Shown here: positions 1 through 64,000 of the stretch, in pieces | How the letters are laid out: each line of letters starts with the position of its first letter | Position numbering within the stretch: the stretch's first letter is position 1 | NCBI GenBank assembly: GCA_043803405.1 | Contig: JAZDKB010000019.1 | Location: 304,338 to 368,337 of the forward strand | Origin: Spirochaetota bacterium | Lineage (GTDB): Bacteria > Spirochaetota > UBA4802 > JAFGDQ01 | Direction of reading: 5' to 3' | Length of the DNA stretch: 64,000 bases | The notes under the pieces: model-generated | Told to the model about the DNA's origin: nothing | The model's input: the letters and a program-made list of their open reading frames with translations, nothing else | The model's database searches: none | Made by a program: the position numbers and the translations under genes

Positions 1-1451
1 ATTTACTAAAAAAGATCGGTTTGGTAACCGGCGAGAAAGGAGAGAATCAGGAAAAGACAAAGCTGATTTTCGATAGAAAATTTTTTAAAACATACAGCGG
101 CATCAAAGAAATACCAAAGGAAGACGGCAGTATGGAAGTAGCTCAGGACGGCAATTCAATTAAGATTGAGGGAATTCTTTGGAGAGAATATGAACTTCCA
201 ATAGCCGCACCAATAAAAAAAGATACGGTACTTGAATTAAATATCGATTATCAGAAGGAAGTTGTTGAAGAGGATACCACTCCGTATCGCGTGGAAATCG
301 GGCCGGCTGAGGAAGTAACCATTAAAGGTATAAAGCTGAAAGGTTATAATGTTTCCAGGATCAGGCAGATTGAGAAATCGGATGATAAAAAGAAAACTCC
401 TGATGTGCTTGGTATCGGTGTTGTCGTAATGGAGAATGATAAACGAACGGAAAAAATATATGAACGCGGGCCGGACGTTAAAGGGAAGCAGATTCTTCCT
501 GTAGGCAATGATTTTGACGGTAAGACAATATCAAAAATTATTTTTTACTGCAACGAGGGAGCTGCTAAATTTTCGGCCGCAAATATTCTGACTCCTCTAA
601 AAGGAACAGGAATTCTGGAAGCAAAGAACGTGATTAAAAATGCTGCGGATGCAAAAATTGAGATCGATGGCGTTGAAATAGTCAGGGATAAAAATAATAA
701 TTTGAATGATGTTATTAAAGGCGTTGATTTAAATTTAAAGAGAAGTTCTGCTGATCCTGTAACAATAACAATTGAGCCCGATATCGATAAAGCCATTGAT
801 AAGATAAAAAAATTCGTAAAAGCTTATAATGACTATCTGGATTTAAATATAAAACTAACAAAAACAGCTAAGATTTTGAAACCGGATAATTTTGCAAAGT
901 CAAAAGATGAAATGGGTCTATTTATCGGGGATATGACGATTTTAAGGCTGGAAAATTCTTTAAAGACCGCTGTCGGCGAATCTTATCCGTCAAGACTTGA
1001 TAATCCGATCAGGATACTTGTGCAAACCGGAGTGTCTACAGGCGCAATTAATTCTGAGTGGGAATCAATTAAAGAAGGCAAACTTGTAGTTGACGAGACA
1101 AAACTGCGGACCACAATTGACGCAAATCCTGAGGGCATAACAGAATTCTTCGGATCAGATACGGACGGTGATAACAGAATAGATAACGGCATGGCCTTCA
1201 GGGTTGAGAGCCTGCTAAAACCGTACATAATGTCGGGCAGAAGCGTCATTGCCGCCAAGGTCGATCAGGAAAATGAATCGATAAAAAGCGTGGATAGCAG
1301 AATAGACAGACATAAAGAGCACTTAAAAAAATACGAGGAAAAGCTTAGAACTAAATTTGCTTCTATGGAAAAATCCGTTTCGGATTCCAAAGCACAGGGC
1401 AGTTGGATGAAGATGAACCTGGGCATTCAGGATTCTGACGGTAAAAAATAA
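1..1451 (+). CDS. fliD: Flagellar filament cap protein FliD (hook-associated protein 2). The 5' end is cut off by the window edge; the ORF track reports it from a TTG at 21, but the frame is open back to base 3.
   Basis: The central region IKGVDLNLKRSSADPVTITIEPDIDKAIDKIKKFVKAYNDYLDL and the C-terminal coiled-coil KKYEEKLRTKFASMEKSV match the conserved FliD central and C-terminal domains. There is no N-terminal FliD motif, which is consistent with truncation. Confidence 0.75.
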   Translation, partial: LLKKIGLVTGEKGENQEKTKLIFDRKFFKTYSGIKEIPKEDGSMEVAQDGNSIKIEGILWREYELPIAAPIKKDTVLELNIDYQKEVVEEDTTPYRVEIGPAEEVTIKGIKLKGYNVSRIRQIEKSDDKKKTPDVLGIGVVVMENDKRTEKIYERGPDVKGKQILPVGNDFDGKTISKIIFYCNEGAAKFSAANILTPLKGTGILEAKNVIKNAADAKIEIDGVEIVRDKNNNLNDVIKGVDLNLKRSSADPVTITIEPDIDKAIDKIKKFVKAYNDYLDLNIKLTKTAKILKPDNFAKSKDEMGLFIGDMTILRLENSLKTAVGESYPSRLDNPIRILVQTGVSTGAINSEWESIKEGKLVVDETKLRTTIDANPEGITEFFGSDTDGDNRIDNGMAFRVESLLKPYIMSGRSVIAAKVDQENESIKSVDSRIDRHKEHLKKYEEKLRTKFASMEKSVSDSKAQGSWMKMNLGIQDSDGKK

Positions 1452-1543
1452 TTGATTACTATTGTCCCGTATTACGATCTCACAGCAGGTTTTGGGACAC
1501 ACTCTTGAATAAATGACACATCGTAAAAGTTGTAGTTGTATTT

Positions 1544-2578
1544 TTGATAAATTTAAATTTGCAGCGAGGTAATATGGAAATTCTAATAAATGGATGTCCA
1601 TTGAATATTGAATTAAATGATGATTGGACCCTTCACGATGTAATTTCTTTCGTCGCAGACTGGTCTTATCAAAGAGACCTGATATTTACGGAAGCTGCGG
1701 TTAACAATAAGAGTTATGCGATTGATACTTTACCTAATTTCTCGATCCCGGAAGTTAAAACATTAAATTGTTTTCTTCAGTCGAAATCCGATGTTGTAAT
1801 CGATTCTCTTCATATCGGTGTTGATTATTGCACCAGGATACAAAAATTCTTTAAAGAATCAATTGCCGCCGGAAAGGTAAATGTTGATGAAATAAAACAT
1901 ATTGTCGGTGGTATTAACTGGATTATTGAAGTAATTACTAAAATATCGGAAATGCTGGGAGTTGATATATATGAGATCAAGTATAAAGATAATTCGATAG
2001 CATTTTATTTTGAAAAGCTTAACGGATTCAAGAAGGATATAACAGATAATAATAATTCTGACTGGTTAGTTGATTATTTTAAAAAAAACGATGAAATATT
2101 TTCCGCTATTAGCGGTGTTTTAAAAATGCTATTAATGAGCGAAAACATGAAAACGCTTGTTATCCAAAGCATAGATTCCCCCGATGTTTTATTAAAATCA
2201 ATTAAGAACATTAAAGGTGAAGTCCCTGCCCAAATAAAAAATCTTGAGGAGATTGCTATCTCATATCAGACAAAGAGGGATGATGAAGCTTCCAAAAAGC
2301 TTGAAAATTTTATAGATTTTATTTTTGATTACGGCAGGACATGTTATCAGATTGCTCCTGTTTTTAATATCGATCTGGAATCTATTATTGTGAATGATGT
2401 TCCGTTAAGCAAAAGGAATATTGAGCTTCAGGGATTTTTGTTTAATGTAATAAATGCAATGGAAAATAACGATATCATCAGTCTGTCGGATGTCCTGGAA
2501 TATGAAATTAAATCCTTACTTGAAAATCTGGGCGGCTATATTGATATTTTAATTGATAATATCGAGAAAAAAAGTTAA
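1544..2578 (+). CDS. Hypothetical protein downstream of fliD. The start may be the ATG at 1574 (MEILING...). The N-terminus has a weak ThiS/MoaD-like beta-grasp look.
   Basis: A long ORF with an RBS-like gcgaggtaat before 1574. No recognisable catalytic motifs. Confidence 0.45.
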   Translation: MINLNLQRGNMEILINGCPLNIELNDDWTLHDVISFVADWSYQRDLIFTEAAVNNKSYAIDTLPNFSIPEVKTLNCFLQSKSDVVIDSLHIGVDYCTRIQKFFKESIAAGKVNVDEIKHIVGGINWIIEVITKISEMLGVDIYEIKYKDNSIAFYFEKLNGFKKDITDNNNSDWLVDYFKKNDEIFSAISGVLKMLLMSENMKTLVIQSIDSPDVLLKSIKNIKGEVPAQIKNLEEIAISYQTKRDDEASKKLENFIDFIFDYGRTCYQIAPVFNIDLESIIVNDVPLSKRNIELQGFLFNVINAMENNDIISLSDVLEYEIKSLLENLGGYIDILIDNIEKKS

Positions 2579-2719
2579 TTGATTTAACCGCTTTTATTGC
2601 AACACCCTGGCTTTCTTCTGAAAAAAAGAAATTATAAATATATTATTAATATTTTAAGATATGATTTATGCAAAAAAGAACCTGTCTTGATTATGTGATT
2701 AGATCCGTGAAAATAATAT

Positions 2720-4117
2720 ATGAATCAAAATAAAAAATTATGGGGCGGCAGATTCAGCGAGCCAACATCAAATATAACAGAGAATATTTCTTCTTCTATA
2801 CATTTTGATGTAAGATTATATAAACAGGATATTGCCGGTTCCATTGCTCACGCAAAAATGCTGAACAGGATTGGCGTATTATCTGAGAGCGAACTTCTTG
2901 GCATTATTAGCGGACTCAAACAAATATTAAATGAGATCGAATCGGGTTCATTTGAATTTAAAGCATCTCTTGAAGATATTCACATGAATATCGAATCAAA
3001 GTTGACGGAACGGATAGGGGAAGCCGGTAAAAAGCTTCATACCGCAAGGTCGCGAAATGATCAGATAGCACTTGATCTGCGTTTGTATATACTGGACGAA
3101 TCTCTTGAAATAGAAAATAAGCTGAAAAGTCTTATAGAGCTTTTAACCGATATTGCTGAAAAGAATATCGGGGTTATTCTCCCCGGCTATACGCATCTCC
3201 AGGTTGCCCAGCCTGTGAGGTTAAGCCATCACATCCTCGTTTATGCATGGCAATTGCTGCGGGACATGAGAAGGCTTAAGTATGCTGCCGAAGCCTGCGA
3301 TGCTATGCCGCTAGGCACAGGCGCGCTTGCCGGAGTGAACTATAAAAACGACCGGGAATTTTTAAAAAGCGAGCTTGGTTTTTCGGAAATTACCCAAAAC
3401 TCCATGGATACGGTCAGCGACAGGGACTTTGTTCTTGACTTTTTATATTTTGCTGCTGTTTTAGGTACGCATTTTTCGCGGCTTTGCGAGGAGCTTGTTC
3501 TATGGTCGACTTCCGAGTTTGCTTTTATACGGCTTTCGGATAAAGTTACCACAGGCTCATCAATTATGCCTCAGAAAAGAAATCCGGATGTTGCTGAGCT
3601 TGTCAGAGGCAAAAGCGGCAGGCTATACGGCAATTTGATGAGTCTGCTTACAACGCTAAAGGGATTGCCTTTGACATATAACAGGGATTTGCAGGAAGAT
3701 AAAGAGCCGTTATTCGATTCCGTTGATACAATTAAGCTCTGTATAGAGGGCGTTTACGAAATGCTGTCTTCAGTAAAGATAAACGATGAGCGTATGAAGG
3801 ATGCGCTTTACAGCAATTTCTCCACTGCAACGGACGCTGCCGATTATCTTGTGAAGAAGGGTGTGCCCTTTAGGGAATCGCATGAAATTGTCGGCAATAT
3901 TGTGAATTATTGTGAAAAGAACAAGACCGGATTTTTTAATATTCCCGCTGAAATTTTAAAGAATTTTTCGCCGCAATTTAGCGAAGATATTAAAGAAATT
4001 CTGAATCCGGTGACTTCTACTGAGAGAAAAGAGTCGGCAGGCGGAACATCGACAAAAGAAATACAGAAGCAAATCGGACTAATAAAAAAACTTCTCCGGG
4101 AGAATTTATTTGGATGA
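2720..4117 (+). CDS. argH: Argininosuccinate lyase
   Basis: LWGGRF N-terminus, SRNDQ, and the fumarate-lyase signature GSSIMPQKRNPD. Length 465 aa. Confidence 0.95.
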   Translation: MNQNKKLWGGRFSEPTSNITENISSSIHFDVRLYKQDIAGSIAHAKMLNRIGVLSESELLGIISGLKQILNEIESGSFEFKASLEDIHMNIESKLTERIGEAGKKLHTARSRNDQIALDLRLYILDESLEIENKLKSLIELLTDIAEKNIGVILPGYTHLQVAQPVRLSHHILVYAWQLLRDMRRLKYAAEACDAMPLGTGALAGVNYKNDREFLKSELGFSEITQNSMDTVSDRDFVLDFLYFAAVLGTHFSRLCEELVLWSTSEFAFIRLSDKVTTGSSIMPQKRNPDVAELVRGKSGRLYGNLMSLLTTLKGLPLTYNRDLQEDKEPLFDSVDTIKLCIEGVYEMLSSVKINDERMKDALYSNFSTATDAADYLVKKGVPFRESHEIVGNIVNYCEKNKTGFFNIPAEILKNFSPQFSEDIKEILNPVTSTERKESAGGTSTKEIQKQIGLIKKLLRENLFG

Positions 4118-4805
4118 GTTATTAAAAGAATTTAGTATTTTTTCGCCATTGATAGTTCTGGTAAGGCTTCTTTTCGCAACCTTTGCAGGATTTTTAATTG
4201 GCCTTGACAGGGAAAGGCACAGTCAGCCTGCTGGGTTGCGTACTCATATGGTTATTTCTCTGGGCGCCTGCCTGCTGATGATAATTTCTATTTACATCCC
4301 TATCGAATATAATCAGAAAGGATTCAATTCGGATCCAACAAGGCTTGCTGCGCAGGTCATCAGCGGAATCGGATTTCTGGGAGCAGGAGCGATTTTTAAG
4401 TTCGGGTTTAATGTAAAGGGGCTAACAACAGCAGCTTCTATATGGACTACTTCGGGTATAGGGCTTTGCTTCGGAGCAGGGTATTATTTACTTGGAGGCA
4501 TATCCACAGCTTTTCTTATTATTATTTTATATGTATTCGATAAACTTGAAGATTTAATCATTGAACGCCGTAACTGGCGTGTAATTACAGTGGATTTTAA
4601 TTCAAAAATATTATCTGGCTCGGATATTTTTTCCGTTATAAGAGATTTCGGGATCAGTGTTAAACAGCCTTCAATAATAGAAAATCTGGAAACCAAATCT
4701 ACCGAAGTAATAATTAACTGCAGGATAGAGGAAGATTTCCAGATCAAGGCATTATTTGACAGAATAAAATCCTTAGGAAATATTAAAACAGTTAAAATTG
4801 ATTAA
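4110..4805 (+). CDS. mgtC: MgtC/SapB family membrane protein with a C-terminal ACT-like soluble domain (TTG start)
   Basis: FAGFLIGLDRERHSQPAGLRTHMVISLGACLLM is the hallmark MgtC N-terminal membrane domain. Confidence 0.8.
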   Translation: MDELLKEFSIFSPLIVLVRLLFATFAGFLIGLDRERHSQPAGLRTHMVISLGACLLMIISIYIPIEYNQKGFNSDPTRLAAQVISGIGFLGAGAIFKFGFNVKGLTTAASIWTTSGIGLCFGAGYYLLGGISTAFLIIILYVFDKLEDLIIERRNWRVITVDFNSKILSGSDIFSVIRDFGISVKQPSIIENLETKSTEVIINCRIEEDFQIKALFDRIKSLGNIKTVKID

Positions 4806-4832
4806 AAATAAATTCCTGCTTGTTGAATCCGG

Positions 4833-6467
4833 TTATTCCTTTATCTTATAAATTTTTATTTTCTGTATCTCATCCGTAAAATAATAATTATCTTTAATAT
4901 ATTTTTCAATTTTCGGAGTTGGTTTATAATGAAACGTTGAAAGACCGTTTCCAGAAGTGTCTGCAAAAAGCACAGGCTTTTTTAAGCGCATATTATTAAT
5001 AAAATCATTTTCCATTGCTTCTGCATTTTTTATTGAATCATTGTCTGCTTTATCGTAAAGACTGCTGATAACAAATATAGTCGTCTTTGGCCACAAATGG
5101 TTGATTCCCATTCTCCTCCCGGAAAAGTAATATAAATATGGTCCGTCGCCCCATACGAAAATTCTGTCTCCGGGCTTTGTAATAGTGCGGATGTATGCGC
5201 AGGCGTCTTTGTAGGATGCTTCCGGAAGAAGATAATCGTTGAATGTGCCGATGAGCGCAGCACGCATCCAGTACATCGTTCTCCCTTCGTTGTAAAATGC
5301 CTGCTGAAAATAATGTTTAATGAGAATATCTTTTGTGTTCCATGCGATAAAAAAAACTGTCGGAATTAAAATTAGTATTGTGATTTTATCTTTAATTTTT
5401 TTTATTGCAGGAAAATTCACTTCATTAAGCGAATAAGCGCCTGTAATGCACAGGGCAGGGTAGACTGATATAAAGTAATGAAAATATAATCTTGATCCGC
5501 CTGCGAATATCAGTAAATAGGTAATTATAAATAATACTGCGGAAGCAGAAACAAGGAGGGATTCATTTCTAAATTTATTTTTAATGAACAGAAATAGAAA
5601 TACGAATGCCGATATCCACACCGCGAAGTGCCATAATGAAAGCATGAGCTGCCTGTGGATATATTTTGCAGAAAAGACAAGCGGACTAAAGCCCTGTACC
5701 GAGCTGTATGTTAACTTGCCTGCGGCATCTGTTAAAAGTCTTTGCGCAAAGATGTGCGTTACGAAATAATCCAGAACTGAAAGTGAGATAAGTGCTGCAA
5801 TGACCGATAACAATGCAGAGAAATATTTTAGCGTAAATTTCTTTTTATAATACGGCACGTAAATTATAAGCATAAATGCCATGAAAATAAAAAATATAAG
5901 GCCGTGGAATTTTACATAAGCAGCGCAAACGCCCATTACCGTACTTAGACAAAGAAATATAAATCGTTTCCCTGTTTTATATTGTTCATCAAGAAACAGA
6001 ATAAAGAAATAGAATCCTGCTGAAACCGGAAGATTGTAAACGATTTCGCCGTTTGTAGCCATGAAATGCCGGTTGAATGAAGAGATTAAGACAGCATAAA
6101 GCAGGGAAGCCAGCGCTCCTGTTTTAAAGCCGTTTATTTTATCGCCTGTTGAATAAATAAAAATTGCTGTTAAGAAGATAATGAAAACAGTAAACACGTG
6201 CACAAGCACCCAGCCGTTTTGCGGCATTAAAAAATAAGCTGCTTTAAAGATCGCGTGGTAAAGCGGGAGTTTGCTCTCGGTAAAATCTTTTCCAGGGACA
6301 TCGCCTGCCATGTATTCGTGGGTCTGTACAATAGCTGCCAGCTCGTCTACGTCATAGAAGTCGTTAAATAGTGTGGGCAGACGGCATAACAAGGTTGCTG
6401 CAAAAAGAATCAGCAGAAATAGATATTTTTTCTGCTCGAGCTTATTGATGAATGTTAACAGATGCAT
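4833..6467 (-). CDS. GT-C fold membrane glycosyltransferase (ArnT/PMT-like, family 39/83-type)
   Basis: More than 10 predicted TM helices. A DVDE acidic motif lies in the first loop (FNDFYDVDELAAIV). The C-terminus is a soluble domain of about 150 aa. Confidence 0.5.
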   Translation of the reverse strand: MHLLTFINKLEQKKYLFLLILFAATLLCRLPTLFNDFYDVDELAAIVQTHEYMAGDVPGKDFTESKLPLYHAIFKAAYFLMPQNGWVLVHVFTVFIIFLTAIFIYSTGDKINGFKTGALASLLYAVLISSFNRHFMATNGEIVYNLPVSAGFYFFILFLDEQYKTGKRFIFLCLSTVMGVCAAYVKFHGLIFFIFMAFMLIIYVPYYKKKFTLKYFSALLSVIAALISLSVLDYFVTHIFAQRLLTDAAGKLTYSSVQGFSPLVFSAKYIHRQLMLSLWHFAVWISAFVFLFLFIKNKFRNESLLVSASAVLFIITYLLIFAGGSRLYFHYFISVYPALCITGAYSLNEVNFPAIKKIKDKITILILIPTVFFIAWNTKDILIKHYFQQAFYNEGRTMYWMRAALIGTFNDYLLPEASYKDACAYIRTITKPGDRIFVWGDGPYLYYFSGRRMGINHLWPKTTIFVISSLYDKADNDSIKNAEAMENDFINNMRLKKPVLFADTSGNGLSTFHYKPTPKIEKYIKDNYYFTDEIQKIKIYKIKE

Positions 6468-6588
6468 ATTTATTTGTGCCTTTTTGCTGATCTTTGCATT
6501 GTTTGTGGCCTTTATGTTAATTTGAAATAAAGAATAAAAAGTATATTTGTTTGCCGGAGCTGAATTATAAGCCTGTTACACTGTGCTT

Positions 6589-7278
6589 CTATATTGCTTT
6601 TCCCGCGATAAATTCCGCCAGCTCAAGATCGAATGCATTTGTAATTTTAATATTGCGTGAATCGCCTTCAACGATCTTAACTTTAAATCCGGCGTTCAGG
6701 ACAAGCTGCACATCATCGGTCGGATTGTGAAGGCCGTTAGAAATCGCGAGTTCATGAGCTTTTTTAATAATGTTGTAACGAAAGGCCTGCGGTGTCTGCG
6801 TATAGTATAGTTTATCGCGGTCTGGAATATACCGAACAAAGCCTTCGTTTATCTTAGCAATTGTATCGGTTGCTTTCAGATAAACACCAGAAGCGCCGTG
6901 TGCATCGGCTTCTTTAATGCATAGTTCTATTGTTTGTGTTTCGATAAAAGGCCTTGCTGCATCATGAAAGACAAGGATGTCGTCATTATGAAAGTCCATG
7001 CATGTAATTGCGTTGTACGAAGAGCCCTGTCTTGTTTCTCCGCCCTTGATTATTTTTATGATATTTTGAACCGCAAATTCTTTAATTAACTTGCCGGTAT
7101 AATCGATAAAATCTTCCGGCACTGTAATTATTATACCCGTTATTTGCGGCAGAACAAATCTTTCGATAGTACGAATAATGACGGGTTTATTTTTTATTTT
7201 TATAAATTGCTTTGGAGTATCCTGCCCCATGCGTTTCCCGATGCCGCCCGCCAGGATTATTGCATAAATATTTGACAT
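6589..7278 (-). CDS. ispD: 2-C-methyl-D-erythritol 4-phosphate cytidylyltransferase
   Basis: AIILAGGIGKRMGQDTPKQFIKI N-terminal nucleotidyltransferase motif. Length 229 aa. Confidence 0.85.
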   Translation of the reverse strand: MSNIYAIILAGGIGKRMGQDTPKQFIKIKNKPVIIRTIERFVLPQITGIIITVPEDFIDYTGKLIKEFAVQNIIKIIKGGETRQGSSYNAITCMDFHNDDILVFHDAARPFIETQTIELCIKEADAHGASGVYLKATDTIAKINEGFVRYIPDRDKLYYTQTPQAFRYNIIKKAHELAISNGLHNPTDDVQLVLNAGFKVKIVEGDSRNIKITNAFDLELAEFIAGKAI

Positions 7279-7336
7279 TTACTTAACCATGAACTTTTAT
7301 ATCATAATTAAATACAGATAATATATTTGCAGTTTT

Positions 7337-8167
7337 TTATTTCCAGGTGATCCTGGGTTTTCTGCGCTGAGGCAAACGATAGTAACGTGGGACAGGGTAT
7401 CCCAGCATCATCGGGTAATGATGTATGCGGTCTTCTGCAAGCCCGAGCGATTTGAAAGCAGACGGCCAGTTCTTAAGAGCATTCTCAAGCAGGCCTGCCC
7501 AGCATGTGCCCAGTCCGAACAATGGAGCCGATAACTCCAGATAAGATAAAGCAAGCGATATATCCACCATTCCGTAGACTACATCTTTCGGCGCTGATAT
7601 TATAATCAGAGCAGGTGCATCCCTGAGAATCATGTCTTTCCCTGCTTCCCATGCTTCAACGATGAGAGGATAATATGGCGCGCTCGGCACCCCGTTATGT
7701 TTTTTTATGTCGTCGCGTATCCAGTCTACTGCAAATCCGGACAAAGCCTTCATTTCGGCCTTATCCGTGTAAACCAGCCATTCCAGGCGCTGCGCATTCC
7801 TTGCTGTCGGTGCGTATTTTGCAATCTCGATCAGCTGCTCTATTTTTTCTTTCTCCACAGCTTTGTCTTTAAAACGTCTAATGGAGCGTCTTGACCTTAG
7901 GAATTGTATTGCCTGATCTTTGTTTATAGCAAGTTTATCGTCGATTAAAGGAGACTCTTCTATAGGGACATTCGTATGGCTGATTGCATCATGGGGACAC
8001 ACTGCGACGCAATGTCCGCATGAATTGCATATTTTTTCAGCATTGGGTATCAGCTTCGGATAACCGTTCTCCTTATCCGTTTCAATCAAGTTGAATGGGC
8101 ATTCGTCAATGCAAAGCATGTCTTTTTTACATTTTGTCCGGTCAATGATCAGATAATCTTCTTTCAT
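7337..8167 (-). CDS. 2x[4Fe-4S] ferredoxin domain fused to a nitroreductase-family domain
   Basis: CIDECP and CNSCGHCVAVCP cluster motifs, followed by RRSIRRFKDK...APTARNAQ (nitroreductase NAD(P)H-flavin motif). Confidence 0.7.
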   Translation of the reverse strand: MKEDYLIIDRTKCKKDMLCIDECPFNLIETDKENGYPKLIPNAEKICNSCGHCVAVCPHDAISHTNVPIEESPLIDDKLAINKDQAIQFLRSRRSIRRFKDKAVEKEKIEQLIEIAKYAPTARNAQRLEWLVYTDKAEMKALSGFAVDWIRDDIKKHNGVPSAPYYPLIVEAWEAGKDMILRDAPALIIISAPKDVVYGMVDISLALSYLELSAPLFGLGTCWAGLLENALKNWPSAFKSLGLAEDRIHHYPMMLGYPVPRYYRLPQRRKPRITWK

Positions 8168-8345
8168 TTTGTTAATAGCATATAAAGTGAACTGGAAATA
8201 ATAAAAAATTAAACAGACTAAATACTAATTCAATATTAAAATATTATTGTGAATTATATTAAAACTAGTCAAGGAGTAATTAAACGCAATTGAAATATTT
8301 AGAACTCATCTCGAAAATATATTCCTACACAAGATAGCTGATTTT

Positions 8346-8470
8346 AAATTGAAATACATAACAAAATTTTCTGCGGAATCAGGCCTTCAAAGAAAATTTT
8401 TCAAGTTTTTAAGGGTTATTGCTTCAGGCCTGAAAGGCGTCCTCAAAAATTTGGTTATGTATTTCAATAT
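8346..8470. repeat. 125-bp element with about 23-bp AT-rich terminal inverted repeats (AAATTGAAATACATAACAAAATTTT / AAAAATTTGGTTATGTATTTCAATAT). The arms enclose two copies of a TCAGGCCT(T/G)(C/A)AAAG motif, one of which contains the 12-bp palindrome TTCAGGCCTGAA.
   Basis: Read directly from the sequence. It lies in the 480-bp intergenic region between the divergent nitroreductase gene and rmlA. Confidence 0.7.
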
Positions 8471-8646
8471 ATCATATATAAAACTTAATTTTGAGATGAA
8501 TTCTAATCCATTAAGTCTATAAATATTATTACTGCAGGTTTGCATAGCGGATAATTTCTTCTAAAAAATCGCTTTACTATTGAACATGTATAAATAATTT
8601 ATAACAATACATTATTAAACAAAATATTTTCAAGGAAAATTAAATT

Positions 8647-9519
8647 ATGAAGGGAATAATTCTGGCCGGGGGCGCAGGCACAAGGCTTTATCCGATAACA
8701 CATGTTGTCTGCAAACAGCTTCTTCCTGTGTATGATAAACCTATGATATATTATCCGCTGTCGACTCTTATGCTGGCAGGCATCAGGGATATACTTATTA
8801 TTTCAACTCCTGAAGACCTTCCGAAGATAAAAAATCTGCTGGGGAACGGGAGCAATCTTGGACTTTCTCTGCATTATAAGGTTCAGGAAGTCCCGCGCGG
8901 TCTTGCGGACGCGTTTATTGTAGGCGAGGAATTTGCCGGCAATGACAAAATTTGCCTTATACTCGGCGATAACATATTCTACGGCCACGGCCTGCCGGAG
9001 ATTATGAAGGAAGCGGGTTCGCACGAAAAAGGAGCAACTGTTTTCGGGTATTATGTGAGCGACCCTGAGAGATACGGAGTTGTGGATTTTGATGACAAGG
9101 GCAATGTGCTTTCGCTTGAAGAGAAGCCTGCGACACCGAAATCCAATTATGCTGTTGTTGGTTTATATTTTTACGACAATACTGTTGTCCGGAAAGCGAA
9201 AGCTTTAAAGCCTTCAAAAAGAGGGGAGATTGAGATAACGGATTTAAACAATGTGTATTTGAAGGAAAATCAGCTTCGCGTAAAACTTATGGGACGCGGA
9301 TTTGCCTGGCTCGATACTGGCACTCATTCATCCATGATAGATGCTGCTTTATATGTTAAGACAATCGAGGACAGGCAGGGACTTAAGATTTCGTGTATTG
9401 AAGAGATCGCGTATACTATGGGATTTATTGATGCCGACCAGCTGAGAAAAATAGCGGAACCTTTAAGAAAGTCCGGATACGGCGAATATCTTTTGAAAAT
9501 ACTGGAGATGAAAAAGTAA
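8647..9519 (+). CDS. rfbA: Glucose-1-phosphate thymidylyltransferase
   Basis: [18 protein letters not shown]...[16 protein letters not shown], a canonical RmlA N-terminus. 290 aa. Confidence 0.95.
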
Positions 9520-10068
9520 ATGCCGTTTAATTTTATTAAACAGAATATTAGCGGCCTTGTGCTGGTTGAGCCTAAAGTGTTTGCCGATGAGAGGGGCTTT
9601 TTTGTTGAGTCGTACAAAAGGTCCGAGTTTGCAGCCAACGGTATAGACAGCAGCTTTTTACAGGATAATCATTCGCTTTCAAAAAAGAATGTGTTACGCG
9701 GTCTGCATTATCAGCACAGCCCGCATGCGCAAGGCAAGCTTGTTAAGGTTATTAAGGGTGCTGTGTGGGATGTTGCCGTAGATATTCGCAGGAGTTCGCC
9801 GACATTCTTAAAGTGGCTGGCTTATGAGCTTTCGGAGGATAACAGGAGCATGCTTTACATTCCCCCGGGCTTTGCGCACGGCTTCCTGGCGCTCACGGAC
9901 GATGTGCATCTTACATATAAATGCACAGAGGAATACGATATGAAGCTCGACGCTGGCATCCGCTGGGATGATCCGGACATTGCAGTAAAATGGCCGGTTG
10001 CCAGACCGGTCGTTTCTGCAAAGGACGCGGTTCTGCCTTTGCTTAAGGATGCAAAGGTTTTTGACTGA
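9520..10068 (+). CDS. rfbC: dTDP-4-dehydrorhamnose 3,5-epimerase
   Basis: FADERGFFVESYKRSEF...LRGLHYQ. 182 aa, start abutting the rmlA stop. Confidence 0.9.
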   Translation: MPFNFIKQNISGLVLVEPKVFADERGFFVESYKRSEFAANGIDSSFLQDNHSLSKKNVLRGLHYQHSPHAQGKLVKVIKGAVWDVAVDIRRSSPTFLKWLAYELSEDNRSMLYIPPGFAHGFLALTDDVHLTYKCTEEYDMKLDAGIRWDDPDIAVKWPVARPVVSAKDAVLPLLKDAKVFD

Positions 10069-10205
10069 AGGCAGGGGATTTATAAAATCCTTGCGTTATA
10101 TTTAAATATGTTATATAATCCGGTCAACATGCCTGCTACACTATTTAAAGAATATGTATAATCACAACACATTATTTTAATCAATAGAGCCAAGGGGTTA
10201 TACTC

Positions 10206-10367
10206 ATGAGAGCAATAAAAAAAGTTACGTACGTTCAAAACAGCACTCTTATAATTGACGGCCTGGATTCGCTAAATTATAAAGAAGTTGAAGTTATAAT
10301 AGTGCCTTTAACTGATAAAGAACCCGTAATAAATACGGGAAACAGTTTTCCTTCTCGCAGAAAATAA
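10206..10367 (+). CDS. Small (53 aa) DUF104/AF2212-like antitoxin-like protein, orphan. It is absent from the ORF track because it is under 60 aa.
   Basis: MRAIKKVTYVQNSTLIIDGLDSLNYKEVEVIIVPL resembles the AIYENGVLKPLE...EGxEVxVII pattern of DUF104 antitoxins. An aagggg RBS sits 7 nt upstream. Confidence 0.35.
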   Translation: MRAIKKVTYVQNSTLIIDGLDSLNYKEVEVIIVPLTDKEPVINTGNSFPSRRK

Positions 10368-10426
10368 TATGTTTAAATCTTTTTCTCTATCTTCCTGAAA
10401 TTAGATTTTTTTAAAAAAAACATATA

Positions 10427-10460
10427 AAATTCAATTGACTTTTTAAATGCCTTTTACCGA
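10427..10460 (+). promoter_or_regulatory. Promoter-like motif AAAATTCAATTGACTTTTTAAATGCCTTTTACCGA (contains the -35-like TTGACT), 70 bp upstream of the acyl-CoA dehydrogenase gene. A near-identical copy is at 36195-36228.
   Basis: 30 of 33 nt are identical between the two loci. Both sit upstream of + strand genes. Confidence 0.5.
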
Positions 10461-10530
10461 AGCTAGTATTTATCGTCCTCCATGCTAATTGATGGAGAAT
10501 TATATATAATTAATAAGAGAGGGAATAATA

Positions 10531-11688
10531 ATGGATTTTTCATTAACAGAAGAACAACAAATGCTGCAAGACATGGCGCGTAAATTCGCAAAAAACGAAA
10601 TCGCTCCATTTGTCGAAGAGGATGAAGAGAATCATTTCTATCGCAGGGAAATCCTTACCAAGATGGGGGAACTTGGACTATTGGGATTCAACATTCCTGA
10701 AGAATACGGCGGAAACGGAATGGGATGGATGGAAGGAGTTATAGCCCTTTACGAAATCTCCAAAGTTCACACATCATGGAGACTCAGTGTCAGCGGCAAT
10801 ACATGGGGACCGGCTCTCACCATTAATCAGTATGGCACCAAAGAGCAGAAAGAAAAATATATTCCAAAACTAGTAAGCGGCGAAGCAGTTGGAAGTTTTG
10901 CAATTACCGAAGCCGACACTGGTTCAGACGTTGCCAGCATGAAGACTTTCGCAGAAGATAAAGGCGACCACTTTGTAATAAACGGCTCCAAAATGTGGAT
11001 ATCCGGCGGTCACACATGCGATTACGGACTGCTTTATGCTGTAACAACAAAAGGCGCTGGAGTTAAAGGTTTATCCGCTTTTGTAATTGATTACAACAAT
11101 ACTAAGGGCATTACTAGGATTCCGATCACTAAAAAAGTAGGCATGTGGCCGGCTCCAACTTCAGAATTAGTTTTTGAAAATGCCATAGTTCCCAAAGAAA
11201 ACCTATTGGGACCCCTGAACCAGGGTTTCTTTGTATGCATGTGGCAGTTAAACAACACCCGTATGGGCTGCGCAACCGGCGGAGCCTCACTCTCAGCAGC
11301 AGCTCTTGAAGGCGCGGTTCAGTACGCAAACGATCGTAAGCAATTCGGTCAGCCTATTGGCAAATTCCAGATGGTTCAGGCACAGATAGCTGAAATGAAA
11401 CTGGAAGATGAAGCAGCTAAATTCATGCTTTATCACGCAGCATGGCTGAAAGATAATAAACTGCCGAGCCAGCAGGCCACTTCGATGTCAAAGCTGTTCA
11501 GTTGCCAGGCCGCTGTTCATGGTGCCAATCTGGCCATGAAGATTTACGGTTCTTACGGCTATTCAACTGAATATCCCTGCGGAAGATGGCTGCGCGATGC
11601 AAAACAGTTTGAAACCCTTGAAGGGACATCAAACATCCATATGGGAATTGTTGCTAATATTGAACTTGGATTTCAGCCTAATCGTTAG
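10531..11688 (+). CDS. Acyl-CoA dehydrogenase
   Basis: MDFSLTEEQQMLQDMARKFAKNEIAP...GFNIPEEYGG... A typical ACAD, 385 aa. Confidence 0.9.
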   Translation: MDFSLTEEQQMLQDMARKFAKNEIAPFVEEDEENHFYRREILTKMGELGLLGFNIPEEYGGNGMGWMEGVIALYEISKVHTSWRLSVSGNTWGPALTINQYGTKEQKEKYIPKLVSGEAVGSFAITEADTGSDVASMKTFAEDKGDHFVINGSKMWISGGHTCDYGLLYAVTTKGAGVKGLSAFVIDYNNTKGITRIPITKKVGMWPAPTSELVFENAIVPKENLLGPLNQGFFVCMWQLNNTRMGCATGGASLSAAALEGAVQYANDRKQFGQPIGKFQMVQAQIAEMKLEDEAAKFMLYHAAWLKDNKLPSQQATSMSKLFSCQAAVHGANLAMKIYGSYGYSTEYPCGRWLRDAKQFETLEGTSNIHMGIVANIELGFQPNR

Positions 11689-11763
11689 TATAAGCAGTCT
11701 TTATGCTGCGTTTTTATAATTCAGCATATTGCAATATAATCAGGTAAGTTTTTGCTTCGGATA

Positions 11764-11796
11764 CCCCGACAATGCTGTCGGGGTATTTTGTTTTTT
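11764..11796 (+). terminator. Rho-independent terminator: CCCCGACA-atgc-TGTCGGGG followed by TATTTTGTTTTTT
   Basis: A perfect 8-bp GC-rich stem plus a U-tract immediately after the acyl-CoA dehydrogenase stop. Confidence 0.8.
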
Positions 11797-11851
11797 ATGC
11801 ATGATATGCTTTTTTTACTTGCTGATTTTTCCACAAAGTCAATGTTATGCT

Positions 11852-12853
11852 ATGCTGCCTGCTTCTTTCCCATATTGTTTTGCGCCAATGGATAATCTGA
11901 GCAACCCTGTGCTCAGAAATTTGATTGCCGCTACACTGCCGACCGGAACGCAGATGGCCTTTTTTAGCCCTGCAATTAATCCCAATTCAGTCCTGAGCAA
12001 AAGACCCAATTTGAAAGAAAATCTGCCGATTAATCCGGGTGAAATTCTATATTACAACATGATGCACGGCGACCCGGATATTATACTTGCCGGAATGGAA
12101 AAAATGCTCGAGCTAAATCCCGCTGGATTTAACCTGAACTGCGGCTGTCCAAGGTCAAAAATCCAGAAAAAAGGGAAGTGTCCCATAGGCGTTGCACTGA
12201 TGGATCATCCTGCGCAGGTCGCAGCTATTGTAAAGGCAGCGAAAAAGACATTCCCGTCTGTTCATTTCAGCATCAAGATCAGGGCCGGCGTGCGGCACAA
12301 CCTGCCGGCGCTCTATGACTTTTGCAGGCAGGCTGAAGATGCCGGATGCGACGCAATTATTTTTCATGCCCGTTCCGCTGAAGACCAGTTCAAAAGGCCT
12401 GCACGGCACACCATGTTCGGCGAGTTGAAGCAGCGTCTGGGCGTTCCGCTGATAGGTAACGGAGATATTATTACGGATGAACAGGCTGTTGCTGTGAAAG
12501 AGAAATACGGGCTTGATGGCGTAATGATAGGCAGGGGCGCTCTGCTTACTCCAGGCATATTCCGGGCAATTGCATACAGGCTGGCCGGAAAACCGCTTAG
12601 CCATCCTGTCATGTCGTGGACAGAAAAAAGGGATTTCCTGATGTGGTTTGTTCAGGCTACGGAAATTAAATTCGGAACAGCCGTTATGCTTCGCAGAACC
12701 AGGCTGTTTGCCCGCTGGCTGTGTCAGGGCCTGGAATCCGGGCTAGCGCTTGACGGCAATCTCCACAAAGCAAAAACTTTGGAAGATACGCTTGCAACAA
12801 TTAATAAATTTTTTGAAAAGCCCAGAAGGCAGTACACAGATGTGATTTTATAA
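11852..12853 (+). CDS. dus: tRNA-dihydrouridine synthase (Dus family). The start is reassigned to 11852 (MLPASF...) because the track start at 11729 lies upstream of the terminator.
   Basis: Dus motifs LNCGCP (catalytic Cys), IKIRAG, GNGDI. The terminator at 11764-11796 sits inside the track's 5' extension. Confidence 0.75.
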   Translation: MLPASFPYCFAPMDNLSNPVLRNLIAATLPTGTQMAFFSPAINPNSVLSKRPNLKENLPINPGEILYYNMMHGDPDIILAGMEKMLELNPAGFNLNCGCPRSKIQKKGKCPIGVALMDHPAQVAAIVKAAKKTFPSVHFSIKIRAGVRHNLPALYDFCRQAEDAGCDAIIFHARSAEDQFKRPARHTMFGELKQRLGVPLIGNGDIITDEQAVAVKEKYGLDGVMIGRGALLTPGIFRAIAYRLAGKPLSHPVMSWTEKRDFLMWFVQATEIKFGTAVMLRRTRLFARWLCQGLESGLALDGNLHKAKTLEDTLATINKFFEKPRRQYTDVIL

Positions 12854-12998
12854 TCCTTCCATAATTATTTTTCAGCAGGATTGTTTTTTTGCTATAATAA
12901 AAATATTAATCTGTGCATTCTTTCCGGACATTGCATGCAGAACTTCATCAAAATATATAATATACTTATTCAATTTGACTGATTTTTTTTACTTTCAA

Positions 12999-13112
12999 GA
13001 TAAATGTCATAGTAATTATCAATTTTAAGGCGGCAGGATGCCGCCGCTAGCCGCTTCTTACAGGATGTATGCATTAGCGGCGAGAAAATTGATGATTACT
13101 ATGACATTTATC
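12999..13112. repeat. 114-bp element with 28-bp AT-rich inverted-repeat arms (GATAAATGTCATAGTAATTATCAATTTT / AAAATTGATGATTACTATGACATTTATC). The arms flank a GC-rich core with mutually exclusive hairpins (GGCGGC-aggat-GCCGCC versus CGCCGCTAG...TTAGCGGCG).
   Basis: Read directly. It begins at the -10 of a TTGACT-N17-GATAAA promoter-like site (12975-13004) and ends 41 bp before the kinase gene start. Confidence 0.7.
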
Positions 13113-13153
13113 CATAAGTTAACTTTAATATTACATAAAAAAAGTCAGCCAAG

Positions 13154-14191
13154 ATGAGTTATTTAATAATAATATTCGATAATATTAATATGTTTGCCGA
13201 CTATCAAATACATAATTTCATAAAAAGTTCAACCGGCGAATCCTATGAGGTCTCAAAGCTAAAGGGAGACGCGTCTGCCAGAGAATATTACAGGATCAAT
13301 TCCGGCAATAAAAGTTATATGCTCTGCATAGATAATAATTTGAAGGGAATTACCCCGGAACAATACGCGTTCTGCATTGTGCATAATTTATTAAGGAAGA
13401 ACGGGATTCCTGTCCCGGATATTTACTCTATTGATGAAAAAGCAGGATTGCTTCTCATCCAGGACCTGGGTGATTCTCTCATTGAGCAGAACTTTGAGAG
13501 CATGAGCAAAAGCGAACGCGCCGGGTTATACGGCGATCTTATCGACACAGTTGCAAAAATTCAATTCATTAGCGGCGATGAAAAAACTGTTCCATTCAGT
13601 TTGTCTTTCGACGTTCCAAAGCTAATGTACGAGTTTAATTTTTTTATTGATAACGCCCTTATCGGTTATTTTAAATCCGGTATATCGGGTGATCTTCTTG
13701 AAGAGCTTCGCAGCGAATTTAATAAGATATCCGTGATCCTGTATAAGCCCGAACTTTTTGTTCTGAATCACAGGGATCTTCATAGCAGAAATATAATGAT
13801 ACGCGACAGCAAACCATACCTGATTGACTTTCAGGACGCGAGGATGGGACTGCCGCAGTATGATGTGGTTTCTCTTTTGCGCGATTCATACCTGCGGATT
13901 GAAGACGGCCTTGTCGACAGTCTTAAAAAAAAGCATTTTAATATCCTGAAAGCGAGAGGTTACAGCCGTATGGAGTACGACGAATACGAATATTATTTTG
14001 ATATCATGGCCTTTCAGAGAAATGTAAAGGCACTCGGAACCTTCGGTTACCAGGTTACAACATTGGGAAAGAATCTTTATCAAAGATATATTATGCCAAC
14101 TATGGCGTATTTGAAGGATTATATTAAAAGAAGAAGCGACCTATCCGGGGCCGCAGGAATTCTAAAAAGATTTATAGAGGTGGACTGGTGA
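13154..14191 (+). CDS. APH-fold (aminoglycoside phosphotransferase-like) small-molecule kinase. Candidates are an anomeric MurNAc/GlcNAc kinase of AmgK type or a LicA-like kinase.
   Basis: KLKGDASAREYYRI nucleotide-binding region. HRDLHSRNIMI catalytic loop (Brenner motif). IDFQDA metal-binding motif. Confidence 0.55.
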   Translation: MSYLIIIFDNINMFADYQIHNFIKSSTGESYEVSKLKGDASAREYYRINSGNKSYMLCIDNNLKGITPEQYAFCIVHNLLRKNGIPVPDIYSIDEKAGLLLIQDLGDSLIEQNFESMSKSERAGLYGDLIDTVAKIQFISGDEKTVPFSLSFDVPKLMYEFNFFIDNALIGYFKSGISGDLLEELRSEFNKISVILYKPELFVLNHRDLHSRNIMIRDSKPYLIDFQDARMGLPQYDVVSLLRDSYLRIEDGLVDSLKKKHFNILKARGYSRMEYDEYEYYFDIMAFQRNVKALGTFGYQVTTLGKNLYQRYIMPTMAYLKDYIKRRSDLSGAAGILKRFIEVDW

Positions 14192-15120
14192 AGGGTTTTA
14201 TTTTCGCGGCAGGCTTTGGGGAAAGGCTGCGGCCTCTTACAAACGAGATGCCAAAGTCACTTCTTCCTGTTCTAAATCTGCCGTCCATCTGCTATGCTGT
14301 TTTCCTTCTAAAGGAAGCCGGTATTGATCAGATAATATGCAATCTTCATTACAGGTATCAGGATATAATTTATTTTTTCAGATTAAATAATAATTTTGGC
14401 CTTGATATTAAATTTTCCATAGAAGAGACGATACTTGGAACCGGCGGCGGTCTGAAGAAATGCGCGGATATGATAGGAGATTCGGATGTTCTGCTTTTAA
14501 ACAGCGATGTTATTATTGATCTTGATCTGATATCGCTGATTATCTGCCACAGGGAGAATAAGTCGCCCGCTACTCTTGTTTTAAAAAAAACTGATGAAGC
14601 GCAGATCATTGGTCCGGTTAGCGTTGACAGGAACAGAATTACAGATTTTAAAAACTTTCTGGGGACAAATAGAATTTCCGAATATATATATACAGGGGCT
14701 GGAATTGTATCGCCTGTTATATTTGATTACCTTGTCAGCGACTTTTCCAGCGTAGTGTACACAGGTTACGTTGAGTTGATAAAGAAGCACTTTATAAGCT
14801 TTTATGAACACACGGGATACTGGCAGGATATCGGGACAATTGACTCGTACTGGAAAGCCAATATTGATCTGATGAATAAATTCGGGAGCCTTGAGCAAAG
14901 AATGTTGCCTGTGCTCGGCATAGGCCCGAGTATTGTATTTCCTGACCGGGAAATAAAGAATGAAATAAACATCAGGGATTCTGTGATAGGGAAGGGCGCA
15001 ACAATCGGGGACGGAGCTGTTATTGAGACATCGGTTTTGCTGCCAGGTTCGGTAGTAAAAAAGGGCGCATTGATCAGGGATTCGGTTGTTTTCAGGGATC
15101 GGATTTTCAAAGTAAAATAA
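14188..15120 (+). CDS. Sugar-1-phosphate nucleotidyltransferase (MurU-like or LicC-like) with a short C-terminal left-handed beta-helix region. Its start overlaps the kinase stop (ATGA).
   Basis: MKGFIFAAGFGERLRPLTNEMPKSLLPV NTP-transferase motif. The C-terminus has hexapeptide-like repeats (IGKGATIGDGAVIE). Confidence 0.6.
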   Translation: MKGFIFAAGFGERLRPLTNEMPKSLLPVLNLPSICYAVFLLKEAGIDQIICNLHYRYQDIIYFFRLNNNFGLDIKFSIEETILGTGGGLKKCADMIGDSDVLLLNSDVIIDLDLISLIICHRENKSPATLVLKKTDEAQIIGPVSVDRNRITDFKNFLGTNRISEYIYTGAGIVSPVIFDYLVSDFSSVVYTGYVELIKKHFISFYEHTGYWQDIGTIDSYWKANIDLMNKFGSLEQRMLPVLGIGPSIVFPDREIKNEINIRDSVIGKGATIGDGAVIETSVLLPGSVVKKGALIRDSVVFRDRIFKVK

Positions 15121-15285
15121 GCTTATTATGCAAATAGCATGATCCTTCATGCACAGTTCTGCTTTAACGTGGTAAGGTGACAGGAAAGCTAATTGCAATG
15201 GGGAAGAATCCCCAGGCTCTACGTGTCAGCAAAGGAAACCATTAATTTACACCAATAAACACGTCAAAAATCAACCGGTGAATAT

Positions 15286-16722
15286 ATGAACATAGATATC
15301 GCAATATTGTTTATTTATCTTATTGCAATAAACCTTATTGGAATTAAGTTTTCCGGGTTTAAAAACATAAACGAGTATTTTCTGGGAGGTAAATCGATAC
15401 CGTGGATATTGATCTGTATATCGATAGTTGCTACTGAAACCAGTTCGCTTACATTTATATCTATACCAGGGGTTTCGTATACAACAGACATGGGTTTTCT
15501 GCAGGTAGCATTCGGGCTATTAATCGGCAGAATACTTGTTGCCGTTATTCTGATCCCGAAGTATTTCGAAGGTAATTTTGAGACAGTATACCAGTTTATC
15601 CAGGCCAGGTTCGGTATATCATCCAGAAAAGTAATTGCAATTGTGTTCCATGTGACCAGGCTTTTAGCAGACAGCACCCGGCTTTTTGTTACTGCTATAC
15701 CCCTTACTCTTTTAATCGGCTGGGATTACAAGCTGTCAATATGCGTAATCGGTATTGCCACGTTTATTTATACATATTACGGCGGGCTGAAGGCAATAGT
15801 AGTTACGGATGCTGTTCAGTTTTTCCTGTATATCGTTTGTGTATTTATCGGTATTTATGTTATCTCCGATGTGCTGTCACTGTCTGTGCTTTCTGTTTTT
15901 GCGAAAATACCGGATAACAGTCTAAGCATTTTCCATTCCGGTTTGCAAAACGGTTTTTCTAGCCTGTTCGGGTCATATAATATCGTATCCGGCATCATCG
16001 GAGGCGCCTTCTTTTCTTTCGCATCGCACGGCACAGATCACCTGATAGTGCAAAGGATATTATCATGCAGGGATTTGGGGTCTGCAAAGAAAGCAATGAT
16101 CACAAGCGGTATAATAATTATCGTACAATTTGCTCTTTTCCTTTTACTTGGCCTTTTTATAAAAGTGCTAATGGCAGATAAGCACTTTGACAAGTCCGAT
16201 ATGATAGTTCCGTATTTTATTATTAATTACCTGCCCGCAGGTTTTAAGGGTATAATGCTTGCCGGCATATTTGCCGCCGCCATGTCTACTCTCAGTTCCT
16301 CAATAAATTCCCTTTCTTCATCTACATCTGCGGATCTTTTAGGTTTAAGTAAAAAAGATATTTCGGATGCTGAAAAAGTGAAAATATCGAGGCTTATTTC
16401 ACTAATATGGACAATCGTGATAATTGCAATTTCCATATTGTTTAATTATTCCAGCAAACCTCTGGTTGTAGTGGCGCTTTCCATTGCTTCCGTGACGTAC
16501 GGCGGCATGATGGGAATATTTCTGCTGGGCAGATTCTTTGCGGGCTTCTCGGAGTGGGCTGCGATAGCAGGAATGCTCACAAGTATCTTTGCTAATCTTT
16601 TCATTTTGTTTGCAACGGATATATTCTGGCTTTGGTATGTCACGATCGGCTTTGCAATTTCATTCGGCTCCGGATTCCTTTTCAGCAGGATTATCAATAT
16701 CAGGAAAAATTCATGTATTTGA
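15286..16722 (+). CDS. Sodium:solute symporter family (SSF) transporter
   Basis: 478 aa and about 13 TM helices. GGKSIPWILICISIVATETSSLTFISIPG is a typical SSF N-terminus. Confidence 0.7.
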   Translation: MNIDIAILFIYLIAINLIGIKFSGFKNINEYFLGGKSIPWILICISIVATETSSLTFISIPGVSYTTDMGFLQVAFGLLIGRILVAVILIPKYFEGNFETVYQFIQARFGISSRKVIAIVFHVTRLLADSTRLFVTAIPLTLLIGWDYKLSICVIGIATFIYTYYGGLKAIVVTDAVQFFLYIVCVFIGIYVISDVLSLSVLSVFAKIPDNSLSIFHSGLQNGFSSLFGSYNIVSGIIGGAFFSFASHGTDHLIVQRILSCRDLGSAKKAMITSGIIIIVQFALFLLLGLFIKVLMADKHFDKSDMIVPYFIINYLPAGFKGIMLAGIFAAAMSTLSSSINSLSSSTSADLLGLSKKDISDAEKVKISRLISLIWTIVIIAISILFNYSSKPLVVVALSIASVTYGGMMGIFLLGRFFAGFSEWAAIAGMLTSIFANLFILFATDIFWLWYVTIGFAISFGSGFLFSRIINIRKNSCI

Positions 16723-16897
16723 TTTTCCGGGATTTATGAAACGAAATAATCACTCAACGCTGGCCGGAATATCCTGCTGAAAATTTTTTAATAAAGTGTT
16801 ATTAATAAATTCACAATTACTCGATAATAAATATGAGGATACTCTCTAGGATATCCTTACCTTTATTTATTAATAAAAAAATTATCGAGACAATTGT

Positions 16898-17845
16898 ATG
16901 TTAATTAAGAAAACAAAAATTAGTCTTTTAGTTATTGTTGCATGCGTATTTTTATTTGTATCAAATAATATTTATTCCGCAGGCCAGGCAGATAATAAAT
17001 TATCTTCGTATATTCCATATAAACCAATAGAAATATCCGCATTAAGCCGGTACTTTGAGGACAGGATTGTTTTTCAGCATATTCAGCTTCCAGGATTTTC
17101 CTTAAATGCGGATAATTCCATCGCCAGTTTATTGGTTATAAAAAACGATGAAATATATCTTTTCCACGATGGATTTGATGATGTAAAAAAGATTTCATTC
17201 CAAAACTATTTGCGGGTAATCAATAACGATGAACCGGTAGATTTATGGGTCAATAAAATTAATTCCAGGCCGGACTATTTAAGGATTGCGAACAGAAAAG
17301 TGGAAAAACTATTAAACAGTAATGAGAATTATGCGGAAAAAAATTCCGGGGATATCTACAGAAGCATAAGGAATTCTTTCCTGCATAATCATGTTAAAAT
17401 ATTTAAAGGATTGATGATGAACAGAGTTGAGTCCGATTTTAAACTGGACAGAAAGCCTATTTTTCCGCCTGCCTTTAAAGAAATGAATGCCCCGATAAAA
17501 TTTTCCTCAGTAATTAAAGCAAAGGCACATAATGACTATCGATATTATGCTGAAGATAAAGACGGCGATGAGATTACCGAGACATTCTATGTTACAATGA
17601 ATGATAGCTTTAACTGGGGTTTTAAATCAGGGCCTAATGTTATTTTTATTTATAATAACAAGGAAGACGATATAAAGCAATTTATAGGCAAGCTGTGTTA
17701 TGAAGCATATTTCGGGACATCAGCAGAAGAAACGGAATTATCGAAGTTACTCCCGAAAGATACGGATATACTGAAAACATTCAATCTTGAAAAGCTGACA
17801 TTGCAAACGCCTCCGCCGGAAAAGCAGGCTGAGCCGAAAAAATAA
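16898..17845 (+). CDS. Hypothetical secreted protein (signal peptide)
   Basis: N-terminal hydrophobic signal, no recognisable domains. Confidence 0.4.
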   Translation: MLIKKTKISLLVIVACVFLFVSNNIYSAGQADNKLSSYIPYKPIEISALSRYFEDRIVFQHIQLPGFSLNADNSIASLLVIKNDEIYLFHDGFDDVKKISFQNYLRVINNDEPVDLWVNKINSRPDYLRIANRKVEKLLNSNENYAEKNSGDIYRSIRNSFLHNHVKIFKGLMMNRVESDFKLDRKPIFPPAFKEMNAPIKFSSVIKAKAHNDYRYYAEDKDGDEITETFYVTMNDSFNWGFKSGPNVIFIYNNKEDDIKQFIGKLCYEAYFGTSAEETELSKLLPKDTDILKTFNLEKLTLQTPPPEKQAEPKK

Positions 17846-17997
17846 AATTACAGCTTAATTCGCCGGCGAGCCGGACAATTAAGCGTATCAAAGTCCGTTC
17901 ACTTGCGGGAAGATACTGCCATTATAAATGCCGCTGCTTTTGCAAATATTGAACTGAATCGCATTCAAGTAATAATAACACCGACTCTATTATACGG

Positions 17998-18741
17998 TCA
18001 TTTTTCTTTTTTATAATATTTGGGATACAGCCGTTCCGCACATTCAGGGCAGAGGCCGTGGGAGAACTCCGCCTCCGAATGGTCTCCTATGTATATTTCC
18101 ATCACTTCCCAGTTACCCTGCTCGTCGCGTATCTTTTTACAGGAAGAACAAATCGGGAGCAGTCCGCTTAGTGCTTTAACTTGCGAAAGAGCTTCCCTGA
18201 GTTCAAGGATAAGCCTTTCCCGTTCCTCCTCTGCCAGCTTTTGCTCAATAATGTCCTGATTTGCTCCATACAACCTGACAAGAGAACCCGAATGATCATT
18301 AATAACCATTGTTCGTACAAGAATATGGCGCACATCACCATCGCGGCGGATAATACGGTGTTTTGCTAAGATAATGAATTCGGGTTCTTTTCTCGGAGCG
18401 TTTTCCTCTACAACCTTATAAAAAATATGCAGATCGTCAGGATGAATGAACCGTTTCGCGTATTCTTCCATTGTCATCCGGTATCCTCCTTCCTGAAGGG
18501 CTGTTGTGCCGTAAAAAGTATAGAAAGGATCATTGAAAATATATGTTTGTGCTGCAGGATCATATTCCCAGTATACAATATGCGCGAGTTCCATTGCATC
18601 AGACAGCCGAAGCTGACTTATCCGCAGGGCTTCTTCTGTCTGCTTACGGGTTGTTTCGCATTGTTCAAGTTCCTGAATTCTTTGTTTTAAGGCTGTTATC
18701 TCTTCAGTTGTTTCCTTTTTTATCTTTGATGGACCTTCCAT
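17998..18741 (-). CDS. PAS-domain protein with a C-terminal 4-Cys zinc-ribbon-like motif (CSSC...CPEC)
   Basis: N-terminal coiled coil, a PAS-like core, and a C-terminus LLPICSSCKKIRDEQGNWEVMEIYIGDHSEAEFSHGLCPECA. Confidence 0.55.
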   Translation of the reverse strand: MEGPSKIKKETTEEITALKQRIQELEQCETTRKQTEEALRISQLRLSDAMELAHIVYWEYDPAAQTYIFNDPFYTFYGTTALQEGGYRMTMEEYAKRFIHPDDLHIFYKVVEENAPRKEPEFIILAKHRIIRRDGDVRHILVRTMVINDHSGSLVRLYGANQDIIEQKLAEEERERLILELREALSQVKALSGLLPICSSCKKIRDEQGNWEVMEIYIGDHSEAEFSHGLCPECAERLYPKYYKKEK

Positions 18742-19181
18742 CGGGCTCTCCTTATTCCTTTAAATGTCGATGTTATGGATCAAATTATGCCTGATGCCCA
18801 CAGTTATATAGAATATCAATTATATCATCAACAGTATAATTAATCAAATGTTTAAGTATTGACATAGAATTTCTTTCATGCAAATTTTTTTAAATTTATT
18901 GTGCCGAATGTTGTTGTTGAAGAAATGCCGGGATTGCAACACTTGCGGGAATTGCTACCATCGCAGGTTTGATCTGCTATGTGCTTTTTTATCGTCTGGA
19001 CGAAAGGGCGGGTTACCGGATCGGCATGGTACCTCTGGCAACGGATGCATTCGTTGAGGCGGTTTTCCTTATTGCGATGGCGCTGACATCTTAAAAAATA
19101 AAACAGCTGGCATCTTTACGGAAATTCTATTATGCTCAGAGCATGGGCTGTATCCTGTTTAAAGTCCCGGAGCATCGGCAT

Positions 19182-19511
19182 TTACGAATGCTTCATTTTA
19201 TAAAAAAGATAATTGTAATCAGTAATTACGAATGATCCTTTTTGCAAAAGAGATATTGTAATATTCCTATCAGGGATTGCTTCTTTATTTTTAATTAAAT
19301 CAATCTGGCCGTTCTTCCATCGGCTTAATAAATCATCTTTAAGCGATTCAATATTTTTATCATTTTCTATTCCGGCAAATTTTTTTCTGCATCCATCTTC
19401 ATATTTCTCAATATTATCATAAGGATTAAATTCCAGATATATTTCATTGAGAAGATCGAAAATTCTAAATCCATCCAATGAATGCTGTTCTTTAGAATCG
19501 TCTATTAGCAT
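19182..19511 (-). CDS. Hypothetical protein
   Basis: A 109-aa ORF immediately downstream of the PqiA-like gene, with compatible codon usage. Confidence 0.35.
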   Translation of the reverse strand: MLIDDSKEQHSLDGFRIFDLLNEIYLEFNPYDNIEKYEDGCRKKFAGIENDKNIESLKDDLLSRWKNGQIDLIKNKEAIPDRNITISLLQKGSFVITDYNYLFYKMKHS

Positions 19512-19538
19512 TTGCTTTTATTAAAATTAATATCAAAT

Positions 19539-20804
19539 TTAATTCTCGGATGTCTTAGGTTTTCTGGCCAGGAATACTGCTAAAAACAATGCCAGAAGGG
19601 TGTATGACAAAAAAAGATAAAATCCGGGCTGAAGGGAACTGCCATTAAAAGTTAATATATCCTGTTTCTGCGCGACCAGGTTCATATAACTGAGCTGATT
19701 TTTTATCATCCCGTTAAATCCTATATAGGACATGGAAATAGCAACAGCCATAACATCTGCCATGGACCATTTGCCGGATTTAAAGACAAAAAATTTAATA
19801 AACGGATTATCACTTGCTTTGAAAAAATTATAATAATATATCATTGATGATATCATTTTAAGTATAGGAAATACAACGCTGAAAGTCATCATCAGAAATC
19901 CGACAAATTTCATCATAAAATCCTTATCATTGATCATAATCCGGAATACATCTATAATGCTTTTGCTCTGAAAATATAATATCTGGTCTACAAAATGGAT
20001 GGGGTGCCCCATAACCATAAAAGTAATTCTGGAAATTTTTGCTTCAATATTCATCATCGGCATAGTTACACCGGCTATAAGCAGGGGAATAAGGGAGATA
20101 ATAAGAATTATATATCTGGAGGGAGTTAAGGGCTTCATTCTGAAACCGGACATACAAAAAAGGATGACTGAAAGTATGATCATCGTAAGTGACTCACGGA
20201 AAATCAGATTATTTGTATACTCGATTCTATTGTTGACCCTGATCCTAGCCGTTTCAATATCGCTGGAATTAGTATCGGACAGGATATTTTTCAACTGAGA
20301 TCCATCCTGTATGTCGTAGGTTTTTTTTGAAAATTTAAGAACCTCGTTGTTCAGAATAAGTTTTATCTGATCCTTTGTTTTGGCTGTGATCATTTCATGA
20401 TAGATTGCATCGGCGTATTCGGGAATCCCTTTTTTAATAGCATCCATGCTGACAAAAATTTCCATAATGGATAGTTTAGCCTTGCCCCATGCAGAACCGG
20501 AATAATCATCCCTGATTCTTATTTCTACTTTATCAATAAGCGTATTCAGCAGATCCCTGATTTTATTTTTAAGATCCTGTTCGTTCTTTTCCGTGAGATC
20601 TAACGTATTTATCTCAGTTATAAGAATTCCGGCAACATGCTGTTTCCACTTTCCAAGATTTAAAATACCATATTTAACGTTATTGACTTCGGCGTAATCG
20701 TCTCTGTTCTTCTGATTGATAATTGAATTTGAAATAATCTGCTGACATAAAACAGCAGATACCAGTAAAATTATTATGGATAAGATAAAATTGAACCGCT
20801 TCAT
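19539..20804 (-). CDS. Membrane protein with a C-terminal PqiA-like (paraquat-inducible protein A) domain and an N-terminal periplasmic region of about 200 aa
   Basis: A signal/anchor, then multiple TM helices with GKWSMADVMAVAI resembling the PqiA RWSM(L)DVF motif. No adjacent MCE/PqiB gene. Confidence 0.4.
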   Translation of the reverse strand: MKRFNFILSIIILLVSAVLCQQIISNSIINQKNRDDYAEVNNVKYGILNLGKWKQHVAGILITEINTLDLTEKNEQDLKNKIRDLLNTLIDKVEIRIRDDYSGSAWGKAKLSIMEIFVSMDAIKKGIPEYADAIYHEMITAKTKDQIKLILNNEVLKFSKKTYDIQDGSQLKNILSDTNSSDIETARIRVNNRIEYTNNLIFRESLTMIILSVILFCMSGFRMKPLTPSRYIILIISLIPLLIAGVTMPMMNIEAKISRITFMVMGHPIHFVDQILYFQSKSIIDVFRIMINDKDFMMKFVGFLMMTFSVVFPILKMISSMIYYYNFFKASDNPFIKFFVFKSGKWSMADVMAVAISMSYIGFNGMIKNQLSYMNLVAQKQDILTFNGSSLQPGFYLFLSYTLLALFLAVFLARKPKTSEN

Positions 20805-21132
20805 TGTAAAATGCTCTTTATCCGTTTAGACATCTCAGAGAAAAGGATGTATCAATACTCTGGCTGACCATTTCGATTATTTTGCCACAATACACAATAC
20901 AGCAATTAAAAAGTTTCAGGACGCACTCTTAAATAATATTTTGCTATTTATAAAAAGGATCATATTCTTTGGCAAGAAAGATAAATTTTTATCAACCTTC
21001 ATTTATCTTTTTTGGTAATATGTCAGCGGAGCATGATCCGGTAAGAAGATGCCCCACGCGTTTAAAGCTTTTATGATCGGAAGCTGGTAAAAAAATAGTC
21101 AATGTGTGGAAGGGCTGCCGTTATGCCATTTA

Positions 21133-21729
21133 TTAGAAATTCTTTTTTGACGCAAAGGCATATTCTTCCCTTGAATAACAAAATACGTTTCCTTCACGGC
21201 TGCACAGTAATTCCGCATGGATAGTCAGCGCGTCAACCAATGCCTGTTTGAATGACTTATCGCCATTATGGAATCCCTTTTCATGGAGTTGAACGATTAT
21301 ATCAACCGAAGCCAATGGGTCGATTATGGCAATGGTGTAAACATACCAGTCGTCAAGATTGTCGATCAGAATTTTTTTTGTTTCAGGACTTAAGAGTTCA
21401 TGGGCAGGGCACAGATATCTTCTGCAGGTATCGGCACCGAAGAGTCCCTTGTCACGCTGGTCCGCGCCGGCAACGTTCGGATGCACAAGGCATCCGGGAA
21501 TCCCGTCGGCAATGAATCCATGGAAGGGACAGATATGCGAAGATGCATCCCTGCACGATGCCGTCTGCTCAGGGTAGCTTCCGTCTATCTGATAACGCCA
21601 GTAGTTCGCGGTGCGAAAGGTACCTGCATTTAAAAAATCCGTCAGATTCTCCCGCGAGATATCGGTGTGATTCATCAGGCCGCAGCAGGCTGCGCAGGAT
21701 TTGGTTTTATCGGGCATGCATAGATTCAT
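21133..21729 (-). CDS. Cys-rich hypothetical protein, possibly a metal/Fe-S-binding protein of the CxxCxxCC (YkgJ) type. It is GC-richer than the surrounding DNA, and the start is reassigned to 21729.
   Basis: MNLCMPDKTKSCAACCG...ICPFHG...CRRYLCPAHE. About 50% GC against about 38% around it. Several overlapping small + strand ORFs here are composition artefacts. Confidence 0.35.
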   Translation of the reverse strand: MNLCMPDKTKSCAACCGLMNHTDISRENLTDFLNAGTFRTANYWRYQIDGSYPEQTASCRDASSHICPFHGFIADGIPGCLVHPNVAGADQRDKGLFGADTCRRYLCPAHELLSPETKKILIDNLDDWYVYTIAIIDPLASVDIIVQLHEKGFHNGDKSFKQALVDALTIHAELLCSREGNVFCYSREEYAFASKKNF

Positions 21730-21957
21730 AGTCAGCACCTTATTGAATATCCGTACACCGGGGGCGGCTAATTCAGGCTGATGTGCCGGCTTGAGGATGC
21801 CACCATGACGGCGCAAATCTCCCCGTCGGATTTTTTGGCAAATCATTGTCACCCGAAAATAGAGATCCGGTTTTTCCGGGAAATATATAATGCTGGATGT
21901 GTACGAGATGCGAAAAATCCCAGCTGTCAACACTTTTTATTTCAAGGCCTTAAACTA

Positions 21958-23460
21958 TTAAAGAGAGAAGAAGCCAAGATCCTCCTGAGTTTTCTCTGAC
22001 TGGCTGTACAGGTTTTCCGAAGTAGCGACAAGTTCTTCAGATGATGATGCTGTGCTTTGACTGATGCTGTTCAGTTGATTCATGGCAACATTGATCTGGG
22101 TAACCCCTGCATTTTGCTCTTCCGCCGCCGTAGCAATATCCTGAATCAATTGAGCTGTCTTTGTAATTTCAGGTATAATTCTGTTGATAAGACCGCTTGC
22201 GTTCTCAGAAATCTCCATACTGTCGCCTGAGAGCTTGTTTATTTCCTGTGATAATTGCTGGCTTTTTTCCGCGAGCTTTCTTACCTCAACAGCGACCACC
22301 GCAAAACCTTTGCCGTAATTACCGGCACGGGCCGCTTCAATGGCCGCGTTGAGCGCTAAAAGATTTGTCTGATAGGCAATGTCTTCAATACTTTTTATTT
22401 TCGTTGATATTATTTGCATGACACCTACTGTTTTATTGACTGCTTCATTTCCCTCCTGTGCCAGCGACGCAGTTTGCTGCGCAATTTCATCGGTATGCCT
22501 GGCGCTTAAGGATATCTGGGTAATGCTGGCTCCCATCTGCTCAAGAGATGATGATATCTCCTCAATATTTGCCGCCTGATCATTAGCCGCGGTACTGAGA
22601 ACCTGGGCCGCAGAGCTGAGTTCTCCTGAAGCCTGCGCTGTGGAATCGTTTCCATCATTTATGGAAGTGATAATCGATCTTAATTTATCAATTAAATGGC
22701 TGAAATGAGTCATGAGCTGTCCTAATTCGTCTTCTGATTCAACGAAGCTCCAGGACTTGAAATCACCCTCCGCAAGACGGCCTGTGATGGCAACCATATT
22801 GCTGATTGGCCTGGTTATGCTCCAGATAATCAGGATGCTGATGATGATCCCGAAGAATATGGCTGTAATGGAAACAACTATGATAAGGGAATTAATTTTA
22901 TAAGAGTATTGCTTTGAGTGGGAATATGTTTCTGTCATCTGGTCTTTAAGTTTTGTATTAATACTGTTAAGGTATTCGCGGACTATCCCGAGACTTGGCT
23001 GGGTTTTTGTATCGAACTCACGTACCGCCAGTTGTTTTGACATATAGTTCTTTATATCGATATATTTTTTTATATTTAGTGCTGATTCATGGAGCCGGTT
23101 ATGAGGTTCTTCAATTTTTTTGAAATCATTGATCAAATACGGGAAAAATTTTTCGACTTCCTCCCGTGCCTTGCTGTAATACCATTTACCGAAGTTGCAT
23201 TGATGAGGGTCTGCTTGAATGTCGTTAATATTTTTATCGAGAATGATATTTTGCTGGAGTTTCAAAACCCAGTCGACATGGTCGATTTCCCTATTTTCCA
23301 TGCTTGAGACGATATCGTTACTTATTTTTATTTTTTCGGAATTGGCATTGATGATATTCATTCCCCGGATTGAAAAGGAAGAAACACCAATGATAAAAAT
23401 GAGCAATACCCCAGAAGCGAACCCAAGCTTTTTCCACAGTTTCAGGTTTTTCCACCTCAT
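21958..23460 (-). CDS. Methyl-accepting chemotaxis protein with an N-terminal CZB-like (HxCxFGKW) periplasmic sensor module
   Basis: The C-terminal signalling domain includes [40 protein letters not shown] region is present. [10 protein letters not shown] lies in the N-terminal domain. Confidence 0.9.
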
Positions 23461-23660
23461 ATCTACCTCCGTGCATCGAATAACAGATATTATTTGAAAA
23501 TGATAATTATTATTCTACTAAACAATAAAAACAATTACATCTTTTTTTTTATAAAAAACAAAAAAATACTTTCTGTAGCAAACTATCCTGCAGCTGAAGC
23601 AAGAGCACATGTAATTTTTTCTATGCAAGCTCCTCGTAATCTGTATTTAACAGTATTACT

Positions 23661-24083
23661 TCAATCAATGTAAACAGGAACATAATTCATTCCCATTGAA
23701 TCCTTTTTCATTTTACTTGAAAAATCTTCAGGGCCCATCGGATTCCCGTAAAAACCTATTTTTTGCCCATGTTTCAATTTTTTGCGGCTGTCATATACTG
23801 CAATTAAGGTAGCCGACTTTTTATCGGAATTTACTTTAAGATAATAAAATTCCACAACTTTAGCGTCGTTAGTGCCCCATTCTTCCAGATATACCGGCAA
23901 ATAATCCATCCCCATTGAATCTTTTTTTGCTTTGGGAGACCAATCTTTCAGACCCATAGGTGCAACATAAAACACAATTTGTTTTCCTGTTTTATGTTTC
24001 ATGGATTCAGAATAAACCTGTGCGCTGAAAACTGCTCCTAATAAAACCGTTATAAACAGTGATGCAAAAATTTTTTTGTTCAT
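23661..24083 (-). CDS. Small periplasmic protein (140 aa, signal peptide) with a tandem-duplicated KKDSMGM(D/N)Y(L/V)PVY Met-rich motif. It is a candidate Cu(I)/Ag(I) metallochaperone, with the start reassigned to 24083.
   Basis: MNKKIFASLFITVLLGAVFSAQV signal. Two copies of about 55 aa end in KKDSMGMDYLPVY and KKDSMGMNYVPVY. The same KDSMGMD motif occurs in the CusB N-terminus. An AAGGAG-type RBS is present. Confidence 0.55.
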   Translation of the reverse strand: MNKKIFASLFITVLLGAVFSAQVYSESMKHKTGKQIVFYVAPMGLKDWSPKAKKDSMGMDYLPVYLEEWGTNDAKVVEFYYLKVNSDKKSATLIAVYDSRKKLKHGQKIGFYGNPMGPEDFSSKMKKDSMGMNYVPVYID

Positions 24084-24136
24084 ACTGGTTTTTCTCCTTT
24101 TATCAAATTTATAAAATGTGCTTAAATTAAAAAGCC

Positions 24137-27100
24137 TTATTTTAGTTCCCGTTTCTTCCACAGAAGGTAAATTGCCGGATACACAAGCAATTCCATAATA
24201 AATGATGTAAAAAGCCCTCCGACCATAGGCGCCGCGATGCGTTTCATTACGTCTGCGCCTGTGCCCATTGACCACATGATCGGCATAAGACCCATGGTTG
24301 CAGCCATAACTGTCATGATCTTAGGGCGGATACGTTTAACAGCACCGTGAACAATAGCCTCTTTAAGATCTACGAGGGTATGAAGCCTGCCTTTCTTTTT
24401 GGCTTCATCATGCGAGAGATCAAGGAATAACAGCATAAAAACACCGGTTTCTGCATCGAGTCCCATAAGAGCTATCATCCCTACCCACGCGGCTATGGAT
24501 GTATGATATCCAAGACCGAACATGAGCCATATTGCACCCACAACCGAAAAAGGCACAGCCAGCATTACCACTGCCGCTTTGAAAGCTGATTTCGTGTTCA
24601 TATAAAGAAGAACGAATATAAGAAGTATTGTTATAGGCAGCACTATTTTAAGACGTTCGGCAACGCGCTGCATATTTTCGTACTGCCCGCTCCAGGTAAG
24701 CGTATACCCCTGCGGCATCTTTACGCCGCTTTTAACCATCTGTTTTGCTTCTTCAACGTATGAACCGACATCGCGGTCTGCGATATCGACATACACATAG
24801 CCTGCCAGGCGGCCATTTTCATCACGGATCATTGAAGGGCCATATGTCAGTTTAATATCCGCGACTTCCCTCATAGGCACCTGTGCTCCGTTCATGGCTG
24901 TAATGTATACCCGCTCCAGGTCGTCCACCTGCGTCCTTAAACTGCGGGGATACCTGACATTAATTGAATATCGTTCCCTGCCTTCGATGGTCGTGGATAC
25001 AGTGTCGCCGCCGATAGCGCTCATGACGACTTCCTGAAAATCATCGATATTTAATCCATATCGTGCAAGTGCTTCACGTTTTGGTATAAGATCAACGTAA
25101 AAGCCGCCTCCTACGCGTTCGGAAAACACACTGCGTGTACCGGGTACGGATTTAATAACGCGTTCAATTTCGCTTCCAAGCCTCTGTATTTCCATGAGAT
25201 CAGAACCGAATATTTTGATGCCCACAGGAGTCCTGACGCCTGTGGTCAACATATCGATGCGTCCTTTGATCGGCATGGTCCAGGCATTCGAATTTCCCGG
25301 GATCTGAAGGGACTGATCCATGAGAGCTATGAGCTCGTCATATGAAATTTTATCCGGCCAGACATGACGGAACAGCCAGGCGAGCGGAGCCGGCGCCCAT
25401 GCCGAATACCAGCGCTTCTTCTCCCGCCATTCGCTCTGCGGTTTCAGATGTATTGTCGTTTCCATCATGGAAAACGGCGCCGGGTCCGTTGATGTATCCG
25501 CCCTTCCCGCTTTGCCAAACACAGTATCTACTTCTGGAAAGGATTTTAATATTTTATCCTGGATTATAAGCAGGTTCCGCGCTTCGGTCACTGAAATCCC
25601 AGGCAGCGTGGTCGGCATATAGAGTACCGTACCTTCGTTTAGCGGTGGCATGAATTCAGAACCGAGTTTAAAATATACGGGGATCGATATCATTACTATC
25701 AGTACAGCTCCTGCAATAACCCTTTTAGGATGTTCCAATACCCAGCGGCAGGGAGCATCATATAACCGGAAAAGAATTTTACTGACAGGATGTTTTTCTT
25801 CAGAATAATATTTTCCCACAAATAGGTTAGTTGCTACAGATGCGAGCCATTTCGGTTTCAGGCTAAAAGGCTCCAGCCTTGCAAAAAGCATGCGGACCGC
25901 AGGGTCAAGGGTAACGGCAAGTAGCGAGGCTATTGCTATTGTGAGTGTTTTAGTCCATGCCAGGGGCGTGAAAAGCCGCCCCTCCTGATCCACCAGCGTA
26001 AAAACCGGGAGAAATGCTACTGCAATTACCAGGAGAGAAAAGAAAACCGACGGCCCAACCTCCATAAGCGCCTCAAGGCGCACTTCATGAAAATCGCCTT
26101 TCCGTCCTCCTTCTATCCATAACTCGATTTTCTTGTACGCATTTTCAACTTCAACTATTGCGCCATCCACCAGCACACCAATGGAAATGGCAATGCCCGC
26201 AAGGCTCATAATATTTGACGAGATCCCGAAGAAGTACATTGGAATAAATGCCAGTGCTACAGATATGGGTATGGTGATGATCGGTACCAGAGCAGAAGGA
26301 AAGTGCCACAGGAACAGGAGAATGACAAGACTCACGATTACCATTTCCACGATAAGTTCTTCCTTCAGATTATCGATGGATCTCTGTATCAGGTCTGAAC
26401 GGTCATAAACGGTTTTAATTTCTACTCCTTCCGGAAGCGAAGGTTTCAAATCCTCAATCTTTGCCTTAATTCGTTCGATGACGTTCAAGGCGTTTTCACC
26501 ATGCCGTATAACGACTATGCCGCCGGTAACATCTCCGAGGCCGTTTAATTCGGCAAGTCCGCGACGTATCTGGGGCCCAATGGTTATAGTAGCTACATTC
26601 TCCAGGAGTACCGGTGTCCCCTTGCTCTCTTTCACAGGGACTTTCCTGAGATCATCAACGCTTTTAACATATCCCTTGGCCCGCACCATGAATTCCTTGC
26701 CTGACCATTCAATCAGCCGCCCGCCTGCTTCGTTGTTATTTTTCTTGATAGCTTCAATAACATTCATTAGCGAAAGGTTGTACGTATGGAGACGATTGGG
26801 ATCAACTATTACCTGGTACTGCTTCTCAAAGCCGCCGATGCCGGCGACTTCCGACACGCCCGGCACACTCTGCAGCGCGTATTTGAGTGTCCAGTCCTGG
26901 AACGACCGGAGGCTGGCAAGGTCGTGTTTGCCGGATTTGTCGACAAGGGCGTACTGGAAAACCCATCCTACGCCTGTGGCATCCGGACCTAGTTCAGACT
27001 TAACTCCAGGCGGTAAGTTTCCCTGTATTTTTGACAGGTACTCGAGCACGCGGCTGCGCGCCCAGTAAATGTCCGTACCGTCCTGGAAGATAACGTACAC

Positions 27101-27373
27101 ATAAGAAAAGCCGAAATCGCTGTACCCGCGAATGGCCTTTACGCGGGGAGCGCCTAAAAGCGCGGATATAATCGGATAGGTGACCTGATCTTCAAGAATG
27201 TCAGGACTTCTGTCCCATTTCGTGTATACGATAACCTGTGTGTCTGAGAGATCCGGTATTGCGTCAAGGGGGATATTATACATGGAATAGACGGCATATG
27301 CAATCGCGGCTGCCATGAGCAATATTATCATTATTCTATTATGGGCGGAAAATGATATTATTTTTCTTATCAT
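24137..27373 (-). CDS. cusA: CusA/CzcA-family heavy-metal efflux RND permease
   Basis: 1078 aa with 12 TM helices. Canonical N-terminus IISFSAHNRIMIILLMAAAIAYAVYS...DAIPDLSDTQVIVYT. Confidence 0.95.
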   Translation of the reverse strand: MIRKIISFSAHNRIMIILLMAAAIAYAVYSMYNIPLDAIPDLSDTQVIVYTKWDRSPDILEDQVTYPIISALLGAPRVKAIRGYSDFGFSYVYVIFQDGTDIYWARSRVLEYLSKIQGNLPPGVKSELGPDATGVGWVFQYALVDKSGKHDLASLRSFQDWTLKYALQSVPGVSEVAGIGGFEKQYQVIVDPNRLHTYNLSLMNVIEAIKKNNNEAGGRLIEWSGKEFMVRAKGYVKSVDDLRKVPVKESKGTPVLLENVATITIGPQIRRGLAELNGLGDVTGGIVVIRHGENALNVIERIKAKIEDLKPSLPEGVEIKTVYDRSDLIQRSIDNLKEELIVEMVIVSLVILLFLWHFPSALVPIITIPISVALAFIPMYFFGISSNIMSLAGIAISIGVLVDGAIVEVENAYKKIELWIEGGRKGDFHEVRLEALMEVGPSVFFSLLVIAVAFLPVFTLVDQEGRLFTPLAWTKTLTIAIASLLAVTLDPAVRMLFARLEPFSLKPKWLASVATNLFVGKYYSEEKHPVSKILFRLYDAPCRWVLEHPKRVIAGAVLIVMISIPVYFKLGSEFMPPLNEGTVLYMPTTLPGISVTEARNLLIIQDKILKSFPEVDTVFGKAGRADTSTDPAPFSMMETTIHLKPQSEWREKKRWYSAWAPAPLAWLFRHVWPDKISYDELIALMDQSLQIPGNSNAWTMPIKGRIDMLTTGVRTPVGIKIFGSDLMEIQRLGSEIERVIKSVPGTRSVFSERVGGGFYVDLIPKREALARYGLNIDDFQEVVMSAIGGDTVSTTIEGRERYSINVRYPRSLRTQVDDLERVYITAMNGAQVPMREVADIKLTYGPSMIRDENGRLAGYVYVDIADRDVGSYVEEAKQMVKSGVKMPQGYTLTWSGQYENMQRVAERLKIVLPITILLIFVLLYMNTKSAFKAAVVMLAVPFSVVGAIWLMFGLGYHTSIAAWVGMIALMGLDAETGVFMLLFLDLSHDEAKKKGRLHTLVDLKEAIVHGAVKRIRPKIMTVMAATMGLMPIMWSMGTGADVMKRIAAPMVGGLFTSFIMELLVYPAIYLLWKKRELK

Positions 27374-27440
27374 TCTGGAAACCTATTTTATATTTATAAC
27401 ATGAATTTTTAACCTAACCACTCTATGTGTCATCTCTATG

Positions 27441-27641
27441 TCATTTGAAGCTTCGAACAAGTTGTTTGAAGCTTCGCGCAACTCATTTGAAGCTTCGCGA
27501 GACTCATTTGAAGCTTCGCGTAACTTATTTGAAGCTTCGCGCAACTTATTTAAAGCTTCGTGCAACTCGTTTGAAGCTTCGCGAGACTCATTTGAAGCTT
27601 CGCGTAGCTCATTTGAAGCTTCGCGTAACTCGTTTGAAGCT
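27441..27641. repeat. Tandem direct-repeat array: about 9.5 copies of a 21-bp unit with consensus TCATTTGAAGCTTCGCGNAAC. Each unit carries the 8-bp palindrome GAAGCTTC. The array sits 68-270 bp upstream of the cusA start.
   Basis: Read directly. The period is strictly 21 bp, and variation is confined to 3-4 positions per unit. Confidence 0.9.
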
Positions 27642-27856
27642 ATAAATCCGGCATTTTAAGTAATAAATTCAATTATTTGAACAAAACTCCCCTGCAATTG
27701 CGTTAAACGTTGAATCGTATGAATACATATGTGCCGCTAATGCCCCCTAACCCCCTGAGGGGGCATAATGAATTTCAGTCACATTGCTTTTCTGCTTCTG
27801 ATCACTGTATAATTTAAATTCAACACTATGTCTTCCAGTTAAAACCATCCAAGCCG

Positions 27857-27884
27857 GTGCCCCCTCCGGGGGATAGGGGGCCAG
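27857..27884 (-). terminator. GC hairpin (CCCCC-TCC-GGGGG) followed by a T-run on the minus strand, immediately 3' of cusB. A near-identical CCCCCTGAGGGGG hairpin is at 27741-27753.
   Basis: Read directly. Putative terminator or attenuator between cusB and the cusA promoter/repeat array. Confidence 0.4.
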
Positions 27885-29261
27885 TTAGTTCCCGCCCACA
27901 GCTGATTTTAATGCAGCTTTCAACGAAGATTCAGAGTCTATAAGAAAATTCGCTGAAGTGACAACCAACTCACCCTTCTTTAATCCGGAGACGATCTCAT
28001 AATAACCGTCGCTGGACCGGATGCCGAGTTTGACCTCGTAAGGCACGATCAAATCGCCCTTCCCTTTGATGAAAACATAATTTCGTTCGCCGGTCTGCAT
28101 AACAGCCTGTTCGGGGACAGCTGTTCTTTTACCAATGTTGTATGACAGTTTCGCATCGCCGTACATGTTCGGTTTGAGTACCAACTCAGAATTCGGGATT
28201 TCAATCCTGGCCTTAAGAACACGCGTTTCAGCATCCATAAAAGGATTGAGAAAGCTGACATAGCCTTTGAATGTTTTTCCCTGCCAGTATGACAGTGTCA
28301 CTTCCACAGGCATCCCGACCCTGACATACGGAAGGTCTGTTTCATGAAGATCTATTTCTCCCCAGACCCTGGACAGGTCAACGATTACCATAAGCGCGTC
28401 GTTCATCATAATCCTCTGGCCCTGGAGTACCATCTTCTCTGTTACATATCCGGAAGACGGAGCGTAAAGCTTTACTGCACGCTCAATCCTTCCTGTTGTA
28501 CTGAAATGCTCTATCTGTACGTCGGTTATATCCAGCAGCCTGAGTCTTTCCCGCGCCGCTTTTTCAATCTCATCCATGCTGTCCGACATATTATCACCGG
28601 AATCAGTCTTTAATTTTTGTTTTGCCTTTAATGCGGACAGATACTCCTGCTGCGCAGAAAGTAGCTCAGGACTGTATACCGATAATAACGGGCTTCCTTT
28701 CTTTACAAACTGCCCGGTCTGGTTCACATACAACTCCTCTACCCATCCGGTTACCTTCGTTGTCACTTTGAACTGCCGCGTTTCATCCGGAACTATCCTG
28801 GTCGAAGTGTGTATCTCCCTGCGTATGTTCCTGATTTTTATCTCCTCAAACGACAGCCCGATTATTTCCCGCTTTTCCTTTGTTATGATAACCGGCGCCA
28901 GGCCGGAAGGCGTTTTAATATCTTCCTCCCTGCCGCCCACCTCAAAGGGAATCATGTCCATCCCCATAGAGTCTTTTCCCGGTTTGTCACTCACCTCATT
29001 CGGGTTCATGGAGGACTTGTACATTATTTTTTTTTCTTTGGATTTCTCCTCTTTTTTGATGGGTATAAGCTTCATGCCGCAGATAGGGCACTCACCCGGT
29101 TCGTCCCTGATAATCTGTGGATGCATGGCACATGTATAAAGCTGTTTTTCTTCTATCCCGGAGTGGTCTTTATGTGAATGAAATATATATGTGTAACTTA
29201 AATATCCGCCAAAAGCTATAAGTATGATAATTATTATAATAAATAGTTTGCGTCTTTTCAT
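27885..29261 (-). CDS. cusB: CusB-like RND periplasmic adaptor with an N-terminal heavy-metal-binding domain
   Basis: YTCAMHPQIIRDEPGECPICGMKL (CxxxHP...CPxCGM HMBD), then KPGKDSMGMDMIP, then membrane-fusion-protein lipoyl/beta-barrel regions. Confidence 0.9.
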   Translation of the reverse strand: MKRRKLFIIIIIILIAFGGYLSYTYIFHSHKDHSGIEEKQLYTCAMHPQIIRDEPGECPICGMKLIPIKKEEKSKEKKIMYKSSMNPNEVSDKPGKDSMGMDMIPFEVGGREEDIKTPSGLAPVIITKEKREIIGLSFEEIKIRNIRREIHTSTRIVPDETRQFKVTTKVTGWVEELYVNQTGQFVKKGSPLLSVYSPELLSAQQEYLSALKAKQKLKTDSGDNMSDSMDEIEKAARERLRLLDITDVQIEHFSTTGRIERAVKLYAPSSGYVTEKMVLQGQRIMMNDALMVIVDLSRVWGEIDLHETDLPYVRVGMPVEVTLSYWQGKTFKGYVSFLNPFMDAETRVLKARIEIPNSELVLKPNMYGDAKLSYNIGKRTAVPEQAVMQTGERNYVFIKGKGDLIVPYEVKLGIRSSDGYYEIVSGLKKGELVVTSANFLIDSESSLKAALKSAVGGN

Positions 29262-30502
29262 GGTAAGATCTCCTGCCCCAATAAAGCGTGCAGTTCTGAA
29301 TATGACACGCTATATTCTTTCTTAGCCATCAGCAGCTCCTTGCGGTATCTGAGGAGCATCCTCACGGAATCGATAACAGGCATGAATTCAACCGAACTTG
29401 TGCGGTATCTTGATAGTGTTGTTTCAAGTCCAAGCTCAGTCTGCGGAATAAGTTTGTCTTTATATAGTTTGTATAGATCTTTCCATTTAACCAGCTGGCT
29501 GATCAGTATTTCTGTACGGGCTTTCATGTCGTTTAATTTATCCTGGTATATGTTCTTTGCCGACTCATGTTTTTTCCCCATTTCGTCCACCATGTTCATG
29601 TTTTTTTTCCATGACCAGACCGGGATATTGAACGTTATCATTCCGGTCACCATATCATCCCGCTTCATACCATCGGGACTGTTCTGCCTTTGCATGTATG
29701 AAACTCCGATATCCACATCCGGGATATATTCCGATTTTTTAAGGGATATTTCATTCCTGCTTATTTCCGTGTCTATCAGCAGCATTTTAAGCTGAGGATT
29801 CGAAACTGCGATTTCTTTATTTACTGCTTCAACCGATATATCTTTGAAATCCGGTTCCGGCAGTTTATCAATATTTATTTCAACTTTTTTCCCTGTAAGA
29901 TAATTTATTTTCTGTTCGAATTCCTTTCTTTTTTGTATCATTGAGATTATTTCCTCGTCTGCCATATCATACTCGGTTTTTGCTTTGATTACATTGGAAA
30001 GGCTTCCCATCCCGGATTTGCTCGCTGCGATTTCGCTGTCTACTACAAGTTTGATCTGCTTTTTAATATCTTCTATGAACTGAATTGACGAGCGTGTATA
30101 AATAATTTCATAAATATACATTCGCAGCATATAAAGGGTCTCTACTTTTTCAGCTTTGAGTCTTGCAGCTGCTTTTTCATATTCTTTTTCTGCTATGCTC
30201 TTTCTATAACCTAACTTGCCGAGAGGTATCATCTGGGATATTCCGATTTCCTTGGATGTCATATCCTCCTCAGTGAAAGAAAAAGAGCTGACAGGGAGAT
30301 TGTTGACTCCAAGTTTCAGTTTTGGATCTTCAAGGGCATTGCTCTGCGGGATTCGCTTTCTCATCATCTGAGTTTCGGATTCCATTGCTTTAATACGGGG
30401 ATTTTCAGCAAGAGCTGTCTTTTGAAGCTCTTCAAAAGACAGTGTCTGGCCGTAAGCCGGATAGGATAGCCCGACTAAAATTATTAAAAATATTTTTTTC
30501 AT
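29258..30502 (-). CDS. cusC: TolC/CusC-family outer-membrane efflux protein. The start is probably MKKIFLIIL at 30502; the track extends to 30556.
   Basis: Signal peptide, and a two-fold repeated coiled-coil/beta architecture typical of OMF proteins. A 4-bp overlap with cusB. Confidence 0.8.
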   Translation of the reverse strand: MKKIFLIILVGLSYPAYGQTLSFEELQKTALAENPRIKAMESETQMMRKRIPQSNALEDPKLKLGVNNLPVSSFSFTEEDMTSKEIGISQMIPLGKLGYRKSIAEKEYEKAAARLKAEKVETLYMLRMYIYEIIYTRSSIQFIEDIKKQIKLVVDSEIAASKSGMGSLSNVIKAKTEYDMADEEIISMIQKRKEFEQKINYLTGKKVEINIDKLPEPDFKDISVEAVNKEIAVSNPQLKMLLIDTEISRNEISLKKSEYIPDVDIGVSYMQRQNSPDGMKRDDMVTGMITFNIPVWSWKKNMNMVDEMGKKHESAKNIYQDKLNDMKARTEILISQLVKWKDLYKLYKDKLIPQTELGLETTLSRYRTSSVEFMPVIDSVRMLLRYRKELLMAKKEYSVSYSELHALLGQEILP

Positions 30503-31045
30503 AAAATTTTCTGCCCTGAGTACCGGTATATTTCCGGCAAAAAAAATGCCGGTCACTTACTAACAAATAATGCAGCGAATGGTAATTTTTACATGAATAA
30601 ACTGCGCTTAAATTATTTCTACTCGCGTATATTAGATTTATCCATTTTGATTGTATTGTTTGCAGATATATAAGATTTGGATTTTTATTAAAGCAGGCTT
30701 TATTTGTCAGGCTTTCCAAATTCAAAAACTGAATACAGTTACATCCAAAAAAACATAATCAGCATTTGAAAAATGAATTATAAAATCTTTTAAACTATAT
30801 CTATGAAATGTAAAAAAGTCAAATTCGAAATTATTCTTTCGAATAAAATGTTTCTGTTTTTAATAAATTAAAATTAAGTTGCTTATGAAACAATTACTTC
30901 CCGGTTTATTTTTAAAAAATGCAGGAAATATTAAGTGACTTTTTGAAACCCTCCTATTAATATTCTTATCAATCATATTTATTATTTATTCATTTATCAC
31001 AAATTAATTTCTTTATCTTTAATTTTAAAAATAAATCCCGTCAAA

Positions 31046-31810
31046 ATGGAAAAACAAAAAACAAAGGAAATCAAAATGTTCTCTTATCAGGTCTGCGGCA
31101 AAACAAACAAAGGGCTGGTCAGGAATATAAATGAGGATTACTTTTTGTCGGATGTCGAAACCGGGGTTTTCATAGTTGCTGACGGAGTCGGAGGCAGCCA
31201 GGGCGGGGATGTCGCAAGCCGGGTTGCTGCCGAAAGCATTCTAGGATCCCTTGTTGCCATGCATAACAAAGGCGAAAATAATATTGATGATGAATTAATA
31301 GACAGCCTGGTTGACAAAGCACAGGAAGAAATATTTAAATTTTCCGCTACGGATCCTTCACTAAAAGGAATGAGCACTACGGTTGTTTTCGCGGTAACAC
31401 AGGACTCAGGGATCTGGATTGCCAATATAGGTGATTCGCGTGCTTATCTTGTCCGGCACCATAAAATAGAATTGCTTACAAAAGATCATTCCGTGGTCGC
31501 CAAATGGGTTGAAGAAGGAATTATAACAGAAGAGGAAGCCAGGGTGCATCCCTTACGTAATGTCATTACGCAATCTATAGGTTTAGACCTGAGAGAAGGC
31601 TGTTATAAAAGAAAATATAAGATATATAATAAGGATATATTTATTTTATGTTCTGACGGGTTGTGGAACATGCTGAAAGACGACCGGATCAAAGATATAT
31701 GTCTTGGCTCCGACGATGTAGCAACAATATGCGAAAATCTTATTTATTCAGCAAACACAGCCGGAGGCCATGATAATATAACTGTAATAGTGATAAAAGT
31801 TGTTAAATAG
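31046..31810 (+). CDS. PP2C-family Ser/Thr protein phosphatase
   Basis: GKTNKGLVRNINEDYF...VADGVGG...DNITVIV motifs. 254 aa. Confidence 0.9.
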   Translation: MEKQKTKEIKMFSYQVCGKTNKGLVRNINEDYFLSDVETGVFIVADGVGGSQGGDVASRVAAESILGSLVAMHNKGENNIDDELIDSLVDKAQEEIFKFSATDPSLKGMSTTVVFAVTQDSGIWIANIGDSRAYLVRHHKIELLTKDHSVVAKWVEEGIITEEEARVHPLRNVITQSIGLDLREGCYKRKYKIYNKDIFILCSDGLWNMLKDDRIKDICLGSDDVATICENLIYSANTAGGHDNITVIVIKVVK

Positions 31811-31848
31811 ATTTTATAAATTCAACAGGGAAGTAAATGGATATCGGA

Positions 31849-33654
31849 TTACTCCAGCCCTGAAATATGCAAATCTTTGTCAAAAGTAACAACAATGTCA
31901 TATGATATTGTTGTTTTCTGGTTCGGTTTCATTGTAAGAACTATCCTTCTCTGTCCCTGACTGTAACCTGTGTCTTCAGCATTTTCAGCTGGAAGGAAAG
32001 GAGCGGACAGGTTTTTAATTTCCACTTCGATCTTCTCGTTTTGAGATACAGGGATTCTGTCGCGAAGAAGTACCTTTGTTTCAGTCTTGATATTGTTTTC
32101 TACTTTCAGCTGATATGAATAAACAATCCGCCGTTTTCCGCCGAATACTCCGGCAGCGTCCTCGTATTTTTTTACCAGTTCCTTCTGAGCTGTAATACGC
32201 GGTTCCATTCCGAGAACAAGAGTATCCTTTTTACCTGCCGGAATATATGGAAGCGTTACTTTGCCCATATATTCGTTATCAAGAAATACCTGTGTCTCAC
32301 CGGTAAGCCACGGGATCTCGGATGTATTGGTGACTTCCGCGGTGATAAATGCTTCGCATGACTGCCATGAATAAAGTTCGAATTTAAATTCGAGCGATTT
32401 ACCCGGAACAAAATTATACTCTTTGATAAATTTTTTCTGGCTGCTGTTCGTTGACGAAAGATTCTGTTTGAGCGGAAGCTCCAGTTCGATGTACGCTCCT
32501 TTCTCCGTTATCTGGGTAAGCGGAATCTCTGCCGGCTCCGAATCCTTTGCTTTTTGCGGAGGCGAGGCCGGTGCGGCTTTCCTTGCAAATTTTTCTTCTT
32601 TTATCGAATCAGACATGCTTTCTGCCGCGCCATACGAAGGACTATAAATCGAGAGATACCATGGAGCGAAATAGGGTGATATAAGCGCATTGGACGGCGC
32701 ACCGGTGGAGAGAAGCAATTTGATATTTTCCCAGTCTTCTCCTGTTTTCTGAAAGATGCTTCCATATACCGAGAGACTCAACTTACCATTTTCCCTGTCT
32801 GCACGAACATCATATGCCATGTCCCATCGTGTGTTGGGAATGAGGTAACTGAATTCGATTTTAGTTTCTACATCGCGTGCTGAAAACATGTTAAGAACGA
32901 TACGCTTTTCAATATCGGTCCCGGCCGCAGGTTTTTTAAGATACGCGACCTGCTGTGCGTAAAATGCGTTTGATTCGGCATATTGCTGTATTTCCATGCC
33001 CGATCTGTTCTTAACCTGCGCTTTATTGAGAACCTGGTAGTTCGAGTAGTAACTTTGTCCGGCAATCTGCGCCAGTTCGAATTCCCATTTCTGGATTTCT
33101 TTTCCCAGATCTTCCCTGGCAGTTTCAATCCTTCTTCTCGTTGTGACTATAGAATTATTTTTATGTGAACAGTAAGAAAGAGTGTCCTCCCAGACCTTAA
33201 CCTGGGGAATCCGGGTCGCGAGTTCTTTTGAGATATTTGTTTCAGTGAAACTTAATATCGACTTAACGAATTTTTCCTGCGTGTTGAGTGAAGAGAGATC
33301 ATCTATATAATCCTGATCTTTCTGGCGAAGTTTCTTCAGCTTATCTTCAATATCCTGAACTTTTTTCTGGAACCGTTCAACAAGCATTTTCTGTTCGACT
33401 TTAACTGACATTATTTTTCCGTCGTAATCTTTGGGCAAGGAGCTTTTAATCGACCAGTCATGCAATGTTTTAGGGAGACCGGTCATTACGATCTGGTTAT
33501 CTCCTTTTTTAACTTTCACAAGTGCAGTCCGGGTTACGAGAGCCTGGTTCTGATATACCTTGACTGACTGTATGGTGCTTGAATATTCATTATCGGCTGC
33601 AGAACATATCTCTGCAGATAAAATGATCAGTGCAAATATAATAATATATTTCAT
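31849..33654 (-). CDS. Secreted DUF4140/DUF4139-family protein (mucoidy inhibitor MuiA-like) with a central coiled coil
   Basis: Signal peptide, and an N-terminus VKVYQNQALVTRTALVKVKKGDNQIVMTGLP typical of this family. 601 aa. Confidence 0.55.
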   Translation of the reverse strand: MKYIIIFALIILSAEICSAADNEYSSTIQSVKVYQNQALVTRTALVKVKKGDNQIVMTGLPKTLHDWSIKSSLPKDYDGKIMSVKVEQKMLVERFQKKVQDIEDKLKKLRQKDQDYIDDLSSLNTQEKFVKSILSFTETNISKELATRIPQVKVWEDTLSYCSHKNNSIVTTRRRIETAREDLGKEIQKWEFELAQIAGQSYYSNYQVLNKAQVKNRSGMEIQQYAESNAFYAQQVAYLKKPAAGTDIEKRIVLNMFSARDVETKIEFSYLIPNTRWDMAYDVRADRENGKLSLSVYGSIFQKTGEDWENIKLLLSTGAPSNALISPYFAPWYLSIYSPSYGAAESMSDSIKEEKFARKAAPASPPQKAKDSEPAEIPLTQITEKGAYIELELPLKQNLSSTNSSQKKFIKEYNFVPGKSLEFKFELYSWQSCEAFITAEVTNTSEIPWLTGETQVFLDNEYMGKVTLPYIPAGKKDTLVLGMEPRITAQKELVKKYEDAAGVFGGKRRIVYSYQLKVENNIKTETKVLLRDRIPVSQNEKIEVEIKNLSAPFLPAENAEDTGYSQGQRRIVLTMKPNQKTTISYDIVVTFDKDLHISGLE

Positions 33655-33825
33655 GACATGCCTCTTGGTCTGACCTGGTTACGGGAAATACTATGTGTGA
33701 TGCAATTTACATAAACGTTTTTTTGTTCAAAGTCAATTGTTTTTTCAGTTGCTCCCTGCTGCTCCCGGTGTAGAATTATATATTATTCGGACTTTTCAAG
33801 TCTTCGTTATTTCGGTTAATGGAAT

Positions 33826-33921
33826 GTCATTTCGAACCCTGCGCATCCCGAACGAAGTCGGAGGAAAGCAGGGTGAGAAATCTACTTTACTTGAGATTTT
33901 TCCCTTCGGTCAGAATGACAC
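33826..33921 (+). repeat. Structured dispersed repeat, copy A (GTCATTTCGAAC ... GTGAGAAATCT-loop-AGATTTTTC ... CCTTCGG ... AATGAC)
   Basis: It shares the 12-mer GTCATTTCGAAC, the 11-mer GTGAGAAATCT, the 9-mer AGATTTTTC and a CCTTCG block, in the same order and orientation, with copy B at 37044-37122. Confidence 0.65.
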
Positions 33922-34136
33922 TATTTATTATTAATATATCAGTTGTTAATTCGCAGTTCTACTATTAGGACATCCCCTTAAAATTGATAATTATTGTCGC
34001 GGTATATGCATTTAAACAGGTTTTGAGATGCACTCTATTTAATTTTTTTATAGACATGTAAAATAATATATCTATAGTTTTGAAATTCGCCTAAGCATTA
34101 GCAGGTTATAATTAAAAATTCCAAGGAGGATCTTAT

Positions 34137-34796
34137 ATGATTTTTAAATTTAAAAGGTCATTTTTATTTTTAACAGCTCTCTCTCTTTTCGTTTTTTCAA
34201 TCGGATGTTCAACACTGGAAGTAAGCGTTCAGAAGGCATCACCCAAACTTCAGAAAGATGCAAAAATAGCATATTTTAAAACCCCGTTTTGCGATATGGA
34301 TTTACCGATTTTTCCTTTAATTGATGCAGGTATATTAAGAAGCAAAATAAATGATAATATTTCCAAATTTAAGGAAGCTGATAAAACCTCTGAAGGCAAA
34401 ATGGCAGATTTTGCCATAAAATGCATTAAGGAAAAAATCGGAAATCAGTCAGTCATTACAGGAACCCCTATTGATGCGAATGATTTTAATATTATGGATA
34501 ATATCAATTCAAAGATCGAAGCAAAAATTGCCGAAGAATGTCAAAAGGCCAATGCTGCGTATGCCTATATTCCGATTAGTAGAATGAAAGTAAAAAATGT
34601 TTATAATTACGTTGGAGGAATAACATACTTTGAGACAAAGATTTATGTCTGCGATAAGAACGGAAAAATAATCGGCCAGGGATATGTTTCAACTGAGGCT
34701 TTATTAATGTATTCTGATGATTTAAATACATATCAGCTCCTCATTAAAAACAGCGAACCGCTTATAAAGCAGCTTATAGGCCAGATGTTTCAGTAA
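34137..34796 (+). CDS. Lipoprotein, function unknown
   Basis: Lipobox FSIGCS after the signal peptide. A strong aaggagg RBS. Confidence 0.6.
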   Translation: MIFKFKRSFLFLTALSLFVFSIGCSTLEVSVQKASPKLQKDAKIAYFKTPFCDMDLPIFPLIDAGILRSKINDNISKFKEADKTSEGKMADFAIKCIKEKIGNQSVITGTPIDANDFNIMDNINSKIEAKIAEECQKANAAYAYIPISRMKVKNVYNYVGGITYFETKIYVCDKNGKIIGQGYVSTEALLMYSDDLNTYQLLIKNSEPLIKQLIGQMFQ

Positions 34797-34887
34797 GATA
34801 GTTAACACAAAATTTTAATAAACAAATAAGCAAGACCTGCTTTTAATCGGCAGGTCTTGTAATTTCAGTGACATCCTTTATATAAAA

Positions 34888-35337
34888 TTGCGGATTATGA
34901 CAGTTAAACTTATATTTTTATTTATAATAATAGCTTTTTCGTTTTCATTCAATTGCAGTGAAGATAAAGAAACGCACAAAGCGGTTGTTTCTTTTCAAAT
35001 ACAGAAAGAGAAGGAAATAAGCGAAAAGGATGCGGCATTGTATGCCGGTGAATATGACAAAATACAAAATTCTATGGAAAATATTATTAAAAATAATTTC
35101 AATAGTCCGGATAAAGCGGCAGAACTATTGATAAATCTCACAAAAAAGTCCGTTGTTTTAGGAAGGGAAATTTCGAATTGTTCTCAAAAAAGCAATAACA
35201 GAATACTTAAGCATTTAAAGAAAAAAGCAATCGATGATGATGTGTTGAAGAAAACAATGAAGATGTACAATGAAAATAAAAAATTTGCAAAAGCATATAA
35301 CAGCTTTGTGCAGTCATTCAGCAGAAGCGCCGAGTAG
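34888..35337 (+). CDS. Lipoprotein, function unknown
   Basis: Lipobox FSFNCS. Confidence 0.5.
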   Translation: MRIMTVKLIFLFIIIAFSFSFNCSEDKETHKAVVSFQIQKEKEISEKDAALYAGEYDKIQNSMENIIKNNFNSPDKAAELLINLTKKSVVLGREISNCSQKSNNRILKHLKKKAIDDDVLKKTMKMYNENKKFAKAYNSFVQSFSRSAE

Positions 35338-35357
35338 GTATCTCTTCAGTATCCACG

Positions 35358-35897
35358 TTAGCGGTGATGGCGATGCCTGTAATACGGGTAACTCCGGTAC
35401 GGGTAACCCCACCACGGATCATAAAAGGGATATGGCGTATCATAAAAGTATGTGTCTCTCCACAGGTAAATCTCTTTGCTTAGAACAACCGGATACCTGT
35501 AACCGACCTCTCCGATTTGTCTGATCTCTTCGCCAAGGATCTCACCGCCGACTGTAATTTTTCTGCCCTTTCTATAAGCGTACGGATCGAGAAATTTATC
35601 GGATTTAATCAGGAACCTCCCTTCCGATTCAGATGATAGATCGGGTGCGTCGTTTAAATCGAGCGGCTTCTGGTATACCTCAAGCAGGCTTGTGCCGTCC
35701 TGTTTGTTTACGCATTCAATGATCTCGCCGCCCCATACTACGGTCCGACCCTTGTGGGAACCGGCATCTCTGGCAATATCAAGAAAAGAAAGGGAAGGAT
35801 TTGTTCTGGATTTAATTTCCTGCGAAATTACTGTAGCGCATCCGAAAGGAAATGCAAAGATTATTATGATAAAGCTATATTTAAGTAAATTCTGCAT
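35358..35897 (-). CDS. slp: Slp-family outer-membrane lipoprotein
   Basis: Lipobox PFGCA. GRTVVWGGEI...LLEVYQKPLD...GRFLIKSDKFLDPYAYRKGRKITVGGEI...GYRYPVV matches the Slp/YeaY pattern. Confidence 0.7.
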   Translation of the reverse strand: MQNLLKYSFIIIIFAFPFGCATVISQEIKSRTNPSLSFLDIARDAGSHKGRTVVWGGEIIECVNKQDGTSLLEVYQKPLDLNDAPDLSSESEGRFLIKSDKFLDPYAYRKGRKITVGGEILGEEIRQIGEVGYRYPVVLSKEIYLWRDTYFYDTPYPFYDPWWGYPYRSYPYYRHRHHR

Positions 35898-36113
35898 TAC
35901 AAATACCCCGGCATGTTAAAGATATATGTATGATAAAAACTTTTTAATAAAATCATATTTAATCTCTTAGGGTTAAATTCCCCGCAGCTATGCTGTGAGG
36001 AGGATTCAATATGCGTGTCCTGTAACCTCTATAACGCAACAAACGAATTTAGTACAGCTTTTTATTTCAACGCCTTGAAACATAATATCCCGCAGATACT
36101 GTCAGGGGTATGT

Positions 36114-36140
36114 CCAATGTCATTACCTTAATGACATTGG
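36114..36140. promoter_or_regulatory. Perfect 12-3-12 palindrome CCAATGTCATTA-cct-TAATGACATTGG in the divergent slp / Ala-Lys-repeat-gene intergenic region. Operator-like.
   Basis: Read directly. The AATGTCAT core also occurs in the arms of the 12999-13112 element and in repeat copy A. Confidence 0.5.
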
Positions 36141-36194
36141 GGGCTTGCCACTGGGAATTTTATTTGAATTAGATGAGCTTTCTAAAACCGCAAA

Positions 36195-36228
36195 AAATCC
36201 AATTGACTTTTTAAATTCCTTTTATCAA
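36195..36228 (+). promoter_or_regulatory. Second copy of the promoter-like motif AAAATCCAATTGACTTTTTAAATTCCTTTTATCAA, 47 bp upstream of the Ala/Lys-repeat gene
   Basis: 30 of 33 nt identical to 10427-10460. Confidence 0.5.
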
Positions 36229-36274
36229 TATTTCTCCCAATCAATCTTAATACTTTATTTTACAGGAGTATCAC

Positions 36275-37000
36275 ATGTTATTACGCAACCTTAGCCGCTA
36301 TTTTATTATTTCCGTGTTTGCGCTCTCATTTATATTCACCGGACAACAATTCTCTTTTTCGCAGGGAACAGCGCCCGCGAAAACGAAGGCAGTGGAAACG
36401 CCTGCCGCGGCTGCTGTAAAGACCGCTGCCGTACCCACTGACGCCGACCTTCAGGCGGATGCGGACGCAAAGGCGAAAGCCGCTGCCGAAGCTAAAGCCG
36501 ATTACGATGCGAAAGCGAAAATTACTGCGGATTCCAAAGCGGATTACGATGCAAAAGCAAAAGTAGCTGCTGCTGCGAAAGCGGATTACGAAGCAAAAGC
36601 GAAAATTTCCGGCAAGGCAAAAGCCGACTTTAACGCAAAATCAAGATCAGCAGATGATGCTAAACTGAAGATTACCGCCAGGGCAAAAGCAAAGACCGCT
36701 GCCGAAGCGAAAGAAAAAGCTGCAATCGCTGCAAAGGCAAAAGCCGAAGAGAACGCAAAGAAAAAAGCGGAGGCCGACGCAAAGAGAAAGGCTGCCGCAG
36801 AAGCCAGGAAAAAAGCTGAAGAAGAAGCGAAAGTAAAAGCAGACGCAGCGGCAAAGGCTAAAGCCGAAGCTAAAAAGAAAGCAGCCGAAGAAGCAAAAGC
36901 CAAAGCCGAGGCTGCGGCAAAGGCTAAAGCCGACGCGGATGCAAAGAAGAAAGCGGATGCAGACGCAAAGATAAAAACAGAGCCGGAGCCAAAGAAATAA
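36275..37000 (+). CDS. Secreted Ala/Lys/Asp/Glu-rich low-complexity repeat protein (TolA-central-domain-like). GC-richer than the flanking DNA.
   Basis: Signal peptide, then repeats AKAKADYDAKAK / KKKAEADAKRKAAAEA. The antisense ORFs over it are artefacts. Confidence 0.6.
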   Translation: MLLRNLSRYFIISVFALSFIFTGQQFSFSQGTAPAKTKAVETPAAAAVKTAAVPTDADLQADADAKAKAAAEAKADYDAKAKITADSKADYDAKAKVAAAAKADYEAKAKISGKAKADFNAKSRSADDAKLKITARAKAKTAAEAKEKAAIAAKAKAEENAKKKAEADAKRKAAAEARKKAEEEAKVKADAAAKAKAEAKKKAAEEAKAKAEAAAKAKADADAKKKADADAKIKTEPEPKK

Positions 37001-37043
37001 CCGGACAAAAAGCATGGGCAGTTTAAGTAATGATTAGTATAGA

Positions 37044-37122
37044 GTCATTTCGAACGAATGTGAGAAATCTCCTGATTAAGTGTAAAAATAGATTTTTCAG
37101 CCCCTATCGTTCCTTCGAAATG
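37044..37122 (+). repeat. Structured dispersed repeat, copy B. Outer stem CATTTCGAACGA / TCGTTCCTTCGAAATG; inner hairpin GAGAAATCT / AGATTTTTC.
   Basis: See copy A. It lies between the repeat-protein stop (37000) and the next gene start (37201). Confidence 0.65.
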
Positions 37123-37200
37123 CTAATTCAATCGTAAACTGTCATAGTATCACAATTCAAAAAACATAATTTTCAATTTTGAACCAAGAGATCACCTTGT

Positions 37201-39225
37201 ATGCCTAAAAGAAAAATTCAAATTGAAGTATATCCCCTGCGCTTAAATTTAAAAACCGTAATCCGTCACGCCTCCGCGACAAGACACGAGGGCGAGAGTA
37301 TCTGGGTTCATGTAACCAGAGACGGGATCGAGGGATTCGGCGAGGGCTGCCCCAGAACTTATTCTGCGGGGGATGACCTTGAATCAAGTGTTGCCTGGAT
37401 AAATAACGAATTTATCAATAAACACGAATGCCCTGAATCGCTGGATGAACTGAAAGCATGGATAAAAAATAACAGTTCTCAAATAGACATATATCCTTCC
37501 GCCTGGTGCGCGCTTGAAATGGCATTGCTTGATCTTTTCGCAAGGGAAAAAAAATGCAGCGTTGAAGAATGCCTGGGTCTCAAGGATTATAAACGTTCGG
37601 GACGCTATTCGGCAGTTATCCCTGACAGTAAAATATGGGAGTACACTGCAATAGCAGATAAATCTCTTATTCGCGGAATAACTGACTTTAAAATTAAATT
37701 AAAAGGAAAACCGGAAAAAGACCGTCAGAAGCTGGATATTTTATTTGATTTAAGCAGGCAGCACGGAATTAAAAATATTAGAATTCGCCTGGATGCGAAT
37801 AATTTATGGAAAGGAAAAAGCGAAGAAGCAATTGAGTATATTAAAAATTTAGGTACGTCAATTTTCGCGGTTGAAGAACCTGTCGGCCCCCGCGATATTG
37901 AAGACATTAAGAAAGTAAGCATTGAAACCGGCCTGCCGGTCATTTTAGATGAAAGCATCTGCACTTTAAATGATCTTTCACAATATAAAAGCCTTTCCGG
38001 CAAATATATCGCAAATATAAAAATCTCGCGTGTAGGCGGTATCCTTCGCGCCTTTGAAATGATTGATGAATTAAAAGAAATGAACTGGCCTGTCATAATA
38101 GGCAGCCATGTCGGCGAAACGTCTTTACTTACGCGGGCGGCACTGATTATTGCTTCATATACAGGGGAAAGCCTCATTGCTCATGAAGGCGCCTTTGGCG
38201 ATTATTTAGTCGAATGTGAACCTGCAGAACCAATGCTTAAATTCGGCCGTTACGGATTACTGGATTTATCCAATACTTATTTCTTAAAAAATGTTCAGGG
38301 ATTAAAATCAATACCTCCGGAAAACTGGAATACCGGATTCGGAATGGACTGCCGCGTTCCGGGAAATATTATCAACGATACTTCTGAGATAAATTACATA
38401 ATAACCCGGGATAATTACAAAATTCATTATCGTACATGGGGTAAAAAAACAGGAGATGATGTTATTTTGATTCTGCACGGCGGCATGAGCCATTCTCTCT
38501 GGCAGGCGCCCCTTGCGGATAAAATACTTTTAAAAGCGCCCGGCGTGACTGTTGCCGCGGCCGACAGAAGGGGATGCGGCTTGAACGAAGGCCGCGGAGA
38601 CCTGTATGCCGTACAGACCCTGATTGATGACCTTGTTTTGCAGATCGATCATTTAAAGAAATCATTTAAACGTATCCACCTTGCAGGCTGGTGCCAGGGC
38701 GCGCAATACGCGTCGGTTGCAGCGGAAAAAAAACATAATGAACTCTCAAGCCTTATATTGCTGACACCCGGATTTTTCTGGAACGACAGGTTCCGGTCGG
38801 TTCTGAGAATCAGTGAAAAATTTCTAATGGATATGATCGATGAATTCGGATTATCGCCCGAACGCGACCGTGCGTGTATTCCCCTGCCTATGGAAGCTGC
38901 CGACTTTACGCTCGATATGAAATGGCATGATTTTATTGAATCAGACACCCTTAAAACGAAAATGATTACTTTAAAATCAGCCAGTATCATGGACGAAATT
39001 CAGGAGCTTTCATGGTATGCAATTCAGAATAACCGGCTGCCCCTGCTCGCAATACTGGCGGAAAACGACCGTATTGTTGACAATAACAAAGTCATGCAGT
39101 TTATCGGCCACAAGTTTTCATCCGATAAACATAACAGGCAGATTTCAGTAAATACCGGCCATGCAATCCACTTTGAAAAAGCCGATGAAGTTGCCGATGC
39201 GATATTAGAATTTATCACGCAGTGA
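37201..39225 (+). CDS. Fusion protein: an N-terminal enolase-superfamily domain (MLE/OSBS subgroup) and a C-terminal alpha/beta-hydrolase fold-1 domain with Cys in the nucleophile elbow (GWCQG)
   Basis: The N-terminus has the KxK motif (FKIKLKGK), metal ligands in RLDANN / VEEP / ILDES, and K in KISRVGG. The C-terminus has ILILHGGMSHSLWQ...DRRGCGLNEG (HG...W...DxRGxG) and the nucleophile position AGWCQGA. Confidence 0.6.
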   Translation: MPKRKIQIEVYPLRLNLKTVIRHASATRHEGESIWVHVTRDGIEGFGEGCPRTYSAGDDLESSVAWINNEFINKHECPESLDELKAWIKNNSSQIDIYPSAWCALEMALLDLFAREKKCSVEECLGLKDYKRSGRYSAVIPDSKIWEYTAIADKSLIRGITDFKIKLKGKPEKDRQKLDILFDLSRQHGIKNIRIRLDANNLWKGKSEEAIEYIKNLGTSIFAVEEPVGPRDIEDIKKVSIETGLPVILDESICTLNDLSQYKSLSGKYIANIKISRVGGILRAFEMIDELKEMNWPVIIGSHVGETSLLTRAALIIASYTGESLIAHEGAFGDYLVECEPAEPMLKFGRYGLLDLSNTYFLKNVQGLKSIPPENWNTGFGMDCRVPGNIINDTSEINYIITRDNYKIHYRTWGKKTGDDVILILHGGMSHSLWQAPLADKILLKAPGVTVAAADRRGCGLNEGRGDLYAVQTLIDDLVLQIDHLKKSFKRIHLAGWCQGAQYASVAAEKKHNELSSLILLTPGFFWNDRFRSVLRISEKFLMDMIDEFGLSPERDRACIPLPMEAADFTLDMKWHDFIESDTLKTKMITLKSASIMDEIQELSWYAIQNNRLPLLAILAENDRIVDNNKVMQFIGHKFSSDKHNRQISVNTGHAIHFEKADEVADAILEFITQ

Positions 39226-39276
39226 GCCGGTGTTTTCGTTCAATACAAATGCTCCTATTCTGGATAAAATGAACTA

Positions 39277-39340
39277 CCCCGCCGCAAGTAGCGGGGTATC
39301 AAAAAGTTAGAAAAGTTTTCTGCGGCAAGCCGCGGGGAAT
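39277..39340. terminator. Convergent terminator region with two GC hairpins (CCCCGC-cgcaagta-GCGGGG; GCGG-caag-CCGC) between the fusion gene and the radical SAM gene
   Basis: Read directly. T-runs flank it on the minus strand. Confidence 0.4.
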
Positions 39341-39354
39341 TATACTAAAAGTGA

Positions 39355-40704
39355 TTAAAAGTGGTCAGGATATTCCCAGTAATAATGAGAATTCCTCCAT
39401 CCTTTTTTATAACTTTTGTTGTATTTGCAGACAGATACAAAATTGGTCAAATTTTTAAGGCTAAATAGTGATTTAACCAAACGATACTGATATGTTGGAA
39501 AAGAGTAAATGTGTTTTTTTATATAATTGCACCCAATATATATAGTGTCCAGATTTGTTCCTTTTGGTTGATGAACCACATAAGAAAATCTGTACTTGTC
39601 CCAGTCTTCTGGAAAATTTTTGTGGATGAGACGGTCTTCCGCTACCAGTTGATCCATTAACCCTGTCCCTGGAAGTGGAGTCAACATTGTAATCTGAATA
39701 ATGTCCACTCCCAAATCGACAAGAAAGTCGGCAAATTCTTTATAATAAAATGACGATTCGTAATCGTTTCCGATAATAAATGCCCCTAATACAGCTATTC
39801 CGTATTTGTGGAAAGCATCTATAACTCTTTTGTAGTTTTCTATCCCTACCTTAAGATTAATCCCTTTTCGCATGTTTTTGAGCATTTCAGCCTTCATTGT
39901 CTCAAAACCGATAAAAACGAACATGCAGCCGGATTGTGCTGCCAATTCGATTATACGTTCATTCGTACTGGCATTGATTGAAGTCTGCATCCACCATTTT
40001 TTTCTGATATTCCTGCCCAGCATTCCCTCGAGCAGTTTGATGGCTCTCTTGTAATTTTCTTCACTATAACCTATAAGATTGTCATCGACAAAAGTAAAGT
40101 ACTTGCCCTTGATCCCTTCCAACTCATTGAGGACAGAGTCAATGTTTCTCTGGCGAAATTTCTGTCCAAGATACCTCGATACTGAACAAAAATGGCAGTC
40201 AAAGGGGCAACCCCGGGAAGTTTGAACGGAATGCCAGAAATAGGCTGGATGGAGCAGGTCATGTCTCGGATTGATATTAACTTCGGATAAATTCAGTTGC
40301 GGCCCTAAGTATCTGTCTGCCAGTGTATTGTTTTCGAGATCATCTATAACCTGTCCCCAGATGCCTTCCGCTTCACCAACCAATACACTGTCAGCGTATT
40401 GAAGGATTTCATCGGGAAGCATGGAGGCATGAATGCCACCCATGATGACCTTGATATTTCTTGCACGATATAATCCTGCAATTTCATAGGCACGGGTTAT
40501 GTTGCTGGTAAAGGCAGTTATGCCAACCAGATCGGCTTCTTCGAATTCAAATTTGTCGAAGTTTTCATCAATTATTTTTATTTCCCAGTTATCAGGTGTC
40601 ACAGCCGCAACACAGGCAAGACTCAATGGCGGGAATGTGGCAGATCTGCTGAGAAGAATACCGCTTCTGCGGCCTACCGGGTTTATCAACAACAGTTTTT
40701 TCAT
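39355..40704 (-). CDS. B12-binding-domain radical SAM protein (class B)
   Basis: N-terminal cobalamin-binding Rossmann region (VGITAFTSNITRAY...VIMGGIHAS). CPFDCHFC, a CxxxCxxC radical SAM cluster motif. Confidence 0.85.
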   Translation of the reverse strand: MKKLLLINPVGRRSGILLSRSATFPPLSLACVAAVTPDNWEIKIIDENFDKFEFEEADLVGITAFTSNITRAYEIAGLYRARNIKVIMGGIHASMLPDEILQYADSVLVGEAEGIWGQVIDDLENNTLADRYLGPQLNLSEVNINPRHDLLHPAYFWHSVQTSRGCPFDCHFCSVSRYLGQKFRQRNIDSVLNELEGIKGKYFTFVDDNLIGYSEENYKRAIKLLEGMLGRNIRKKWWMQTSINASTNERIIELAAQSGCMFVFIGFETMKAEMLKNMRKGINLKVGIENYKRVIDAFHKYGIAVLGAFIIGNDYESSFYYKEFADFLVDLGVDIIQITMLTPLPGTGLMDQLVAEDRLIHKNFPEDWDKYRFSYVVHQPKGTNLDTIYIGCNYIKKHIYSFPTYQYRLVKSLFSLKNLTNFVSVCKYNKSYKKGWRNSHYYWEYPDHF

Positions 40705-43700
40705 TACAATGTAGCTTTTCCCTTTTCCCCTGCTATCTTATTAAGAATGCGGAAAATATTGTCTGCTTTGAAGGGCTTTTTTAAAAAATCATAAACACCT
40801 TTATTCTGGTATTCATTCTCATTTCCGTCAAGTTTCCCGGTCATAAAGACAACAGGTACTTCTCTGTTTACCTGTTTTAATTCTTCAAATACCTGCTCTC
40901 CGTTGATGATTGGCATCAGAATATCGAGAAACACTACATCCGGGCAGAATTCGTTGAAAATCCGTGCCGCCTTCCTGCCGTCTTTCTCGGCAATAATATT
41001 ATTAAAGCCACCCTTTTTTAATGTCAGCATCATTAAATTTATTACTTCTTCTTCATCGTCAATAATCATAATTTTAATATTTTTTGATATTTCAATATGC
41101 ATATCTGTCTTATTAAAGGTTTTTTTTACTTTTATTATTTCGTTTCCTTCAGGGAACGGCAGTTTCATTATGAATGTTGCTCCCTTACCCTCCTCACTCT
41201 CAACCGATATTGTAGCATTATGCTGTTTGATAATAGTGTGTGTAACCGATAGGCCAAGCCCTGTGCCGGTTATACCGAGATCGTCCTTTGCGTACGCGCC
41301 CTTGGTTGAAAAGAAAGGATCGAAAATTTTATTCATTGTCTCTCTGCTCATTCCAATGCCGGTGTCGGAAAATCTGATCTCAAGATGCCTGTCCGTATCC
41401 TTTACCGATATGATGATATTTCCACGGCCCTTGGGCTTTATGGCATGAATGGAATTGATCAGTAAATTTAAAAAGACCTGTCCCATCTGATCCCTGTCGA
41501 ACAATACATCCGAGTGTTCCCCGAATTCCAGCCTCACATCAATATTTTCCAGCTGTGTCTGCTTTTTCTGAAGTTTTACGGTCTCCTTTATAACATCAGT
41601 TATATCCTGTATCGCAAAGTCGGGATCTTTGGGTGTTGCGAATACAGACAATTTATTAATAATGCCGCTTCCCCGCTTTGTGGATTTTTCGATTTGCTGC
41701 AGAGATTCTTTAATATCTGCTGCAATGGACTCCTCATCCAGTATAAGCTGCGCGTGGCCAAGTATCACATGCAGAATATTATTAAATTCGTGGGCTACAC
41801 CTGACGCAAGCTGGCCAACGGCCGACAGCTTTGCTGACTGGAATAACTGCTCTTGAAGGGTTTTGCGCTCCTGTTCAAGTTCGATGTTGTACAGGGCGAA
41901 CGCGATCTCATCTGCCACTTCTTTTAACAGACGGGGCTCTTCATTATTAGATATAAAATCAGGTTTTAAGGCAACGGACATTATCCCGTATGTTTTATCA
42001 TCATACTTCAGCCTGTTTAACATCCTTAATGTTTTACAGTATTTGCTTTTAAACCCGCAATCGCCGCATTTAATGTCCGGGTTATCAATTACAACCGTAT
42101 CCGGCTCGGACAACGCCTTTTCGCAGCAGCCCGGCATAACATCATTCCTGAATTTCTCAGTAAAAACCCGGAAATCTTCCGTAAAGCCGGATTCGAATGC
42201 CCGGCTGAATTTGCCCTTTTCATCAAAAAGAACAATCCATGCTTCACCATGGCCGTTGGTTAAAGCGAGCTTGTCGCAAATATCTTTCATCAGCCTGTCG
42301 CTGTCCTTCTCGTGAGTGATAAGGTGGTCTATATTCAGTATGGCAAGAAGGACTTCATTAAGGTGCTTAATCTTTTCCTCGTGCCTTTTTAGTTCGGCAA
42401 ACGATCTCGCATTGTTTATGCTTATTCCTATCTGCTGTGCTATGCCGGAGAGGAGGTTCATGTCGCTTATATTGAGAGGCCTTCTGCTGCCTGCGTTGTC
42501 AATAGCCAGAATTCCCAGCGGCTTTTCCTTATATGCAATAGGCACTGTAATAAAGCTTTTTGTGCCGATTTGATCTACAAATTCTTTGCTGCGCGGCGAC
42601 ATGTCATTAATTATATCATTAATATCGTTGATGAGAAAAGGTTTCTGCTCTTTAAACGTCCTAACAAATATTCCTTTTGATTTTGGCCTGTTCAAATGGA
42701 ACTCAGTATTCTTTAATATCTCTTCCTTTGCCGGGTCATATCCATAACCTGCTTTGTAAACGAGCTTGCTTGCGTTATCATCTGCAAGCAGAATAATTCC
42801 ACTGTCAAAATCCGTTCTTTTTTCCAGTATCTCCATTATTGATGCAAACAAATCATCCATGTCCAGTATTGACGATATGGCCTGGCCTATCTCCTGAATA
42901 AGCAGGGCATTATTGAAGCGATTATTAATTTCTTCCAGAAGCTGTTCCGCTGTATTTCCCTGCGATTCAGAGGCGCGTATAAGTTCTTTATTTTTTTTCC
43001 GCTCATAATAATTTGATAAGCCAAGAACAGCGCCTGAACAAAGCAAAAAAGTTATAAAAGAATAAAGGACAGGTAAAAATATAAACGAGGTTATTGATAA
43101 GAGTACAGCGAAAAGAGATAAATAATTGCGTATCAGCTTCAATTGAAATGACGCAGGCTTATCCCATGATACTATATATTTGCAATATTCATCGCCTTTA
43201 TGTATACATAATGGATGTTCAATATTTGAAAATTTATTATTAAACATCGTCGGTACTGCTTCAAACAAGCCAAGCCGGGCCTCGCATTGATATGGCTTTT
43301 CCATGACATCTTTTTCCGGACGCGCACTTATTTCCACTTTATTATGGCCGAGTTTGCGCGTCTTTACCGTGCCGCCTCGTGTAAGTTTGGAGCTTATATG
43401 GCCGGCTGATGAGTAAGCTGCCTCAACTGTAATAAAACCCAACATATACTGACGAATAAGGTTATAGGAGCCTGATTTTGATGCAAATCTGCCTGTTTCC
43501 CGTGATATATTTACATTCCCTGTCTTTTTCACTAAAATTTCATGAAAAAGATCCGACTGCCTCTGGGTATACCAGTATCCCAGATCCTCTAATTCATGCA
43601 AAGAAATTTCCGCATACTCAAGCAGTGAATTAATATCAACATCGGGATAATGCTTTTTGATAAAATTAATATAGGTAATTATCATTCGGATATTATATAA

Positions 43701-43715
43701 ATGAGGGGCATTCAT
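40704..43715 (-). CDS. Multi-domain hybrid sensor histidine kinase: N-terminal sensor domain, TM segment, GAF, a Cys-rich GAF-like region, HisKA, HATPase_c, and a C-terminal receiver
   Basis: H-box SGVAHEFNNIL. G-boxes DTGIGM...GTGLGLS. Receiver IMIIDDEEE...FLDILMP...KPF. Stop/start overlap with the radical SAM gene. Confidence 0.9.
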   Translation of the reverse strand: MNAPHLYNIRMIITYINFIKKHYPDVDINSLLEYAEISLHELEDLGYWYTQRQSDLFHEILVKKTGNVNISRETGRFASKSGSYNLIRQYMLGFITVEAAYSSAGHISSKLTRGGTVKTRKLGHNKVEISARPEKDVMEKPYQCEARLGLFEAVPTMFNNKFSNIEHPLCIHKGDEYCKYIVSWDKPASFQLKLIRNYLSLFAVLLSITSFIFLPVLYSFITFLLCSGAVLGLSNYYERKKNKELIRASESQGNTAEQLLEEINNRFNNALLIQEIGQAISSILDMDDLFASIMEILEKRTDFDSGIILLADDNASKLVYKAGYGYDPAKEEILKNTEFHLNRPKSKGIFVRTFKEQKPFLINDINDIINDMSPRSKEFVDQIGTKSFITVPIAYKEKPLGILAIDNAGSRRPLNISDMNLLSGIAQQIGISINNARSFAELKRHEEKIKHLNEVLLAILNIDHLITHEKDSDRLMKDICDKLALTNGHGEAWIVLFDEKGKFSRAFESGFTEDFRVFTEKFRNDVMPGCCEKALSEPDTVVIDNPDIKCGDCGFKSKYCKTLRMLNRLKYDDKTYGIMSVALKPDFISNNEEPRLLKEVADEIAFALYNIELEQERKTLQEQLFQSAKLSAVGQLASGVAHEFNNILHVILGHAQLILDEESIAADIKESLQQIEKSTKRGSGIINKLSVFATPKDPDFAIQDITDVIKETVKLQKKQTQLENIDVRLEFGEHSDVLFDRDQMGQVFLNLLINSIHAIKPKGRGNIIISVKDTDRHLEIRFSDTGIGMSRETMNKIFDPFFSTKGAYAKDDLGITGTGLGLSVTHTIIKQHNATISVESEEGKGATFIMKLPFPEGNEIIKVKKTFNKTDMHIEISKNIKIMIIDDEEEVINLMMLTLKKGGFNNIIAEKDGRKAARIFNEFCPDVVFLDILMPIINGEQVFEELKQVNREVPVVFMTGKLDGNENEYQNKGVYDFLKKPFKADNIFRILNKIAGEKGKATL

Positions 43716-44036
43716 TTTTTATTACTTCTTACCTCTCTAGATTAAAGGCCATGAACCCATGAAATTACTTCCAAAACAGTAAGTAATAAATGAATCCTAA
43801 TTTAAATAAAAAATTCTTACTGTCTACTTTTTTGGAGCAAAGTCAAAATGACTCATAAGTGAGTGACATTATAACGCAAAGGTTAAAAAATTCAAATAAA
43901 AAAACGGGTATTGAAAATTTATGTATATAACGTAGTATAAAATATTCTTAGGAGAAACTGGATTCCTAGATATCAATTTTGTTATTAGTTAAATTTCTTC
44001 TATCTTTATCCACACAAGTGTGCGCTGTATGTATTA

Positions 44037-46130
44037 CTAATTAAGCAATGATGGCATAGTAGGATCAATCCACTGCTTGAGATAATCAATATATTCATGG
44101 CCGTACTTTGTATCAATAATCCATAGATTATAATATCTGTCTGTAACTATATAATTCAGGTTCAGATATTCAACAGGATAAACCATCACAGATATATTAT
44201 TATAATAATACATTCTCCCAAGCACATTAATTGCGTTATTCAGATTTTCCCATGGAAGATCCATATCAACAATAATGATCTTTATGCAATTCAATAATTC
44301 CGACATATTAATTCCAATGTCGGACCGGTCAATAATGAATACAGCTTTTAATTCATTATGTTCTTTTAATGAATATACATTGCATGACCTTGTTAACTGT
44401 ATCTTTTTATATATTTTTTCAAGAGGTTCTTCGTTAAAGTCCATATCAGGCCTCAGGCTTTTTACAAGAAGCCCTCCTCCTGATTGTTCCTGATAAAAGT
44501 TATCTAAAGTTTCATAATCCTCACTGTTAATTTCCTCAATTATAAATCCCTTATACAGGGACTCTGTATTTGAATGCATGGCACATGACAGATAAGCAAA
44601 TGTATCCAGTGTAACTCTTCCCGGATTATTAGCTTCCTTGTAAACTCCGCCGAAAAAATGTTCTGAAAACCTGTTATCAGGTTGATAGAAAAACATTAAA
44701 TAATCTATTTTGAATGCTGGAAGAATAAACATAATATCAAGATAATTTAAAACATGGTCTAGAATATGGATTCCTGTCTTATTTGTATTTTCTGTTGATA
44801 TGGCTGCTAGGTGCTGAACAAGCCATGATCTTTGATAAGCTCTAATTATGGAGCAATGTCCAAAAATTTTTCCGTTTTCCTGATATGTGATGTATGTGAA
44901 TATTTCCCGGCCTTTCCGGTATAGCCTGTTGTATATATCCCTGATCTCGCTGCTGCGTGATTCAATTAATTTATATTTCCTGGGATAAATAAATTTTGAT
45001 TTAAAGAAAAACTCCCATAAGGAATCAATATCCAGCTCAGGTGATAGGTTTATATGGGGATTATCGGCATTGCAGACTATCGCAAAAAGCCGGTTAAATG
45101 CATCCATCTCCATATCAAGAATGGAAAATCCATATTTGATATTCTTTTCGTCCACACTCAGCTGGTATACAACAGAAGCAGTACATTTTAAATTAATACT
45201 CCCGTTGATTACAATGTATAGCTCTTTAATGAAAAGTCCCGGCATAAGGGGGGACTCATCAATACGCAACTGCATGGCAAATCCTGCGGATGATATATCC
45301 GTCACTTCAAGTTCCATTGTTTTATTCAATAAAGGATGATTAAAAATGATTTTCGGTGCAGGCACAAGCTTAAGCCTGGGATTGCGGTTCTCTCTTTTTG
45401 TCCGATTCTTTAATGCGTTTTCCTGCGACAGGACAATAGAACAGTCATTCTGAAAAGCAGTCCTTTTATAACTGCAAAATCCTGAATAGACAATCTCCTC
45501 TCCGGTTATTTCTGCAGGCTCAGTGGATCGCAGCTCAACAAAAAACGGTTTGGCTGTATCCAATTTGTCAAGTAAAGGCTGGAATTCTTCATCCGGTTTT
45601 ATGAGGAAATCTGCGGAGCTGAATTCCTTTAAACTGCCGCATATCCTTATATTGTCCTGAATAATTTCCGCATTGACATCATCAGTGGCAGGGTATCTCC
45701 TGCTTTTTCTTCTGTTCCAGACGTAGCCTTTTACCGGCAGTGCCGCAATTAGCTTATCTTCGGTAACATCGATAGTTTCAACAGGAACTACTATAATTGA
45801 TTTGCCGTAATTAATAATAATATTCAGTAAAATATAATCGGCCGGATTATACTGTTCGTGTTTAATCCAGTGCGCCGTGAGATTCTCATCAACGCATGGC
45901 TCGGGAGATGCCATAACAGTAATGTTTTCTTTTGTTTCCGGGTTGTGAACATGTACCCGGATAGTGCTGCCGGCGAAGTGAATATGATTAATAAGATTGA
46001 TAATTGCGGCTTTTTTAATTCTTTTTGCTGAAGTTAAAGATCCGGCCGGAGCTCCGCCAAAGCTTTCCTTCAGCTCCGAAACTTCCAGCTCTTTGGCAAT
46101 AAGCCCGGTATTTGATAATGTAGCTTTCAT
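44037..46130 (-). CDS. Large (697 aa) hypothetical protein with one or two N-terminal PilZ-like (c-di-GMP-binding) motifs and an uncharacterised C-terminal domain of about 350 aa
   Basis: RRKSRRYP...(about 23 aa)...EFSSADF, and RENRNPRLKL...(28 aa)...EVTDISSAGFAMQL (RxxxR ... DxSxxG PilZ signature). Confidence 0.45.
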   Translation of the reverse strand: MKATLSNTGLIAKELEVSELKESFGGAPAGSLTSAKRIKKAAIINLINHIHFAGSTIRVHVHNPETKENITVMASPEPCVDENLTAHWIKHEQYNPADYILLNIIINYGKSIIVVPVETIDVTEDKLIAALPVKGYVWNRRKSRRYPATDDVNAEIIQDNIRICGSLKEFSSADFLIKPDEEFQPLLDKLDTAKPFFVELRSTEPAEITGEEIVYSGFCSYKRTAFQNDCSIVLSQENALKNRTKRENRNPRLKLVPAPKIIFNHPLLNKTMELEVTDISSAGFAMQLRIDESPLMPGLFIKELYIVINGSINLKCTASVVYQLSVDEKNIKYGFSILDMEMDAFNRLFAIVCNADNPHINLSPELDIDSLWEFFFKSKFIYPRKYKLIESRSSEIRDIYNRLYRKGREIFTYITYQENGKIFGHCSIIRAYQRSWLVQHLAAISTENTNKTGIHILDHVLNYLDIMFILPAFKIDYLMFFYQPDNRFSEHFFGGVYKEANNPGRVTLDTFAYLSCAMHSNTESLYKGFIIEEINSEDYETLDNFYQEQSGGGLLVKSLRPDMDFNEEPLEKIYKKIQLTRSCNVYSLKEHNELKAVFIIDRSDIGINMSELLNCIKIIIVDMDLPWENLNNAINVLGRMYYYNNISVMVYPVEYLNLNYIVTDRYYNLWIIDTKYGHEYIDYLKQWIDPTMPSLLN

Positions 46131-46298
46131 CAGAGACCTCGATTACATAGAATGGAAAAAAGGAAAGCGACATAATAATATAGTAATTGTTTATATTAAT
46201 AAAATAATGATAATAAAAATTGCAAGTATCTTTTTTAAATTTTTTCAGGTTTAAAACTTATATGGCGATTTAACTAAAAGCAGCTTGGGATCAATTTT

Positions 46299-47750
46299 TT
46301 AAAAGCTTCCGCCTGCAAGGAGGGCAAATCCGCCGCTTCCGGGACCTTTGGACAGATCCCACGCGTAATTGATCTCGATATATGAATGCTTGAATTCTAT
46401 TGAGCACCTTGCTCCGCCGCCTGTTCTGCTCTTCCATTCGAGCGTTTCATCCTGAAAGTAGCCTGTGTTCACAAAAGGCCCTGCGTAAATGAATTGCGGG
46501 ATTATCTCATATTCAATGTCCATAGCTGCCGTGTTTTTCCATTTGGAGGCAGTATAGTCATCGAAGAATCCAAGCAGCCTTTTGTCGTAAACGTATTGCC
46601 AAAAGTAACGTTCATCCATTGTTGTATAATACGAATAGAGCAGGGGAGTGACCCTGAACCGCGTAACAGGAGTGAACGCGGTCTTTAATTCTCCGGACGA
46701 AATAACATATATCTTCTCGCTCAAATCGCTTTTACCCGAAGATGCGGTTAACTTAAGGCCGCTTGCGTCCTTTCTTGAAAGCAAAGTTGATTTATTGGAG
46801 ATATTTATTTCCATGGTGATTCTTGTGTCGTAATCGCGGAATGTTTTTTCATCCGTCCTGTAATCCTTTATGTCCGATATTATTTCATTCGCGTATAGAT
46901 CAATAAATAAATATTTATATAATGCCCTGTATCCGAGAACCGGCGATAACGAACTTCTCCTGTAATCGGAGTCGCGGGATTCCCAGCGCTCAAGGAACGT
47001 GGCAATGTTCGTTCCGATATAGAAGCCGCGCGGATCATTGTCCGGAAAAAGAAAATATTTTACATCGAATTCCGCTCTCCTCAGTTTGCCTTCCCTGTAG
47101 CCAATCTTTGCGTAAAGATCGGCCGCTGTATCGATAAACGGGTAGTAATAACCGAGATACGGGGATATGCCGTAAACAGGTTCATAGCCCAGTCCCCCGT
47201 AGAAATTTCCTTTTTCTTTTTTATTGAGCTTTATGGACAGGAAGACGTCGCTTGTGTCTCCGTAATTGACAGGGTAAATCCGGACAGTATCCAGGCTGTA
47301 ATTATACTTAACTGTTTCCGCTGTTTTTTCTATCTCAAACCTGTTATAGATACTCCCAATGAACGGGTTAAATGTTTTTTCAACCTGATCCTTATTTTTG
47401 CCTTCGATGCCGCTGATGTTCAGCCCCAGTATCCTGGATTCCTTTACATGTATTTCCAGCACCCCGTCATCGCGCATCACCAGCTTTTCAACGTAGCTTG
47501 TAGTATAACCCTTTTCATGATATTCATCCGTCACTTTTACACCGATTGATTCAATATCTGTCTTTGATAACCCGCCTTTGATATTCGAAATATATTGCTT
47601 TATTTCAAGATCGATTGTGCTGCCAATGATCTCCGTGCGTTTAACCTCGATCGCAAAAAGATTCGGGCTGATCAGTAAAATAAATGTCAGGATAATTGAG
47701 AGAAAGGCGATTTTGTTAAATATTGCGGCAGGGGCGTTTGCGTTAAACAT
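46299..47750 (-). CDS. Omp85-family (BamA/TamA/TpsB-like) outer-membrane beta-barrel protein with a single POTRA-like domain. Start probably MFNANAPAAIF at 47750.
   Basis: Signal peptide, a POTRA-like N-terminal region, beta-strand-rich alternating aromatic pattern, and a C-terminal aromatic residue (F). Confidence 0.55.
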   Translation of the reverse strand: MFNANAPAAIFNKIAFLSIILTFILLISPNLFAIEVKRTEIIGSTIDLEIKQYISNIKGGLSKTDIESIGVKVTDEYHEKGYTTSYVEKLVMRDDGVLEIHVKESRILGLNISGIEGKNKDQVEKTFNPFIGSIYNRFEIEKTAETVKYNYSLDTVRIYPVNYGDTSDVFLSIKLNKKEKGNFYGGLGYEPVYGISPYLGYYYPFIDTAADLYAKIGYREGKLRRAEFDVKYFLFPDNDPRGFYIGTNIATFLERWESRDSDYRRSSLSPVLGYRALYKYLFIDLYANEIISDIKDYRTDEKTFRDYDTRITMEINISNKSTLLSRKDASGLKLTASSGKSDLSEKIYVISSGELKTAFTPVTRFRVTPLLYSYYTTMDERYFWQYVYDKRLLGFFDDYTASKWKNTAAMDIEYEIIPQFIYAGPFVNTGYFQDETLEWKSRTGGGARCSIEFKHSYIEINYAWDLSKGPGSGGFALLAGGSF

Positions 47751-47757
47751 ATTGTCC

Positions 47758-48591
47758 TCATTGTTGCAGGTATTTTTTCTTAGCATCAGCAGGGAACGCG
47801 GCTTTAAATAATTTCTCATCAACGGAATAGTTAAGGCGTATGCCGGAATATATCGTAATATTTCTCGTAATTCCTTTATCTGTTCTGGCGTAAATATCTA
47901 TTCTCGAAGGGAAGTTTATATTTTTTATTTTTTTATAATCTTCATATATTTCTTTCATGATTTCAACACCGGCGCTGTCAGTAATGATCTTTGAAAGTAG
48001 AGCTTTGTTCTTCGCGTCAATCATGATATTAAAGCTAAGTTTGTTTTTAACATCATCGACAATATATTGATGCGCTGAATTGAAAAAGCCGTAAAAATGC
48101 TTTCCCATGTAATTTATTTTAAATTGGTTGCCGGATTCATTTTGCTTAAATTCCTGAAGCGGATTGATTTTCGGTTTGTTCGGGACCGCATTGTTCCCGA
48201 TAATATACAGGACATTATCATCATGGAAATACCAGTAAAGTGAAGCGCCGTTGTTTAAAACTATTTGCTTTGAAGGCGCAGTGTAATCTATCCTGAAACG
48301 CCCCCTGTCGTCTGCTATGTATCTTCCTTTGAAAACTTCCCTGCCGTGTTCCGGCGTGTTTACATGCTGAACTATTTCAGCGTCTATTGATCTGATTCCT
48401 GTATTCGCTTCAATAATTTCGCTAAAGGGCAGGGGAGATGTTTCTTCCGCGGATGAAGCGGCATTAAATATTATTATAAAAAATACGGTTAAAATAATAT
48501 TTATTAAGGATTGATTCCGGGGTTTATGATGGGTAGTTGTCCCCGGATATGTGCCGCTCATGTGTAGTTTAAGATTACCCGGATTCTTCAT
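47758..48591 (-). CDS. LolA-like / DUF4292-like periplasmic or OM-lipoprotein-sorting-fold protein
   Basis: Signal/anchor. FKGRYIADDRGRFRIDYTAPSKQIVLNNGASLYWYF resembles the LolA beta-barrel N-terminal half. Confidence 0.4.
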   Translation of the reverse strand: MKNPGNLKLHMSGTYPGTTTHHKPRNQSLINIILTVFFIIIFNAASSAEETSPLPFSEIIEANTGIRSIDAEIVQHVNTPEHGREVFKGRYIADDRGRFRIDYTAPSKQIVLNNGASLYWYFHDDNVLYIIGNNAVPNKPKINPLQEFKQNESGNQFKINYMGKHFYGFFNSAHQYIVDDVKNKLSFNIMIDAKNKALLSKIITDSAGVEIMKEIYEDYKKIKNINFPSRIDIYARTDKGITRNITIYSGIRLNYSVDEKLFKAAFPADAKKKYLQQ

Positions 48592-48597
48592 TACAAA

Positions 48598-49197
48598 TTA
48601 AAGCTGTGTCATTAAATACATAATGCGGCTGGCCCTTTCCCTGGGCATAAGCGAAATAAGATATGAAGAGATGCTCGTTTTGCCTGCATTTGCCGCGTCC
48701 GCGTCGATCTGGCGCAGAACGTCGATCACCAGCGTGTCTTCCCAGTTCACAATGATCTGTATGGCTTCTTCCGGCCTCATGCTGTAGATCTTCTGGGCAA
48801 GATCCGTGACATTTTTTTTGTAGCCGGAATACATATGTTTTTCTTTTTCAATCTTTTCTTTCTCTAATCCAAGCCCTTTTCTTATTTCCTGAAGTTTCTC
48901 TTTTTCCTTTTCCAGTTCCTTTTCGGTCTGTTCAATGCCTGCCTCGCGCTTGTCCAGCTCCTCGATCCTTTCTTTAAGCTTTTCGTTCTGCTTTTCGAAC
49001 TCCTCGCGCTCAATCAGCGAAGGCTCATCATCGGCAGCGTCCACAACGGATGCGACATCGCTTTTTGTGTATGATCTGACTACTTTGTTTATATTCAGAA
49101 TACCGATGTAATCAAGCCAGAAAACACCTACAACCACGATAAATATTATCAGGATGATTAAGAAAAATACCTTTGCTCTTTCACTCGATAGTTTCAT
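48598..49197 (-). CDS. YlxF/MotE-like flagellar protein (N-terminal TM, coiled coil, C-terminal MgtE_N-like domain)
   Basis: It sits immediately after fliJ, as ylxF does in the Bacillus fla/che operon. EKEKEKLQE coiled coil. C-terminus RPEEAIQIIVNWEDTLVIDVL. Confidence 0.5.
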   Translation of the reverse strand: MKLSSERAKVFFLIILIIFIVVVGVFWLDYIGILNINKVVRSYTKSDVASVVDAADDEPSLIEREEFEKQNEKLKERIEELDKREAGIEQTEKELEKEKEKLQEIRKGLGLEKEKIEKEKHMYSGYKKNVTDLAQKIYSMRPEEAIQIIVNWEDTLVIDVLRQIDADAANAGKTSISSYLISLMPRERASRIMYLMTQL

Positions 49198-49261
49198 ATT
49201 TCACTTCCAGACTGCAATAATATAATTAAAAGTTTATCCTTAAAGGCAAACCCATAGCATT

Positions 49262-49834
49262 TCACTTTATATTCTGAATATATGCATCCATCACTTTTTT
49301 AATATAGTCATGCGTTTCCTTTATCGGAGGAATACCGCTATTCCTGTCAACAGCCTTTTCGCCTGCGTTATAAGCAGCCAGGGCTTTTTTAAAGTCCCAT
49401 TCATATTTATCCATCAGCTTTTTTAAAATGCCGACACCGGCCTGGATATTATCTTCGGCATTAAAAGGATTTGCCACCCCCATCTCGGCCAAAGCGCCGG
49501 GCATAAGCTGCATAAGCCCGGCCGCGCCCTTTCGCGAAACGGCATTGGGGTTGTAATCCGACTCTGCTTTAATGACAGCATCAACAAGAGCAGGGGGCAG
49601 TCCTTTTTTAATTGCGTAATCTTTCGCTATCTCTTTTATTTTAGGCACAGTAATATTTGTTTTAATTTCATTTTGCGAATCGGCCTTATTGCTGCCGGCA
49701 ATATGTTCATTAACGGAATTATCAAATTTATTATTTTGTGCATTGCTGATAAACTGGGCAGGCTTTTTTGTTGCTTTAAAACGCCTTTGAAGTTCATTGA
49801 TTCTGGTTAAAGCTTTATACATGTCTTCAAGCAT
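49262..49834 (-). CDS. Lytic transglycosylase (SLT domain) embedded in the flagellar operon. Likely a rod-associated peptidoglycan hydrolase.
   Basis: AESDYNPNAVSRKGAAGLMQLMP...AYNAG, the catalytic-Glu SLT motif set. Confidence 0.8.
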   Translation of the reverse strand: MLEDMYKALTRINELQRRFKATKKPAQFISNAQNNKFDNSVNEHIAGSNKADSQNEIKTNITVPKIKEIAKDYAIKKGLPPALVDAVIKAESDYNPNAVSRKGAAGLMQLMPGALAEMGVANPFNAEDNIQAGVGILKKLMDKYEWDFKKALAAYNAGEKAVDRNSGIPPIKETHDYIKKVMDAYIQNIK

Positions 49835-49851
49835 GTATTTTCTCCGTTATG

Positions 49852-50316
49852 TTATTGATAAAGATCATCTGCCCGATGTTTCTGGAATATCTTCTGATTC
49901 ATGTCGTCGTTCTCTTTTGCGATTTCCCTGTTAAAATTATATAAGAATTCCCTGAACTTTTTCTCTTTAAGCTTTTCCACTACTTTTTTCTGTTTCGATG
50001 CTTCTATTAATCTTCCCCTGACCTTTTGAATCTCAGGCTCCATCTGCTGTATCTTGTGCTCGGCAATGTTTATAGCCTTGTTGGCGGTCTCAGTAAATCT
50101 TTCGTACATCATTACTTCATTATAGGAAAATGTTTTTGCTTCAAGCATTGTCCTCAGGGCTTTTTTTCGTTCAGCCATGTTTTTCTGCAATTCAAACTGT
50201 TTGTTTCTTTCGATATTCTGGACATGAACAAGTGCTGCAAGTTCGTTTTTAATCTGCTTTTCCATTGCTTCGCGTATATCCAGCAGCTTATGCAGTTTAA
50301 ATTTAAATTTTTTCAT
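49852..50316 (-). CDS. fliJ: Flagellar export chaperone-like protein FliJ
   Basis: 154-aa all-helical coiled coil directly downstream of fliI. KFKLHKLLDIRE N-terminus. Confidence 0.75.
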   Translation of the reverse strand: MKKFKFKLHKLLDIREAMEKQIKNELAALVHVQNIERNKQFELQKNMAERKKALRTMLEAKTFSYNEVMMYERFTETANKAINIAEHKIQQMEPEIQKVRGRLIEASKQKKVVEKLKEKKFREFLYNFNREIAKENDDMNQKIFQKHRADDLYQ

Positions 50317-50370
50317 AGTTACTTAGTAAAATGTTTCATCGATATAAAAAAATTTTGGATGCACCATTAA

Positions 50371-51774
50371 TTATCTTTTAGCTGCAGGAAACGGCCGTCT
50401 CTGATTAATAAGATCTTTTCTCGGAGGTTTAACCGGTTCCTGTGTAAACATTCCTTTCAATTTAGAAAGAATATTATCATAGGTATCCTTTTCGTACATA
50501 TCCTGTTTTAAAAAGGCATTTATTTTGCCTATCATTTCAATTGCTTTATCCACCAGAGGATTGGAGCCTTTCGCGTACGCGCCAAGATTGATCAGGTCTT
50601 CAGCTTCCCTGTACGAAGCTAAAAGCTCCCTGAACTGGCCGGCTGCCTTCTGATGATCTTTTTCCGTTACATCGCGCATGCACCTGGATATCGAAGCAAG
50701 CACGTCAATGGCAGGGTAGTGGCCTTTGTTCGCAAGGTTGCGGTCAAGTACGAGGTGGCCGTCCAGGATACCTCTAACAGCATCGGCGATCGGCTCGTTC
50801 ATGTCGTCTGCTTCAACCAGAATAGTATAAAATCCGGTTATGCTGCCGCTTCCTTCTTTTGTGCCCGAGCGCTCCAGCAGCCTCGGCAGAAGTGAGAATA
50901 CCGAGGGCGGGAAGCCCCTGGTAGCGGATGGTTCGCCTGCCGCAAGCCCCACCTCCCTCTGCGCAAGGGCGAACCTGGTTACCGAGTCCATCATCAGGTT
51001 GACGTCTTTGCCCTTGTCCCTGAAGTATTCGGCTACTGCATGCCCCAGGAATGCGCCTCTAATTCTCAGCATAGGAGGCTGATCCGATGTCGCTACAACA
51101 ACAACAGAGCGCTTTAAGCCTTCTTCGCCAAGTTCCTTTTCCACGAAGTTCCTTACCTCGCGGCCGCGTTCTCCTATAAGTACTATTACGTTTATGTCTG
51201 CGGATGTGTACCGCGCTATCATTCCCAGTAAAATGGATTTGCCGACTCCGGAACCTGAGAATATTCCTATTCTCTGGCCCTTGCCTACGGTATTAAGGCC
51301 ATCGATGGCCCTGATCCCCACTGAAAGCGGTTTTTCTATAATGCTTCTTACAAGCGGATTCATCGATTTTCCCATAACAGGATAAGTTTCTTTAGTAAAA
51401 ATTTCTCCTTTACTGTCAAGGGGCTTACCGAGTCCGTTTATTACCCTGCCGAGCAGTTCCGGCCCAACAGGCACCGAAAGAGATGCTCCGGCTGCCGTTA
51501 CTTCTGCCCCGGCAATAACTCCCTTCATTTCTCCTATGGGCATCAGCACAATTCTGTCCTTATTGAAACCCACCACTTCGGCAAATAAAAATTCTCCGTT
51601 ATCGATCTCAATTTTGCATAATTCGCCGTGTTTAACAACCGGGCCCTTTGATTCTATTGTGAGGCCTACTACCCTTTCAACCCTGCCCGTAAACTTAATT
51701 ACTTCAGTCTGGTTTATCAGGTCTTTGTATTTGGAGAGTATGTCAATCTTTTCATGCGGGAGAATTTGTATCAT
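50371..51774 (-). CDS. fliI: Flagellum-specific ATPase FliI. Start reassigned to 51774 (MIQILPHE...).
   Basis: Walker A GSGVGKS. FliI/T3SS ATPase core ...AGEPSATRGFPPSVF... Confidence 0.95.
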   Translation of the reverse strand: MIQILPHEKIDILSKYKDLINQTEVIKFTGRVERVVGLTIESKGPVVKHGELCKIEIDNGEFLFAEVVGFNKDRIVLMPIGEMKGVIAGAEVTAAGASLSVPVGPELLGRVINGLGKPLDSKGEIFTKETYPVMGKSMNPLVRSIIEKPLSVGIRAIDGLNTVGKGQRIGIFSGSGVGKSILLGMIARYTSADINVIVLIGERGREVRNFVEKELGEEGLKRSVVVVATSDQPPMLRIRGAFLGHAVAEYFRDKGKDVNLMMDSVTRFALAQREVGLAAGEPSATRGFPPSVFSLLPRLLERSGTKEGSGSITGFYTILVEADDMNEPIADAVRGILDGHLVLDRNLANKGHYPAIDVLASISRCMRDVTEKDHQKAAGQFRELLASYREAEDLINLGAYAKGSNPLVDKAIEMIGKINAFLKQDMYEKDTYDNILSKLKGMFTQEPVKPPRKDLINQRRPFPAAKR

Positions 51775-52050
51775 TATATAATCCTGTATAATTAAAAAAA
51801 TAATTAGCCACAAAGGCGCAGAGACACGGAGAATCGTTTCTTAAAATATAGTTCTATTTAAAATAGACTTGTTTGAGTAAAATTTTAAATCATTTCATAA
51901 ATTAATTTAATACATTTCTATGCCTCAGTGTCTCTGTGGCATGTTTTTATAAAGCCTTAAAGTAATCGGTCATAAGGCTATTATAAATTTAACTTTATTA
52001 TGTCGCATCGCGCTTTAAAAAATACCGCTTAATTCGGTAAAAACCGGTTA

Positions 52051-52977
52051 TTAAACGGTTATTGCGCTGCGGATAGATTCTTCAATTGCGTCAAGCTGTG
52101 TCGAAACCCTTGCATCAATAGCGCCTACGTCGGTTTCAATAATACATCCGCCGCGGTCTACTCTGTTGTCTTCATATATGTTTACTTTCTTTAATGAATC
52201 CATCATTTTTATAAGCTCATCTTTATGAGCTGTAGTCATATCAAGGTCGGCAAAGTTAACGCGGATGTCGATCCTGTCTCTGTCTTTGACTCTTTGTATC
52301 GCTTCTTTAATATTGTTTATAACAACTTCGCGTCTTTCAACAATCTCATCTTTAATTACTTTTCTGGATATCATGAGGATCATGTCAGTCATCAGCTTTT
52401 CGGATGATCTTATAATATCGTCCCTGATGTCTACTGCTGTGGAAACAATGGTGCCCAGCCTGTCAACAAGCCTTAATACCTCGGCCTGGCCCTCTTTATA
52501 TCCTTCTTCGCGGCCTGCCTCGTATCCTTTTTTATATGCCTGGTGTTCGATTTCCGAGACCTTTAGCTCGGCTTCCTTAATCATTTTTTCCGCTTCGTAT
52601 TTGCCGCGCTCTATTTCCTGATCCGTTTCGATCTTGAATTTTTCTCTTTCTACTTTTATCTGCTCTTTTGCTTCCTGCAGTTGCTTGAACGCGGCTGCTT
52701 TTCCGTTCTCGATTATTTGATTTTCCTGCTGTCTTGCCTCATCGATAAGCTTGCGGACTTCTTCCTCTGTTTCTCTTCTGTAACGCTCAAGTTCCGCTTC
52801 CATTTCTTCAATGGACGGGCCCTGGTAAACATCTATTGGGTTGCCGTGTTCATCAACTTCGTATTCCTTGTATTCTTCATCGGAAATAACATTTTTTTGA
52901 TATTTTTCCGGAAGTTCTATCTGCTTAACAGTCTGTACAAATTTTATTTCGTTCGGTTTAAATACTAACTTAGACAA
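52051..52977 (-). CDS. fliH: Flagellar assembly protein FliH
   Basis: Glu/Lys-rich coiled coil, then AYKKGYEAGREEGYKEGQAE, then a C-terminal FliH domain. Overlaps the fliG stop. Confidence 0.8.
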   Translation of the reverse strand: MSKLVFKPNEIKFVQTVKQIELPEKYQKNVISDEEYKEYEVDEHGNPIDVYQGPSIEEMEAELERYRRETEEEVRKLIDEARQQENQIIENGKAAAFKQLQEAKEQIKVEREKFKIETDQEIERGKYEAEKMIKEAELKVSEIEHQAYKKGYEAGREEGYKEGQAEVLRLVDRLGTIVSTAVDIRDDIIRSSEKLMTDMILMISRKVIKDEIVERREVVINNIKEAIQRVKDRDRIDIRVNFADLDMTTAHKDELIKMMDSLKKVNIYEDNRVDRGGCIIETDVGAIDARVSTQLDAIEESIRSAITV

Positions 52978-53986
52978 TTAATTCCTCCTCGCCTGCTCTT
53001 GCTACAATTATGTCTCCGGCATCTTCAAGTTTTCTGATAATATTGACAATTTTTTGCTGGGATTCTTCAACATCCCGGAGCCTGATCGGTCCCATAAAAT
53101 CCATATCTTCGCGCAGCAGGGAAGCGGCTCTCTTGGACATGTTCCGGTATATTTTCTCCTGAACTTCGGCATCGACTCCCTTCAATGCCTTGCCGAGATC
53201 CTGGTTGTCGACTTCGCGCAGTACTTTCTGAATGGACCTGTCGTCAAGAAGCACGATGTCTTCAAAGATAAACATTCTCTTTTTAATTTCTTCCGCAAGT
53301 TCAGGGTCTTCCTCTTCCAGCGCTTCTATGATGATTTTTTCGGTTCCGCGGTCAACCTGGTTCAGTACTTCTACTATTGCGTCTATACCGCCTGCCGATG
53401 TATAGTCCTCACTTGCCAGCGTGGATAATTTTCTTTCAAGTACTCTTTCGACTTCACGCAGAACGTCCGGAGATGTTCTGTCCATGGTTGCTATTCTTCT
53501 GGCTACGTCGGCCTGTATCTGGTGGCTGAGGCCGCCCAGAATTAAAGCTGCTTTATTCGGTTCAAGATAGGATAATATTAATGCGATTGTCTGAGGATGC
53601 TCCCCCTGAATAAAGTTAAGCAAATGGCTCGGATCTGTTCTCCGTATAAAGTCGAAAGGCCTGACCTGCAAAGATGATGTTAGCCTGTTGACAATATCAA
53701 TTGCCTTTTGCGTACCGAGAGCTCTTTCAAGTACTTCGCGTGCATAGTCAATGCCCCCGGAAGAAATAAAACCCTGCGCCATCATCATTTCCTGGAATTC
53801 CATGAGGACTTTATCTTTATCCTCGGCTTCTACTTTGTCCAGTCTTGCGATCTCAAAAGTTAACTGCTCTATCTCGTCTTCGCGCAGATGTTTAAATATT
53901 TCGGATGAAACATCGGAGCCAAGGGATACGAGAAATACGGCAGCTTTTTGTCTGCCTGTCAGTTGGGATTTTTTGGATTGAAGCAT
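52970..53986 (-). CDS. fliG: Flagellar motor switch protein FliG
   Basis: LTGRQKAAVFLVSLGSDVSSEIFKHL...EEIKKRMFIFEDI. 338 aa. Confidence 0.9.
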   Translation of the reverse strand: MLQSKKSQLTGRQKAAVFLVSLGSDVSSEIFKHLREDEIEQLTFEIARLDKVEAEDKDKVLMEFQEMMMAQGFISSGGIDYAREVLERALGTQKAIDIVNRLTSSLQVRPFDFIRRTDPSHLLNFIQGEHPQTIALILSYLEPNKAALILGGLSHQIQADVARRIATMDRTSPDVLREVERVLERKLSTLASEDYTSAGGIDAIVEVLNQVDRGTEKIIIEALEEEDPELAEEIKKRMFIFEDIVLLDDRSIQKVLREVDNQDLGKALKGVDAEVQEKIYRNMSKRAASLLREDMDFMGPIRLRDVEESQQKIVNIIRKLEDAGDIIVARAGEEELIV

Positions 53987-54217
53987 CCTTTTACCTCACA
54001 ACTCAATCCTTACAAGTATTGTTAATAAATGATATAAGGTTGCTGTGCTTTATGTAATTTATACGCAATGAGCCGAATTAAAATTTACATTAAACTTCAC
54101 AATATTTATTATTTCTATATGAAAGCCGCACATCGCATTAATTATAATATATATATGAATAATCGGCAGTCAAGTCCGTTTTTATGATGAAGTTTTAACC
54201 GGTCTCAAATTACCACA

Positions 54218-55918
54218 TTATTCTTCGGCCAGCCATGTTTTTAACAGCTGAGCCACTTCATCCGGCCTCTCTTTAGCCAGATTAACCGCGTTTTTCTGAA
54301 GTTCAAGCCTTGCTTTTTCTTCAAGCGAAAGTTCAACATCAACGCCTTCTTCTTCTGCGGCTCTTAAGGCAGCTTCACGCATTCTCTGCTGTTCAAGCGC
54401 CAGCCGTTCCTCTTTCATCCTTCTTCTTCTTGCAAGCTCTCTCGATATAAATCTGAATAAAATTATGCCAAGCACAAGGGCAAATACCCCGATAAGGGCT
54501 GCAAGCAGCGTTTTCCGTATCCTTTCTTTTTTTATAAAATCTTCACGGACTTCCTGCCATTGTTTTGTCCTGTCAAACATGATATTCTCAACAGCGACCT
54601 GGTCTCCGCGCCCTTCATTGAAATTAATGGATTTTTTAACGATATTTTCAGCCTGTTTAAGCTCATCGCGTGAAAGAGCTGCCTGTACAGGGGGTTTCGT
54701 CGGATCAAGATCATATTCTCCGTCGGCGGTTCTCGGCATAGACTGGCTGCCATCTATCGCAATTGCAACGGACAGACTTGTAATGTCATAGGGATCGCGC
54801 TGAATTTTTTTTAATGTTTTATTAACAGCGTAATTTCGTACGTTTTCCTGTTTGTCGTATTTCGAAAACTGGTCGTCGCTGGCCTTATAACCAGGAGGTG
54901 TATTGCTTTCCGTGCCGGCCGGGCCCTGTGGATTCCAGCCGTGTCCCTGGAAATTTTCCGATGTAGCTTTCTCCGAAATAACAAAGGAATCCTTAACCTT
55001 TCTTGTGGAATACGGCTTTGTCGGGTCGTTGGGTTCCATTTCAATCGGAGTATATTCTTCCTTATCTTCCGAAACGACATCCCAGTTGAATGCCATGTTT
55101 AATCTTACAATCTGGATCCTGTCCGGAGTATAAATCCTTTCAAGCCCTGCTCTTATATCCTTTAAAAGCTGAACTCTCGCTTTCTCTTCGATTTTTCTTC
55201 TGCTTTCAACAAGAGAAAACTCGGCTTTTGCTTTATCAATGTCGTCATCAAATTCTGAAATAATGTTTCCGAGTTCGTCCGTTACAGTAACATTTTCAGG
55301 TTTCAGTTTGCCTCCCACAGCTCTTGAAACCAGATACATAATACCTTTAATTTCTTTTTTGCTTAACTTATCGTATCCCGGGGCAAGATGGACGGTTACA
55401 GCGGCAGTATAAGGATTGTCTTTTTCGGTAAATAACTCGTCCTGGGTGATTGCGATCTCAACATCTGCTTTATCGATATTTTTTAAGGATTCGATATGTT
55501 TTTTAATCTCGTCGCGGAGAGCCCTCATGTACTTTACGTCGATTTCCCTGTTCGTTTCAGTCCAGTTCGACAGATCGAATAGCTTCCAGCCGGGGATGCC
55601 TTTAGGAATCATGTTTTCCTGGGCAAGCCGTGTGAGCATTTGTTCCCTTTGATCGGGATGTACAAAGATTGAGGTAGTTCCTGTTGTTTTATACCGGAAT
55701 CCCAGTTCCTCCAGCTTTTTGGTTACCTGCCCGAAATCTTCTGATGGAAGTTCGGAAAAAAGAACCACGTCGGCCTTTGTACCCGAGACTGAAAAAAGCA
55801 CAATAAATGAGATACAAACAACAGCTAAAACAACTATTGAAATAATCTTTTTTGTTTTATCCAGCTTTAAAAAGATATCTTTTAGCTGATTGAACAGTTT
55901 CTTAATGAATTCTCCCAT
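54218..55918 (-). CDS. fliF: Flagellar MS-ring protein FliF
   Basis: 566 aa. N-terminal TM, a ring-building region, and a C-terminal TM plus charged tail. Confidence 0.9.
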   Translation of the reverse strand: MGEFIKKLFNQLKDIFLKLDKTKKIISIVVLAVVCISFIVLFSVSGTKADVVLFSELPSEDFGQVTKKLEELGFRYKTTGTTSIFVHPDQREQMLTRLAQENMIPKGIPGWKLFDLSNWTETNREIDVKYMRALRDEIKKHIESLKNIDKADVEIAITQDELFTEKDNPYTAAVTVHLAPGYDKLSKKEIKGIMYLVSRAVGGKLKPENVTVTDELGNIISEFDDDIDKAKAEFSLVESRRKIEEKARVQLLKDIRAGLERIYTPDRIQIVRLNMAFNWDVVSEDKEEYTPIEMEPNDPTKPYSTRKVKDSFVISEKATSENFQGHGWNPQGPAGTESNTPPGYKASDDQFSKYDKQENVRNYAVNKTLKKIQRDPYDITSLSVAIAIDGSQSMPRTADGEYDLDPTKPPVQAALSRDELKQAENIVKKSINFNEGRGDQVAVENIMFDRTKQWQEVREDFIKKERIRKTLLAALIGVFALVLGIILFRFISRELARRRRMKEERLALEQQRMREAALRAAEEEGVDVELSLEEKARLELQKNAVNLAKERPDEVAQLLKTWLAEE

Positions 55919-56069
55919 GAATTATCCCTCCCAATTCATGATATGCGACATAACACATAATTCACACAATAAAAAAAATTTGTAAAGTAAAATTTTAGTT
56001 ATATACAAAAAAAGCATTTTTGCACATTTTACCTGGGACATAAAATACTTAACGAAGATCATCCTGCTT

Positions 56070-56408
56070 TTACCTTAAATTCATTAATTCTCTGTACGAT
56101 CTTATCGCTTCGTCTCTTACGGCTTTAGTGAAGTTTAAAGCGATTTCAGCCTTCTGAGCGGCTATCATTACCGTGTGAATATCCACCGATTCCGGCTCGT
56201 GAATCATCTTCTGGTTCAGTTCATCCGAGTCACCGAGCAGATTATTTACTTTCCCTACAGCTTTCATTAATGCATCTGCGAAGGAGCCGGTTACATCATC
56301 AGCTGCACGCTCAAACTTTTGTTCTTCTTTTATTCCTGTATAATGAAGCGGATGGCTGGTTTTCATGTTAACAATAGTGCCTAAAGTTTTATCTGCGATT
56401 GTGTTCAT
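56070..56408 (-). CDS. fliE: Flagellar hook-basal body protein FliE
   Basis: 112 aa with the C-terminus VDIHTVMIAAQKAEIALNFTKAVRDEAIRSYRELMNL. Confidence 0.85.
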   Translation of the reverse strand: MNTIADKTLGTIVNMKTSHPLHYTGIKEEQKFERAADDVTGSFADALMKAVGKVNNLLGDSDELNQKMIHEPESVDIHTVMIAAQKAEIALNFTKAVRDEAIRSYRELMNLR

Positions 56409-56418
56409 TGTAATTCTC

Positions 56419-56562
56419 CTAAGCTGTTTTTAAATTTTGCAATACTGCGGGTTTTTGATACTGTCCTTCGCGCGGTTCCAGCCTTTCTTTTCTTATATTT
56501 ATTCTGCCTGAAAGATCGTGGGAAAGGTTGATTTCTTTTTCGCCTATTATTTCTTTGTTCAT
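56419..56562 (-). CDS. Possible small ORF (47 aa, MNKEIIGEKEINLSHDLSGRINIRKERLEPREGQYQKPAVLQNLKTA) between flgC and fliE
   Basis: A GGAGAA RBS 5 nt upstream of the ATG. The stop lies immediately before the fliE RBS. It is absent from the track because it is under 60 aa. Confidence 0.25.
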   Translation of the reverse strand: MNKEIIGEKEINLSHDLSGRINIRKERLEPREGQYQKPAVLQNLKTA

Positions 56563-56688
56563 TTGTTTTCTCCTTAACTATGTATTGTCTTAAGATTTAC
56601 CACAGAGATGCAGAGGTACAGAGTTTTAAAAGATAAAAAAATTGAAATTTTTCATATTCAATATATTTTTAATATATACTGTTTGTTT

Positions 56689-57147
56689 TTATGCTCTGCC
56701 CAGTTCAAGCGCCTTGCCGAACATCGCTTTTGTGTTATTTATCATCATTACATTTGCTTCATAAGACCTTGAGGCAGATATTAAATCCACCATTTCGGTA
56801 ACAACATCCACGTTCGGCATTTCAACATAGCCTTTTTTGTCCCCGATTTTAACGGCATCGGGATGGGTCGGATCGTAAACAAGCCTGAAAGGCTTTTGGT
56901 CGTCTTCTATCTTTACGATTCGAACTCCCTGTCCGGTCCCGTGCTCAATTCTGCCGGGGACAAGAGGGGACTTGTAAAACGGTCTTACGTTTACAGGCGC
57001 AAATACAGCGCGCTTTCTTCTGTATGCTCCGCCTTCGGGTGTGCGGGTTGTTGTGGCGTTAGTGATGTTATTGCTTATCAGATCCATCCGGAGCCTCTGG
57101 GCTGTAAGCCCGGTTGATGCAACGTTCAGTTCAGTGAACATTCCCAT
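56689..57147 (-). CDS. flgC: Flagellar basal-body rod protein FlgC
   Basis: MFTELNVASTGLTAQRLRMDLISNNITNATTT. C-terminus YVEMPNVDVVTEMVDLISASRSYEANV. Confidence 0.95.
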   Translation of the reverse strand: MGMFTELNVASTGLTAQRLRMDLISNNITNATTTRTPEGGAYRRKRAVFAPVNVRPFYKSPLVPGRIEHGTGQGVRIVKIEDDQKPFRLVYDPTHPDAVKIGDKKGYVEMPNVDVVTEMVDLISASRSYEANVMMINNTKAMFGKALELGRA

Positions 57148-57158
57148 AATTTATCTCC

Positions 57159-57601
57159 TTATGGAGTCGGCCTCATGGCGTTCTTTAGATTTCTGTAATT
57201 ATTGTTAAGAAGAGTAATATATGCGTTATATCTCATCTGGTTTTTCGCGGAATCGACAATTTCTTTTTCAATATCAACGTTATTTCCGTCATTTCTCATT
57301 GTTGTGTTATAATCAAGATTTATCCTGGGCTGTACGCTTTCAATTTCTCTGGGTGTATAGAACGGAATATGTCTTTTTTCAGTTAACTTTGCCGGCAGTT
57401 TGTTATCCGGGTCCTGCGCTTCCATTATTGCTCTCCTTAGCTCGCTTTCGAAATTAACTTCGCTTCTTTTAAAGTGCGGTACGTCCACATTTGCGACGTT
57501 ATTGGCTATCACTTTTCTGCGGATAGACTCTACATCCAGGGCTTTTTCCAGTAGAGTATTGACCTGCATTGATTTGCTTGTATCGAACATGATTTTCCTT
57601 C
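57159..57601 (-). CDS. flgB: Flagellar basal-body rod protein FlgB. Start reassigned to 57601 (MFDTSK...).
   Basis: IANNVANVDVPHFKR N-terminal rod motif. An AAGGAAAA RBS. Confidence 0.9.
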
Positions 57602-57826
57602 TTATGACCGATATTTCAAGGCAGGGTGAATTAATACACTGCCTTGTTATATACATCGGAATATTTAAAAAAAGCATAATAAATTTTTTTAATGAGACAT
57701 AAATTTTTTTTTCAATATTTGAATGCTAAATCATTAAAATAGCCAGCCGGGTCTGGCATAAATGTATTGAAAAATAAACGCCGTTTTTCATTATGTTATT
57801 GAGAATAATTATTTTACGAGGCCAAT
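57602..57826. promoter_or_regulatory. Divergent promoter region for the flgB operon (-) and the paaK operon (+). It contains the 8-bp-stem hairpin CAAGGCAG-ggtgaattaatacac-TGCCTTG (57629-57658) in the flgB leader.
   Basis: Intergenic position. Hairpin read directly. Confidence 0.5.
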
Positions 57827-59131
57827 ATGATTTTTAATAAAGAATACGAAACTATGCCGGAAAAGAAGATGAAAGAGCTTCAGCTTGAACGGCTTAAGTG
57901 GTCAATTAATCACGCATATAACAATAATTCATTTTTTAAAAAAAAGTATGATGAAGCCGGTTTTAATCCTGCTCAGCTTAAATCCCTTGAAGATGTAAAA
58001 AGAATACCTTTTTTAACAAAAGACGACATGAGGAATAATTATCCTTTCGGGCTATTTGCTGTTCCTCTGGACAAGGTCGTCAGGGTGCATGCGTCGTCGG
58101 GAACAACCGGTAAACCAACGGTAGTAGGGTACACAAAAAACGATATAGAAGTATTTTCCGAAGTAATGGCAAGAGGGCTGGCATGCTGCGGCGCAACGGA
58201 AAAGGATATTATACAGGTTGCATTTGGTTACGGGCTGTTTACAGGCGGGCTGGGCTATCATTACGGCGCAGAAAGGCTTGGCGCCATGGTAGTACCCACT
58301 TCGAGCGGGAATTCCGAGAGACAGCTGACTTTAATTCAGGATTTCGGCACTACTATGATCGCCTGTACACCGTCGTATATTTTAAATGTTGCTGATCATA
58401 TAGAAAGAAAGAGGCCGGATTACAATATAAGAGCTACAAAGCTAAGACGCGGAGTATTCGGCGCAGAGCCGTGGTCTGAGGGCATGAGAAAAGAAATTGA
58501 ATCGCGGCTCGGCATTGAGGCTTTCGATCTGTACGGGCTTAGCGAGATTATCGGGCCTGGAGTATCTTCCGAATGTTCACATAAACCCGGCATGCATGTT
58601 TTTGAGGATCATTTTTATCCTGAGGTCATTGATCCGGAAACAGGCGAAGTTTTGCCGGAGGGAGAGAAGGGCGAGATAGTTTTTACGACCCTCACTAAAG
58701 AAGCCTTTCCCGGCATTCGTTACAGGACAAGGGATATTTCGCGGCTATACAGGGAAAGCTGCGAATGCGGCCGCACATATATCAAAATGGAAAAAGTTAC
58801 AGGCAGAAGCGATGATATGCTTATCATAAAAGGAGTTAACCTGTTCCCGTCGCAGATTGAATCCGTGCTCATGGAGATTGAGGGCACAGAGCCGCATTAT
58901 CAGATCATTGTGGACAGGAAAGGCGCGCTTGACGAAATTGAGGTTATGGTTGAAGTAGACGAAAAGCTTTTCTCGGACGAAGTAAAGGTGCTGGATAGCC
59001 TGAAGAAAAGGATCAAGGAGAAGTTTAAAAGCGCTCTGAGCATATCGGCAACTATTAATCTGGTTGAGCCTATGACTATTCCCAGAAGCGAAGGAAAGGC
59101 AGTTCGCGTTATTGATAAACGAAAGATATAA
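57827..59131 (+). CDS. paaK: Phenylacetate-CoA ligase family (PaaK / F390 synthetase-like)
   Basis: [24 protein letters not shown]... SSGTTGKPT adenylation motif. 434 aa. Confidence 0.9.
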
Positions 59132-59149
59132 CTTTAAGGGAGGAAAATT

Positions 59150-59581
59150 ATGATAGTTAAGCAAATTTCAGTTTTTATGGAAAATAAACCCGGGCACCTG
59201 GAGAATATTCTTAAAGTGCTGGCTGATAACGATATAAACGTTCTTACTGTTACGGTAGCGGATATGTCCAACTTCGGAATACTGAGGCTGATTGTAAATG
59301 ATCTGGAAAAGGCAAAGAGCGTTTTTAAAAAAGCAAATATTACCTGTTCCGTGACCGATCTTTTGGCAGTTGAACTGAGCGATAAGCCTGGCGCTCTTTG
59401 CAAAGCGATTCAGGCTTTTACAAAGCATAGCCTGAATATTGAATATATATACACATTTGGAAGAAAAAGCGAGGATAACGGCGTAATGTTATTCAGGTTT
59501 GAAGATATTGAGGCTGCCAAGAAGGCTATTTCTGCCGAAGGGTACAAAATAATTAAAACGATAGAAATTTACGGGAAATAA
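59150..59581 (+). CDS. ACT-domain protein
   Basis: Two ACT-like beta-alpha-beta-beta-alpha-beta repeats. The usual partner of paaK/ior operons. Confidence 0.75.
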   Translation: MIVKQISVFMENKPGHLENILKVLADNDINVLTVTVADMSNFGILRLIVNDLEKAKSVFKKANITCSVTDLLAVELSDKPGALCKAIQAFTKHSLNIEYIYTFGRKSEDNGVMLFRFEDIEAAKKAISAEGYKIIKTIEIYGK

Positions 59582-59584
59582 ATA

Positions 59585-61144
59585 ATGGAAAAGAAAGTTT
59601 TACTTGGAAATGAAGCGATCGCACGCGGAGCTTACGAAGCAGGATGCCATGTCGCAACCGCGTATCCGGGAACACCGAGCACGGAGATACTTGAAACGAT
59701 TGCGCGCGATTACAGGGAGATAAAAGCGCAATGGTCGCCTAATGAAAAGGTAGCCATCGAAGTAGCAGCGGGCGCGTCTATGGCAGGCGCGCGTGTGCTA
59801 TCTGCTATGAAGCATGTAGGATTCAATGTCGCGGCCGATCCGATATTCACGTTTTCGTATACCGGAGTAACCGGGGGGTTCGTTATCATCAATGCCGATG
59901 ATCCCGGTATATGGAGTTCGCAGAATGAGCAGGATAACCGCCATTACGCGCGCGCTGCCAAGCTGCCCATGCTGGAACCGTCCAGCCCCCAGGAGGCGAA
60001 GGATTTTACAAAGCTCGCTTTCGATATTTCGGAACAATTCGACAGGCAGGTTATTATTCGAATTACCACGCGTGTTGCGCATTCGCAGGGCATTGTTGAA
60101 ATTGCAGACAGAAAGGATGTTAAGCTGAAAGATTATGTGAGAGATCCTTTAAAATATGTAATGCTCCCTGCATACGCGAGAACAAGGCATGCGTTTCTTG
60201 AAGAACAGCTGATAAAACTTAAGGACTATTCCAATAAATCGGGTTTAAACCGCATTGAATGGGCAAATAAAAAGAGGGGCATAATAACGGACAGCATCGC
60301 GTATCAGTATGTTAAAGAGACATGTCCGGATGATTCGGTTCTGAAGATCGGCATGGTTTGGCCTCTGCCGGATGATATGATACATGAGTTTGCCAGAGGA
60401 GTTGAAGAATTATATATAGTAGAAGAACTCGATCCGTTTATCGAGGATTATGTAAGAGCTTTGGGTTACAAACCCAAAGGAAAGGAAATAATTCCTATTT
60501 GCGGCGAGCTGACCCCGGATATTGTCGACAAAGCCCTGAACGGAAAGATTAGTCCGCGTAGATCGCAGGAGTACTCGACAAGTCCTTTGCCACCAAGGCC
60601 GCCTATGCTTTGCAAGGGGTGCCCGCACGGTTATGTTTTTCAGGTGCTCAAAAAGCTCGACCTTACCGTGAATGGCGATATAGGCTGCTACAGCCTGGGC
60701 ACGCTTCCGCCGTATTCCGCTATGCATACAGAGGGCTGCATGGGCGCGAGCATTGGAGTGCACCTGGGATTTGAAAAAGCGCGCGGCCGCGATATGGCTA
60801 AAAAGTGCGTTGCGGTTATAGGGGATTCTACTTTTGTGCATTCGGGTATTACGCCGCTTATAGATCTGGTTTACAATAAAGGCACCGGCACAGTAATAAT
60901 TCTGGATAACCGGAGCACTGCCATGACCGGGCATCAGGATCATCCTGCTACAGGGAAGACGCTGATGGGCGAGGATACTCACGAGCTCGACCTGGCGCTC
61001 CTTGTAAAGGCTGTCGGAGTAAAGCGGGTCGTTGTCGCTGATCCAAAAGATATAGAGAACTTTGAGAGGATCGTTAAAGAAGAAGTTGAAGCTCCTGAGC
61101 CATCTGTAATTATCTCCAATAGAAAGTGCATTTTAAAGAGGTAG
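59585..61144 (+). CDS. iorA: Indolepyruvate:ferredoxin oxidoreductase alpha subunit (TPP-binding)
   Basis: N-terminus LLGNEAIARGAYEAGCHVATAYPGTPSTEILE. CKGCPHG. TPP motif GDSTFVHSG. Confidence 0.9.
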   Translation: MEKKVLLGNEAIARGAYEAGCHVATAYPGTPSTEILETIARDYREIKAQWSPNEKVAIEVAAGASMAGARVLSAMKHVGFNVAADPIFTFSYTGVTGGFVIINADDPGIWSSQNEQDNRHYARAAKLPMLEPSSPQEAKDFTKLAFDISEQFDRQVIIRITTRVAHSQGIVEIADRKDVKLKDYVRDPLKYVMLPAYARTRHAFLEEQLIKLKDYSNKSGLNRIEWANKKRGIITDSIAYQYVKETCPDDSVLKIGMVWPLPDDMIHEFARGVEELYIVEELDPFIEDYVRALGYKPKGKEIIPICGELTPDIVDKALNGKISPRRSQEYSTSPLPPRPPMLCKGCPHGYVFQVLKKLDLTVNGDIGCYSLGTLPPYSAMHTEGCMGASIGVHLGFEKARGRDMAKKCVAVIGDSTFVHSGITPLIDLVYNKGTGTVIILDNRSTAMTGHQDHPATGKTLMGEDTHELDLALLVKAVGVKRVVVADPKDIENFERIVKEEVEAPEPSVIISNRKCILKR

Positions 61145-61146
61145 AC

Positions 61147-61731
61147 ATGATAAAGAACGTGATTTTTGCAGGAGTAGGGGGCCAGGGCGTTATACTTGCA
61201 AGCAAGCTGTTAATGGAAACCGCGATGAATGCGGGCTTTGACGTAAAGGAATCGGAAGTGCACGGGATGGCGCAGCGCGGCGGCAGCGTGGACTGTCATG
61301 TCCGTTTTGGTGATAAAGTATATTCCCCACTTATACCGTTCGGCAAGGCAGATTTTGTTGTAGGCCTTGAGCTTCTCGAGTCTATGCGCAAGCTCGATTA
61401 TCTCGCGCGTGACGGTAAAATGATAGTCAACCGTGAGCGGATCGATCCTGCACCTGTTCAGCTCGGCGCAATGAAATATCCTGAGGATATTGAAGCGTGG
61501 ATATTAAAGAATGCGGCAGGGAGCATGGTTGTCGATACGGCAGGCGCGCTTAAAGAAGTCGGTTCTTCAAGGGCGCTTAATATTGTAATGCTCGGCGTGC
61601 TTTCGCGTTTTCTGGATTTTGAATACGGGCGCTGGGAGGCATCCTTAAAAGCTCTTGTGAAAAAAAACTCTCTTGAGATGAATATCAGGGCTTTTAATAT
61701 AGGCAGGGAACTTGCAGGAAATTTAAAATAA
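61147..61731 (+). CDS. iorB: Indolepyruvate:ferredoxin oxidoreductase beta subunit. Start reassigned to MIKNVIFAGVGGQG.
   Basis: AGVGGQGVILASKLL, the pyruvate/ketoisovalerate oxidoreductase gamma-type domain. Confidence 0.85.
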   Translation: MIKNVIFAGVGGQGVILASKLLMETAMNAGFDVKESEVHGMAQRGGSVDCHVRFGDKVYSPLIPFGKADFVVGLELLESMRKLDYLARDGKMIVNRERIDPAPVQLGAMKYPEDIEAWILKNAAGSMVVDTAGALKEVGSSRALNIVMLGVLSRFLDFEYGRWEASLKALVKKNSLEMNIRAFNIGRELAGNLK

Positions 61732-61745
61732 GATAAGTAAAATAA

Positions 61746-62147
61746 TTATCCTTTTTTGCTCCAGTTCTCAATTACTAAACCTTCGATTCGCTCGAAATGT
61801 TTTTCGTTGTTTGTCACTAAAATTAAATTGTGAGCAAGGGCTGTTGATGCGAGTATTAGATCGAAATCATCCAGTGACTTTCCTGATTTTTCCTGTTTTG
61901 ATTTTAAAATTCCGAAGATTTCAGCTGTTTCAATACCGATAGGTATTTTTTCGATGTTGTTATCAATAGTTTTTATTTTTGCCAGATTACTTTCAATTCT
62001 CTGCGATTTGTATGCTCCATAATATAGTTCCATTAATGTAACAATGCTGATCTTAATAGGATCGTTAATATGTATTTGCAGATTTTCAACGACTGTTTTG
62101 TTTCCTTTCAAGCTATAAATGATGATATCGGAATCGAGCAGATACAT
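61746..62147 (-). CDS. vapC: PIN-domain toxin VapC
   Basis: LLDSDIII acidic N-terminus. DDFDLILAST. 133 aa. Overlaps the upstream antitoxin stop. Confidence 0.85.
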   Translation of the reverse strand: MYLLDSDIIIYSLKGNKTVVENLQIHINDPIKISIVTLMELYYGAYKSQRIESNLAKIKTIDNNIEKIPIGIETAEIFGILKSKQEKSGKSLDDFDLILASTALAHNLILVTNNEKHFERIEGLVIENWSKKG

Positions 62148-62446
62148 TAGAAACCTTTATTAAATTTTTTTGAATTTATTCTGGTTTTTTTAATTTCATT
62201 AATAATAGCATCTGCTTTTCTTGTATCATTCCATGAGCCGGATAATTCAAGTAATGTTTGCGCGGGACTTTTTGTCTTTTCTAATTGTTTTTCTTTTGAC
62301 AGATATGCTTTTATTAAAAATAAAACCTGTTGACTAACTGATCTGTTTTCAGAGGCAGCCATTTTTTTTATTTTTGAATAGAATTTGTCTTCAATACCCT
62401 TGATTTGTAAATTAGCCACTATTGTATGCTCCTTTTTTATCTTCAT
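62147..62446 (-). CDS. vapB: Ribbon-helix-helix (FitA/VapB-like) antitoxin. Start reassigned to MKIKKEHT.
   Basis: HTIVANLQIKGIEDKFYSKIKKMAASENRSVSQQVLFLI is an RHH pattern. Positioned 5' of vapC with a 1-nt overlap. Confidence 0.7.
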   Translation of the reverse strand: MKIKKEHTIVANLQIKGIEDKFYSKIKKMAASENRSVSQQVLFLIKAYLSKEKQLEKTKSPAQTLLELSGSWNDTRKADAIINEIKKTRINSKKFNKGF

Positions 62447-62500
62447 GAAAATGTAAGCATTTAGCATGAAAATAGCAATCAATTTTTTTGTATTTTTCTT

Positions 62501-63769
62501 TTATTGTTTTATCAGCTCTCTTCTGAGCATTTCCATAGCCATCATTGAAAACCAGCGCTTGTTCATTTGCCTGCGCCCGTATGATGCGCTGAGCCTGCTG
62601 TAAGGCGAGACCCAATGCTTTGCGGCTGTACCTTGCGGTGTCGCCAGCCCGACGCAAATTGTGCCTACAGGCTTTTCGGCAGTGCCCCCGTCCGGGCCAG
62701 CAATCCCGCTTGTTGCCAGCCCGTAGGTCGCGCCTGTTATACGACGTGCAGCATCTGCCATTTCGCGCACTGTTTCCTCGCTTACTGCCCCGAAGCGGTT
62801 TATTGTATCAGGATTAACGCCCAGAACGCGTATCTTTGCTTCGTTCGAATAGGTCACGCCCGAGAAAAGAAAGTAGCCCGAACTTCCGGGAACGCTGGTA
62901 ATTAAATCCGATATCATACCGCCTGTGCAGCTTTCGGCTATTGCAAGGGTTGCGGCCCTGCTTTGAAGCAGGCTGCCGAGCATTTGTTCCATAGTGGTTC
63001 CATCATAAGAAATAATATTAGGGCCTATTTGATCTTTAACCCATTCAGTGGCTCGGGCTAAAATTTCTTCCATTTTTTCTTTGTTGTCGCCGCGAATATA
63101 AAGCTTTACAAGTGTTTCAGGGAAGGTGGCTCTAAGCCCAAGTTTAATCTCTTTGAATTTATCCATAACAGCCGCTACCTTTTCGCCTACGACCGATTCT
63201 CCAAGTCCGATTGTGGAAATTGTTTTTACAATGCTGTGCTGATGCTTGTCTCCCTGAAGCTGTATTATGGACGGAATCACATGGTCTGTGAGCATCTTTT
63301 TCATTTCAAACGGGACGCCCGGCATAAAATAAAAATTGCAGCGTTCTATTTTTATTGAGAACCCGGGAGCTGTGCCTACAGGGTTTGTAAAAATAGTTGA
63401 ACCTTCAGGAAAATAGGCCTGCTTCTCATTTGATTTAGTCATTGGGCGCTGGAACTTTTTAAAAATCGCGCGTATGTTTTCGAGCGATTCCTCGTGAAGC
63501 AAAAGTTTTACTCCGGCAACCTTGGCGGCTGCTTCCGAAGAAAGATCGTCAGTTGTGGGCCCAAGTCCGCCGGTCACAAGAGCAATGTCCGCCCGCACGC
63601 TGATCTCGCGCAGAATGTCCGTCAAAACCGGCATATCATCGCCGCATGAATGGTGCCTCACTACCTCGATACCTATTTCCTCAAGCTTATCTGCTATATA
63701 TGCCGTGTTGCTGTCAACCAGGGCGCCCGAGCGGATCTCATCGCCTGTCGAGAGTAGTTCTGCTTTCAT
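62501..63769 (-). CDS. cinA: CinA-family competence/damage-inducible protein (MocF-like N domain plus PncC-like C domain)
   Basis: MKAELLSTGDEIRSGALVDSNTAYIADKLEEIGIEV...LVTGGLGPTTDD. GC-richer than its neighbours. Confidence 0.9.
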   Translation of the reverse strand: MKAELLSTGDEIRSGALVDSNTAYIADKLEEIGIEVVRHHSCGDDMPVLTDILREISVRADIALVTGGLGPTTDDLSSEAAAKVAGVKLLLHEESLENIRAIFKKFQRPMTKSNEKQAYFPEGSTIFTNPVGTAPGFSIKIERCNFYFMPGVPFEMKKMLTDHVIPSIIQLQGDKHQHSIVKTISTIGLGESVVGEKVAAVMDKFKEIKLGLRATFPETLVKLYIRGDNKEKMEEILARATEWVKDQIGPNIISYDGTTMEQMLGSLLQSRAATLAIAESCTGGMISDLITSVPGSSGYFLFSGVTYSNEAKIRVLGVNPDTINRFGAVSEETVREMADAARRITGATYGLATSGIAGPDGGTAEKPVGTICVGLATPQGTAAKHWVSPYSRLSASYGRRQMNKRWFSMMAMEMLRRELIKQ

Positions 63770-63847
63770 ATCCATATCCTGCAATTTTCTTTAAAATATT
63801 TTTGTAATAAAACTGCTATGTTTACAAAAATGGTAATTTAAAATATT

Positions 63848-64000
63848 TTATAAAGGCTCATCCGGAGTTTGGGATTTATCCAGCATTTTTCTGATCTTTC
63901 TTAACAGATCAACCGGGGCCAGCGGCTTTGGAATAAAATTAATTTCTATATCGCCGACTCCCTTTTGCTGAATAATATCGTGGGTATATCCGCTTACAAA
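63848..64000 (-). CDS. Response-regulator receiver domain, C-terminal end. The 5' part of the gene lies beyond the window.
   Basis: Reverse translation gives FVSGYTHDIIQQKGVGDIEINFIPKPLAPVDLLRKIRKML, a receiver alpha4-beta5-alpha5 pattern with KP. Confidence 0.45.
   Translation of the reverse strand, partial: FVSGYTHDIIQQKGVGDIEINFIPKPLAPVDLLRKIRKMLDKSQTPDEPL

Follow-up and report, generated by a model that had tools for sequence, protein, structure and literature searches.

TwoAYGGAY (RF01731; Weinberg et al. 2010, PMC2864571) is an RNA motif from the human gut, Clostridiales, and gamma-Proteobacteria in which a long closing stem, P1, encloses two adjacent hairpins of the A(Y)GGAY type. P1 was described as "often very large (e.g., 24 base pairs...)", and some members carry a short P1 (PMC2864571 supplement). 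The motif was judged to be probably not cis-regulatory (PMC2864571), several copies in its seed alignment come from one genome (NC_008709), and no function has been demonstrated for it since 2010. Together with the reverse complement of Bacillaceae-1 (RF01690), a family of Bacillales and Lactobacillales, TwoAYGGAY has been put forward as a CsrA-binding RNA (PMC4333381). The CsrA consensus obtained by SELEX is RUACARGGAUGU, with the GGA in a hairpin loop; cultured spirochaetes carry fliW-csrA, and Leptospira is without homologues of csrB and csrC (PMC8668096). For spirochaetes, no RNA has been shown to antagonize CsrA, and only one "CsrA-like" noncoding RNA, a prediction, is on record (PMC4863578).

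Here we analyze an element of this kind in a 64-kb stretch of DNA from a member of the Spirochaetota, called the window below. The element is a variant of the known, functionally uncharacterized TwoAYGGAY-like motif, in a phylum not listed for that motif, and it is inserted into the leader of a kinase gene rather than evolved for that leader.

Fold of the element and its resemblance to TwoAYGGAY

A preliminary description of the locus had reported 28-bp near-perfect inverted-repeat arms around a 59-bp GC-rich core. The arms are indeed 28 nt each and 96% complementary, the sole non-Watson-Crick position between them being a U.G wobble on the plus strand. The core is GC rich (about 60%) as described, but the arms are separated by 58 nt rather than 59. 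Folded as RNA, the plus strand of the element reaches -58.6 kcal/mol (z = -11.2 versus 200 shuffles), and the minus strand is slightly weaker at -53.6 kcal/mol. The extent originally given to the element, 12999 to 13112, holds for the arms but is too short for the whole, as pairing continues outward through an imperfect outer stem. The full hairpin spans about 12968 to 13159, that is, about 192 nt, and the fold of 12965 to 13165 reaches -76.2 kcal/mol (z = -9.7). Because the pairing extends past P1, the hexamer TTGACT falls inside the element.

The core consists of two side-by-side hairpins, both with CA-GGA-UG at the tip (Table 1). The two CAGGAUG sequences lie at 13034 to 13040 and 13061 to 13067, which places their GGAs 27 nt apart. 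In the fold of the element, base-pair probabilities are about 0.65 to 0.99 for hairpin 1 and at least 0.96 for the outer stem of hairpin 2. A mutually exclusive pairing within the core had also been proposed, and a helix between 13042 to 13049 and 13075 to 13082 can indeed be drawn. Enforcing it, however, costs 6.4 kcal/mol in the element (-52.2 versus -58.6 kcal/mol) and 5.6 kcal/mol in the core alone, with pair probabilities of about 0.00. The competing helix is not thermodynamically competitive, and the two core hairpins coexist.

Table 1. Coordinates of the element and of the operon features around it (positions in the window)
Feature	Position	Strand	Description and basis
Best operon promoter candidate	12869..12898	+	TTTTCA-18-TATAAT with TG (extended -10); promoter scan, conserved alignment columns
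Outer stem, 5' arm	12968..12994	+	Imperfect; contains TTGACT 12975-12980; inside window-only block 12972-13165
Closing stem P1, 5' arm	12999..13026	+	28 nt; complementarity, fold
Hairpin 1	13029..13045	+	GGCGGCA-GGA-UGCCGCC, 7 bp, GGA at tip; fold, RF01731 alignment, covariation
Hairpin 2, composite	13050..13081	+	Fold, pair probabilities, RF01731 alignment
Hairpin 2, outer stem	13050-13055 / 13076-13081	+	GCCGCU/AGCGGC
Hairpin 2, inner hairpin	13059-13069	+	UACA-GGA-UGUA; 3' bulge UGCAUU follows within hairpin 2
Closing stem P1, 3' arm	13085..13112	+	28 nt; complementarity, fold
Outer stem, 3' arm	13116..13159	+	Imperfect; includes AAAAAAAGUCAGCCAA, pairs with 12968-12994
APH-family kinase gene	13190..14191	+	Probable start at ATG 13190; Pfam APH; homologue lengths; start context

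An Rfam/Infernal scan, which the preliminary description had suggested, gave nothing at gathering level in the window, but a sensitive scan returned a near-threshold match to TwoAYGGAY. This match covers the full length of the model (positions 1 to 168) at 12983 to 13128 on the plus strand and scores 39.0 bits (E = 5e-5 to 7e-5 in a 300- to 400-nt search), below the gathering cutoff of 43; it is not listed in a whole-window scan at E ≤ 1. The RF01731 alignment pairs the long P1 and both GGAUG-tipped hairpins of the window element. Four clostridial elements with identical CAGGAUG loops (L100, L015, L019, and L035, the last from Ruminiclostridium cellobioparum DSM 1351) score 48 to 60 bits, above the TwoAYGGAY cutoff. 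A second long, AT-rich hairpin of the window, at 8345 to 8471, served as a control and matched generic long-hairpin models only, without any match to TwoAYGGAY, thus indicating that the match of the element is not due to its stem alone. Bacillaceae-1 gave matches of 25 to 26.5 bits to the window core and to two relatives, L021 and L078, on the strand opposite the GGA strand. No Csr/Rsm family appeared in the Rfam scan of the window.

Neither further copies of the arms with up to 3 mismatches (0 expected by chance) nor other copies of the element, searched by motif pair or covariance model with filters off, were found in the 64-kb window. The control hairpin at 8345 to 8471 has 26-nt arms, 92% complementary and 75 nt apart (z = -5 to -6), and two UCAGGCCU motifs in its interior. 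It lies between a nitroreductase/4Fe-4S gene (7337 to 8167, minus strand) and a divergent NTP_transferase gene (8647 to 9519, plus strand). As a candidate sibling copy it was rejected (similarity z = 0.3 to 1.5, no TwoAYGGAY match, and no match to R1, the core model introduced below). A GC-rich inverted repeat, GCCCCCTAACCCCCTGAGGGGGCA / TGCCCCCTCCGGGGGATAGGGGGC, is present at 27742 to 27881, with 24-nt arms 92 nt apart, each of them hairpin-like. Over the whole window, CAGGATG occurs 13 times on the two strands, twice of these in the element, versus 6.2 ± 2.1 expected, a count reached in 0/100 shuffles.

The kinase leader and its orthologs

The structured element lies where the preliminary description had placed it, in the leader region of the kinase/nucleotidyltransferase operon. 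By Pfam, the plus-strand genes around it are dus (11729 to 12853), the APH-family kinase, an NTP-transferase, and an SSF symporter; some homologues of the kinase are named N-acetylmuramate 1-kinase by their sources. A scan for a terminator-like site between dus and the kinase gene found none. The promoter candidate listed in Table 1 is the only one called on the plus strand and lies upstream of the insertion; the block holding it, 12884 to 12905 (TTTTTTTGCTATAATAAAAATA), is common to the orthologous leaders L001 and L002. A promoter TTGACT-N17-GATAAA had been assigned to the start of the element, but the spacer between these hexamers (12975 to 12980 and 12999 to 13004) is 18 nt, the -10 hexamer is without T at position 6, and the pair is not called in the consensus promoter scan. 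The element had been taken from this to form the first 110 nt of the mRNA; a transcript beginning about 7 nt past GATAAA would lose about 12 nt of the 5' arm.

Both the kinase open reading frame and the 345-residue database protein P0001, which is 100% identical to it and comes from a Spirochaetota MAG, begin at ATG 13154, and the first 12 codons from this ATG overlap the outer arm of the inserted hairpin. Kinase homologues are 331 to 338 residues long, covering 94 to 97% of the 345-residue frame, and the start context AATATTAATATGTTTGC is common to L001. The true start is probably ATG 13190, giving 333 residues, and not ATG 13154. A start at ATG 13190 would leave about 77 nt between P1 and the start codon, or about 30 nt if counted from the outer stem. 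Reading the sequence around the kinase start codon revealed neither a GGA nor a sequestering pairing; the lack of a GGA there makes classical CsrA translational repression of the operon unlikely.

Orthologous kinase loci were available from L001 (78% protein identity), L002/L003 (75%), L004 (68%), and L005 (67%); these five loci amount to four distinct leaders, L002/L003 being counted once. By alignment, the element is absent from all of them. MAFFT matched the promoter-like block and the start context of the window to those of L001 and L002 and left 12972 to 13165 of the window (194 nt) unmatched, a block that coincides with the hairpin span 12968 to 13159. A covariance model built of the core (R1) scored the element at 48.9 bits, with the next best score in the window at 10 bits, and found no match in L001, L002, L004, and L005. 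Since the element is absent from the orthologs and the unmatched block corresponds to the hairpin span, we regard it as a lineage-specific insertion between promoter and start codon, and it is very probable that a TwoAYGGAY-like repeat was inserted here and that the element is not an operon-specific riboswitch. The preliminary description had treated the element as a dedicated regulator, a view which, on its own terms, absence from orthologous leaders would speak against; the element is missing from 4/4 distinct leaders.

In L001, the closest of these loci, a tandem array of about 240 nt (3420 to 3680) with a period of 21/42 nt, the consensus AATAAACAATCAGAYNGAAAG, and 70 to 80% matches precedes the kinase gene by about 350 nt; a few of its units contain CAGGAT.

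Relatives in other genomes and covariation

Relatives were collected by a motif-pair scan (GGCAGGATGCC-N8-25-ACAGGATGT, one genome per species), a pattern that fixes the loops. The pair was found at at least 118 loci across phyla versus about 20 by an estimate that assumes uniform composition, a figure that GC-rich genomes would raise. At least four extra stem pairs were present in 54/123 matches, compared to 12.9 ± 3.2 with permuted flanks. Some matches are chance or conserved coding sequence, as in Rhizobiaceae. Viral contigs gave only 3 motif matches and no sign of a phage link. Close siblings were also sought in metagenomes with a strict pattern, which yielded L124 alone; its element region, as far as read, is identical to that of L069. 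No consistent gene neighbor was found among the relatives. Many closely follow a co-oriented gene or sit between two convergent ones (L060, L061, L078, L033, L017, L035, and L069), and some lie upstream of genes; L069/L124 precedes an ABC-transporter permease gene by about 75 nt. R1 detected clustered extra copies in L095, L064, L046, and L115.

Elements with the architecture of the window element occur at seven loci of six further Spirochaetota genomes (L021, L060, L078, L061, L069, L089, and L095) as well as in Clostridia and further phyla, and the composite hairpin 2 recurs in L021, L060, L078, L061, L095, L008, L102, and others. Several of the Spirochaetota relatives have short closing stems only. 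In L095 (Spirochaetota MAG JTS-AC436), positions 4700 to 4980 contain GGA hairpins (CAGGAUGA, GGCAGGAUGCC) followed by an intrinsic terminator at 4852 to 4876 and, after it, a separate two-hairpin module at 4922 to 4980. This stretch is a candidate CsrA-sponge-like small-RNA locus in a spirochaete.

Families resembling MITEs, with near-perfect stems of 28 to 47 bp, were found in a Bdellovibrionia MAG and in L017 and L079. At least 9 long-stem copies with a common terminal GA(A/G)CAAA motif were counted in the loci retrieved from the Bdellovibrionia MAG, including 4 within 8 kb of L082. In L082, the four copies are arranged as two adjacent pairs in opposite orientation (1000 to 1348 and 5621 to 5990); their arms vary from copy to copy, each copy being self-complementary, and the mismatches are mostly A.C on the GGA strand.

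Other matches belong to layouts of a different kind. Five gammaproteobacterial loci (L011, L058, L076, L108, and L029) are tandem arrays of alternating GGCAGGAUGCC and ACAGGAUGU GGA hairpins, that of L029 comprising three units of about 135 nt. L011, L058, and L044 gave no Rfam family at gathering level, so that the arrays of L011 and L058 may be unannotated small RNAs of the Csr/Rsm type. In three Acidobacteriota (L051, L056, and L093), the motif pair forms the 5' leader of a flagellin gene, the downstream flagellin being confirmed by Pfam, and the second GGA lies 11 to 12 nt before the ATG, at the Shine-Dalgarno position. This layout points to CsrA as a regulator of flagellin in Solibacteraceae and Bryobacteraceae. 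REP-like repeats containing the motif pair occur in Acidobacteriota, Thermoanaerobaculia, and Planctomycetota. In the Planctomycetaceae MAG RUP_SRG_40, a stretch of about 120 nt with the motif pair is identical in at least six contigs (L018, L022, L040, L063, L083, and L092) and has recognizable relatives in Tautonia, Kuenenia, and Pirellulaceae (L070, L071, and L113); the stretch probably belongs to a larger repeat or to a conserved noncoding RNA.

In a partly hand-picked set of 16 window-type cores, both hairpin stems covary, with a score of 0.343 versus 0.094 for shuffled data (0/500). Double-sided changes filled 39 cells in the pattern-free parts of the stems, and slid partners scored 0.04 to 0.11. 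As MAFFT could not bring the outer stem of hairpin 2 into register, these counts cover hairpin 1 and the inner part of hairpin 2 only. In the Bdellovibrionota family (9 copies, 8 of them from one genome), whose arms lay outside the search pattern, 33/47 predicted pairs showed compensatory changes; the core of about 55 nt is largely conserved while the arms diverge. Among the long-stem copies, we counted 3 G.U versus 9 A.C wobbles on the GGA strand, a ratio that favors the non-GGA strand and is not significant, and their orientation relative to co-directional neighbors was about 3:3. Both results differ from the prediction of RNA-level selection on the GGA strand. Target-site duplications were sought at the window element and 11 further long-stem copies and found at none of them; instead, the inverted repeat continues outward.

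Readings of the insert and comparison with known systems

With modest confidence, we favor the view that the inserted repeat of about 190 nt acts as a handle or decoy for CsrA on the leader RNA. It contains two consensus GGA loops within reach of one CsrA dimer. CAGGAUG is the consensus of the CsrB repeats, and the spacing of dual CsrA sites ranges from 10 to 63 nt. The element would be transcribed from the conserved upstream promoter within a leader of about 285 nt, and its RNA would fold as an autonomous domain in which the two GGA hairpins could together provide one CsrA dimer with a bipartite high-affinity site. The long stem may keep both GGA sites presented, and RNase III could plausibly cut a duplex of this length (at least 28 bp) and so release the module. 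The element would thus serve as a CsrA handle or decoy on the transcript and not as a metabolite sensor or an alternative-fold control of the operon. A decoy or handle role, or none, is more likely than classical translational repression. Whether the RNA binds CsrA in vivo is close to evenly balanced in our judgment, leaning slightly to the negative. CsrA is assumed to be present in the host MAG from its phylum; tblastn with CsrA and FliW of Escherichia coli and Bacillus subtilis detected neither csrA nor fliW in the 64-kb window.

The preliminary description had mentioned a MITE-like origin as its fallback, and much of the evidence agrees with it: the inverted repeats and the insertion polymorphism fit it, while the missing target-site duplication and the arms, which are not conserved, do not. 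A selfish MITE- or REP-like DNA repeat, recognized by a transposase or recombinase or simply tolerated, would have no RNA role, and its likeness to a CsrA site would be incidental. We hold this to be rather unlikely, yet the strand and orientation results and the lack of csrA in the window keep it a serious rival. It would account for the presence/absence polymorphism at the orthologous site, the near-perfect long arms, the multicopy long-stem relatives in the Bdellovibrionia MAG, the several TwoAYGGAY seeds from NC_008709, and the lack of both an orientation bias and a G.U preference for the GGA strand. In a typical MITE, however, the terminal repeats are the conserved part, the reverse of what is seen here, where the core is conserved and the arms are not. 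Moreover, no target-site duplication adjoins the arms, no transposase partner was identified, the 64-kb window holds one copy only, and flagellin leaders and sponge-like arrays have exactly this loop motif as an RNA signal. A role in RNA processing or stability, through RNase III cleavage or an exonuclease block that would uncouple dus from the kinase operon or stabilize a flanking transcript, with the GGA loops of secondary importance, has a low probability. The very stable stem, the lack of an intrinsic terminator between dus and the kinase gene, and the many relatives just 3' of a co-oriented gene or between convergent genes would suit such a role, but it leaves the conserved, covarying pair of GGA-tipped hairpins unexplained, no U-tract is present, and several Spirochaetota relatives make do with short closing stems.

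Highly improbable is a separate gene for a small RNA, with the internal TTGACT...GATAAA pair as its promoter. In its favor, the TwoAYGGAY motif was judged to be probably not cis-regulatory (PMC2864571), and the spirochaetal locus L095 does have GGA hairpins followed by an intrinsic terminator; at the window element, by contrast, the hexamer pair fails the scan on its spacer and its -10, a start about 7 nt downstream would remove some 12 nt of the 5' arm, and no terminator follows. The least probable reading, to which we give hardly any credence, is the operon-specific riboswitch or attenuator, in which alternative pairing of GCCGCC would switch the kinase/nucleotidyltransferase genes on a ligand. 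The element does lie on the sense strand between promoter and start codon, and an 8-bp alternative helix can be drawn. This reading was rejected on the absence of the element from the four distinct orthologous leaders, on the energetic cost and near-zero pair probability of the alternative helix, on the lack of a terminator, and on the lack of any riboswitch family match to the element in Rfam. Furthermore, the start region is unpaired with the element, the alternative helix needs a local GCCGC duplication that was not seen, by inspection, in relatives such as L021 and L060, and the relatives, spread over many genomes, occupy unrelated loci, often 3' of a gene or between two convergent ones. 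The kinase/nucleotidyltransferase/symporter leader thus carries no conserved metabolite-sensing RNA, and ligand screening with MurNAc, GlcNAc, or choline, as once proposed, is not justified by the evidence.

A broader extension of the CsrA handle or decoy reading, which we consider decidedly unlikely, is that the element is one of a class of mobile and self-clamping "CsrA-site cassettes" spread across phyla, small palindromes whose conserved cargo would be a bipartite site for a CsrA dimer. The class may span Spirochaetota, Bdellovibrionota, Clostridia, and Gammaproteobacteria, and its long stems may evolve by compensatory change or template switching. If this were true, cassettes inserting in transcription units would put transcripts under CsrA control and could jointly titrate CsrA in phyla for which the protein FliW is taken to be the sole antagonist; TwoAYGGAY would gain a function and FliW-type Csr systems an RNA antagonist. 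If modules of two GGA hairpins bind CsrA, insertion-polymorphic copies could rewire or buffer CsrA regulons via mobile DNA.

Among known systems, the MITEs and intergenic palindromic repeats of bacteria (e.g., Correia/NEMIS, ERIC, RUP, and REP/BIME) resemble the element in small size, long inverted-repeat arms, intergenic position, insertion polymorphism, cotranscription with neighbors, and multicopy related families. They differ from it in that here a target-site duplication is missing, the arms covary and are not the same from copy to copy, and the central core is conserved. With Csr/Rsm sponges (CsrB, CsrC, and RsmX/Y/Z) and the CsrA operators of flagellin leaders, the element has in common GGA in short hairpin loops within CAGGAUG, and its two sites are spaced for one CsrA dimer, as in CsrA targets. 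Its motif pair also retrieves flagellin leaders, with the classic CsrA operator layout, and tandem arrays of GGA hairpins. In contrast to sponge small RNAs, which have many repeated GGA hairpins, it has two sites only, with no terminator and no convincing internal promoter of its own, and unlike CsrA operators, it lies in the mRNA leader without overlapping the ribosome-binding site.

The compact two-hairpin module with GGA loops is like the reverse complement of Bacillaceae-1, in agreement with the suggested CsrA motif (PMC4333381), but its score is far under the 35-bit cutoff, and that family is without a long closing stem and comes from different taxa. In overall layout, the element has the anatomy of TwoAYGGAY, in which a long P1 likewise encloses two adjacent A(Y)GGAY-type hairpins and which, at the level of the family, is multicopy and without consistent gene association; in the window, P1 is a 28-bp stem with one G.U wobble, plus the outer stem. 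The element departs from that motif in its loops, CA-GGA-UG versus CAUGGAUG, which are one base shorter and without the Y, in the loss of the inner 5-bp stem and internal loops (model positions about 33 to 48 and 110 to 136 are deleted or unaligned), in the composite hairpin 2 with its outer stem and 3' bulge, and in its host, a member of the Spirochaetota.

Follow-up and report, generated by a model that had tools for sequence, protein, structure and literature searches.

The closest described relatives of the repeats analysed here are the REPs of the CGTC-tagged super-family (Di Nocera, De Gregorio & Rocco 2013, BMC Genomics 14:522, PMC3733652), which includes the Neisseria dRS3 and the Rickettsia RPE-4 and RPE-6 elements. 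According to the text of that description, these REPs carry the tag CGTC, often TGTC, and a stem of 8-9 bp that opens with AT, with a loop of 4-5 nt and a short unpaired tail of 3 nt, most (not all) of the tails fitting CCA. Head-head dimers, with the tags outside, are predominant, their spacers are variable, and heterodimers are common. The elements are multi-copy and mostly intergenic near gene ends, with no flanking transposase genes, and the hosts named in the same source include Bacteroidetes, Chlorobi, Spirochaetes (Turneriella), and Thermotogae.

The window, which is the whole 64-kb stretch of DNA analysed, had been proposed to hold two structured repeats of 80-95 nt, and direct reading of the sequence confirmed both of them (copies A and B) on the + strand. 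Each is very probably a head-head dimer of a (C/T)GTC-tagged REP. By the published text description, the repeats belong to a known kind, the CGTC/TGTC-tagged REPs, and possibly to one of its four families, CGTC-1 to CGTC-4. Although the structured repeat of the original prediction is real, what is repeated is each arm, a unit of about 26 nt. The predicted blocks and positions hold; the ends do not, and once the initial T of TGTC and the 3' tag, which is degenerate, are counted in, the true spans become 33825-33920 and 37043-37125. The pattern GTGAGAAATCT-N(3-30)-AGATTTTTC has exactly two matches in the window (33873-33902 and 37060-37098) and none in 100 dinucleotide-preserving shuffles of it, and exact matches to GTCATTTCGAAC occur only at 33826 and 37044. 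A unit-level covariance model (R2) run over the 64 kb found exactly four units, forming two dimers and leaving no singletons, and these two dimers lie within one stretch of 3.3 kb. The features of both copies are collected in the table.

Features of the two REP dimers in the window
Feature	Position	Strand	Sequence or pairing	Evidence
Copy A left REP unit	33825..33883	+		Sequence, RNA and DNA folds; R2 12.5 bits (weak), over 33825-33859
Copy A left unit, tag and stem 1	TGTC 33825-33828; ATTTC 33829-33833; GAAAT 33877-33881	+	ATTTC pairs with GAAAT
Copy A left unit, mismatch	33834-33835; 33875-33876	+	GA opposite GA
Copy A left unit, enlarged apical stem	33836-33842; 33868-33874	+	ACCCTGC / GCAGGGT
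Copy A left unit, tail	33882-33883	+	CT
Nested unit fragment, inside the apical loop of the copy A left unit	33845..33860	+	CATCCCGAACGAAGTC (compare GTCATCCCGAAC variants)
Copy A spacer, between the two tails	33884..33893	.	ACTTTACTTG	Sequence
Copy A right REP unit	33894..33920	-	TGTC ATTCT GA CC GAA GG GA AAAAT CT	R2 39.7 bits, E = 7.7e-08, 33895-33920
Copy B left REP unit	37043..37070	+	AGTC ATTTC GA AC GAAT GT GA GAAAT CT	R2 32.3 bits, E = 6.1e-06, 37043-37069
Copy B spacer	37071..37089	.	CCTGATTAAGTGTAAAAAT	Sequence
Copy B right REP unit, degenerate	37090..37125	-	TAGC ATTTC GA AG-GAACGATAGGGG-CT GA AAAAT CT	R2 14.5 bits, E = 0.22, 37091-37122

Both copies fold with the outer stem and inner hairpin that had been foreseen, as RNA (minimum free energy -33.5 kcal/mol for copy A and -21.7 kcal/mol for copy B; z = -2.9 and -4.1) and as DNA (-16.3 and -11.3 kcal/mol; z = -2.6 and -3.7). 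The extra hairpin expected in copy A is also present (ACCCTGC...GCAGGGT, 33836-33874), and its 25-nt loop holds a fragment of a further unit. This apical insertion is the reason why R2 aligns the left unit only weakly, over its tag and 5' stem, and in the alignment by the dimer covariance model (R1), which runs from 33919 to 33843 on the minus strand, the nested fragment serves as the second arm. A variant with the stem ATCCC/GGGAT is present in L001, L137, and L160. The right unit of copy A is the best-preserved unit of the window. The left unit of copy B has A instead of C/T as the first base of its tag, and the right unit has an enlarged apex and a tag in which GTC has become AGC by mutation; the whole of copy B scores 47.7 bits (E = 4.6e-09) under R1. 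The string CCTTCG, which had been considered a shared block, does occur in both copies, but in a different register, and is therefore only partly homologous: in copy A it makes up both the stem and the loop at the apex of the right-hand unit (CC-TTC-GG), whereas in copy B it spans the end of the loop, the 2-bp stem, TC, and the first G of GAAAT. The genes between the copies are those noted before, three lipobox-bearing ORFs, one of which is Slp on the minus strand (Pfam Slp, 1.2e-43), and an Ala/Lys-repeat protein. Copy B lies 44 nt past the stop of the Ala/Lys-repeat gene.

The unit of about 26-27 nt starts with the unpaired tag YGTC. A 5-bp stem opening A-T, T-A (ATTTC/GAAAT) comes next, then a G-A/A-G tandem mismatch that the search frame had fixed, and then an apical stem, short and variable (AC/GT, GC/GC, CC/GG, and others), which is topped by a GAA-type triloop or a longer insertion; the unit ends in a short C-T tail. 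In the dimer, two units are inverted so that their tags face outwards, and a variable spacer separates the tails; the whole dimer can therefore also fold as the long hairpin described originally. Members of the family differ in the sequence of the spacer and in its length (about 5 to 30 nt or more). Over 93 distinct units, the tag was TGTC in 73, CGTC in 14, AGTC in 4, and GGTC in 2, and in the units of viral contigs the tail after the C was TTA (18), TTT (15), or TAT (9), that is, C-T-(T/A).

Covariation supported the hairpin of the unit. The halves of stem 1 change together within an arm (TTC/GAA, TCC/GGA, CTC/GAG, TCT/AGA, CCC/GGG, and GCT/AGC, as well as TGC/GCA in L011 and L077), and full pairing was found in 25 of the 27 units not forced by any search pattern, compared with 10.0 on average and 15 at most when the partners of these units were shuffled (2000 trials). 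Among 66 distinct 26-nt units, 92.0% of the cells pair (80.9% in shuffled sets), double-change cells number 60 (16.1 in shuffled sets), and the covariation score is 0.341 (0.142 in shuffled sets), values reached by 0 of 500 shuffles in each case; controls with a slid frame paired in at most 59%. The frames used to collect the units fixed AT, GA..GA, and AT, and therefore the invariance of AT and GA is not independent evidence. Nearest-neighbour energies give the isolated unit hairpin no advantage (-1.9 to -2.7 kcal/mol, z about 0). Support for the unit hairpin is comparative.

The search for further copies proposed in the original prediction gave 120 genome matches to the inner-hairpin core pattern, 45 of which carry both outer arms (GTCATTTCGAA...TTCGAAATGAC) and a further 17 one arm, while the chance matches have unrelated flanks. 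The dimer covariance model recovered the arm-bearing copies and, in the same loci, additional ones not selected by the pattern. By record title, the hosts belong to at least 10 phyla and include Bacteroidota, Ignavibacteria, Spirochaetes, Desulfobacterota-type groups, Nitrospirae, Deferribacteres, Chloroflexota, Goldbacteria, KSB1, Paceibacteria, Parcubacteria, and Proteobacteria-labelled MAGs; REP arms are also found on tailed-phage contigs. Identical 26-mers are common to Rikenellaceae, Tenacibaculum, Goldbacteria, Nitrospirae, and one viral contig. Heterodimers were detected in L137, L074, and L111, several loci have 3-6 units, and up to 13 units were counted in one contig of 13.8 kb. The family is dispersed and intergenic in many phyla and phages, and its occupancy varies between related genomes. 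Judging from these other genomes, it would be dispersed in the source genome as well, the window itself holding 4 units in 64 kb. Of the readings offered originally, REP/MITE-like is the correct one, the element being a member of this dispersed intergenic palindromic family of many phyla and phages, which fits the definition given in the text of PMC3733652.

Copies are intergenic in 45 of 47 cases, often 4-30 nt from a gene end, and stand singly outside the window, where the adjacent genes are housekeeping genes or structural genes of phages and are unrelated. Among the first 25 of 63 families listed for 124 neighbouring ORFs, neither a recurrent nuclease nor a transposase (Y1 or other) was observed, and none of the four ORFs flanked by units on both sides was a transposase. 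With RAYT and IS200 queries, tblastn gave a sole match, a RAYT-like gene in a copy-rich genome (L110:251-781), which is flanked by a different REP, CTTCCCAA-N7-TTGGGAAG. No target-site duplication flanks the 45 copies inspected. The related phages L137 and L160 (about 80% nucleotide identity) have REPs in common at three orthologous gaps and differ at two, and tandem duplication of a dimer also occurs. The relatives L122-L125 are free of REPs.

Since the same repeat is scattered over many phyla and phages, it is probably neither a gene-specific regulator nor a cassette border. The latter idea, by which the elements represent scars of recombination or the limits of an acquired 3.1-kb segment of envelope genes (33.9-37.0 kb), inserted or rearranged by REP-REP recombination or by an enzyme acting on REPs, is very unlikely. 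REPs are known hot spots of recombination and insertion, and nucleotide homology with L122 (91% identical) ends at 33747, about 80 nt before copy A (33825), while similarity to L121 resumes by eye at about 37155, roughly 30 nt after the end of copy B (37125), with everything upstream different. These breaks of synteny within about 30-80 nt of the elements in two relatives leave room for a role in rearrangement. In addition, the two small lipoprotein genes have a GC content of 0.30-0.34, compared with about 0.40-0.45 in the surroundings, and that of the Ala/Lys gene is higher (0.49-0.52). However, homology with L122 is also lost at 31848, on the other side of the same gene, and L121 lacks the radical-SAM gene too, so synteny is scrambled generally and not specifically at the repeats. 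Against a cassette also stand the presence of the four bracketed genes on both strands, the GC-rich hairpin that the first lipoprotein gene has after it, the solitary elements elsewhere, and the lack of a visible target-site duplication. The nine ORFs scanned from 29258 to 40704, in and around the segment, gave no match to an integrase, recombinase, or transposase, and no integrase or transposase appeared among the first 25 of 69 families listed for the 42 other ORFs of the window. The element is near-palindromic, and therefore the same orientation of both copies means little. The cassette-boundary idea is unsupported; the available relatives are rearranged on all sides.

Similarly, a cis-acting RNA (leader, riboswitch-like, or small RNA) regulating the + strand genes 34137 and 37201 is extremely unlikely, even though both copies share the strand of these genes and their RNA folds are stabler than shuffles. 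Rfam 15 gave no match at gathering thresholds over the whole window and, at E <= 10, only chance-level matches near either copy (E >= 1.2, 9-18 bits). Orientation relative to the flanking genes is unbiased over 47 copies (15 same/same, 10 opposite/opposite and thus antisense to both neighbours, 8 convergent, 7 divergent), the downstream genes are unrelated from copy to copy, and the two in the window have no function in common. The orthologue of gene 37201 in L121 (81% identical) has no element, although by eye there seems to be conservation over the ~45 nt directly upstream of its ATG. The leader RNA was rejected, and the small RNA is not supported either. Conserved G-T wobbles (GAGAAATCT/AGATTTTTC) pair on the + strand only, but this asymmetry was imposed by the search pattern, and copies that the pattern had not selected are often perfectly symmetric. 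The best promoter-like site for gene 34137 sits downstream of copy A, which is weak evidence, and no intrinsic terminator (GC-rich hairpin and T-run) was called at either copy, the sequences next to the 3' arms being ACTATTTATT and TAATTCAATC. Just as improbable is the view, modelled on a proposal for E. coli BIMEs, that the elements are double-stranded sites of inverted half-sites for a host nucleoid protein, gyrase, or regulator, and not mobile or selfish DNA. Conservation far beyond structural need, with identical 26-mers across phyla, inverted half-sites with a variable spacer, and the REP-gyrase and REP-IHF interactions documented in E. coli (cited in the text of PMC3733652) would suit such sites. 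Nevertheless, covariation within an arm is the signature of an intrastrand hairpin and not of a duplex recognition site, the tandem G-A opposite A-G in mid-stem, albeit fixed by the frame, makes sense only in a folded single strand, and spacer length varies, with about 5 nt at the lower end and 30 nt or more at the upper. Variable occupancy between close relatives and the tandem duplication of a dimer suggest turnover rather than a fixed function.

As REP dimers, the window copies would be independent members of the REP population of the genome, not functionally tied to the genes between them, and probably partly decayed, one having a mutated tag and one a nested fragment. By analogy with the REP/RAYT and IS200-type systems, the units may act as single-strand hairpins, and a putative trans-acting enzyme could recognise the tag and hairpin and copy or move them. 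When transcribed, dimers may incidentally stabilise or punctuate neighbouring mRNAs. A more tentative possibility, which we consider rather doubtful, is that this CGTC/TGTC REP family is a single, still-spreading, pan-bacterial element and not an ancient relic, as near-identical 26-mers occur in at least 10 phyla including candidate-phyla bacteria, REPs sit between tailed-phage structural genes, and occupancy differs between close relatives. The unit would then be a specialised mini-hairpin of single-strand DNA, containing sheared G-A pairs in tandem and capped by a GAA triloop, recognised by a putative widely distributed enzyme, and phages could be the vectors. If true, finding this enzyme would answer the question raised in 2013 of how CGTC REPs multiply without a dedicated transposase.

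Other known systems resemble the repeats in part. REPINs and GTAG REPs with their RAYT (TnpA_REP) tyrosine transposases also consist of short palindromic units that form longer hairpins as inverted pairs, are dispersed in intergenic DNA and patchy across relatives, and presumably act as single-strand hairpins in which an unpaired tetranucleotide beside the stem is conserved. However, their tag is GTAG (GT[AG]G) and not YGTC, RAYT-linked REPs are lineage-specific whereas the sequence here is near-identical across phyla, and these units flank no RAYT gene, the RAYT-like gene of L110 lying between copies of another REP. MITEs (such as Correia/NEMIS, ERIC, Nezha) are likewise small, non-coding, intergenic, and foldable, with terminal inverted repeats and variable internal insertions at fixed positions. 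Here the inverted termini are present, but each "terminal repeat" is a covarying hairpin and the interior only a spacer of 5-30 nt; no duplication was seen at the 45 copies, and neither a linked transposase nor a parent insertion sequence whose ends match was found. Integron attC sites, 60-140 nt long, are imperfect palindromes whose centre varies, and they fold in single-stranded DNA and bracket gene cassettes. Their layout is R''-L''...L'-R', and the cassettes are unidirectional and promoterless, with an intI nearby; in contrast, the core sites RYYYAAC/GTTRRRY are absent from the repeats, whose ends are TTCGAAC/GTTCGAA, the latter with C at the first R. The bracketed genes on both strands, the solitary copies elsewhere, and the nine ORFs free of integrase also differ from an attC cassette.

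The greatest likeness is with the CGTC REPs. The terminal CGTC/TGTC tag is unpaired (in the window, TGTC at 33825-33828, TGTC on the minus strand at 33917-33920, AGTC at 37043-37046, and a degenerate TAGC at 37122-37125), and the stem opens with complementary A-T, T-A, extends over about nine positions, and is followed by a short unpaired tail. All four window units have AT...AT, with positions 6-7 of the nine being the frame-fixed GA/GA mismatch, and the loop has 3 nt, or 5 nt counting the closing pair. Because of the two G-A mismatches and the loop of 3 nt, the published stem and loop sizes are fitted only loosely. Head-head dimers with the tags outside are formed by both window copies and by 45 genome copies, the spacers are variable and sometimes structured, homo- and heterodimers both occur, stems contain G-T pairs, and copies are intergenic near gene ends with no flanking transposase gene. 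The differences are a tail of C-T(T/A), which departs from the published consensus CCA, a stem broken by the frame-built tandem G-A/A-G mismatch, and an apex with a 3-nt GAA-type loop or large insertions. Hosts in both cases include Bacteroidetes, Chlorobi-type groups, and Spirochaetes, and the range observed here is wider, extending to Paceibacteria, Parcubacteria, Goldbacteria, KSB1, Nitrospirae, Chloroflexota, and tailed-phage contigs.

The two structured repeats of the window, copy A (33825-33920) and copy B (37043-37125), belong to a dispersed, intergenic, covarying hairpin unit that occurs in inverted pairs, is patchily distributed among relatives and is also found in phages; among the readings first offered for them, that of a REP/MITE-like element is the right one, as the units are dispersed, intergenic, covarying and inverted. 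Both repeats are present as read from the sequence. The core GTGAGAAATCT-N(3-30)-AGATTTTTC gave two matches in the window and none in 100 dinucleotide-preserving shuffles, and exact GTCATTTCGAAC occurs in the window only at 33826 and 37044. The + strands of both copies fold into the proposed outer stem enclosing an inner hairpin, with energies for A and B of -33.5 and -21.7 kcal/mol as RNA (z = -2.9 and -4.1) and -16.3 and -11.3 kcal/mol as DNA, and the extra hairpin of copy A, ACCCTGC...GCAGGGT, was recovered. The 'CCTTCG' block described as shared is found as a string in both copies, but its register within the unit differs between them. Scanned with a dimer covariance model (R1), the window yielded copies A and B and no others, while a model of the single unit (R2) returned exactly four units (see table). 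The left unit of copy A is broken up by a 25-nt apical insertion, which itself holds a fragment of a further unit, CATCCCGAACGAAGTC, and the outer tag of copy B is mutated (GCTA in place of GACA). Because of these disrupted or degenerate units, the nested fragment and the mutated tag, both copies are regarded as slightly decayed heterodimers. Two mechanical ORFs (65 and 49 aa) cross copy A at 33737-33968, with translations (..MSFRT..GEKS..EIFPFGQND..) typical of the spurious peptides that this REP family contributes to gene calls; spurious small ORFs, this pair among them, arise from translations resembling CHFERSEKS- and ISPFGRND.

Repeat units in the window, and unit and stem sequences from comparison loci
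Feature	Location	Strand	R2 score or sequence
Copy A left unit, tag and 5' stem weakly aligned	33825-33859		12.5 bits, E = 0.7
Copy A right unit	33895-33920	minus	39.7 bits
Copy B left unit	37043-37069	plus	32.3 bits
Copy B right unit, degenerate	37091-37122	minus	14.5 bits
Unit example	L023		TGTC-ATTCT-GA-AC-GGA-GT-GA-AGAAT-CT
Unit example	L011, L077		CGTC-ATTGC-...-GCAAT-CTC
Stem variant	L111		ATTCC/GGAAT
Stem variants	viral contigs		ATCTC/GAGAT and ATCCC/GGGAT
Stem variant	L108		ATTCCCGC/GCGGGAAT

Elsewhere in the window, the intergenic gap 12853-13154 contains a 100-nt inverted repeat (13006-13105; GTCATAGTAATTATCAATTTT ... AAAATTGATGATTACTATGAC), whose inner hairpin is GC-rich and whose ends are GTCAT/ATGAC; apart from these ends it shows no relationship to the REP unit (R1 20.5 bits, E = 0.019). 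A perfect 12-bp palindrome at 36114-36140, CCAATGTCATTA-CCT-TAATGACATTGG, contains TGTCAT...ATGACA; it may represent a pair of tags, either minimal or left over, or else an operator. About 135 nt further downstream begins the Ala/Lys-repeat gene (36275-37000), whose product, a secreted protein of 241 aa rich in Ala and Lys, contains repeats (AKAKADYDAKAK...) and has no match in Pfam. The gene has a GC content of about 0.50 against about 0.40 locally and a strong A-over-T skew.

In the extra copies collected from other genomes, both arms vary in concert and every arm is a small palindrome by itself; the repeat unit is therefore the arm and not the whole element. It has five parts, namely a YGTC tag, a first stem of AT followed by three covarying pairs, a tandem GA opposite GA (imposed by the search frames), an apical stem-loop of 2-7 bp closed by a GAA-type loop or a bigger insertion, and a C-T tail. 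The first stem was fully paired in 25 of 27 distinct units in which pairing was not forced by the pattern, whereas shuffled partners averaged 10.0 and never exceeded 15 in 2000 trials; the apical stem was paired in 16 of the 27, compared with 10.1. When 66 distinct 26-nt units were aligned without gaps, 92.0% of cells were paired (80.9% shuffled), 60 cells had changed on both sides (16.1 shuffled) and the covariation score was 0.341 (0.142 shuffled), each with 0/500 for the shuffles, and sliding the partner reduced pairing to 59% or less. The units in these comparisons are related by kinship and were collected with frames that fixed AT, GA..GA and AT. The middle helix of the dimer also carries compensatory changes (CGGA/TCCG, CCGCAG/CTGCGG, GGCA/TGCC). 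By nearest-neighbour energies an isolated unit folds no better than shuffles (z of about 0), so it is covariation, the check suggested in the original prediction, and not folding energy that argues for the unit hairpin.

A scan of one genome per species (GTDB representatives) with the inner-hairpin pattern matched at least 120 stretches; among the 120 matches listed, 45 show the outer arms of the window copies, (t)GTCATTTCGAA...TTCGAAATGAC(a), around the hairpin and 17 further stretches show a single outer arm; the flanks of the rest are unrelated, and these hits resemble chance matches in AT-rich DNA. The dimer model recovered the arm-bearing copies and, within the same 8-kb loci, found extra copies missed by the pattern. 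As assigned by record title, the carriers include many Bacteroidota, Ignavibacteria and Spirochaetes, as well as Desulfobacterota-type MAGs, Nitrospirae, Deferribacteres, Chloroflexota (Chloroflexia and Anaerolineae), Goldbacteria, KSB1, the candidate-phyla bacteria Paceibacteria and Parcubacteria, and a few Proteobacteria-labelled MAGs. Among the carriers that can be cultivated are Tenacibaculum, Mucilaginibacter lappiensis and Thermonema rossianum. A literature search with exact DNA strings of the element returned primers only. In Algoriphagus spp. (L021:540-613, L048, L051, L055, L103), a hairpin with the same core, GTGAGAAATCT...AGATTTTTC, and different outer arms (AAGTCAGAAGTATGAA...TTTTGATTTCTGACTT) is kept at an apparently orthologous site. 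Tandem heptamers (GTCATTC / GTCATTG) that face their own reverse complements adjoin REP units at L074:4050-4131 and L111:2179-2471; these arrays have GTCATT in common with the REP tag and stem and resemble cyanobacterial short tandem repeats, and their MAG, labelled Hyphomicrobiales, may be mis-binned.

The unit pattern was also found in 37 IMG/VR stretches, several of them multi-copy, with as many as 13 units in 13.8 kb of contig L137. Portal, terminase, capsid and tail proteins are encoded on L128, L129, L134, L137 and L162 (Pfam), and these five contigs and L160 are genuine tailed-phage genomes with several REP units between structural genes. Contig L160 is collinear with L137 (about 80% identity); of their five orthologous gaps, three have REPs in both contigs and two differ in occupancy; one L137 gap (12597-12760) contains a tandem duplication of a dimer and its spacer. 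No credible match to the element was found in cultured phages or PLSDB plasmids.

Two other readings had been offered for copies A and B, which precede the + strand genes at 34137 and 37201: that they are leader or small RNAs, or that they mark the boundaries of an inserted cassette at 33.9-37.0 kb. Across genomes, 45 of 47 copies are placed in the gaps between long ORFs, and the distance to an ORF end is often 4-30 nt. Their neighbours are of unrelated kinds, among them ribosomal protein L31, DsrE, transaldolase and phage tail proteins. Since 15 copies are co-oriented with both flanking genes, 10 antisense to both, 8 convergent and 7 divergent, there is no orientation bias of the kind associated with cis-acting RNA. 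L121 (81% protein identity), the one relative of gene 37201 whose DNA could be read, has no REP upstream of its orthologue; the last ~45 nt before the ATG look conserved by eye, and synteny with the window is kept downstream and lost upstream. The RNA reading is rejected on the absence of an Rfam match at gathering thresholds (E <= 10 gave chance-level matches only), the lack of orientation bias and the REP-free L121 orthologue. On the other side, homology to the closest relative of the DUF4139 gene beside copy A (L122; 92% protein and 90.8% DNA identity) stops at 33747, some 80 nt short of copy A, and is lost at the other gene end too, and the more distant relatives L123-L125 have no copies. 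The elements are thus not conserved along with neighbouring genes. The closest relative shows only 87% protein identity, the relatives are rearranged on all sides of the segment, and the cassette-boundary reading is unsupported. In the otherwise syntenic L121, the B12-binding radical-SAM gene (window 39355-40704) is missing, and a GAF histidine-kinase gene directly follows an MR_MLE-hydrolase fusion gene. Read by sequence, the copies lack the conserved cores of hammerhead, twister and other small ribozymes and of attC sites. The proper annotation for A and B is REP-type repeats, rather than riboswitch-like leaders, small RNAs or cassette borders.

As REP-type repeats, the units would form their hairpins when the nucleic acid is single-stranded; by analogy with REP/RAYT and IS200-type ends, DNA at replication forks is the most plausible setting. 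In single-stranded DNA, GAA triloops of the d(GCGAAGC) type and sheared G-A pairs in tandem have unusual stability, a property that would fit a DNA-hairpin role. A trans-acting enzyme reading tag and hairpin may copy or move the units. No linked enzyme gene was found in the surveyed neighbours, nor any recurrent or enriched nuclease or transposase among the neighbour families listed, and only four unrelated ORFs were flanked by units on both sides, which does not amount to a 'REPtron'. With RAYT and IS200 queries, tblastn detected one genuine RAYT-like gene (L110:251-781, minus strand; Pfam Y1_Tnp 2.2e-6; motifs NHFH / WQ / YIHNNP), in a MAG also rich in CGTC-type units; it was rejected as the cognate enzyme since arrays of another REP, CTTCCCAA-N7-TTGGGAAG, lie to either side of it. 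A link to small GIY-YIG nuclease genes, which may often carry such repeats at their ends, was dropped after two GIY-YIG queries gave no tblastn match in the 120 loci or the window. Locally, copy B could protect the mRNA 3' end of the Ala/Lys-repeat gene, and copy A is probably without effect; the best promoter-like site for gene 34137, which is weak evidence, lies downstream of this copy.

The closest known system is the super-family of CGTC-tagged REPs defined by Di Nocera, De Gregorio and Rocco in 2013 (PMC3733652). These REPs are intergenic, with variable, sometimes structured spacers, frequent G-T pairs and no associated transposase; they occur in Proteobacteria, Chlorobi, Bacteroidetes (Gramella forsetii), Spirochaetes (Turneriella parva) and Thermotogae, and include Neisseria dRS3 and Rickettsia RPE-4/6. 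No enzyme was assigned to them in a later Y1/HUH survey. CGTC-tagged REPs have no known mobilising enzyme, and the present family offers a handle on that problem: profiling copy number against gene content across the phylogeny could identify the enzyme, because the sub-family is so conserved and so widespread, phages included. Compared by the features given in the 2013 paper, rather than by its four family consensus sequences, the present element has the tag, the head-head dimer, the intergenic location and the lack of a transposase (among the neighbour families listed) in common with CGTC REPs. Its stem also starts with AT, which the collection frames fixed, and it differs in its C-T tail, interrupted stem and 3-nt loop. 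The copies are a further member of this already known kind of REP, and the remaining interest lies in their unusually broad, near-identical distribution, phages included, and in the putative mobilising enzyme.

Follow-up and report, generated by a model that had tools for sequence, protein, structure and literature searches.

A predicted c-di-GMP receptor fused to a divergent double-GNAT domain in a Spirochaetota genome, and its conserved sensor partner

Introduction

To our knowledge, few c-di-GMP effectors are enzymes. Mycobacterium Pat is a cAMP-regulated GNAT protein acetyltransferase that uses a cNMP-binding domain. The title of a report on HfsK of Caulobacter crescentus calls this protein a "novel c-di-GMP effector protein" (PMC5362036), and PilZ is named a single time in the text of that report. 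Going by that title, HfsK serves here together with Pat as a precedent for the direct control of a GNAT-superfamily acyltransferase by a cyclic-nucleotide second messenger. Among characterised proteins, PixB (MXAN_2604) of Myxococcus xanthus comes nearest: it is a PilZ-PilZ-GNAT protein that binds c-di-GMP in vitro, needs its acetyltransferase domain for function and is reported as conserved in fruiting Cystobacterineae only (PMC8316039). PixB was the only PilZ-GNAT fusion found described in the searchable literature, a literature search returned no description of a PilZ / double-GNAT family, and transferase fusions are unmentioned in a large PilZ similarity-network preprint.

Two further groups of proteins resemble single parts of the protein described here. 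YcgR, MotI, PlzA and MrkH consist of two barrels (about 210–250 aa), lack an enzymatic domain and bind motor proteins or DNA. In double GNATs of the HisAT type, AcCoA is bound by the N-domain, with the amino acid placed between the domains (PMC12219266). HisAT and Ta0821 are amino-acid N-acetyltransferases without regulatory domains, and the HisAT type is defined by a substrate-binding beta-hairpin with its Trp, contributed by the second lobe, and by a strand swap between the lobes. Here, a gene for a 697-aa protein is described from a 64,000-nucleotide stretch of a Spirochaetota genome, referred to as the window.

Results

The Gene and Its Immediate Surroundings

The gene occupies positions 44037–46130 of the minus strand as an ATG-to-stop open reading frame of 697 aa plus stop, and its product is 100% identical to the NCBI entry 'MAG: hypothetical protein V1874_10145 [Spirochaetota bacterium]'. 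A GAGG at 46137–46140, 6 nt ahead of the ATG, is a putative ribosome-binding site and lies in an AT-rich intergenic region of 168 bp (46131–46298, minus strand), where consensus matches to sigma-70-like sites make a promoter of the gene's own probable. On the coding strand, no intrinsic terminator was predicted ahead of or behind the gene, and 36000–48000 was free of Rfam matches at E ≤ 0.1, riboswitches included. Beyond the 168-bp gap, on the 5' side and on the same strand, lies a flagellar gene run of the spirochaete type, which includes flgB/C-like rod proteins, fliF, fliG, fliH, fliI, fliJ, an SLT transglycosylase, the collar protein FlbB, a LolA/B-like protein and a 507-aa ORF with a weak POTRA match. 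The first-pass annotation had placed the gene directly downstream of this flagellar and outer-membrane run, which is true, on the same (minus) strand, a strand that it did not give. A reading of the locus as a defence system was dropped, as the PADLOC matches were generic HATPase and radical SAM models only.

Family, Architecture and PilZ Barrels

The family of the 697-aa protein comprises 1302 clusters at 50% identity and was observed in 261 species genomes, its hosts being mostly anaerobic Desulfobacterota, predatory Bacteriovoracaceae and metagenome-assembled genomes of uncultured Leptospirales. In all naming sources its members are called 'hypothetical protein' or 'PilZ domain-containing protein'. 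Sequence and structure prediction together suggest a c-di-GMP receptor made up of three small beta-barrels, of which two are PilZ domains, and joined to a double-GNAT acyltransferase domain of very divergent sequence. In the full-length AF2 model (pLDDT 85.6, pTM 0.80), a poorly conserved tail predicted to be disordered (residues 1–35, nt 46026–46130; pLDDT below 50 for residues 1–30, majority fraction 0.29) is followed by an N-terminal beta-barrel resembling the YcgR N-domain (residues 36–138, nt 45717–46025), the PilZ-A barrel (residues 139–240, nt 45411–45716) and the PilZ-B barrel (residues 243–357, nt 45060–45404), whose C-terminal helix (342–356) links the last barrel straight to the double-GNAT domain; all of these features lie on the minus strand. 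Queried with the whole protein and with the family profiles, Pfam, NCBIfam, PADLOC and PDB sequences yielded PilZ only. No significant internal repeats were found by hhalign among the five sub-domains, with barrel–barrel and lobe–lobe probabilities all below 4%, and the repetition of barrels and of GNAT lobes is seen in structure only.

The single Pfam match of the query is PilZ at residues 265–351 (E 4.8e-4, 20.8 bits), with the gathering score of PF07238 lying just above at 22.5. Among the family members, 44 of 53 show a PilZ match (E ≤ 1; best E 7.8e-11), and a precomputed PF07238 annotation is carried by 37/57 homologue matches. The predicted PilZ barrels are six-stranded and can be superposed on PilZ domains of solved structure, with Foldseek matches to MrkH, YcgR, PlzA, MotI and VCA0042 (E 3e-7 to 4e-6). 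The proposal that this is a PilZ-type protein is supported; the query itself scores below the gathering score.

Conservation of the two signatures was counted over 53 homologues with 28–69% identity to the query. In PilZ-A, the Arg motif R141-K-S-R-R145 (nt 45696–45710) is a canonical RxxxR, with R141 and R145 invariant (53/53), whereas the second motif, E169-F-S-S-A-D174 (nt 45609–45626), is degenerate (D to E, G to D) in the query and in its closest relatives; the family consensus there is D-F-S/N-P-x-G, with D169 in 33/53 (E in 15) and G174 in 40/53. In PilZ-B, R246-E-N-R249-N-P-R252 (nt 45375–45395) has the non-canonical spacing RxxRxxR and not RxxxR, and D278-I-S-S-A-G283 (nt 45282–45299) is a canonical and conserved (D/N)xSxxG, with R249 (53/53) and G283 invariant and R252 kept in 52/53. 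Of the two RxxxR...DxSxxG signatures that had been claimed from the sequence, both are present, but the first departs from the pattern in its second motif (EFSSAD) and the second in its Arg motif. The signatures go beyond chance: at these levels of identity, four of their residues (R141, R145, R249, G283) never vary and a fifth, R252, hardly does. Both conserved Arg-rich motifs sit on the two inter-barrel linkers, the same place at which c-di-GMP is clamped in YcgR, MrkH and PlzA. The earlier proposal of a c-di-GMP receptor is plausible.

The Double-GNAT Domain

Modelled alone, the C-terminal domain takes up a double-GNAT acyl-CoA N-acyltransferase fold (pLDDT 86.1, pTM 0.87), a confident model that matches known structures at the level of the fold only. 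Sequence searches of residues about 358–697 against Pfam, NCBIfam and PDB sequences returned no match, the family profile found nothing at E ≤ 10 among PDB sequences, and Acetyltransf_4 was matched by only 1/53 family members (E 0.097). The two best structural matches are HisAT/NAT16 (PDB 9emd) and Ta0821 (3c26), at 8–14% identity and with no detectable relationship at the sequence level. Further Foldseek matches to tandem GNATs include a glucosamine (GlcN) N-acetyltransferase of C. acetobutylicum, VipF, the clavulanate-pathway ORF14 protein 2wpw and NMT (E 5e-8 to 1e-5). The claim that the protein is far larger than YcgR and bears an output domain recognised by no sequence model holds for Pfam, NCBIfam and PDB sequences. 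The accompanying suggestion of a possibly novel output domain is weakened, because the confident model (pLDDT 86, pTM 0.87) matches the fold of a known enzyme family, an outcome that the first-pass annotation had itself named as counting against its view. Proteins of 322–420 aa on long contigs looked like stand-alone C-domains, but each is part of a frameshifted gene in a fragmented assembly, and they represent no separate architecture.

The N-terminal lobe (residues 358–522, nt 44565–45059, minus strand), assigned from model topology, conservation and fold matches, follows the GNAT order b1-a1-a2-b2-b3-b4-a3-b5-a4-b6 in the model, with a1 at 368–377, a2 at 383–406, b2–b4 at 411–443, a3 at 452–467, b5 at 477–482, a4 at 487–500 and b6 at 506–517. 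No other domain of the protein is as conserved: 39 columns reach 90% or more, and L371, W372, F376, F380, Y382, K385, Y386, H425, W436, H440 and G453 are invariant. As in the HisAT type, in which the nearest structures also fall, the N-lobe alone appears CoA-competent in the model and is probably the acyl-CoA-binding and catalytic lobe. Its loop between b4 and a3 (nt 44766–44789) holds the invariant G453; the family consensus of this pyrophosphate loop reads R-x-G-x-x, with R or K two to three residues ahead of G453 in the members inspected, and the last position (G/A) of Q/R-x-x-G-x-G/A is missing. The query (N450-K-T-G453-I-H) is also without the first R/Q, and its residue at the near-invariant R483 is Q. 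The C-terminal lobe (residues 523–697, nt 44040–44564, minus strand; from the model) shows no recognisable pyrophosphate-binding motif, has R581, N608, S610 and Y667 invariant and carries a conserved loop, S603-D-x-G-x-N608-x-S610-E-L-L-N (nt 44286–44324). By analogy with HisAT-type double GNATs (PMC12219266), it is probably the acceptor-binding side. The substrate is not readable from a GNAT fold.

The Conserved Partner and the Accessory Neighbours

The conserved partner of the gene is the downstream sensor gene and not the upstream flagellar genes. Of the 68 loci that have at least 1.5 kb of downstream sequence, 54 or more show a sensor homologue 3' of the family gene and on its strand, in 47 of them at most 700 bp away; four further loci were lost to the overlap filter only. 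The nine upstream flagellar and outer-membrane genes have no homologue within 5–8 kb at any of 87 homologue loci, and the Leptospirales MAGs that are the two closest relatives likewise lack them. The link to motility or envelope genes that had been drawn earlier is thus confined to the window's genome.

In the window, the partner is a hybrid histidine kinase of 1003 aa (40704–43715) with an H-NOX/V4R-like N-domain (residues 1–190, nt 43146–43715), a hydrophobic hairpin of about two TM helices (residues 197–245, nt 42981–43127), a GAF domain (residues 284–433, nt 42417–42866), HisKA (nt 41637–41819), HATPase (nt 41151–41498) and REC (nt 40746–41072), all on the minus strand; an extra region is specific to the window and the L006 lineage. 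The sensor module (H-NOX/V4R-like, two TM helices, GAF) is constant and the outputs are swapped between histidine kinase, nucleotide cyclase and HD-GYP-type, with HisKA/HATPase in 29, Guanylate_cyc in 9 and HD_5 in 6 among 45 partners. The profile of the N-domain matched the C-terminal segment of H-NOX sensors (e.g. Shewanella woodyi H-NOX, 4u9b) at E 1e-3 and gave weak Pfam matches to V4R and Arabinose_bd, all of these matches being below curated cut-offs. Its cysteines, C144-26-C170-8-C178, have the 26/8 spacing of the MopR zinc cysteines C155/C181/C189 (PMC9556785), as part of a likeness to the V4R domain of MopR/DmpR, and H167 stands three residues ahead of C170. Unlike H-NOX, the partner family has no invariant His at the haem-ligating place, near which Y101 lies, and the domain is therefore probably not a haem sensor. 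A further difference from H-NOX and MopR/DmpR is that the partner's domain continues into a TM hairpin and GAF. The functional tie between the 697-aa protein and the sensor is read from gene order only.

Small-molecule enzymes recurrently flank the pair, namely a SAM methyltransferase, a B12-radical SAM enzyme and an enolase-superfamily racemase-like enzyme. In the window, a B12-binding radical SAM enzyme (39355–40704, minus strand), whose start overlaps the stop codon of the partner kinase, matched no specific NCBIfam family at cut-off; its homologues occur in 19 loci, of which 14 have one no more than 600 bp from the gene pair, which marks it as a recurrent accessory neighbour. A fusion of an enolase-superfamily protein (MR_MLE, nearest to the OSBS/NSAR group) with an alpha/beta hydrolase (37201–39225, plus strand) is convergent with the cluster. 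Its MR_MLE homologues lie at most 600 bp from the gene pair in 13 other loci, the distance in the window being 1485 bp, and with some uncertainty it possibly belongs to the cluster as an accessory gene.

Discussion

In the 697-aa family as in PixB, a single cytoplasmic protein carries two PilZ domains followed by an acyltransferase of the GNAT superfamily. The GNAT of PixB was found by the domain-scan tools of the authors who described it and is read by us as a single domain, whereas here a double GNAT lies beyond the reach of HMMs; the RxxxR arginines are 210 residues apart in PixB (R121, R331) and 108 in the 697-aa protein (R141, R249), and the 697-aa protein has in addition an N-terminal barrel and a conserved H-NOX/V4R-GAF partner. 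Compared by description, indirect indications (motif spacing, GNAT recognisability and taxonomy) point to separate families. Relative to the YcgR group, the 697-aa protein differs in its three barrels, two Arg motifs, 340-aa enzyme-like output and lack of a conserved flagellar context.

From sequence, models and analogy, we give an even chance to the reading of the protein as a c-di-GMP-gated acyl-CoA N-acyltransferase acting with the adjacent sensor. Such a soluble cytoplasmic protein would couple c-di-GMP sensing to acyl transfer: c-di-GMP would bind one or both inter-barrel junctions and rigidify or reorient the barrel array, by which the acyltransferase would be switched on or off. Acyl-CoA would be taken by the N-terminal GNAT lobe, and the interlobe cleft would receive the acceptor, for which amino acids, other small amines and protein amino groups are the likeliest candidates. 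The enzyme may partner the product of the next gene, a membrane-anchored sensor (H-NOX/V4R-like, TM hairpin, GAF) with lineage-dependent output, in that the acylated product may be the sensor's ligand or the sensor itself the acyl acceptor.

An extension of this reading to a full relay is speculative and rather unlikely as a whole. In it, c-di-GMP would switch on the double-GNAT, and an acylated small molecule, possibly an N-acyl amino acid, would become the ligand of the adjacent sensor and be read out as a phosphorelay, cNMP synthesis or c-di-GMP hydrolysis. Depending on the lineage, the product might be tailored by the SAM methyltransferase, the B12-radical SAM enzyme or the N-acyl-amino-acid-racemase-like enolase-superfamily enzyme, and with an HD-GYP-type output c-di-GMP hydrolysis would close a feedback loop.

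We hold it to be about as improbable as that relay that the 697-aa product is a protein acetyltransferase under c-di-GMP control, modifying lysines (or N-termini) of the adjacent sensor or other signalling proteins instead of a small molecule, as PixB and cAMP-regulated Pat might suggest. [quoted passage not shown] Somewhat less probable again is a pseudo-enzyme, in which the double-GNAT would be a c-di-GMP-dependent adaptor that tunes the sensor by contact, or would use its old CoA pocket as a ligand site. This would fit the lack of a GNAT HMM match, the incomplete pyrophosphate-loop motif, most incomplete in the window protein, and the fact that double GNATs typically have one inactive lobe, but the N-lobe is the most conserved part, with invariant His, Trp, Tyr, Lys and Gly on GNAT active-site elements, and the canonical topology is intact in the model. 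A YcgR-like effector whose target would be the flagellar motor or the envelope functions encoded upstream, as first proposed, is very improbable: its position on the same strand directly after the fliF–fliJ / flbB / LolA-B-like run, the YcgR/MotI/PlzA-like fold of the N-terminal half and the effect of PixB on Myxococcus motility speak for it, but the nine upstream genes have no homologues at the 87 loci, Leptospirales relatives included, the 168-bp gap holds promoter-like sites, and the conserved neighbour is a sensor kinase. The protein is not a flagellar brake of the YcgR type, as the query shows no PilZN (YcgR_N) HMM match, does not have the two-domain form of about 250 aa and, set against the 87 loci, adjoins flagellar genes in the window alone.

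For annotation, the C-terminal 340 aa of the 697-aa protein and the N-terminal 190 aa of its partner each merit a family model of their own. The combination of a near-constant sensor module with swapped outputs would offer a testable handle on the target of a c-di-GMP-controlled acyltransferase, and c-di-GMP may in this family be cross-wired with two-component, cNMP and HD-GYP signalling.

Identification and distribution of the protein family

The ORF at 44037–46130 on the minus strand runs from ATG to stop with GAGG 6 nt before the ATG, and its 697-aa product is 100% identical to the NCBI entry [quoted passage not shown]. The sole Pfam match of the protein was PilZ at residues 265–351 (E 4.8e-4; 20.8 bits against a gathering score of 22.5 bits), and searches of NCBIfam and of PDB sequences returned no matches, so the earlier description of the C-terminal half as unassigned holds as far as sequence models are concerned. 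The initial search recovered 57 relatives, nearly all 680–720 aa long and alignable end to end, and conservation was counted over 53 sequences sharing 28–69% identity with the window protein; individual scans detected PilZ in 44 of these 53 members (best E 7.8e-11), with no other Pfam family recurring. A profile of the C-terminal 340 aa, searched against 1.84 billion representative proteins, matched 1302 clusters at E ≤ 1e-3 and 417 at E ≤ 1e-30, and almost all matches carried the double-GNAT domain at about residues 350–700 of a protein of about 700 aa. A relative was encoded in 261 genomes when one genome per species was searched, the best 80 of which are all MAGs, from Syntrophales, Desulfobacterales, Desulfatiglandales, Bacteriovoracaceae and two uncultured Leptospirales. 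Members named in their sources are called "hypothetical protein" or "PilZ domain-containing protein".

A few members are longer, such as P0117 (1209 aa) and P0164 (1220 aa), which carry a NERD domain and a Ser/Thr protein kinase domain N-terminal to the PilZ/double-GNAT part. Short profile matches on long contigs, candidates for stand-alone C-terminal-domain proteins, were rejected as pieces of frameshifted genes. One member lies on a 3-kb contig (locus L040, QMWS01000145.1) of a MAG labelled "Thermoprotei archaeon", probably a binning contaminant; all other loci are bacterial.

N-terminal PilZ-type barrels

The confident AlphaFold2 model of the full-length protein (pLDDT 85.6, pTM 0.80) comprises a disordered tail (residues 1–35), a first beta-barrel (36–138), a second barrel, PilZ-A (139–240), and a third, PilZ-B (243–357), whose terminal helix (342–356) runs directly into the C-terminal domain. 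The N-terminal half matched MrkH, YcgR, PlzA, MotI and VCA0042 in Foldseek searches of the PDB (E 3e-7 to 4e-6). Both motif pairs reported in the first-pass annotation are present, namely RKSRR (141–145) followed by EFSSAD (169–174) in PilZ-A, and RENRNPR (246–252) followed by DISSAG (278–283) in PilZ-B, the arginine spacing of the latter being RxxRxxR and not RxxxR. R141, R145, R249 and G283 are invariant (53/53) and R252 is found in 52 of the 53 sequences. The window protein and its nearest relatives carry a degenerate second PilZ-A motif: position 169 is E instead of the D of most members, and position 174 is D instead of the G seen in 40 of 53. The model places the Arg-rich motifs on both inter-barrel linkers, and in two-barrel receptors the inter-barrel linker is the site of the motif that clamps c-di-GMP. 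To this extent the earlier interpretation holds: the protein is of PilZ type, and a role as c-di-GMP effector is plausible.

C-terminal double GNAT domain

The predicted structure of the C-terminal 340 aa consists of two tandem GNAT folds (domain modelled alone, likewise with confidence: pLDDT 86.1, pTM 0.87). The tandem GNATs matched in Foldseek include the glucosamine N-acetyltransferase of C. acetobutylicum (E 5e-8), VipF, the clavulanate-pathway ORF14 protein (2wpw), N-myristoyltransferase and Eis-like proteins. The N-lobe (residues 358–522) has the canonical GNAT element order, with an R/K-x-x-G loop between b4 and a3 that includes the invariant G453. Past b5 the lobe has an N-x(6)-F-G-G segment resembling GNAT motif B. 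With 39 columns conserved at ≥ 90%, the N-lobe is better conserved than any other part of the protein. The C-lobe (residues 523–697) has invariant R581, N608, S610 and Y667 and lacks a CoA loop of the R/K-x-x-G type. This asymmetry matches the double GNATs of the "HisAT type", in which 9emd and 3c26 were classed together by the paper that solved HisAT, and in which acetyl-CoA is bound by the N-terminal lobe, the CoA-binding residues are lost from the second, and the amino-acid substrate lies between the lobes (PMC12219266). The output domain, earlier proposed as possibly novel, is therefore modelled not as a new fold but as a highly diverged representative of a familiar enzyme superfamily, recognisable by its fold only.

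In the Leptospirales-like subclade (the window protein and P0002–P0006), the Gly of the PilZ-A (D/N)xSxxG motif is lost, with D or S instead, and the R/K of the putative CoA loop is replaced (ENTNK-x-G); these sequence changes suggest altered ligand handling in the subclade.

Conserved sensor partner and accessory neighbours

Directly downstream lies a 1003-aa sensor kinase gene (40704–43715, minus strand), whose homologue was found downstream on the same strand in 54 of the 68 non-redundant loci for which 1.5 kb or more of sequence follows the gene, and within 700 bp in 47; L016, L017, L027 and L064 also carry the partner and were left out of the 54 by an overlap filter. Besides the window, loci L001, L003 and L006–L008 and some 50 others carry a member of the partner family. 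In all partners the N-terminal domain (about 190 aa) is followed by a hydrophobic hairpin that would form about two TM helices (residues 197–245) and then by a GAF domain, whereas the output changes from lineage to lineage: among 45 partners, 29 have HisKA/HATPase (28 with REC as well), nine a class III nucleotide cyclase and six HD_5 (HD-GYP-type). The N-terminal domain gave weak Pfam matches to V4R and Arabinose_bd, and its profile matched a C-terminal segment of H-NOX (4u9b, E 1e-3); C144, H167 and C170 are invariant and C178 is nearly so. The cysteine spacing (26, 8) is identical to that in the phenol sensor MopR, where C155/C181/C189 bind zinc (PMC9556785). No invariant His occupies the haem-binding position of H-NOX. 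Judged from sequence, the domain looks like a non-haem H-NOX/V4R-type small-molecule pocket. No published description of the partner family was found. The PilZ/double-GNAT protein itself belongs to a real, conserved family that is large and uncharacterised and has this distinctive conserved partner.

Three accessory genes recur near the pair, none reaching an NCBIfam model cut-off. The first, a class I SAM methyltransferase (about 270 aa) in variable orientation, has homologues in 36 loci (≤ 600 bp from the pair in 30; L001 6949–7761, L004 10272–11108, L007 12951–13769 and about 30 further loci) but does not occur in the 64-kb window. The second, a B12-binding radical SAM enzyme (39355–40704, minus strand; 19 loci, ≤ 600 bp in 14), the start of which overlaps the sensor-kinase stop, gave best partial matches to HpnR, Mmp10 and PhpK-type methylases. 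An enolase-superfamily (MR_MLE) protein (37201–39225, plus strand; 14 loci, ≤ 600 bp in 13) is fused to an alpha/beta hydrolase in the window, where it is convergent and 1.5 kb from the pair; the homologues adjoining the pair in 13 other loci are unfused. The MR_MLE part is most similar to N-acetyl-D-Glu racemase and OSBS/NSAR-type MenC. Taken with the HisAT-type fold, these matches give a hint, and no more, of N-acyl-amino-acid chemistry; the fusion could be an N-acyl-amino-acid racemase/deacylase tied to the GNAT, or else a MenC-MenH-like fusion with no relation to it.

Elsewhere in the window, a CusCBA-like RND efflux operon (21958–30556, minus strand; OEP, HlyD-type adaptor with a heavy-metal-binding domain, ACR_tran) adjoins a chemoreceptor with a CZB zinc-binding domain.

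Proposed function

Sequence and modelling give a PilZ-type triple-barrel with conserved Arg motifs, a double-GNAT output and a conserved operon partner. The constant sensor module, its interchangeable outputs and its adjacency to the PilZ/double-GNAT gene argue for an enzyme that operates at the input of the sensor. c-di-GMP bound at the inter-barrel linkers would control the acyltransferase, and the N-lobe would use acyl-CoA. An amino acid or small amine may serve as acceptor, with an amino group on a protein as the alternative. The reaction would feed the adjacent sensor, either through synthesis of its ligand or through modification of the sensor itself. To this whole reading, a c-di-GMP-gated acyl-CoA N-acyltransferase feeding the sensor, we give an even chance. 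That the enzyme is instead a protein acetyltransferase modifying its partner is rather unlikely. A catalytically dead adaptor is slightly less probable again. Weak points for catalysis are that the terminal G/A of the CoA loop is missing family-wide, that the loop of the window protein reads N-K-T-G-I-H, and that Q replaces the near-invariant R483; for c-di-GMP binding they are the PilZ-motif deviations. All of these are compatible with function, given that the invariant residues point to selection.

A flagellar effector, as suggested by position, is very improbable: the genes upstream on the same strand do form a flagellar run typical of spirochaetes (rod proteins, FliF, FliG, FliH, FliI, FliJ, an SLT transglycosylase, then at 46299–49197 on the minus strand the collar protein FlbB (NCBIfam equivalog, 181 bits), a LolA/LolB-like DUF4292 protein and a 507-aa ORF whose sole match, to POTRA_2, is weak and which overlaps the DUF4292 ORF by 65 nt), separated by an AT-rich gap of 168 bp with promoter-like sites, but none of the nine upstream proteins has a homologue within 5–8 kb of any of 87 other family loci, Leptospirales relatives included, and the proposed motility or envelope link is thus not conserved.

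Among characterised proteins, the nearest analogue by published description is PixB of M. xanthus, a c-di-GMP binder in vitro that combines two PilZ domains with a GNAT. PixB cannot function without its acetyltransferase domain, which on its own suffices to control motility, and its PilZ arginines are required during development (PMC8316039). Caulobacter HfsK is described as another c-di-GMP-binding member of an N-acetyltransferase family (PMC5362036), and a large PilZ similarity-network study does not mention PilZ-acyltransferase fusions.

Follow-up and report, generated by a model that had tools for sequence, protein, structure and literature searches.

The flgB motor operon and its flanking genes

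The analysed stretch (the window, 64,000 nucleotides) comes from a MAG labelled Spirochaetota at NCBI, and its host is an uncultured, Leptospirales-like Spirochaetota bacterium. On the minus strand the ORF list gives the order flgB-flgC-(47-aa ORF)-fliE-fliF-fliG-fliH-fliI-fliJ-SLT-flbB, followed by a gene for a LolA-fold protein and one for an Omp85 protein. Every gene named in the initial annotation is present on this strand at or near the place first assigned to it, and the proposed order flgB-flgC-fliE-fliF-fliG-fliH-fliI-fliJ-(ylxF-like) is borne out by ORFs and family matches. The features are:

57159..57590, minus strand: flgB (proximal rod); TIGR01396 E 8e-35; tblastn 76-84% identity
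56689..57147, minus strand: flgC (rod); ORF list; 85-90% identical to relatives' FlgC with Flg_bbr_C
56419..56562, minus strand: small ORF, 47 aa; present in every related operon (46-58 aa)
56070..56408, minus strand: fliE; PF02049 E 3e-20
54218..55918, minus strand: fliF (MS ring); ORF, 80-86% identical to relatives with YscJ_FliF
54146..54173, minus strand: sigma-70-like promoter motif, fliF-fliG spacer; TTGACT-16/18-TATATT/TATTAT; 10/12 match
52970..53986, minus strand: fliG (rotor/C-ring); ORF, 96-98% identical to relatives' FliG
52051..52977, minus strand: fliH; NF005198 E 2e-92; PF02108 E 9e-22
51806..51940, minus strand: imperfect inverted repeat, fliH-fliI gap; GCCACAGAGACAC ... GTGTCTCTG..GTGGC
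50371..51774, minus strand: fliI (export ATPase); corrected ATG start 51774
49852..50316, minus strand: fliJ; TIGR02473 E 1e-15
49262..49834, minus strand: lytic transglycosylase (SLT), 190 aa; PF01464 E 6e-25
48598..49197, minus strand: flbB (spirochaete collar/E-ring protein); NF047368 E 2e-53, 181 bits vs cut-off 110
47758..48591, minus strand: predicted LolA/LolB-fold protein (DUF4292); PF14125 27.5 bits vs cut-off 23
46299..47750, minus strand: predicted Omp85-superfamily outer-membrane protein; signal peptide, two POTRA-like units, 16-strand barrel, C-terminal Phe

FlgB, FliE, FliH and FliJ score above curated Pfam/NCBIfam cut-offs. FlgC, FliF, FliG and FliI were identified not by a scan of the window, but via the precomputed Pfam matches of 80-98% identical orthologues (Flg_bbr_C, YscJ_FliF, FliG_N/M/C and T3SS ATPase, respectively). 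Three starts were corrected: that of flgB to an internal Met at 57590, since the relatives' proteins have only 142-143 aa and a start at 57677 (172-aa ORF) was rejected for this reason; that of fliI to 51774, where ATGATACAAA is invariant in 4 relatives (relatives' FliI, 466-468 aa); and that of the Omp85-like gene to 47750. The fliH gene has a TTG start and overlaps the end of fliG by 8 nt.

The gene initially called YlxF/MotE-like was rightly placed, as it is flbB, whose product is a member of the MotE/FlgY/FlbB group COG3334 (PMC13023049). Like Borrelia FlbB (BB0286), the window protein matches the collar-protein equivalog over its full length (the model bears the name 'periplasmic-type flagellar collar protein'), and a transmembrane helix lies at its N-terminus (residues 12-26). 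FlbB is an inner-membrane-anchored collar/E-ring protein of periplasmic flagella. Spirochaete flagella remain periplasmic, and the FlbB equivalog together with the Spirochaetota label implies that the filament stays inside the outer membrane.

Additional genes and intergenic elements of the operon

The 47-aa ORF before fliE, at first listed as a possibility, is real and conserved, as gene calls include it in each of the related operons. An AAGGAG Shine-Dalgarno site precedes it, its stop codon overlaps the fliE ribosome-binding site, and in its alignment E.IGE.(E/D)I(N/H)I(S/T)H(D/E)(L/I)S is kept as a motif while identity drops from 81% to 23%. Pfam and NCBIfam profile searches gave no family match. 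In the window, in L005-L008, in the P0003 contig and in 3 of 4 outgroup operons (L025, L027, L028), the SLT gene occupies the place between fliJ and flbB. The small ORF and the SLT gene both belong to the conserved gene set of the operon in this lineage.

The SLT domain spans residues 71-173 with an invariant catalytic-type E91-S92, and the N-terminus is conserved as well. Inspection for a Sec signal, a lipobox and a hydrophobic segment (max KD 0.23) was negative. The best NCBIfam match is the SLT part of the flagellar lytic transglycosylase BB0259 (E 9e-17). A lytic transglycosylase dedicated to the flagellum, as initially suggested, is plausible given an operon position kept in the subclade and in most of the outgroup operons. 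The enzyme would be the operon's own peptidoglycan cutter for passage of rod and hook, and presumably either uses the flagellar type III apparatus for its export, as FlgJ does, or acts with a single-domain FlgJ.

The long gaps noticed earlier at flgC-fliE, fliF-fliG and fliH-fliI measure 280, 231 and 276 nt, 144 nt of the first being the conserved small ORF. In the corresponding fliF-fliG spacer of 7 of 9 loci, TTGAC(T/A)-N17-TAT(A/T)(A/T)T occurs with diverging flanks, a conserved promoter-like site. In the fliH-fliI gap, the arms cagagacac/gtgtctctg (51937-51929 and 51827-51819) surround about 100 nt of AT-rich spacer. This long-range stem does exist, as the gap folds better than its shuffles (z = -3.06; 2 of 200 equal or better), but it is not conserved in the relatives L005, L007 and L008. 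The motif CTCTGCNNCTNTGTGG has 3 copies in the window (51808-23, 51924-39, 56600-15) versus 0.58 expected and zero copies in 28 related loci, and by this distribution the repeat is a genome-specific motif.

At the end of the operon genes are tightly packed, with 6 nt between flbB and the LolA-like gene and 7 nt between the latter and the Omp85-like gene (7-8 bp in the initial annotation, whose claim of tight spacing stands). No minus-strand terminator-like site was found from fliI to the end of the Omp85-like gene, so that none separates the last two genes from flbB, and their co-transcription, already proposed from the spacing, is likely.

A LolA-like/Omp85-like gene pair in flagellar and non-flagellar contexts

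Besides PF14125, the LolA-like protein gives weak matches to LolA profiles. It carries a signal-peptidase-I-type signal with a hydrophobic segment at 28-42, and sequence inspection revealed no lipobox Cys; without a lipid anchor its topology is not LolB-like. The AF2 model (pLDDT 78) retrieved LolA, NE2245 and P. gingivalis LolA3/LolB in Foldseek at E 3e-11 to 2e-7, with RseB also among the structural matches. According to profile and model, the product is a soluble periplasmic LolA/LolB-fold protein. The modelled Omp85-like protein has the Omp85 fold with a 16-strand barrel and 2 POTRA units. In structure its barrel resembles TamA and BamA most, the top matches also include FhaC and CdiB, and profile search adds a weak ShlB-type POTRA match. 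On the model, the most fitting description is a barrel of TamA/BamA type that carries two POTRA domains.

The two genes are strictly paired: in each of the 17 related loci that include upstream DNA, the Omp85-like gene has the LolA-like gene immediately 5' of it, and the identities of the two products to the window proteins co-vary (r = 0.98, 16 loci). Across the family, the pair is independent of flagellar genes. It follows flbB only in the window and five relatives (L005-L008 and the P0003 contig), which form one monophyletic clade nested among non-flagellar contexts, so the synteny by which a flagellar tie was to be judged holds in one subclade only. In eight other species (L001, L002/L013, L004, L012, L014, L015, L016, L019) the pair stands beside unrelated genes, including those for fumarase, mfd, PrsW and GGDEF. 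In four outgroup genomes (L025-L028) the flagellar operon ends at flbB; L025 belongs to the MAG of L001 and L026 to that of L017, where the pair is on another contig.

The spacer between flbB and the LolA-like gene is 2-8 nt in the syntenic relatives, and 141-319 nt lie 5' of the stand-alone pair. Among matches with an NCBI MAG label, the pair appears once each in the window MAG and the L001 MAG, which fits relocation rather than duplication. We propose that in one subclade the pair moved to a place right after flbB, losing the spacer that it had upstream; its transcription now probably occurs by read-through from the flagellar operon, and the LolA-like gene is probably translated by coupling. 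Since tight linkage to flbB is retained in six genomes with Omp85 identity down to 48%, there may be selection for co-expression of the pair with motor genes in this subclade.

Function of the pair and comparison with known systems

The most fitting interpretation of the pair is an envelope module of two genes, self-contained and inherited together by vertical descent. Our preferred reading of the region, to which we give a probability of roughly 60%, is a spirochaete-type flgB motor operon to which a free-standing envelope pair, not flagellar parts, has been appended in one subclade. We infer that the LolA-fold protein would take hydrophobic cargo, either acyl chains of lipoproteins or a lipid, across the periplasm and dock on the POTRA domains of the Omp85 protein dedicated to it; the Omp85 protein in turn would insert the cargo into, or pass it through, the outer membrane. 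A cargo, ABC extractor or lipoprotein gene linked to the pair was found in none of the loci.

The LolA-fold protein could instead be cargo rather than carrier, exported by the Omp85 protein to the surface or medium to bind a hydrophobic ligand there. Two POTRA units and a 16-strand barrel are the TpsB architecture, the ShlB-type, FhaC and CdiB matches point the same way, and the strict operon of two genes, in which the partner bears a Sec signal, is reminiscent of tpsA/tpsB; even so, we regard such two-partner secretion as unlikely. Somewhat more doubtful is a specialised beta-barrel-assembly or envelope-stress module, in which the Omp85 paralogue folds certain OMPs and the LolA/RseB-like protein either chaperones them or senses lipid or OMP that is mislocalised. 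The proximity of the barrel to TamA and BamA and the RseB match are consistent with this, as is an RseC-like gene after the pair in five loci (L011, L017, L018, L020, L023) and some 4.6 kb from it in one more (L021), but the RseC identity comes from reading of the sequence and is not a tool result. Moreover, we know of no LolA-fold proteins acting as OMP chaperones. The insertase-typical Arg/Asp pair of the lid-lock is also replaced: the motifs are recognisable as LLGF in loop 6 and FVNxG in strand 13, where the standard is (L/M)RG(W/Y) and FxDxG (PMC11358297), and with Leu and Asn in place of the charged residues the barrel may work differently from insertases.

A dedicated flagellar accessory that builds or anchors an outer-membrane-associated flagellar part or aids outer-membrane passage, hence its co-regulation with the motor, is very improbable: the packing behind flbB without a terminator, its retention in six genomes, and reviews stating that collar components are still unidentified and that partners are often encoded downstream of E-ring genes (PMC13023049) speak for it, but FlbB indicates periplasmic flagella, in eight other species the pair does not adjoin flagellar genes, flbB is the last gene of the outgroup operons, all collar proteins named in the two papers examined (FlbB, FlcA-E) are TPR or MotE-type, and neither LolA nor a beta-barrel protein is mentioned in that review. 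The outer-membrane assembly or penetration module initially suggested is not supported, and flagella that stay in the periplasm have no need of a penetration module.

The Borrelia burgdorferi flgB motility operon shares the order flgB-flgC-fliE-fliF-fliG-fliH-fliI-fliJ-flbB with the window. It goes on into flgE, motAB and fliLMN, whereas the window operon stops after flbB, apart from the appended pair, and differs by the small ORF (flgC/fliE), the SLT gene (fliJ/flbB), the long spacers and the promoter-like site 5' of fliG. With BB0259 (LTaseBb) of Borrelia and SltF of Rhodobacter, the SLT protein has the catalytic domain and E-S motif in common. However, it has 190 aa rather than 717 aa, reaches 61 bits against a full-length BB0259 cut-off of 234, is encoded inside the flgB operon, and lacks the Sec signal or lipobox, while BB0259 and SltF are Sec-exported (PMC8517470).

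The LolA-like protein shares the open beta-barrel LolA fold and periplasmic targeting with LolA/LolB carriers and the Bacteroidota paralogues (DUF4292), but it is far below the equivalog cut-offs (LolA 22 vs 112 bits, LolB1 20 vs 50 bits) and it is paired with an Omp85 barrel instead of LolCDE or LolB. The Omp85-like protein is 11-13% identical to TamA and BamA and has two POTRA domains where these have three or five, and no TamB/AsmA-like or Bam lipoprotein partner adjoins its gene. In Borrelia, the Omp85 barrel BBJ25 clusters with the LolA-like BBJ28 and a MacB-type ABC transporter, for which a role in exporting an apolar ligand was proposed (PMC13078400). No sequence similarity between the window pair and BBJ25/BBJ28 was detectable (hhalign probability below 1%); BBJ25 has 346 aa and no POTRA domains, and BBJ23-29 comprises seven genes including the ABC transporter and TPR proteins, whereas the window pair is two genes. 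Nevertheless, both loci link a spirochaete Omp85 barrel to a Sec-exported LolA-fold protein.

The flagellar operon of the window

This locus holds an ordinary motor operon of the spirochaete type, with a LolA-like and an Omp85-like gene (the pair) as the last two genes behind flbB.

Genes of the flagellar operon and of the pair in the window
57159-57590, minus strand, flgB
56689-57147, minus strand, flgC
56419-56562, minus strand, small ORF, 47 aa
56070-56408, minus strand, fliE
54218-55918, minus strand, fliF
52970-53986, minus strand, fliG
52051-52977, minus strand, fliH
50371-51774, minus strand, fliI
49852-50316, minus strand, fliJ
49262-49834, minus strand, SLT-domain (lytic transglycosylase) gene
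48598-49197, minus strand, flbB
47758-48591, minus strand, LolA-like gene
46299-47750, minus strand, Omp85-like gene

The window proteins FlgB, FliE, FliH and FliJ passed curated thresholds, and FlgC, FliF, FliG and FliI were named via 80-98% identical orthologues carrying precomputed Pfam hits. Mechanical ORF calling placed the starts of flgB, fliI and the Omp85-like gene too far 5'; they were set to 57590, 51774 and 47750, respectively, from the relatives and the invariant ATGATACAAA. The distal spacers are short (fliI-fliJ 54 nt, fliJ-SLT 17 nt, SLT-flbB 64 nt, flbB-LolA-like 6 nt, LolA-like-Omp85-like 7 nt), and no minus-strand terminator-like sites were found from fliI to the end of the Omp85-like gene. 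This confirms the gene array of the initial annotation. Motility genes also occur elsewhere in the window, at 21-1451 and 21958-23460: one is fliD, the filament cap gene (FliD_C, E 1e-50), and the other encodes a chemoreceptor that has a CZB zinc-binding domain.

Judged by its family profile, the protein first labelled YlxF/MotE-like is the spirochaete collar protein of periplasmic-type flagella, FlbB: it reaches 180.9 bits against NF047368 (cut-off 110), residues 9-197 matching positions 2-192 of the 193 in the model. It has an N-terminal transmembrane helix and no cleavable signal (hydrophobic segment 12-26, KD 3.66), and its gene lies downstream of fliJ with the SLT gene between them. An N-terminal helix and a position after fliJ in the motor operon are features described for FlbB (PMC13023049). 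A review from 2026 (PMC13023049) unites FlbB with FlgY, MotE and related proteins as COG3334, the E-ring of the motor, so the earlier label was right in kind.

The SLT domain (PF01464, E 6e-25) contains E91-S92, invariant in 5 orthologues. The position of its gene, flanked by fliJ and flbB, is conserved in the subclade that carries the pair behind flbB (the window, loci L005-L008 and the P0003 contig) and in three of four outgroup operons (L025, L026, L027, L028), which are flagellar operons ending at flbB; at this place L026 has a 144-aa gene (9200-9634) with no SLT match on record. The best NCBIfam match of the protein is the SLT part of BB0259, a flagellar lytic transglycosylase of Borrelia and a binding partner of single-domain FlgJ (PMC8517470). 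As in BB0259 and SltF, an SLT catalytic domain with the catalytic Glu is present, but the window protein is short and has neither a Sec signal nor a lipobox, whereas BB0259 and SltF carry Sec signals (PMC8517470). Its first 85 residues contain no hydrophobic segment (maximum KD 0.23) and no Cys, and the conserved N-terminus reads MLxDMYxVLxRINEIQxRF. By analogy to Salmonella FlgJ, we infer that the protein may be exported via the flagellar type III system. A role in rod penetration, as suggested at the outset, is a reasonable assumption in view of the conserved operon position.

Small ORF, spacers and repeats

The possible 47-aa ORF before fliE has a strong Shine-Dalgarno site, and all related operons have a small ORF call of 46-58 aa at the equivalent position, with a common N-terminal motif across 23-81% identity. 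It matches no family in Pfam or NCBIfam and probably represents a genuine component or regulator that has escaped annotation. In locus L006, an extra 88-aa gene (1854-2120) lies between fliE and fliF. The fliF-fliG spacer contains a TTGACT-N16/18-TATATT/TATTAT site, and this promoter-like motif recurs in 7 of 9 loci while the surrounding sequence diverges, which is good comparative evidence for a putative internal promoter 5' of fliG. Together with the Sec-signal-less lytic transglycosylase behind fliJ, the conserved small protein between flgC and fliE and the promoter-like site before fliG represent lineage-specific features of the operon.

The long fliH-fliI spacer occurs only in the window, L005, L007 and L008. 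The long-range stem noticed in this gap folds better than chance (z = -3.06) and is in this respect real, but it is not conserved: the relatives have unrelated inserts at that place, which rules out a conserved element. Each arm is a copy of the short motif CTCTGCNNCTNTGTGG, of which the window has three (51808-51823, 51924-51939 and 56600-56615; 0.58 expected). All three are intergenic in the flagellar operon, the third lying in the spacer between flgC and the 47-aa ORF, and none was found in 28 related loci. The stem seems to be a repeat particular to this genome and not a conserved regulatory structure, and the motif itself may be such a repeat or a protein-binding site. In L007 and L008, fliH is directly followed by strong GC hairpins with U-runs; the window hairpin is weak (z = -0.22), and no terminator is claimed there. 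Rfam searches of the whole window at the gathering threshold, and of 46000-58000 at E<=1, returned nothing credible in the long spacers.

Other repeats lie elsewhere in the window. A 21-bp tandem repeat at 27441-27641 (9.6 copies, 85% matches, unit TCATTTGAAGCTTCGCGCAAC) occupies the spacer between an AcrB/CusA-like RND pump gene (24137-27373) and a CusB/HlyD-like gene with a heavy-metal-binding domain (27885-29261); an OEP outer-membrane factor gene is found at 29258-30556. On the plus strand, a 241-aa ORF (36275-37000) consists mostly of degenerate 18-24-nt repeats coding for Ala, Lys and Asp, and has no match in Pfam.

Genomic context of the LolA-like/Omp85-like pair

Contexts were fetched for family members across the whole identity range, and operon genes were located by tblastn. 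Wherever upstream DNA is available (17 loci), the LolA-like gene stands immediately 5' of the Omp85-like gene, and the identities of both proteins to those of the window co-vary (r = 0.98, 16 loci). Only in L005, L006, L007, L008 and the P0003 contig, with 48-67% Omp85 identity to the window, does the pair follow a full flgB...flbB array. At 32-48% identity, the pair stands beside unrelated genes (L001, L002/L013, L004, L012, L014, L015, L016, L019), including those for fumarase, mfd, PrsW protease, a GGDEF protein and 2-hydroxyglutaryl-CoA dehydratase. Neighbour joining groups the flagellum-linked copies into a single clade that is nested within the remainder of the tree. A protein identical to the Omp85-like one of the window is on record from a MAG labelled 'Spirochaetota bacterium', and the relatives are without exception from Spirochaetota or 'uncultured Leptospirales' MAGs.

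The converse search, for flagellar operons without the pair, started from FlbB homologues. In L025, which shares its MAG with L001, the order is flgB-flgC-(58 aa)-fliE-fliF-fliG-fliH-fliI-fliJ-SLT-flbB, where the operon stops against a convergent gene, and in L026 (same MAG as L017), L027 and L028 it likewise stops at flbB. In L026, flbB is followed by two DUF4349 genes. Both searches together reveal two conserved units, a flagellar operon ending at flbB and a two-gene pair, and the joining of flbB to the pair is derived and confined to one subclade. The spacer 5' of the pair measures 141-319 nt where it stands alone and 2-8 nt behind flbB; most likely, the pair in the window lineage therefore relies on upstream transcription.

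Hence, the pair is independent of the operon and was appended to it in one lineage. The initial annotation had suggested that it is a dedicated outer-membrane assembly or penetration module of the flagellum and named synteny in relatives as a test; beyond one subclade this link fails. Spirochaete flagella turn within the periplasm, so that an outer-membrane penetration module has no obvious task, and the proposal is unsupported. A flagellar role gained later, within the subclade, has a low probability. For flagellar biology the locus is mainly corrective, as operon adjacency by itself can mislead.

No shared neighbours of the ABC/MacB, lipoprotein or TamB type were found; the neighbours comprise genes of metabolism and signalling, mfd, and GreA and DUF1015 genes. 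In L011, L017, L018, L020 and L023, where the pair is non-flagellar, the Omp85-like gene is followed by genes for a small membrane protein and then a GreA-like protein, and in four of these a DUF1015-like gene comes next. From its sequence, by eye, the small membrane protein resembles the RseC/SoxR-reducing-system type; a homologue is encoded in L021 (5411-5887), ~4.6 kb downstream of the Omp85-like gene. In the window, the gene that comes directly after the Omp85-like gene, behind a 168-nt AT-rich spacer with promoter-like sites, encodes a 697-aa protein (44037-46130, minus strand) with a weak PilZ-domain match under the cut-off (E 5e-4). This position is not kept in relatives; a small PilZ gene is found near the pair in L004, L015 and L019.

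The proteins of the pair and known systems

The AlphaFold2 model of the Omp85-like protein is confident (pLDDT 87.5, 35-sequence alignment) and comprises a signal peptide, two POTRA-like beta-alpha-alpha-beta-beta units (residues 38-103 and 106-177) and a C-terminal 16-stranded beta-barrel with a C-terminal Phe, the architecture of the Omp85 superfamily. The POTRA region has profile matches to those of BamA and CdiB (E 7e-6 to 1e-4), Pfam POTRA_2 staying under its cut-off (E 0.0025), and Foldseek matched the model to BamA, TamA, FhaC and CdiB (E 1e-17 to 1e-18) at 11-15% identity. Omp85 proteins carry lid-lock motifs in loop 6, (L/M/V)RG(W/Y/F), and in strand 13, FxDxG (PMC11358297). Mapped by motif and predicted strand number rather than by structural superposition, the corresponding sites fit by position and read L392-L393-G394-F395 in loop 6 (377-403; G in 35/35 sequences) and F426-V-N428-T-G430 in strand 13. 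With LLGF and FVNxG in place of (L/M)RG(W/Y) and FxDxG, the lid-lock Arg-Asp pair appears replaced (Arg by Leu, Asp by Asn). Among 1.84 billion representative proteins searched by profile, there were ~60 full-length members of 450-490 aa, other Omp85 proteins matching in the POTRA region only; by these profiles the family is small and distinct.

The LolA-like protein passes Pfam DUF4292 (27.5, cut-off 23), with LolA and LolB1 matches sub-threshold and 22 bits against the LolA equivalog TIGR00547 (cut-off 112). Its model (pLDDT 78) is a LolA-superfamily open barrel, matched by Foldseek to LolA, NE2245 and P. gingivalis LolA3/LolB (E 3e-11 to 2e-7). Because A-x-A type cleavage sites follow a hydrophobic signal segment and the first 60 residues lack Cys, it is a soluble periplasmic protein and not a lipoprotein: the LolA fold comes with a cleavable Sec signal and without a lipid anchor.

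We interpret the pair as an autonomous module of the envelope, in which the periplasmic LolA-fold carrier would pass hydrophobic cargo to its dedicated Omp85 partner. With a rough probability of one in five, the pair could serve lipoprotein or lipid delivery to or across the outer membrane in the spirochaete lineage, replacing LolB or a surface-lipoprotein translocase, its expression being wired to the motor in the subclade. The narrower version, that the subclade recruited the pair as an outer-membrane anchor or insulator of the periplasmic flagellar motor, is less likely. No LolB or surface-lipoprotein translocase is known from spirochaetes. How their many lipoproteins are inserted or surface-exposed without LolB is unresolved (PMC13078400, PMC11358297), and a strictly paired LolA-fold carrier and Omp85 barrel make a clean two-gene candidate for this route, which renders the pair modestly interesting. 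Alternatively, it could be a TPS-like system with the LolA-fold protein as its cargo. Compared with TpsB, plug helix H1 is absent, the sole N-terminal helix being the signal peptide, and the adjoining gene encodes a LolA fold instead of a TpsA with a TPS domain. A further alternative is an OMP-assembly or stress module. BamA has five POTRA domains and TamA three; the Omp85-like protein has two POTRA units, and in none of 17 loci does an AsmA/TamB-like or Bam lipoprotein gene adjoin the pair.

Within the known superfamilies, the pair is a new and uncharacterised form. The LolA-like protein resembles P. gingivalis LolB (TM 0.58-0.68) but lacks the lipobox Cys and with it the lipid anchor of LolB, and no ABC transporter that could correspond to LolCDE, the partner of LolA, is found near the pair. 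No LolA or barrel folds were found in the literature for the collar proteins FlcA-E. Orthology to Borrelia BBJ25/BBJ28 was rejected, since neither tblastn of the Omp85-like protein against the plasmids nor hhalign of both family profiles gave similarity. The BBJ23-29 cluster is still the nearest published analogue, the likeness being architectural only. It differs in that no ABC transporter accompanies the pair, and with two genes the pair is a simpler genetic target than the seven-gene BBJ cluster.
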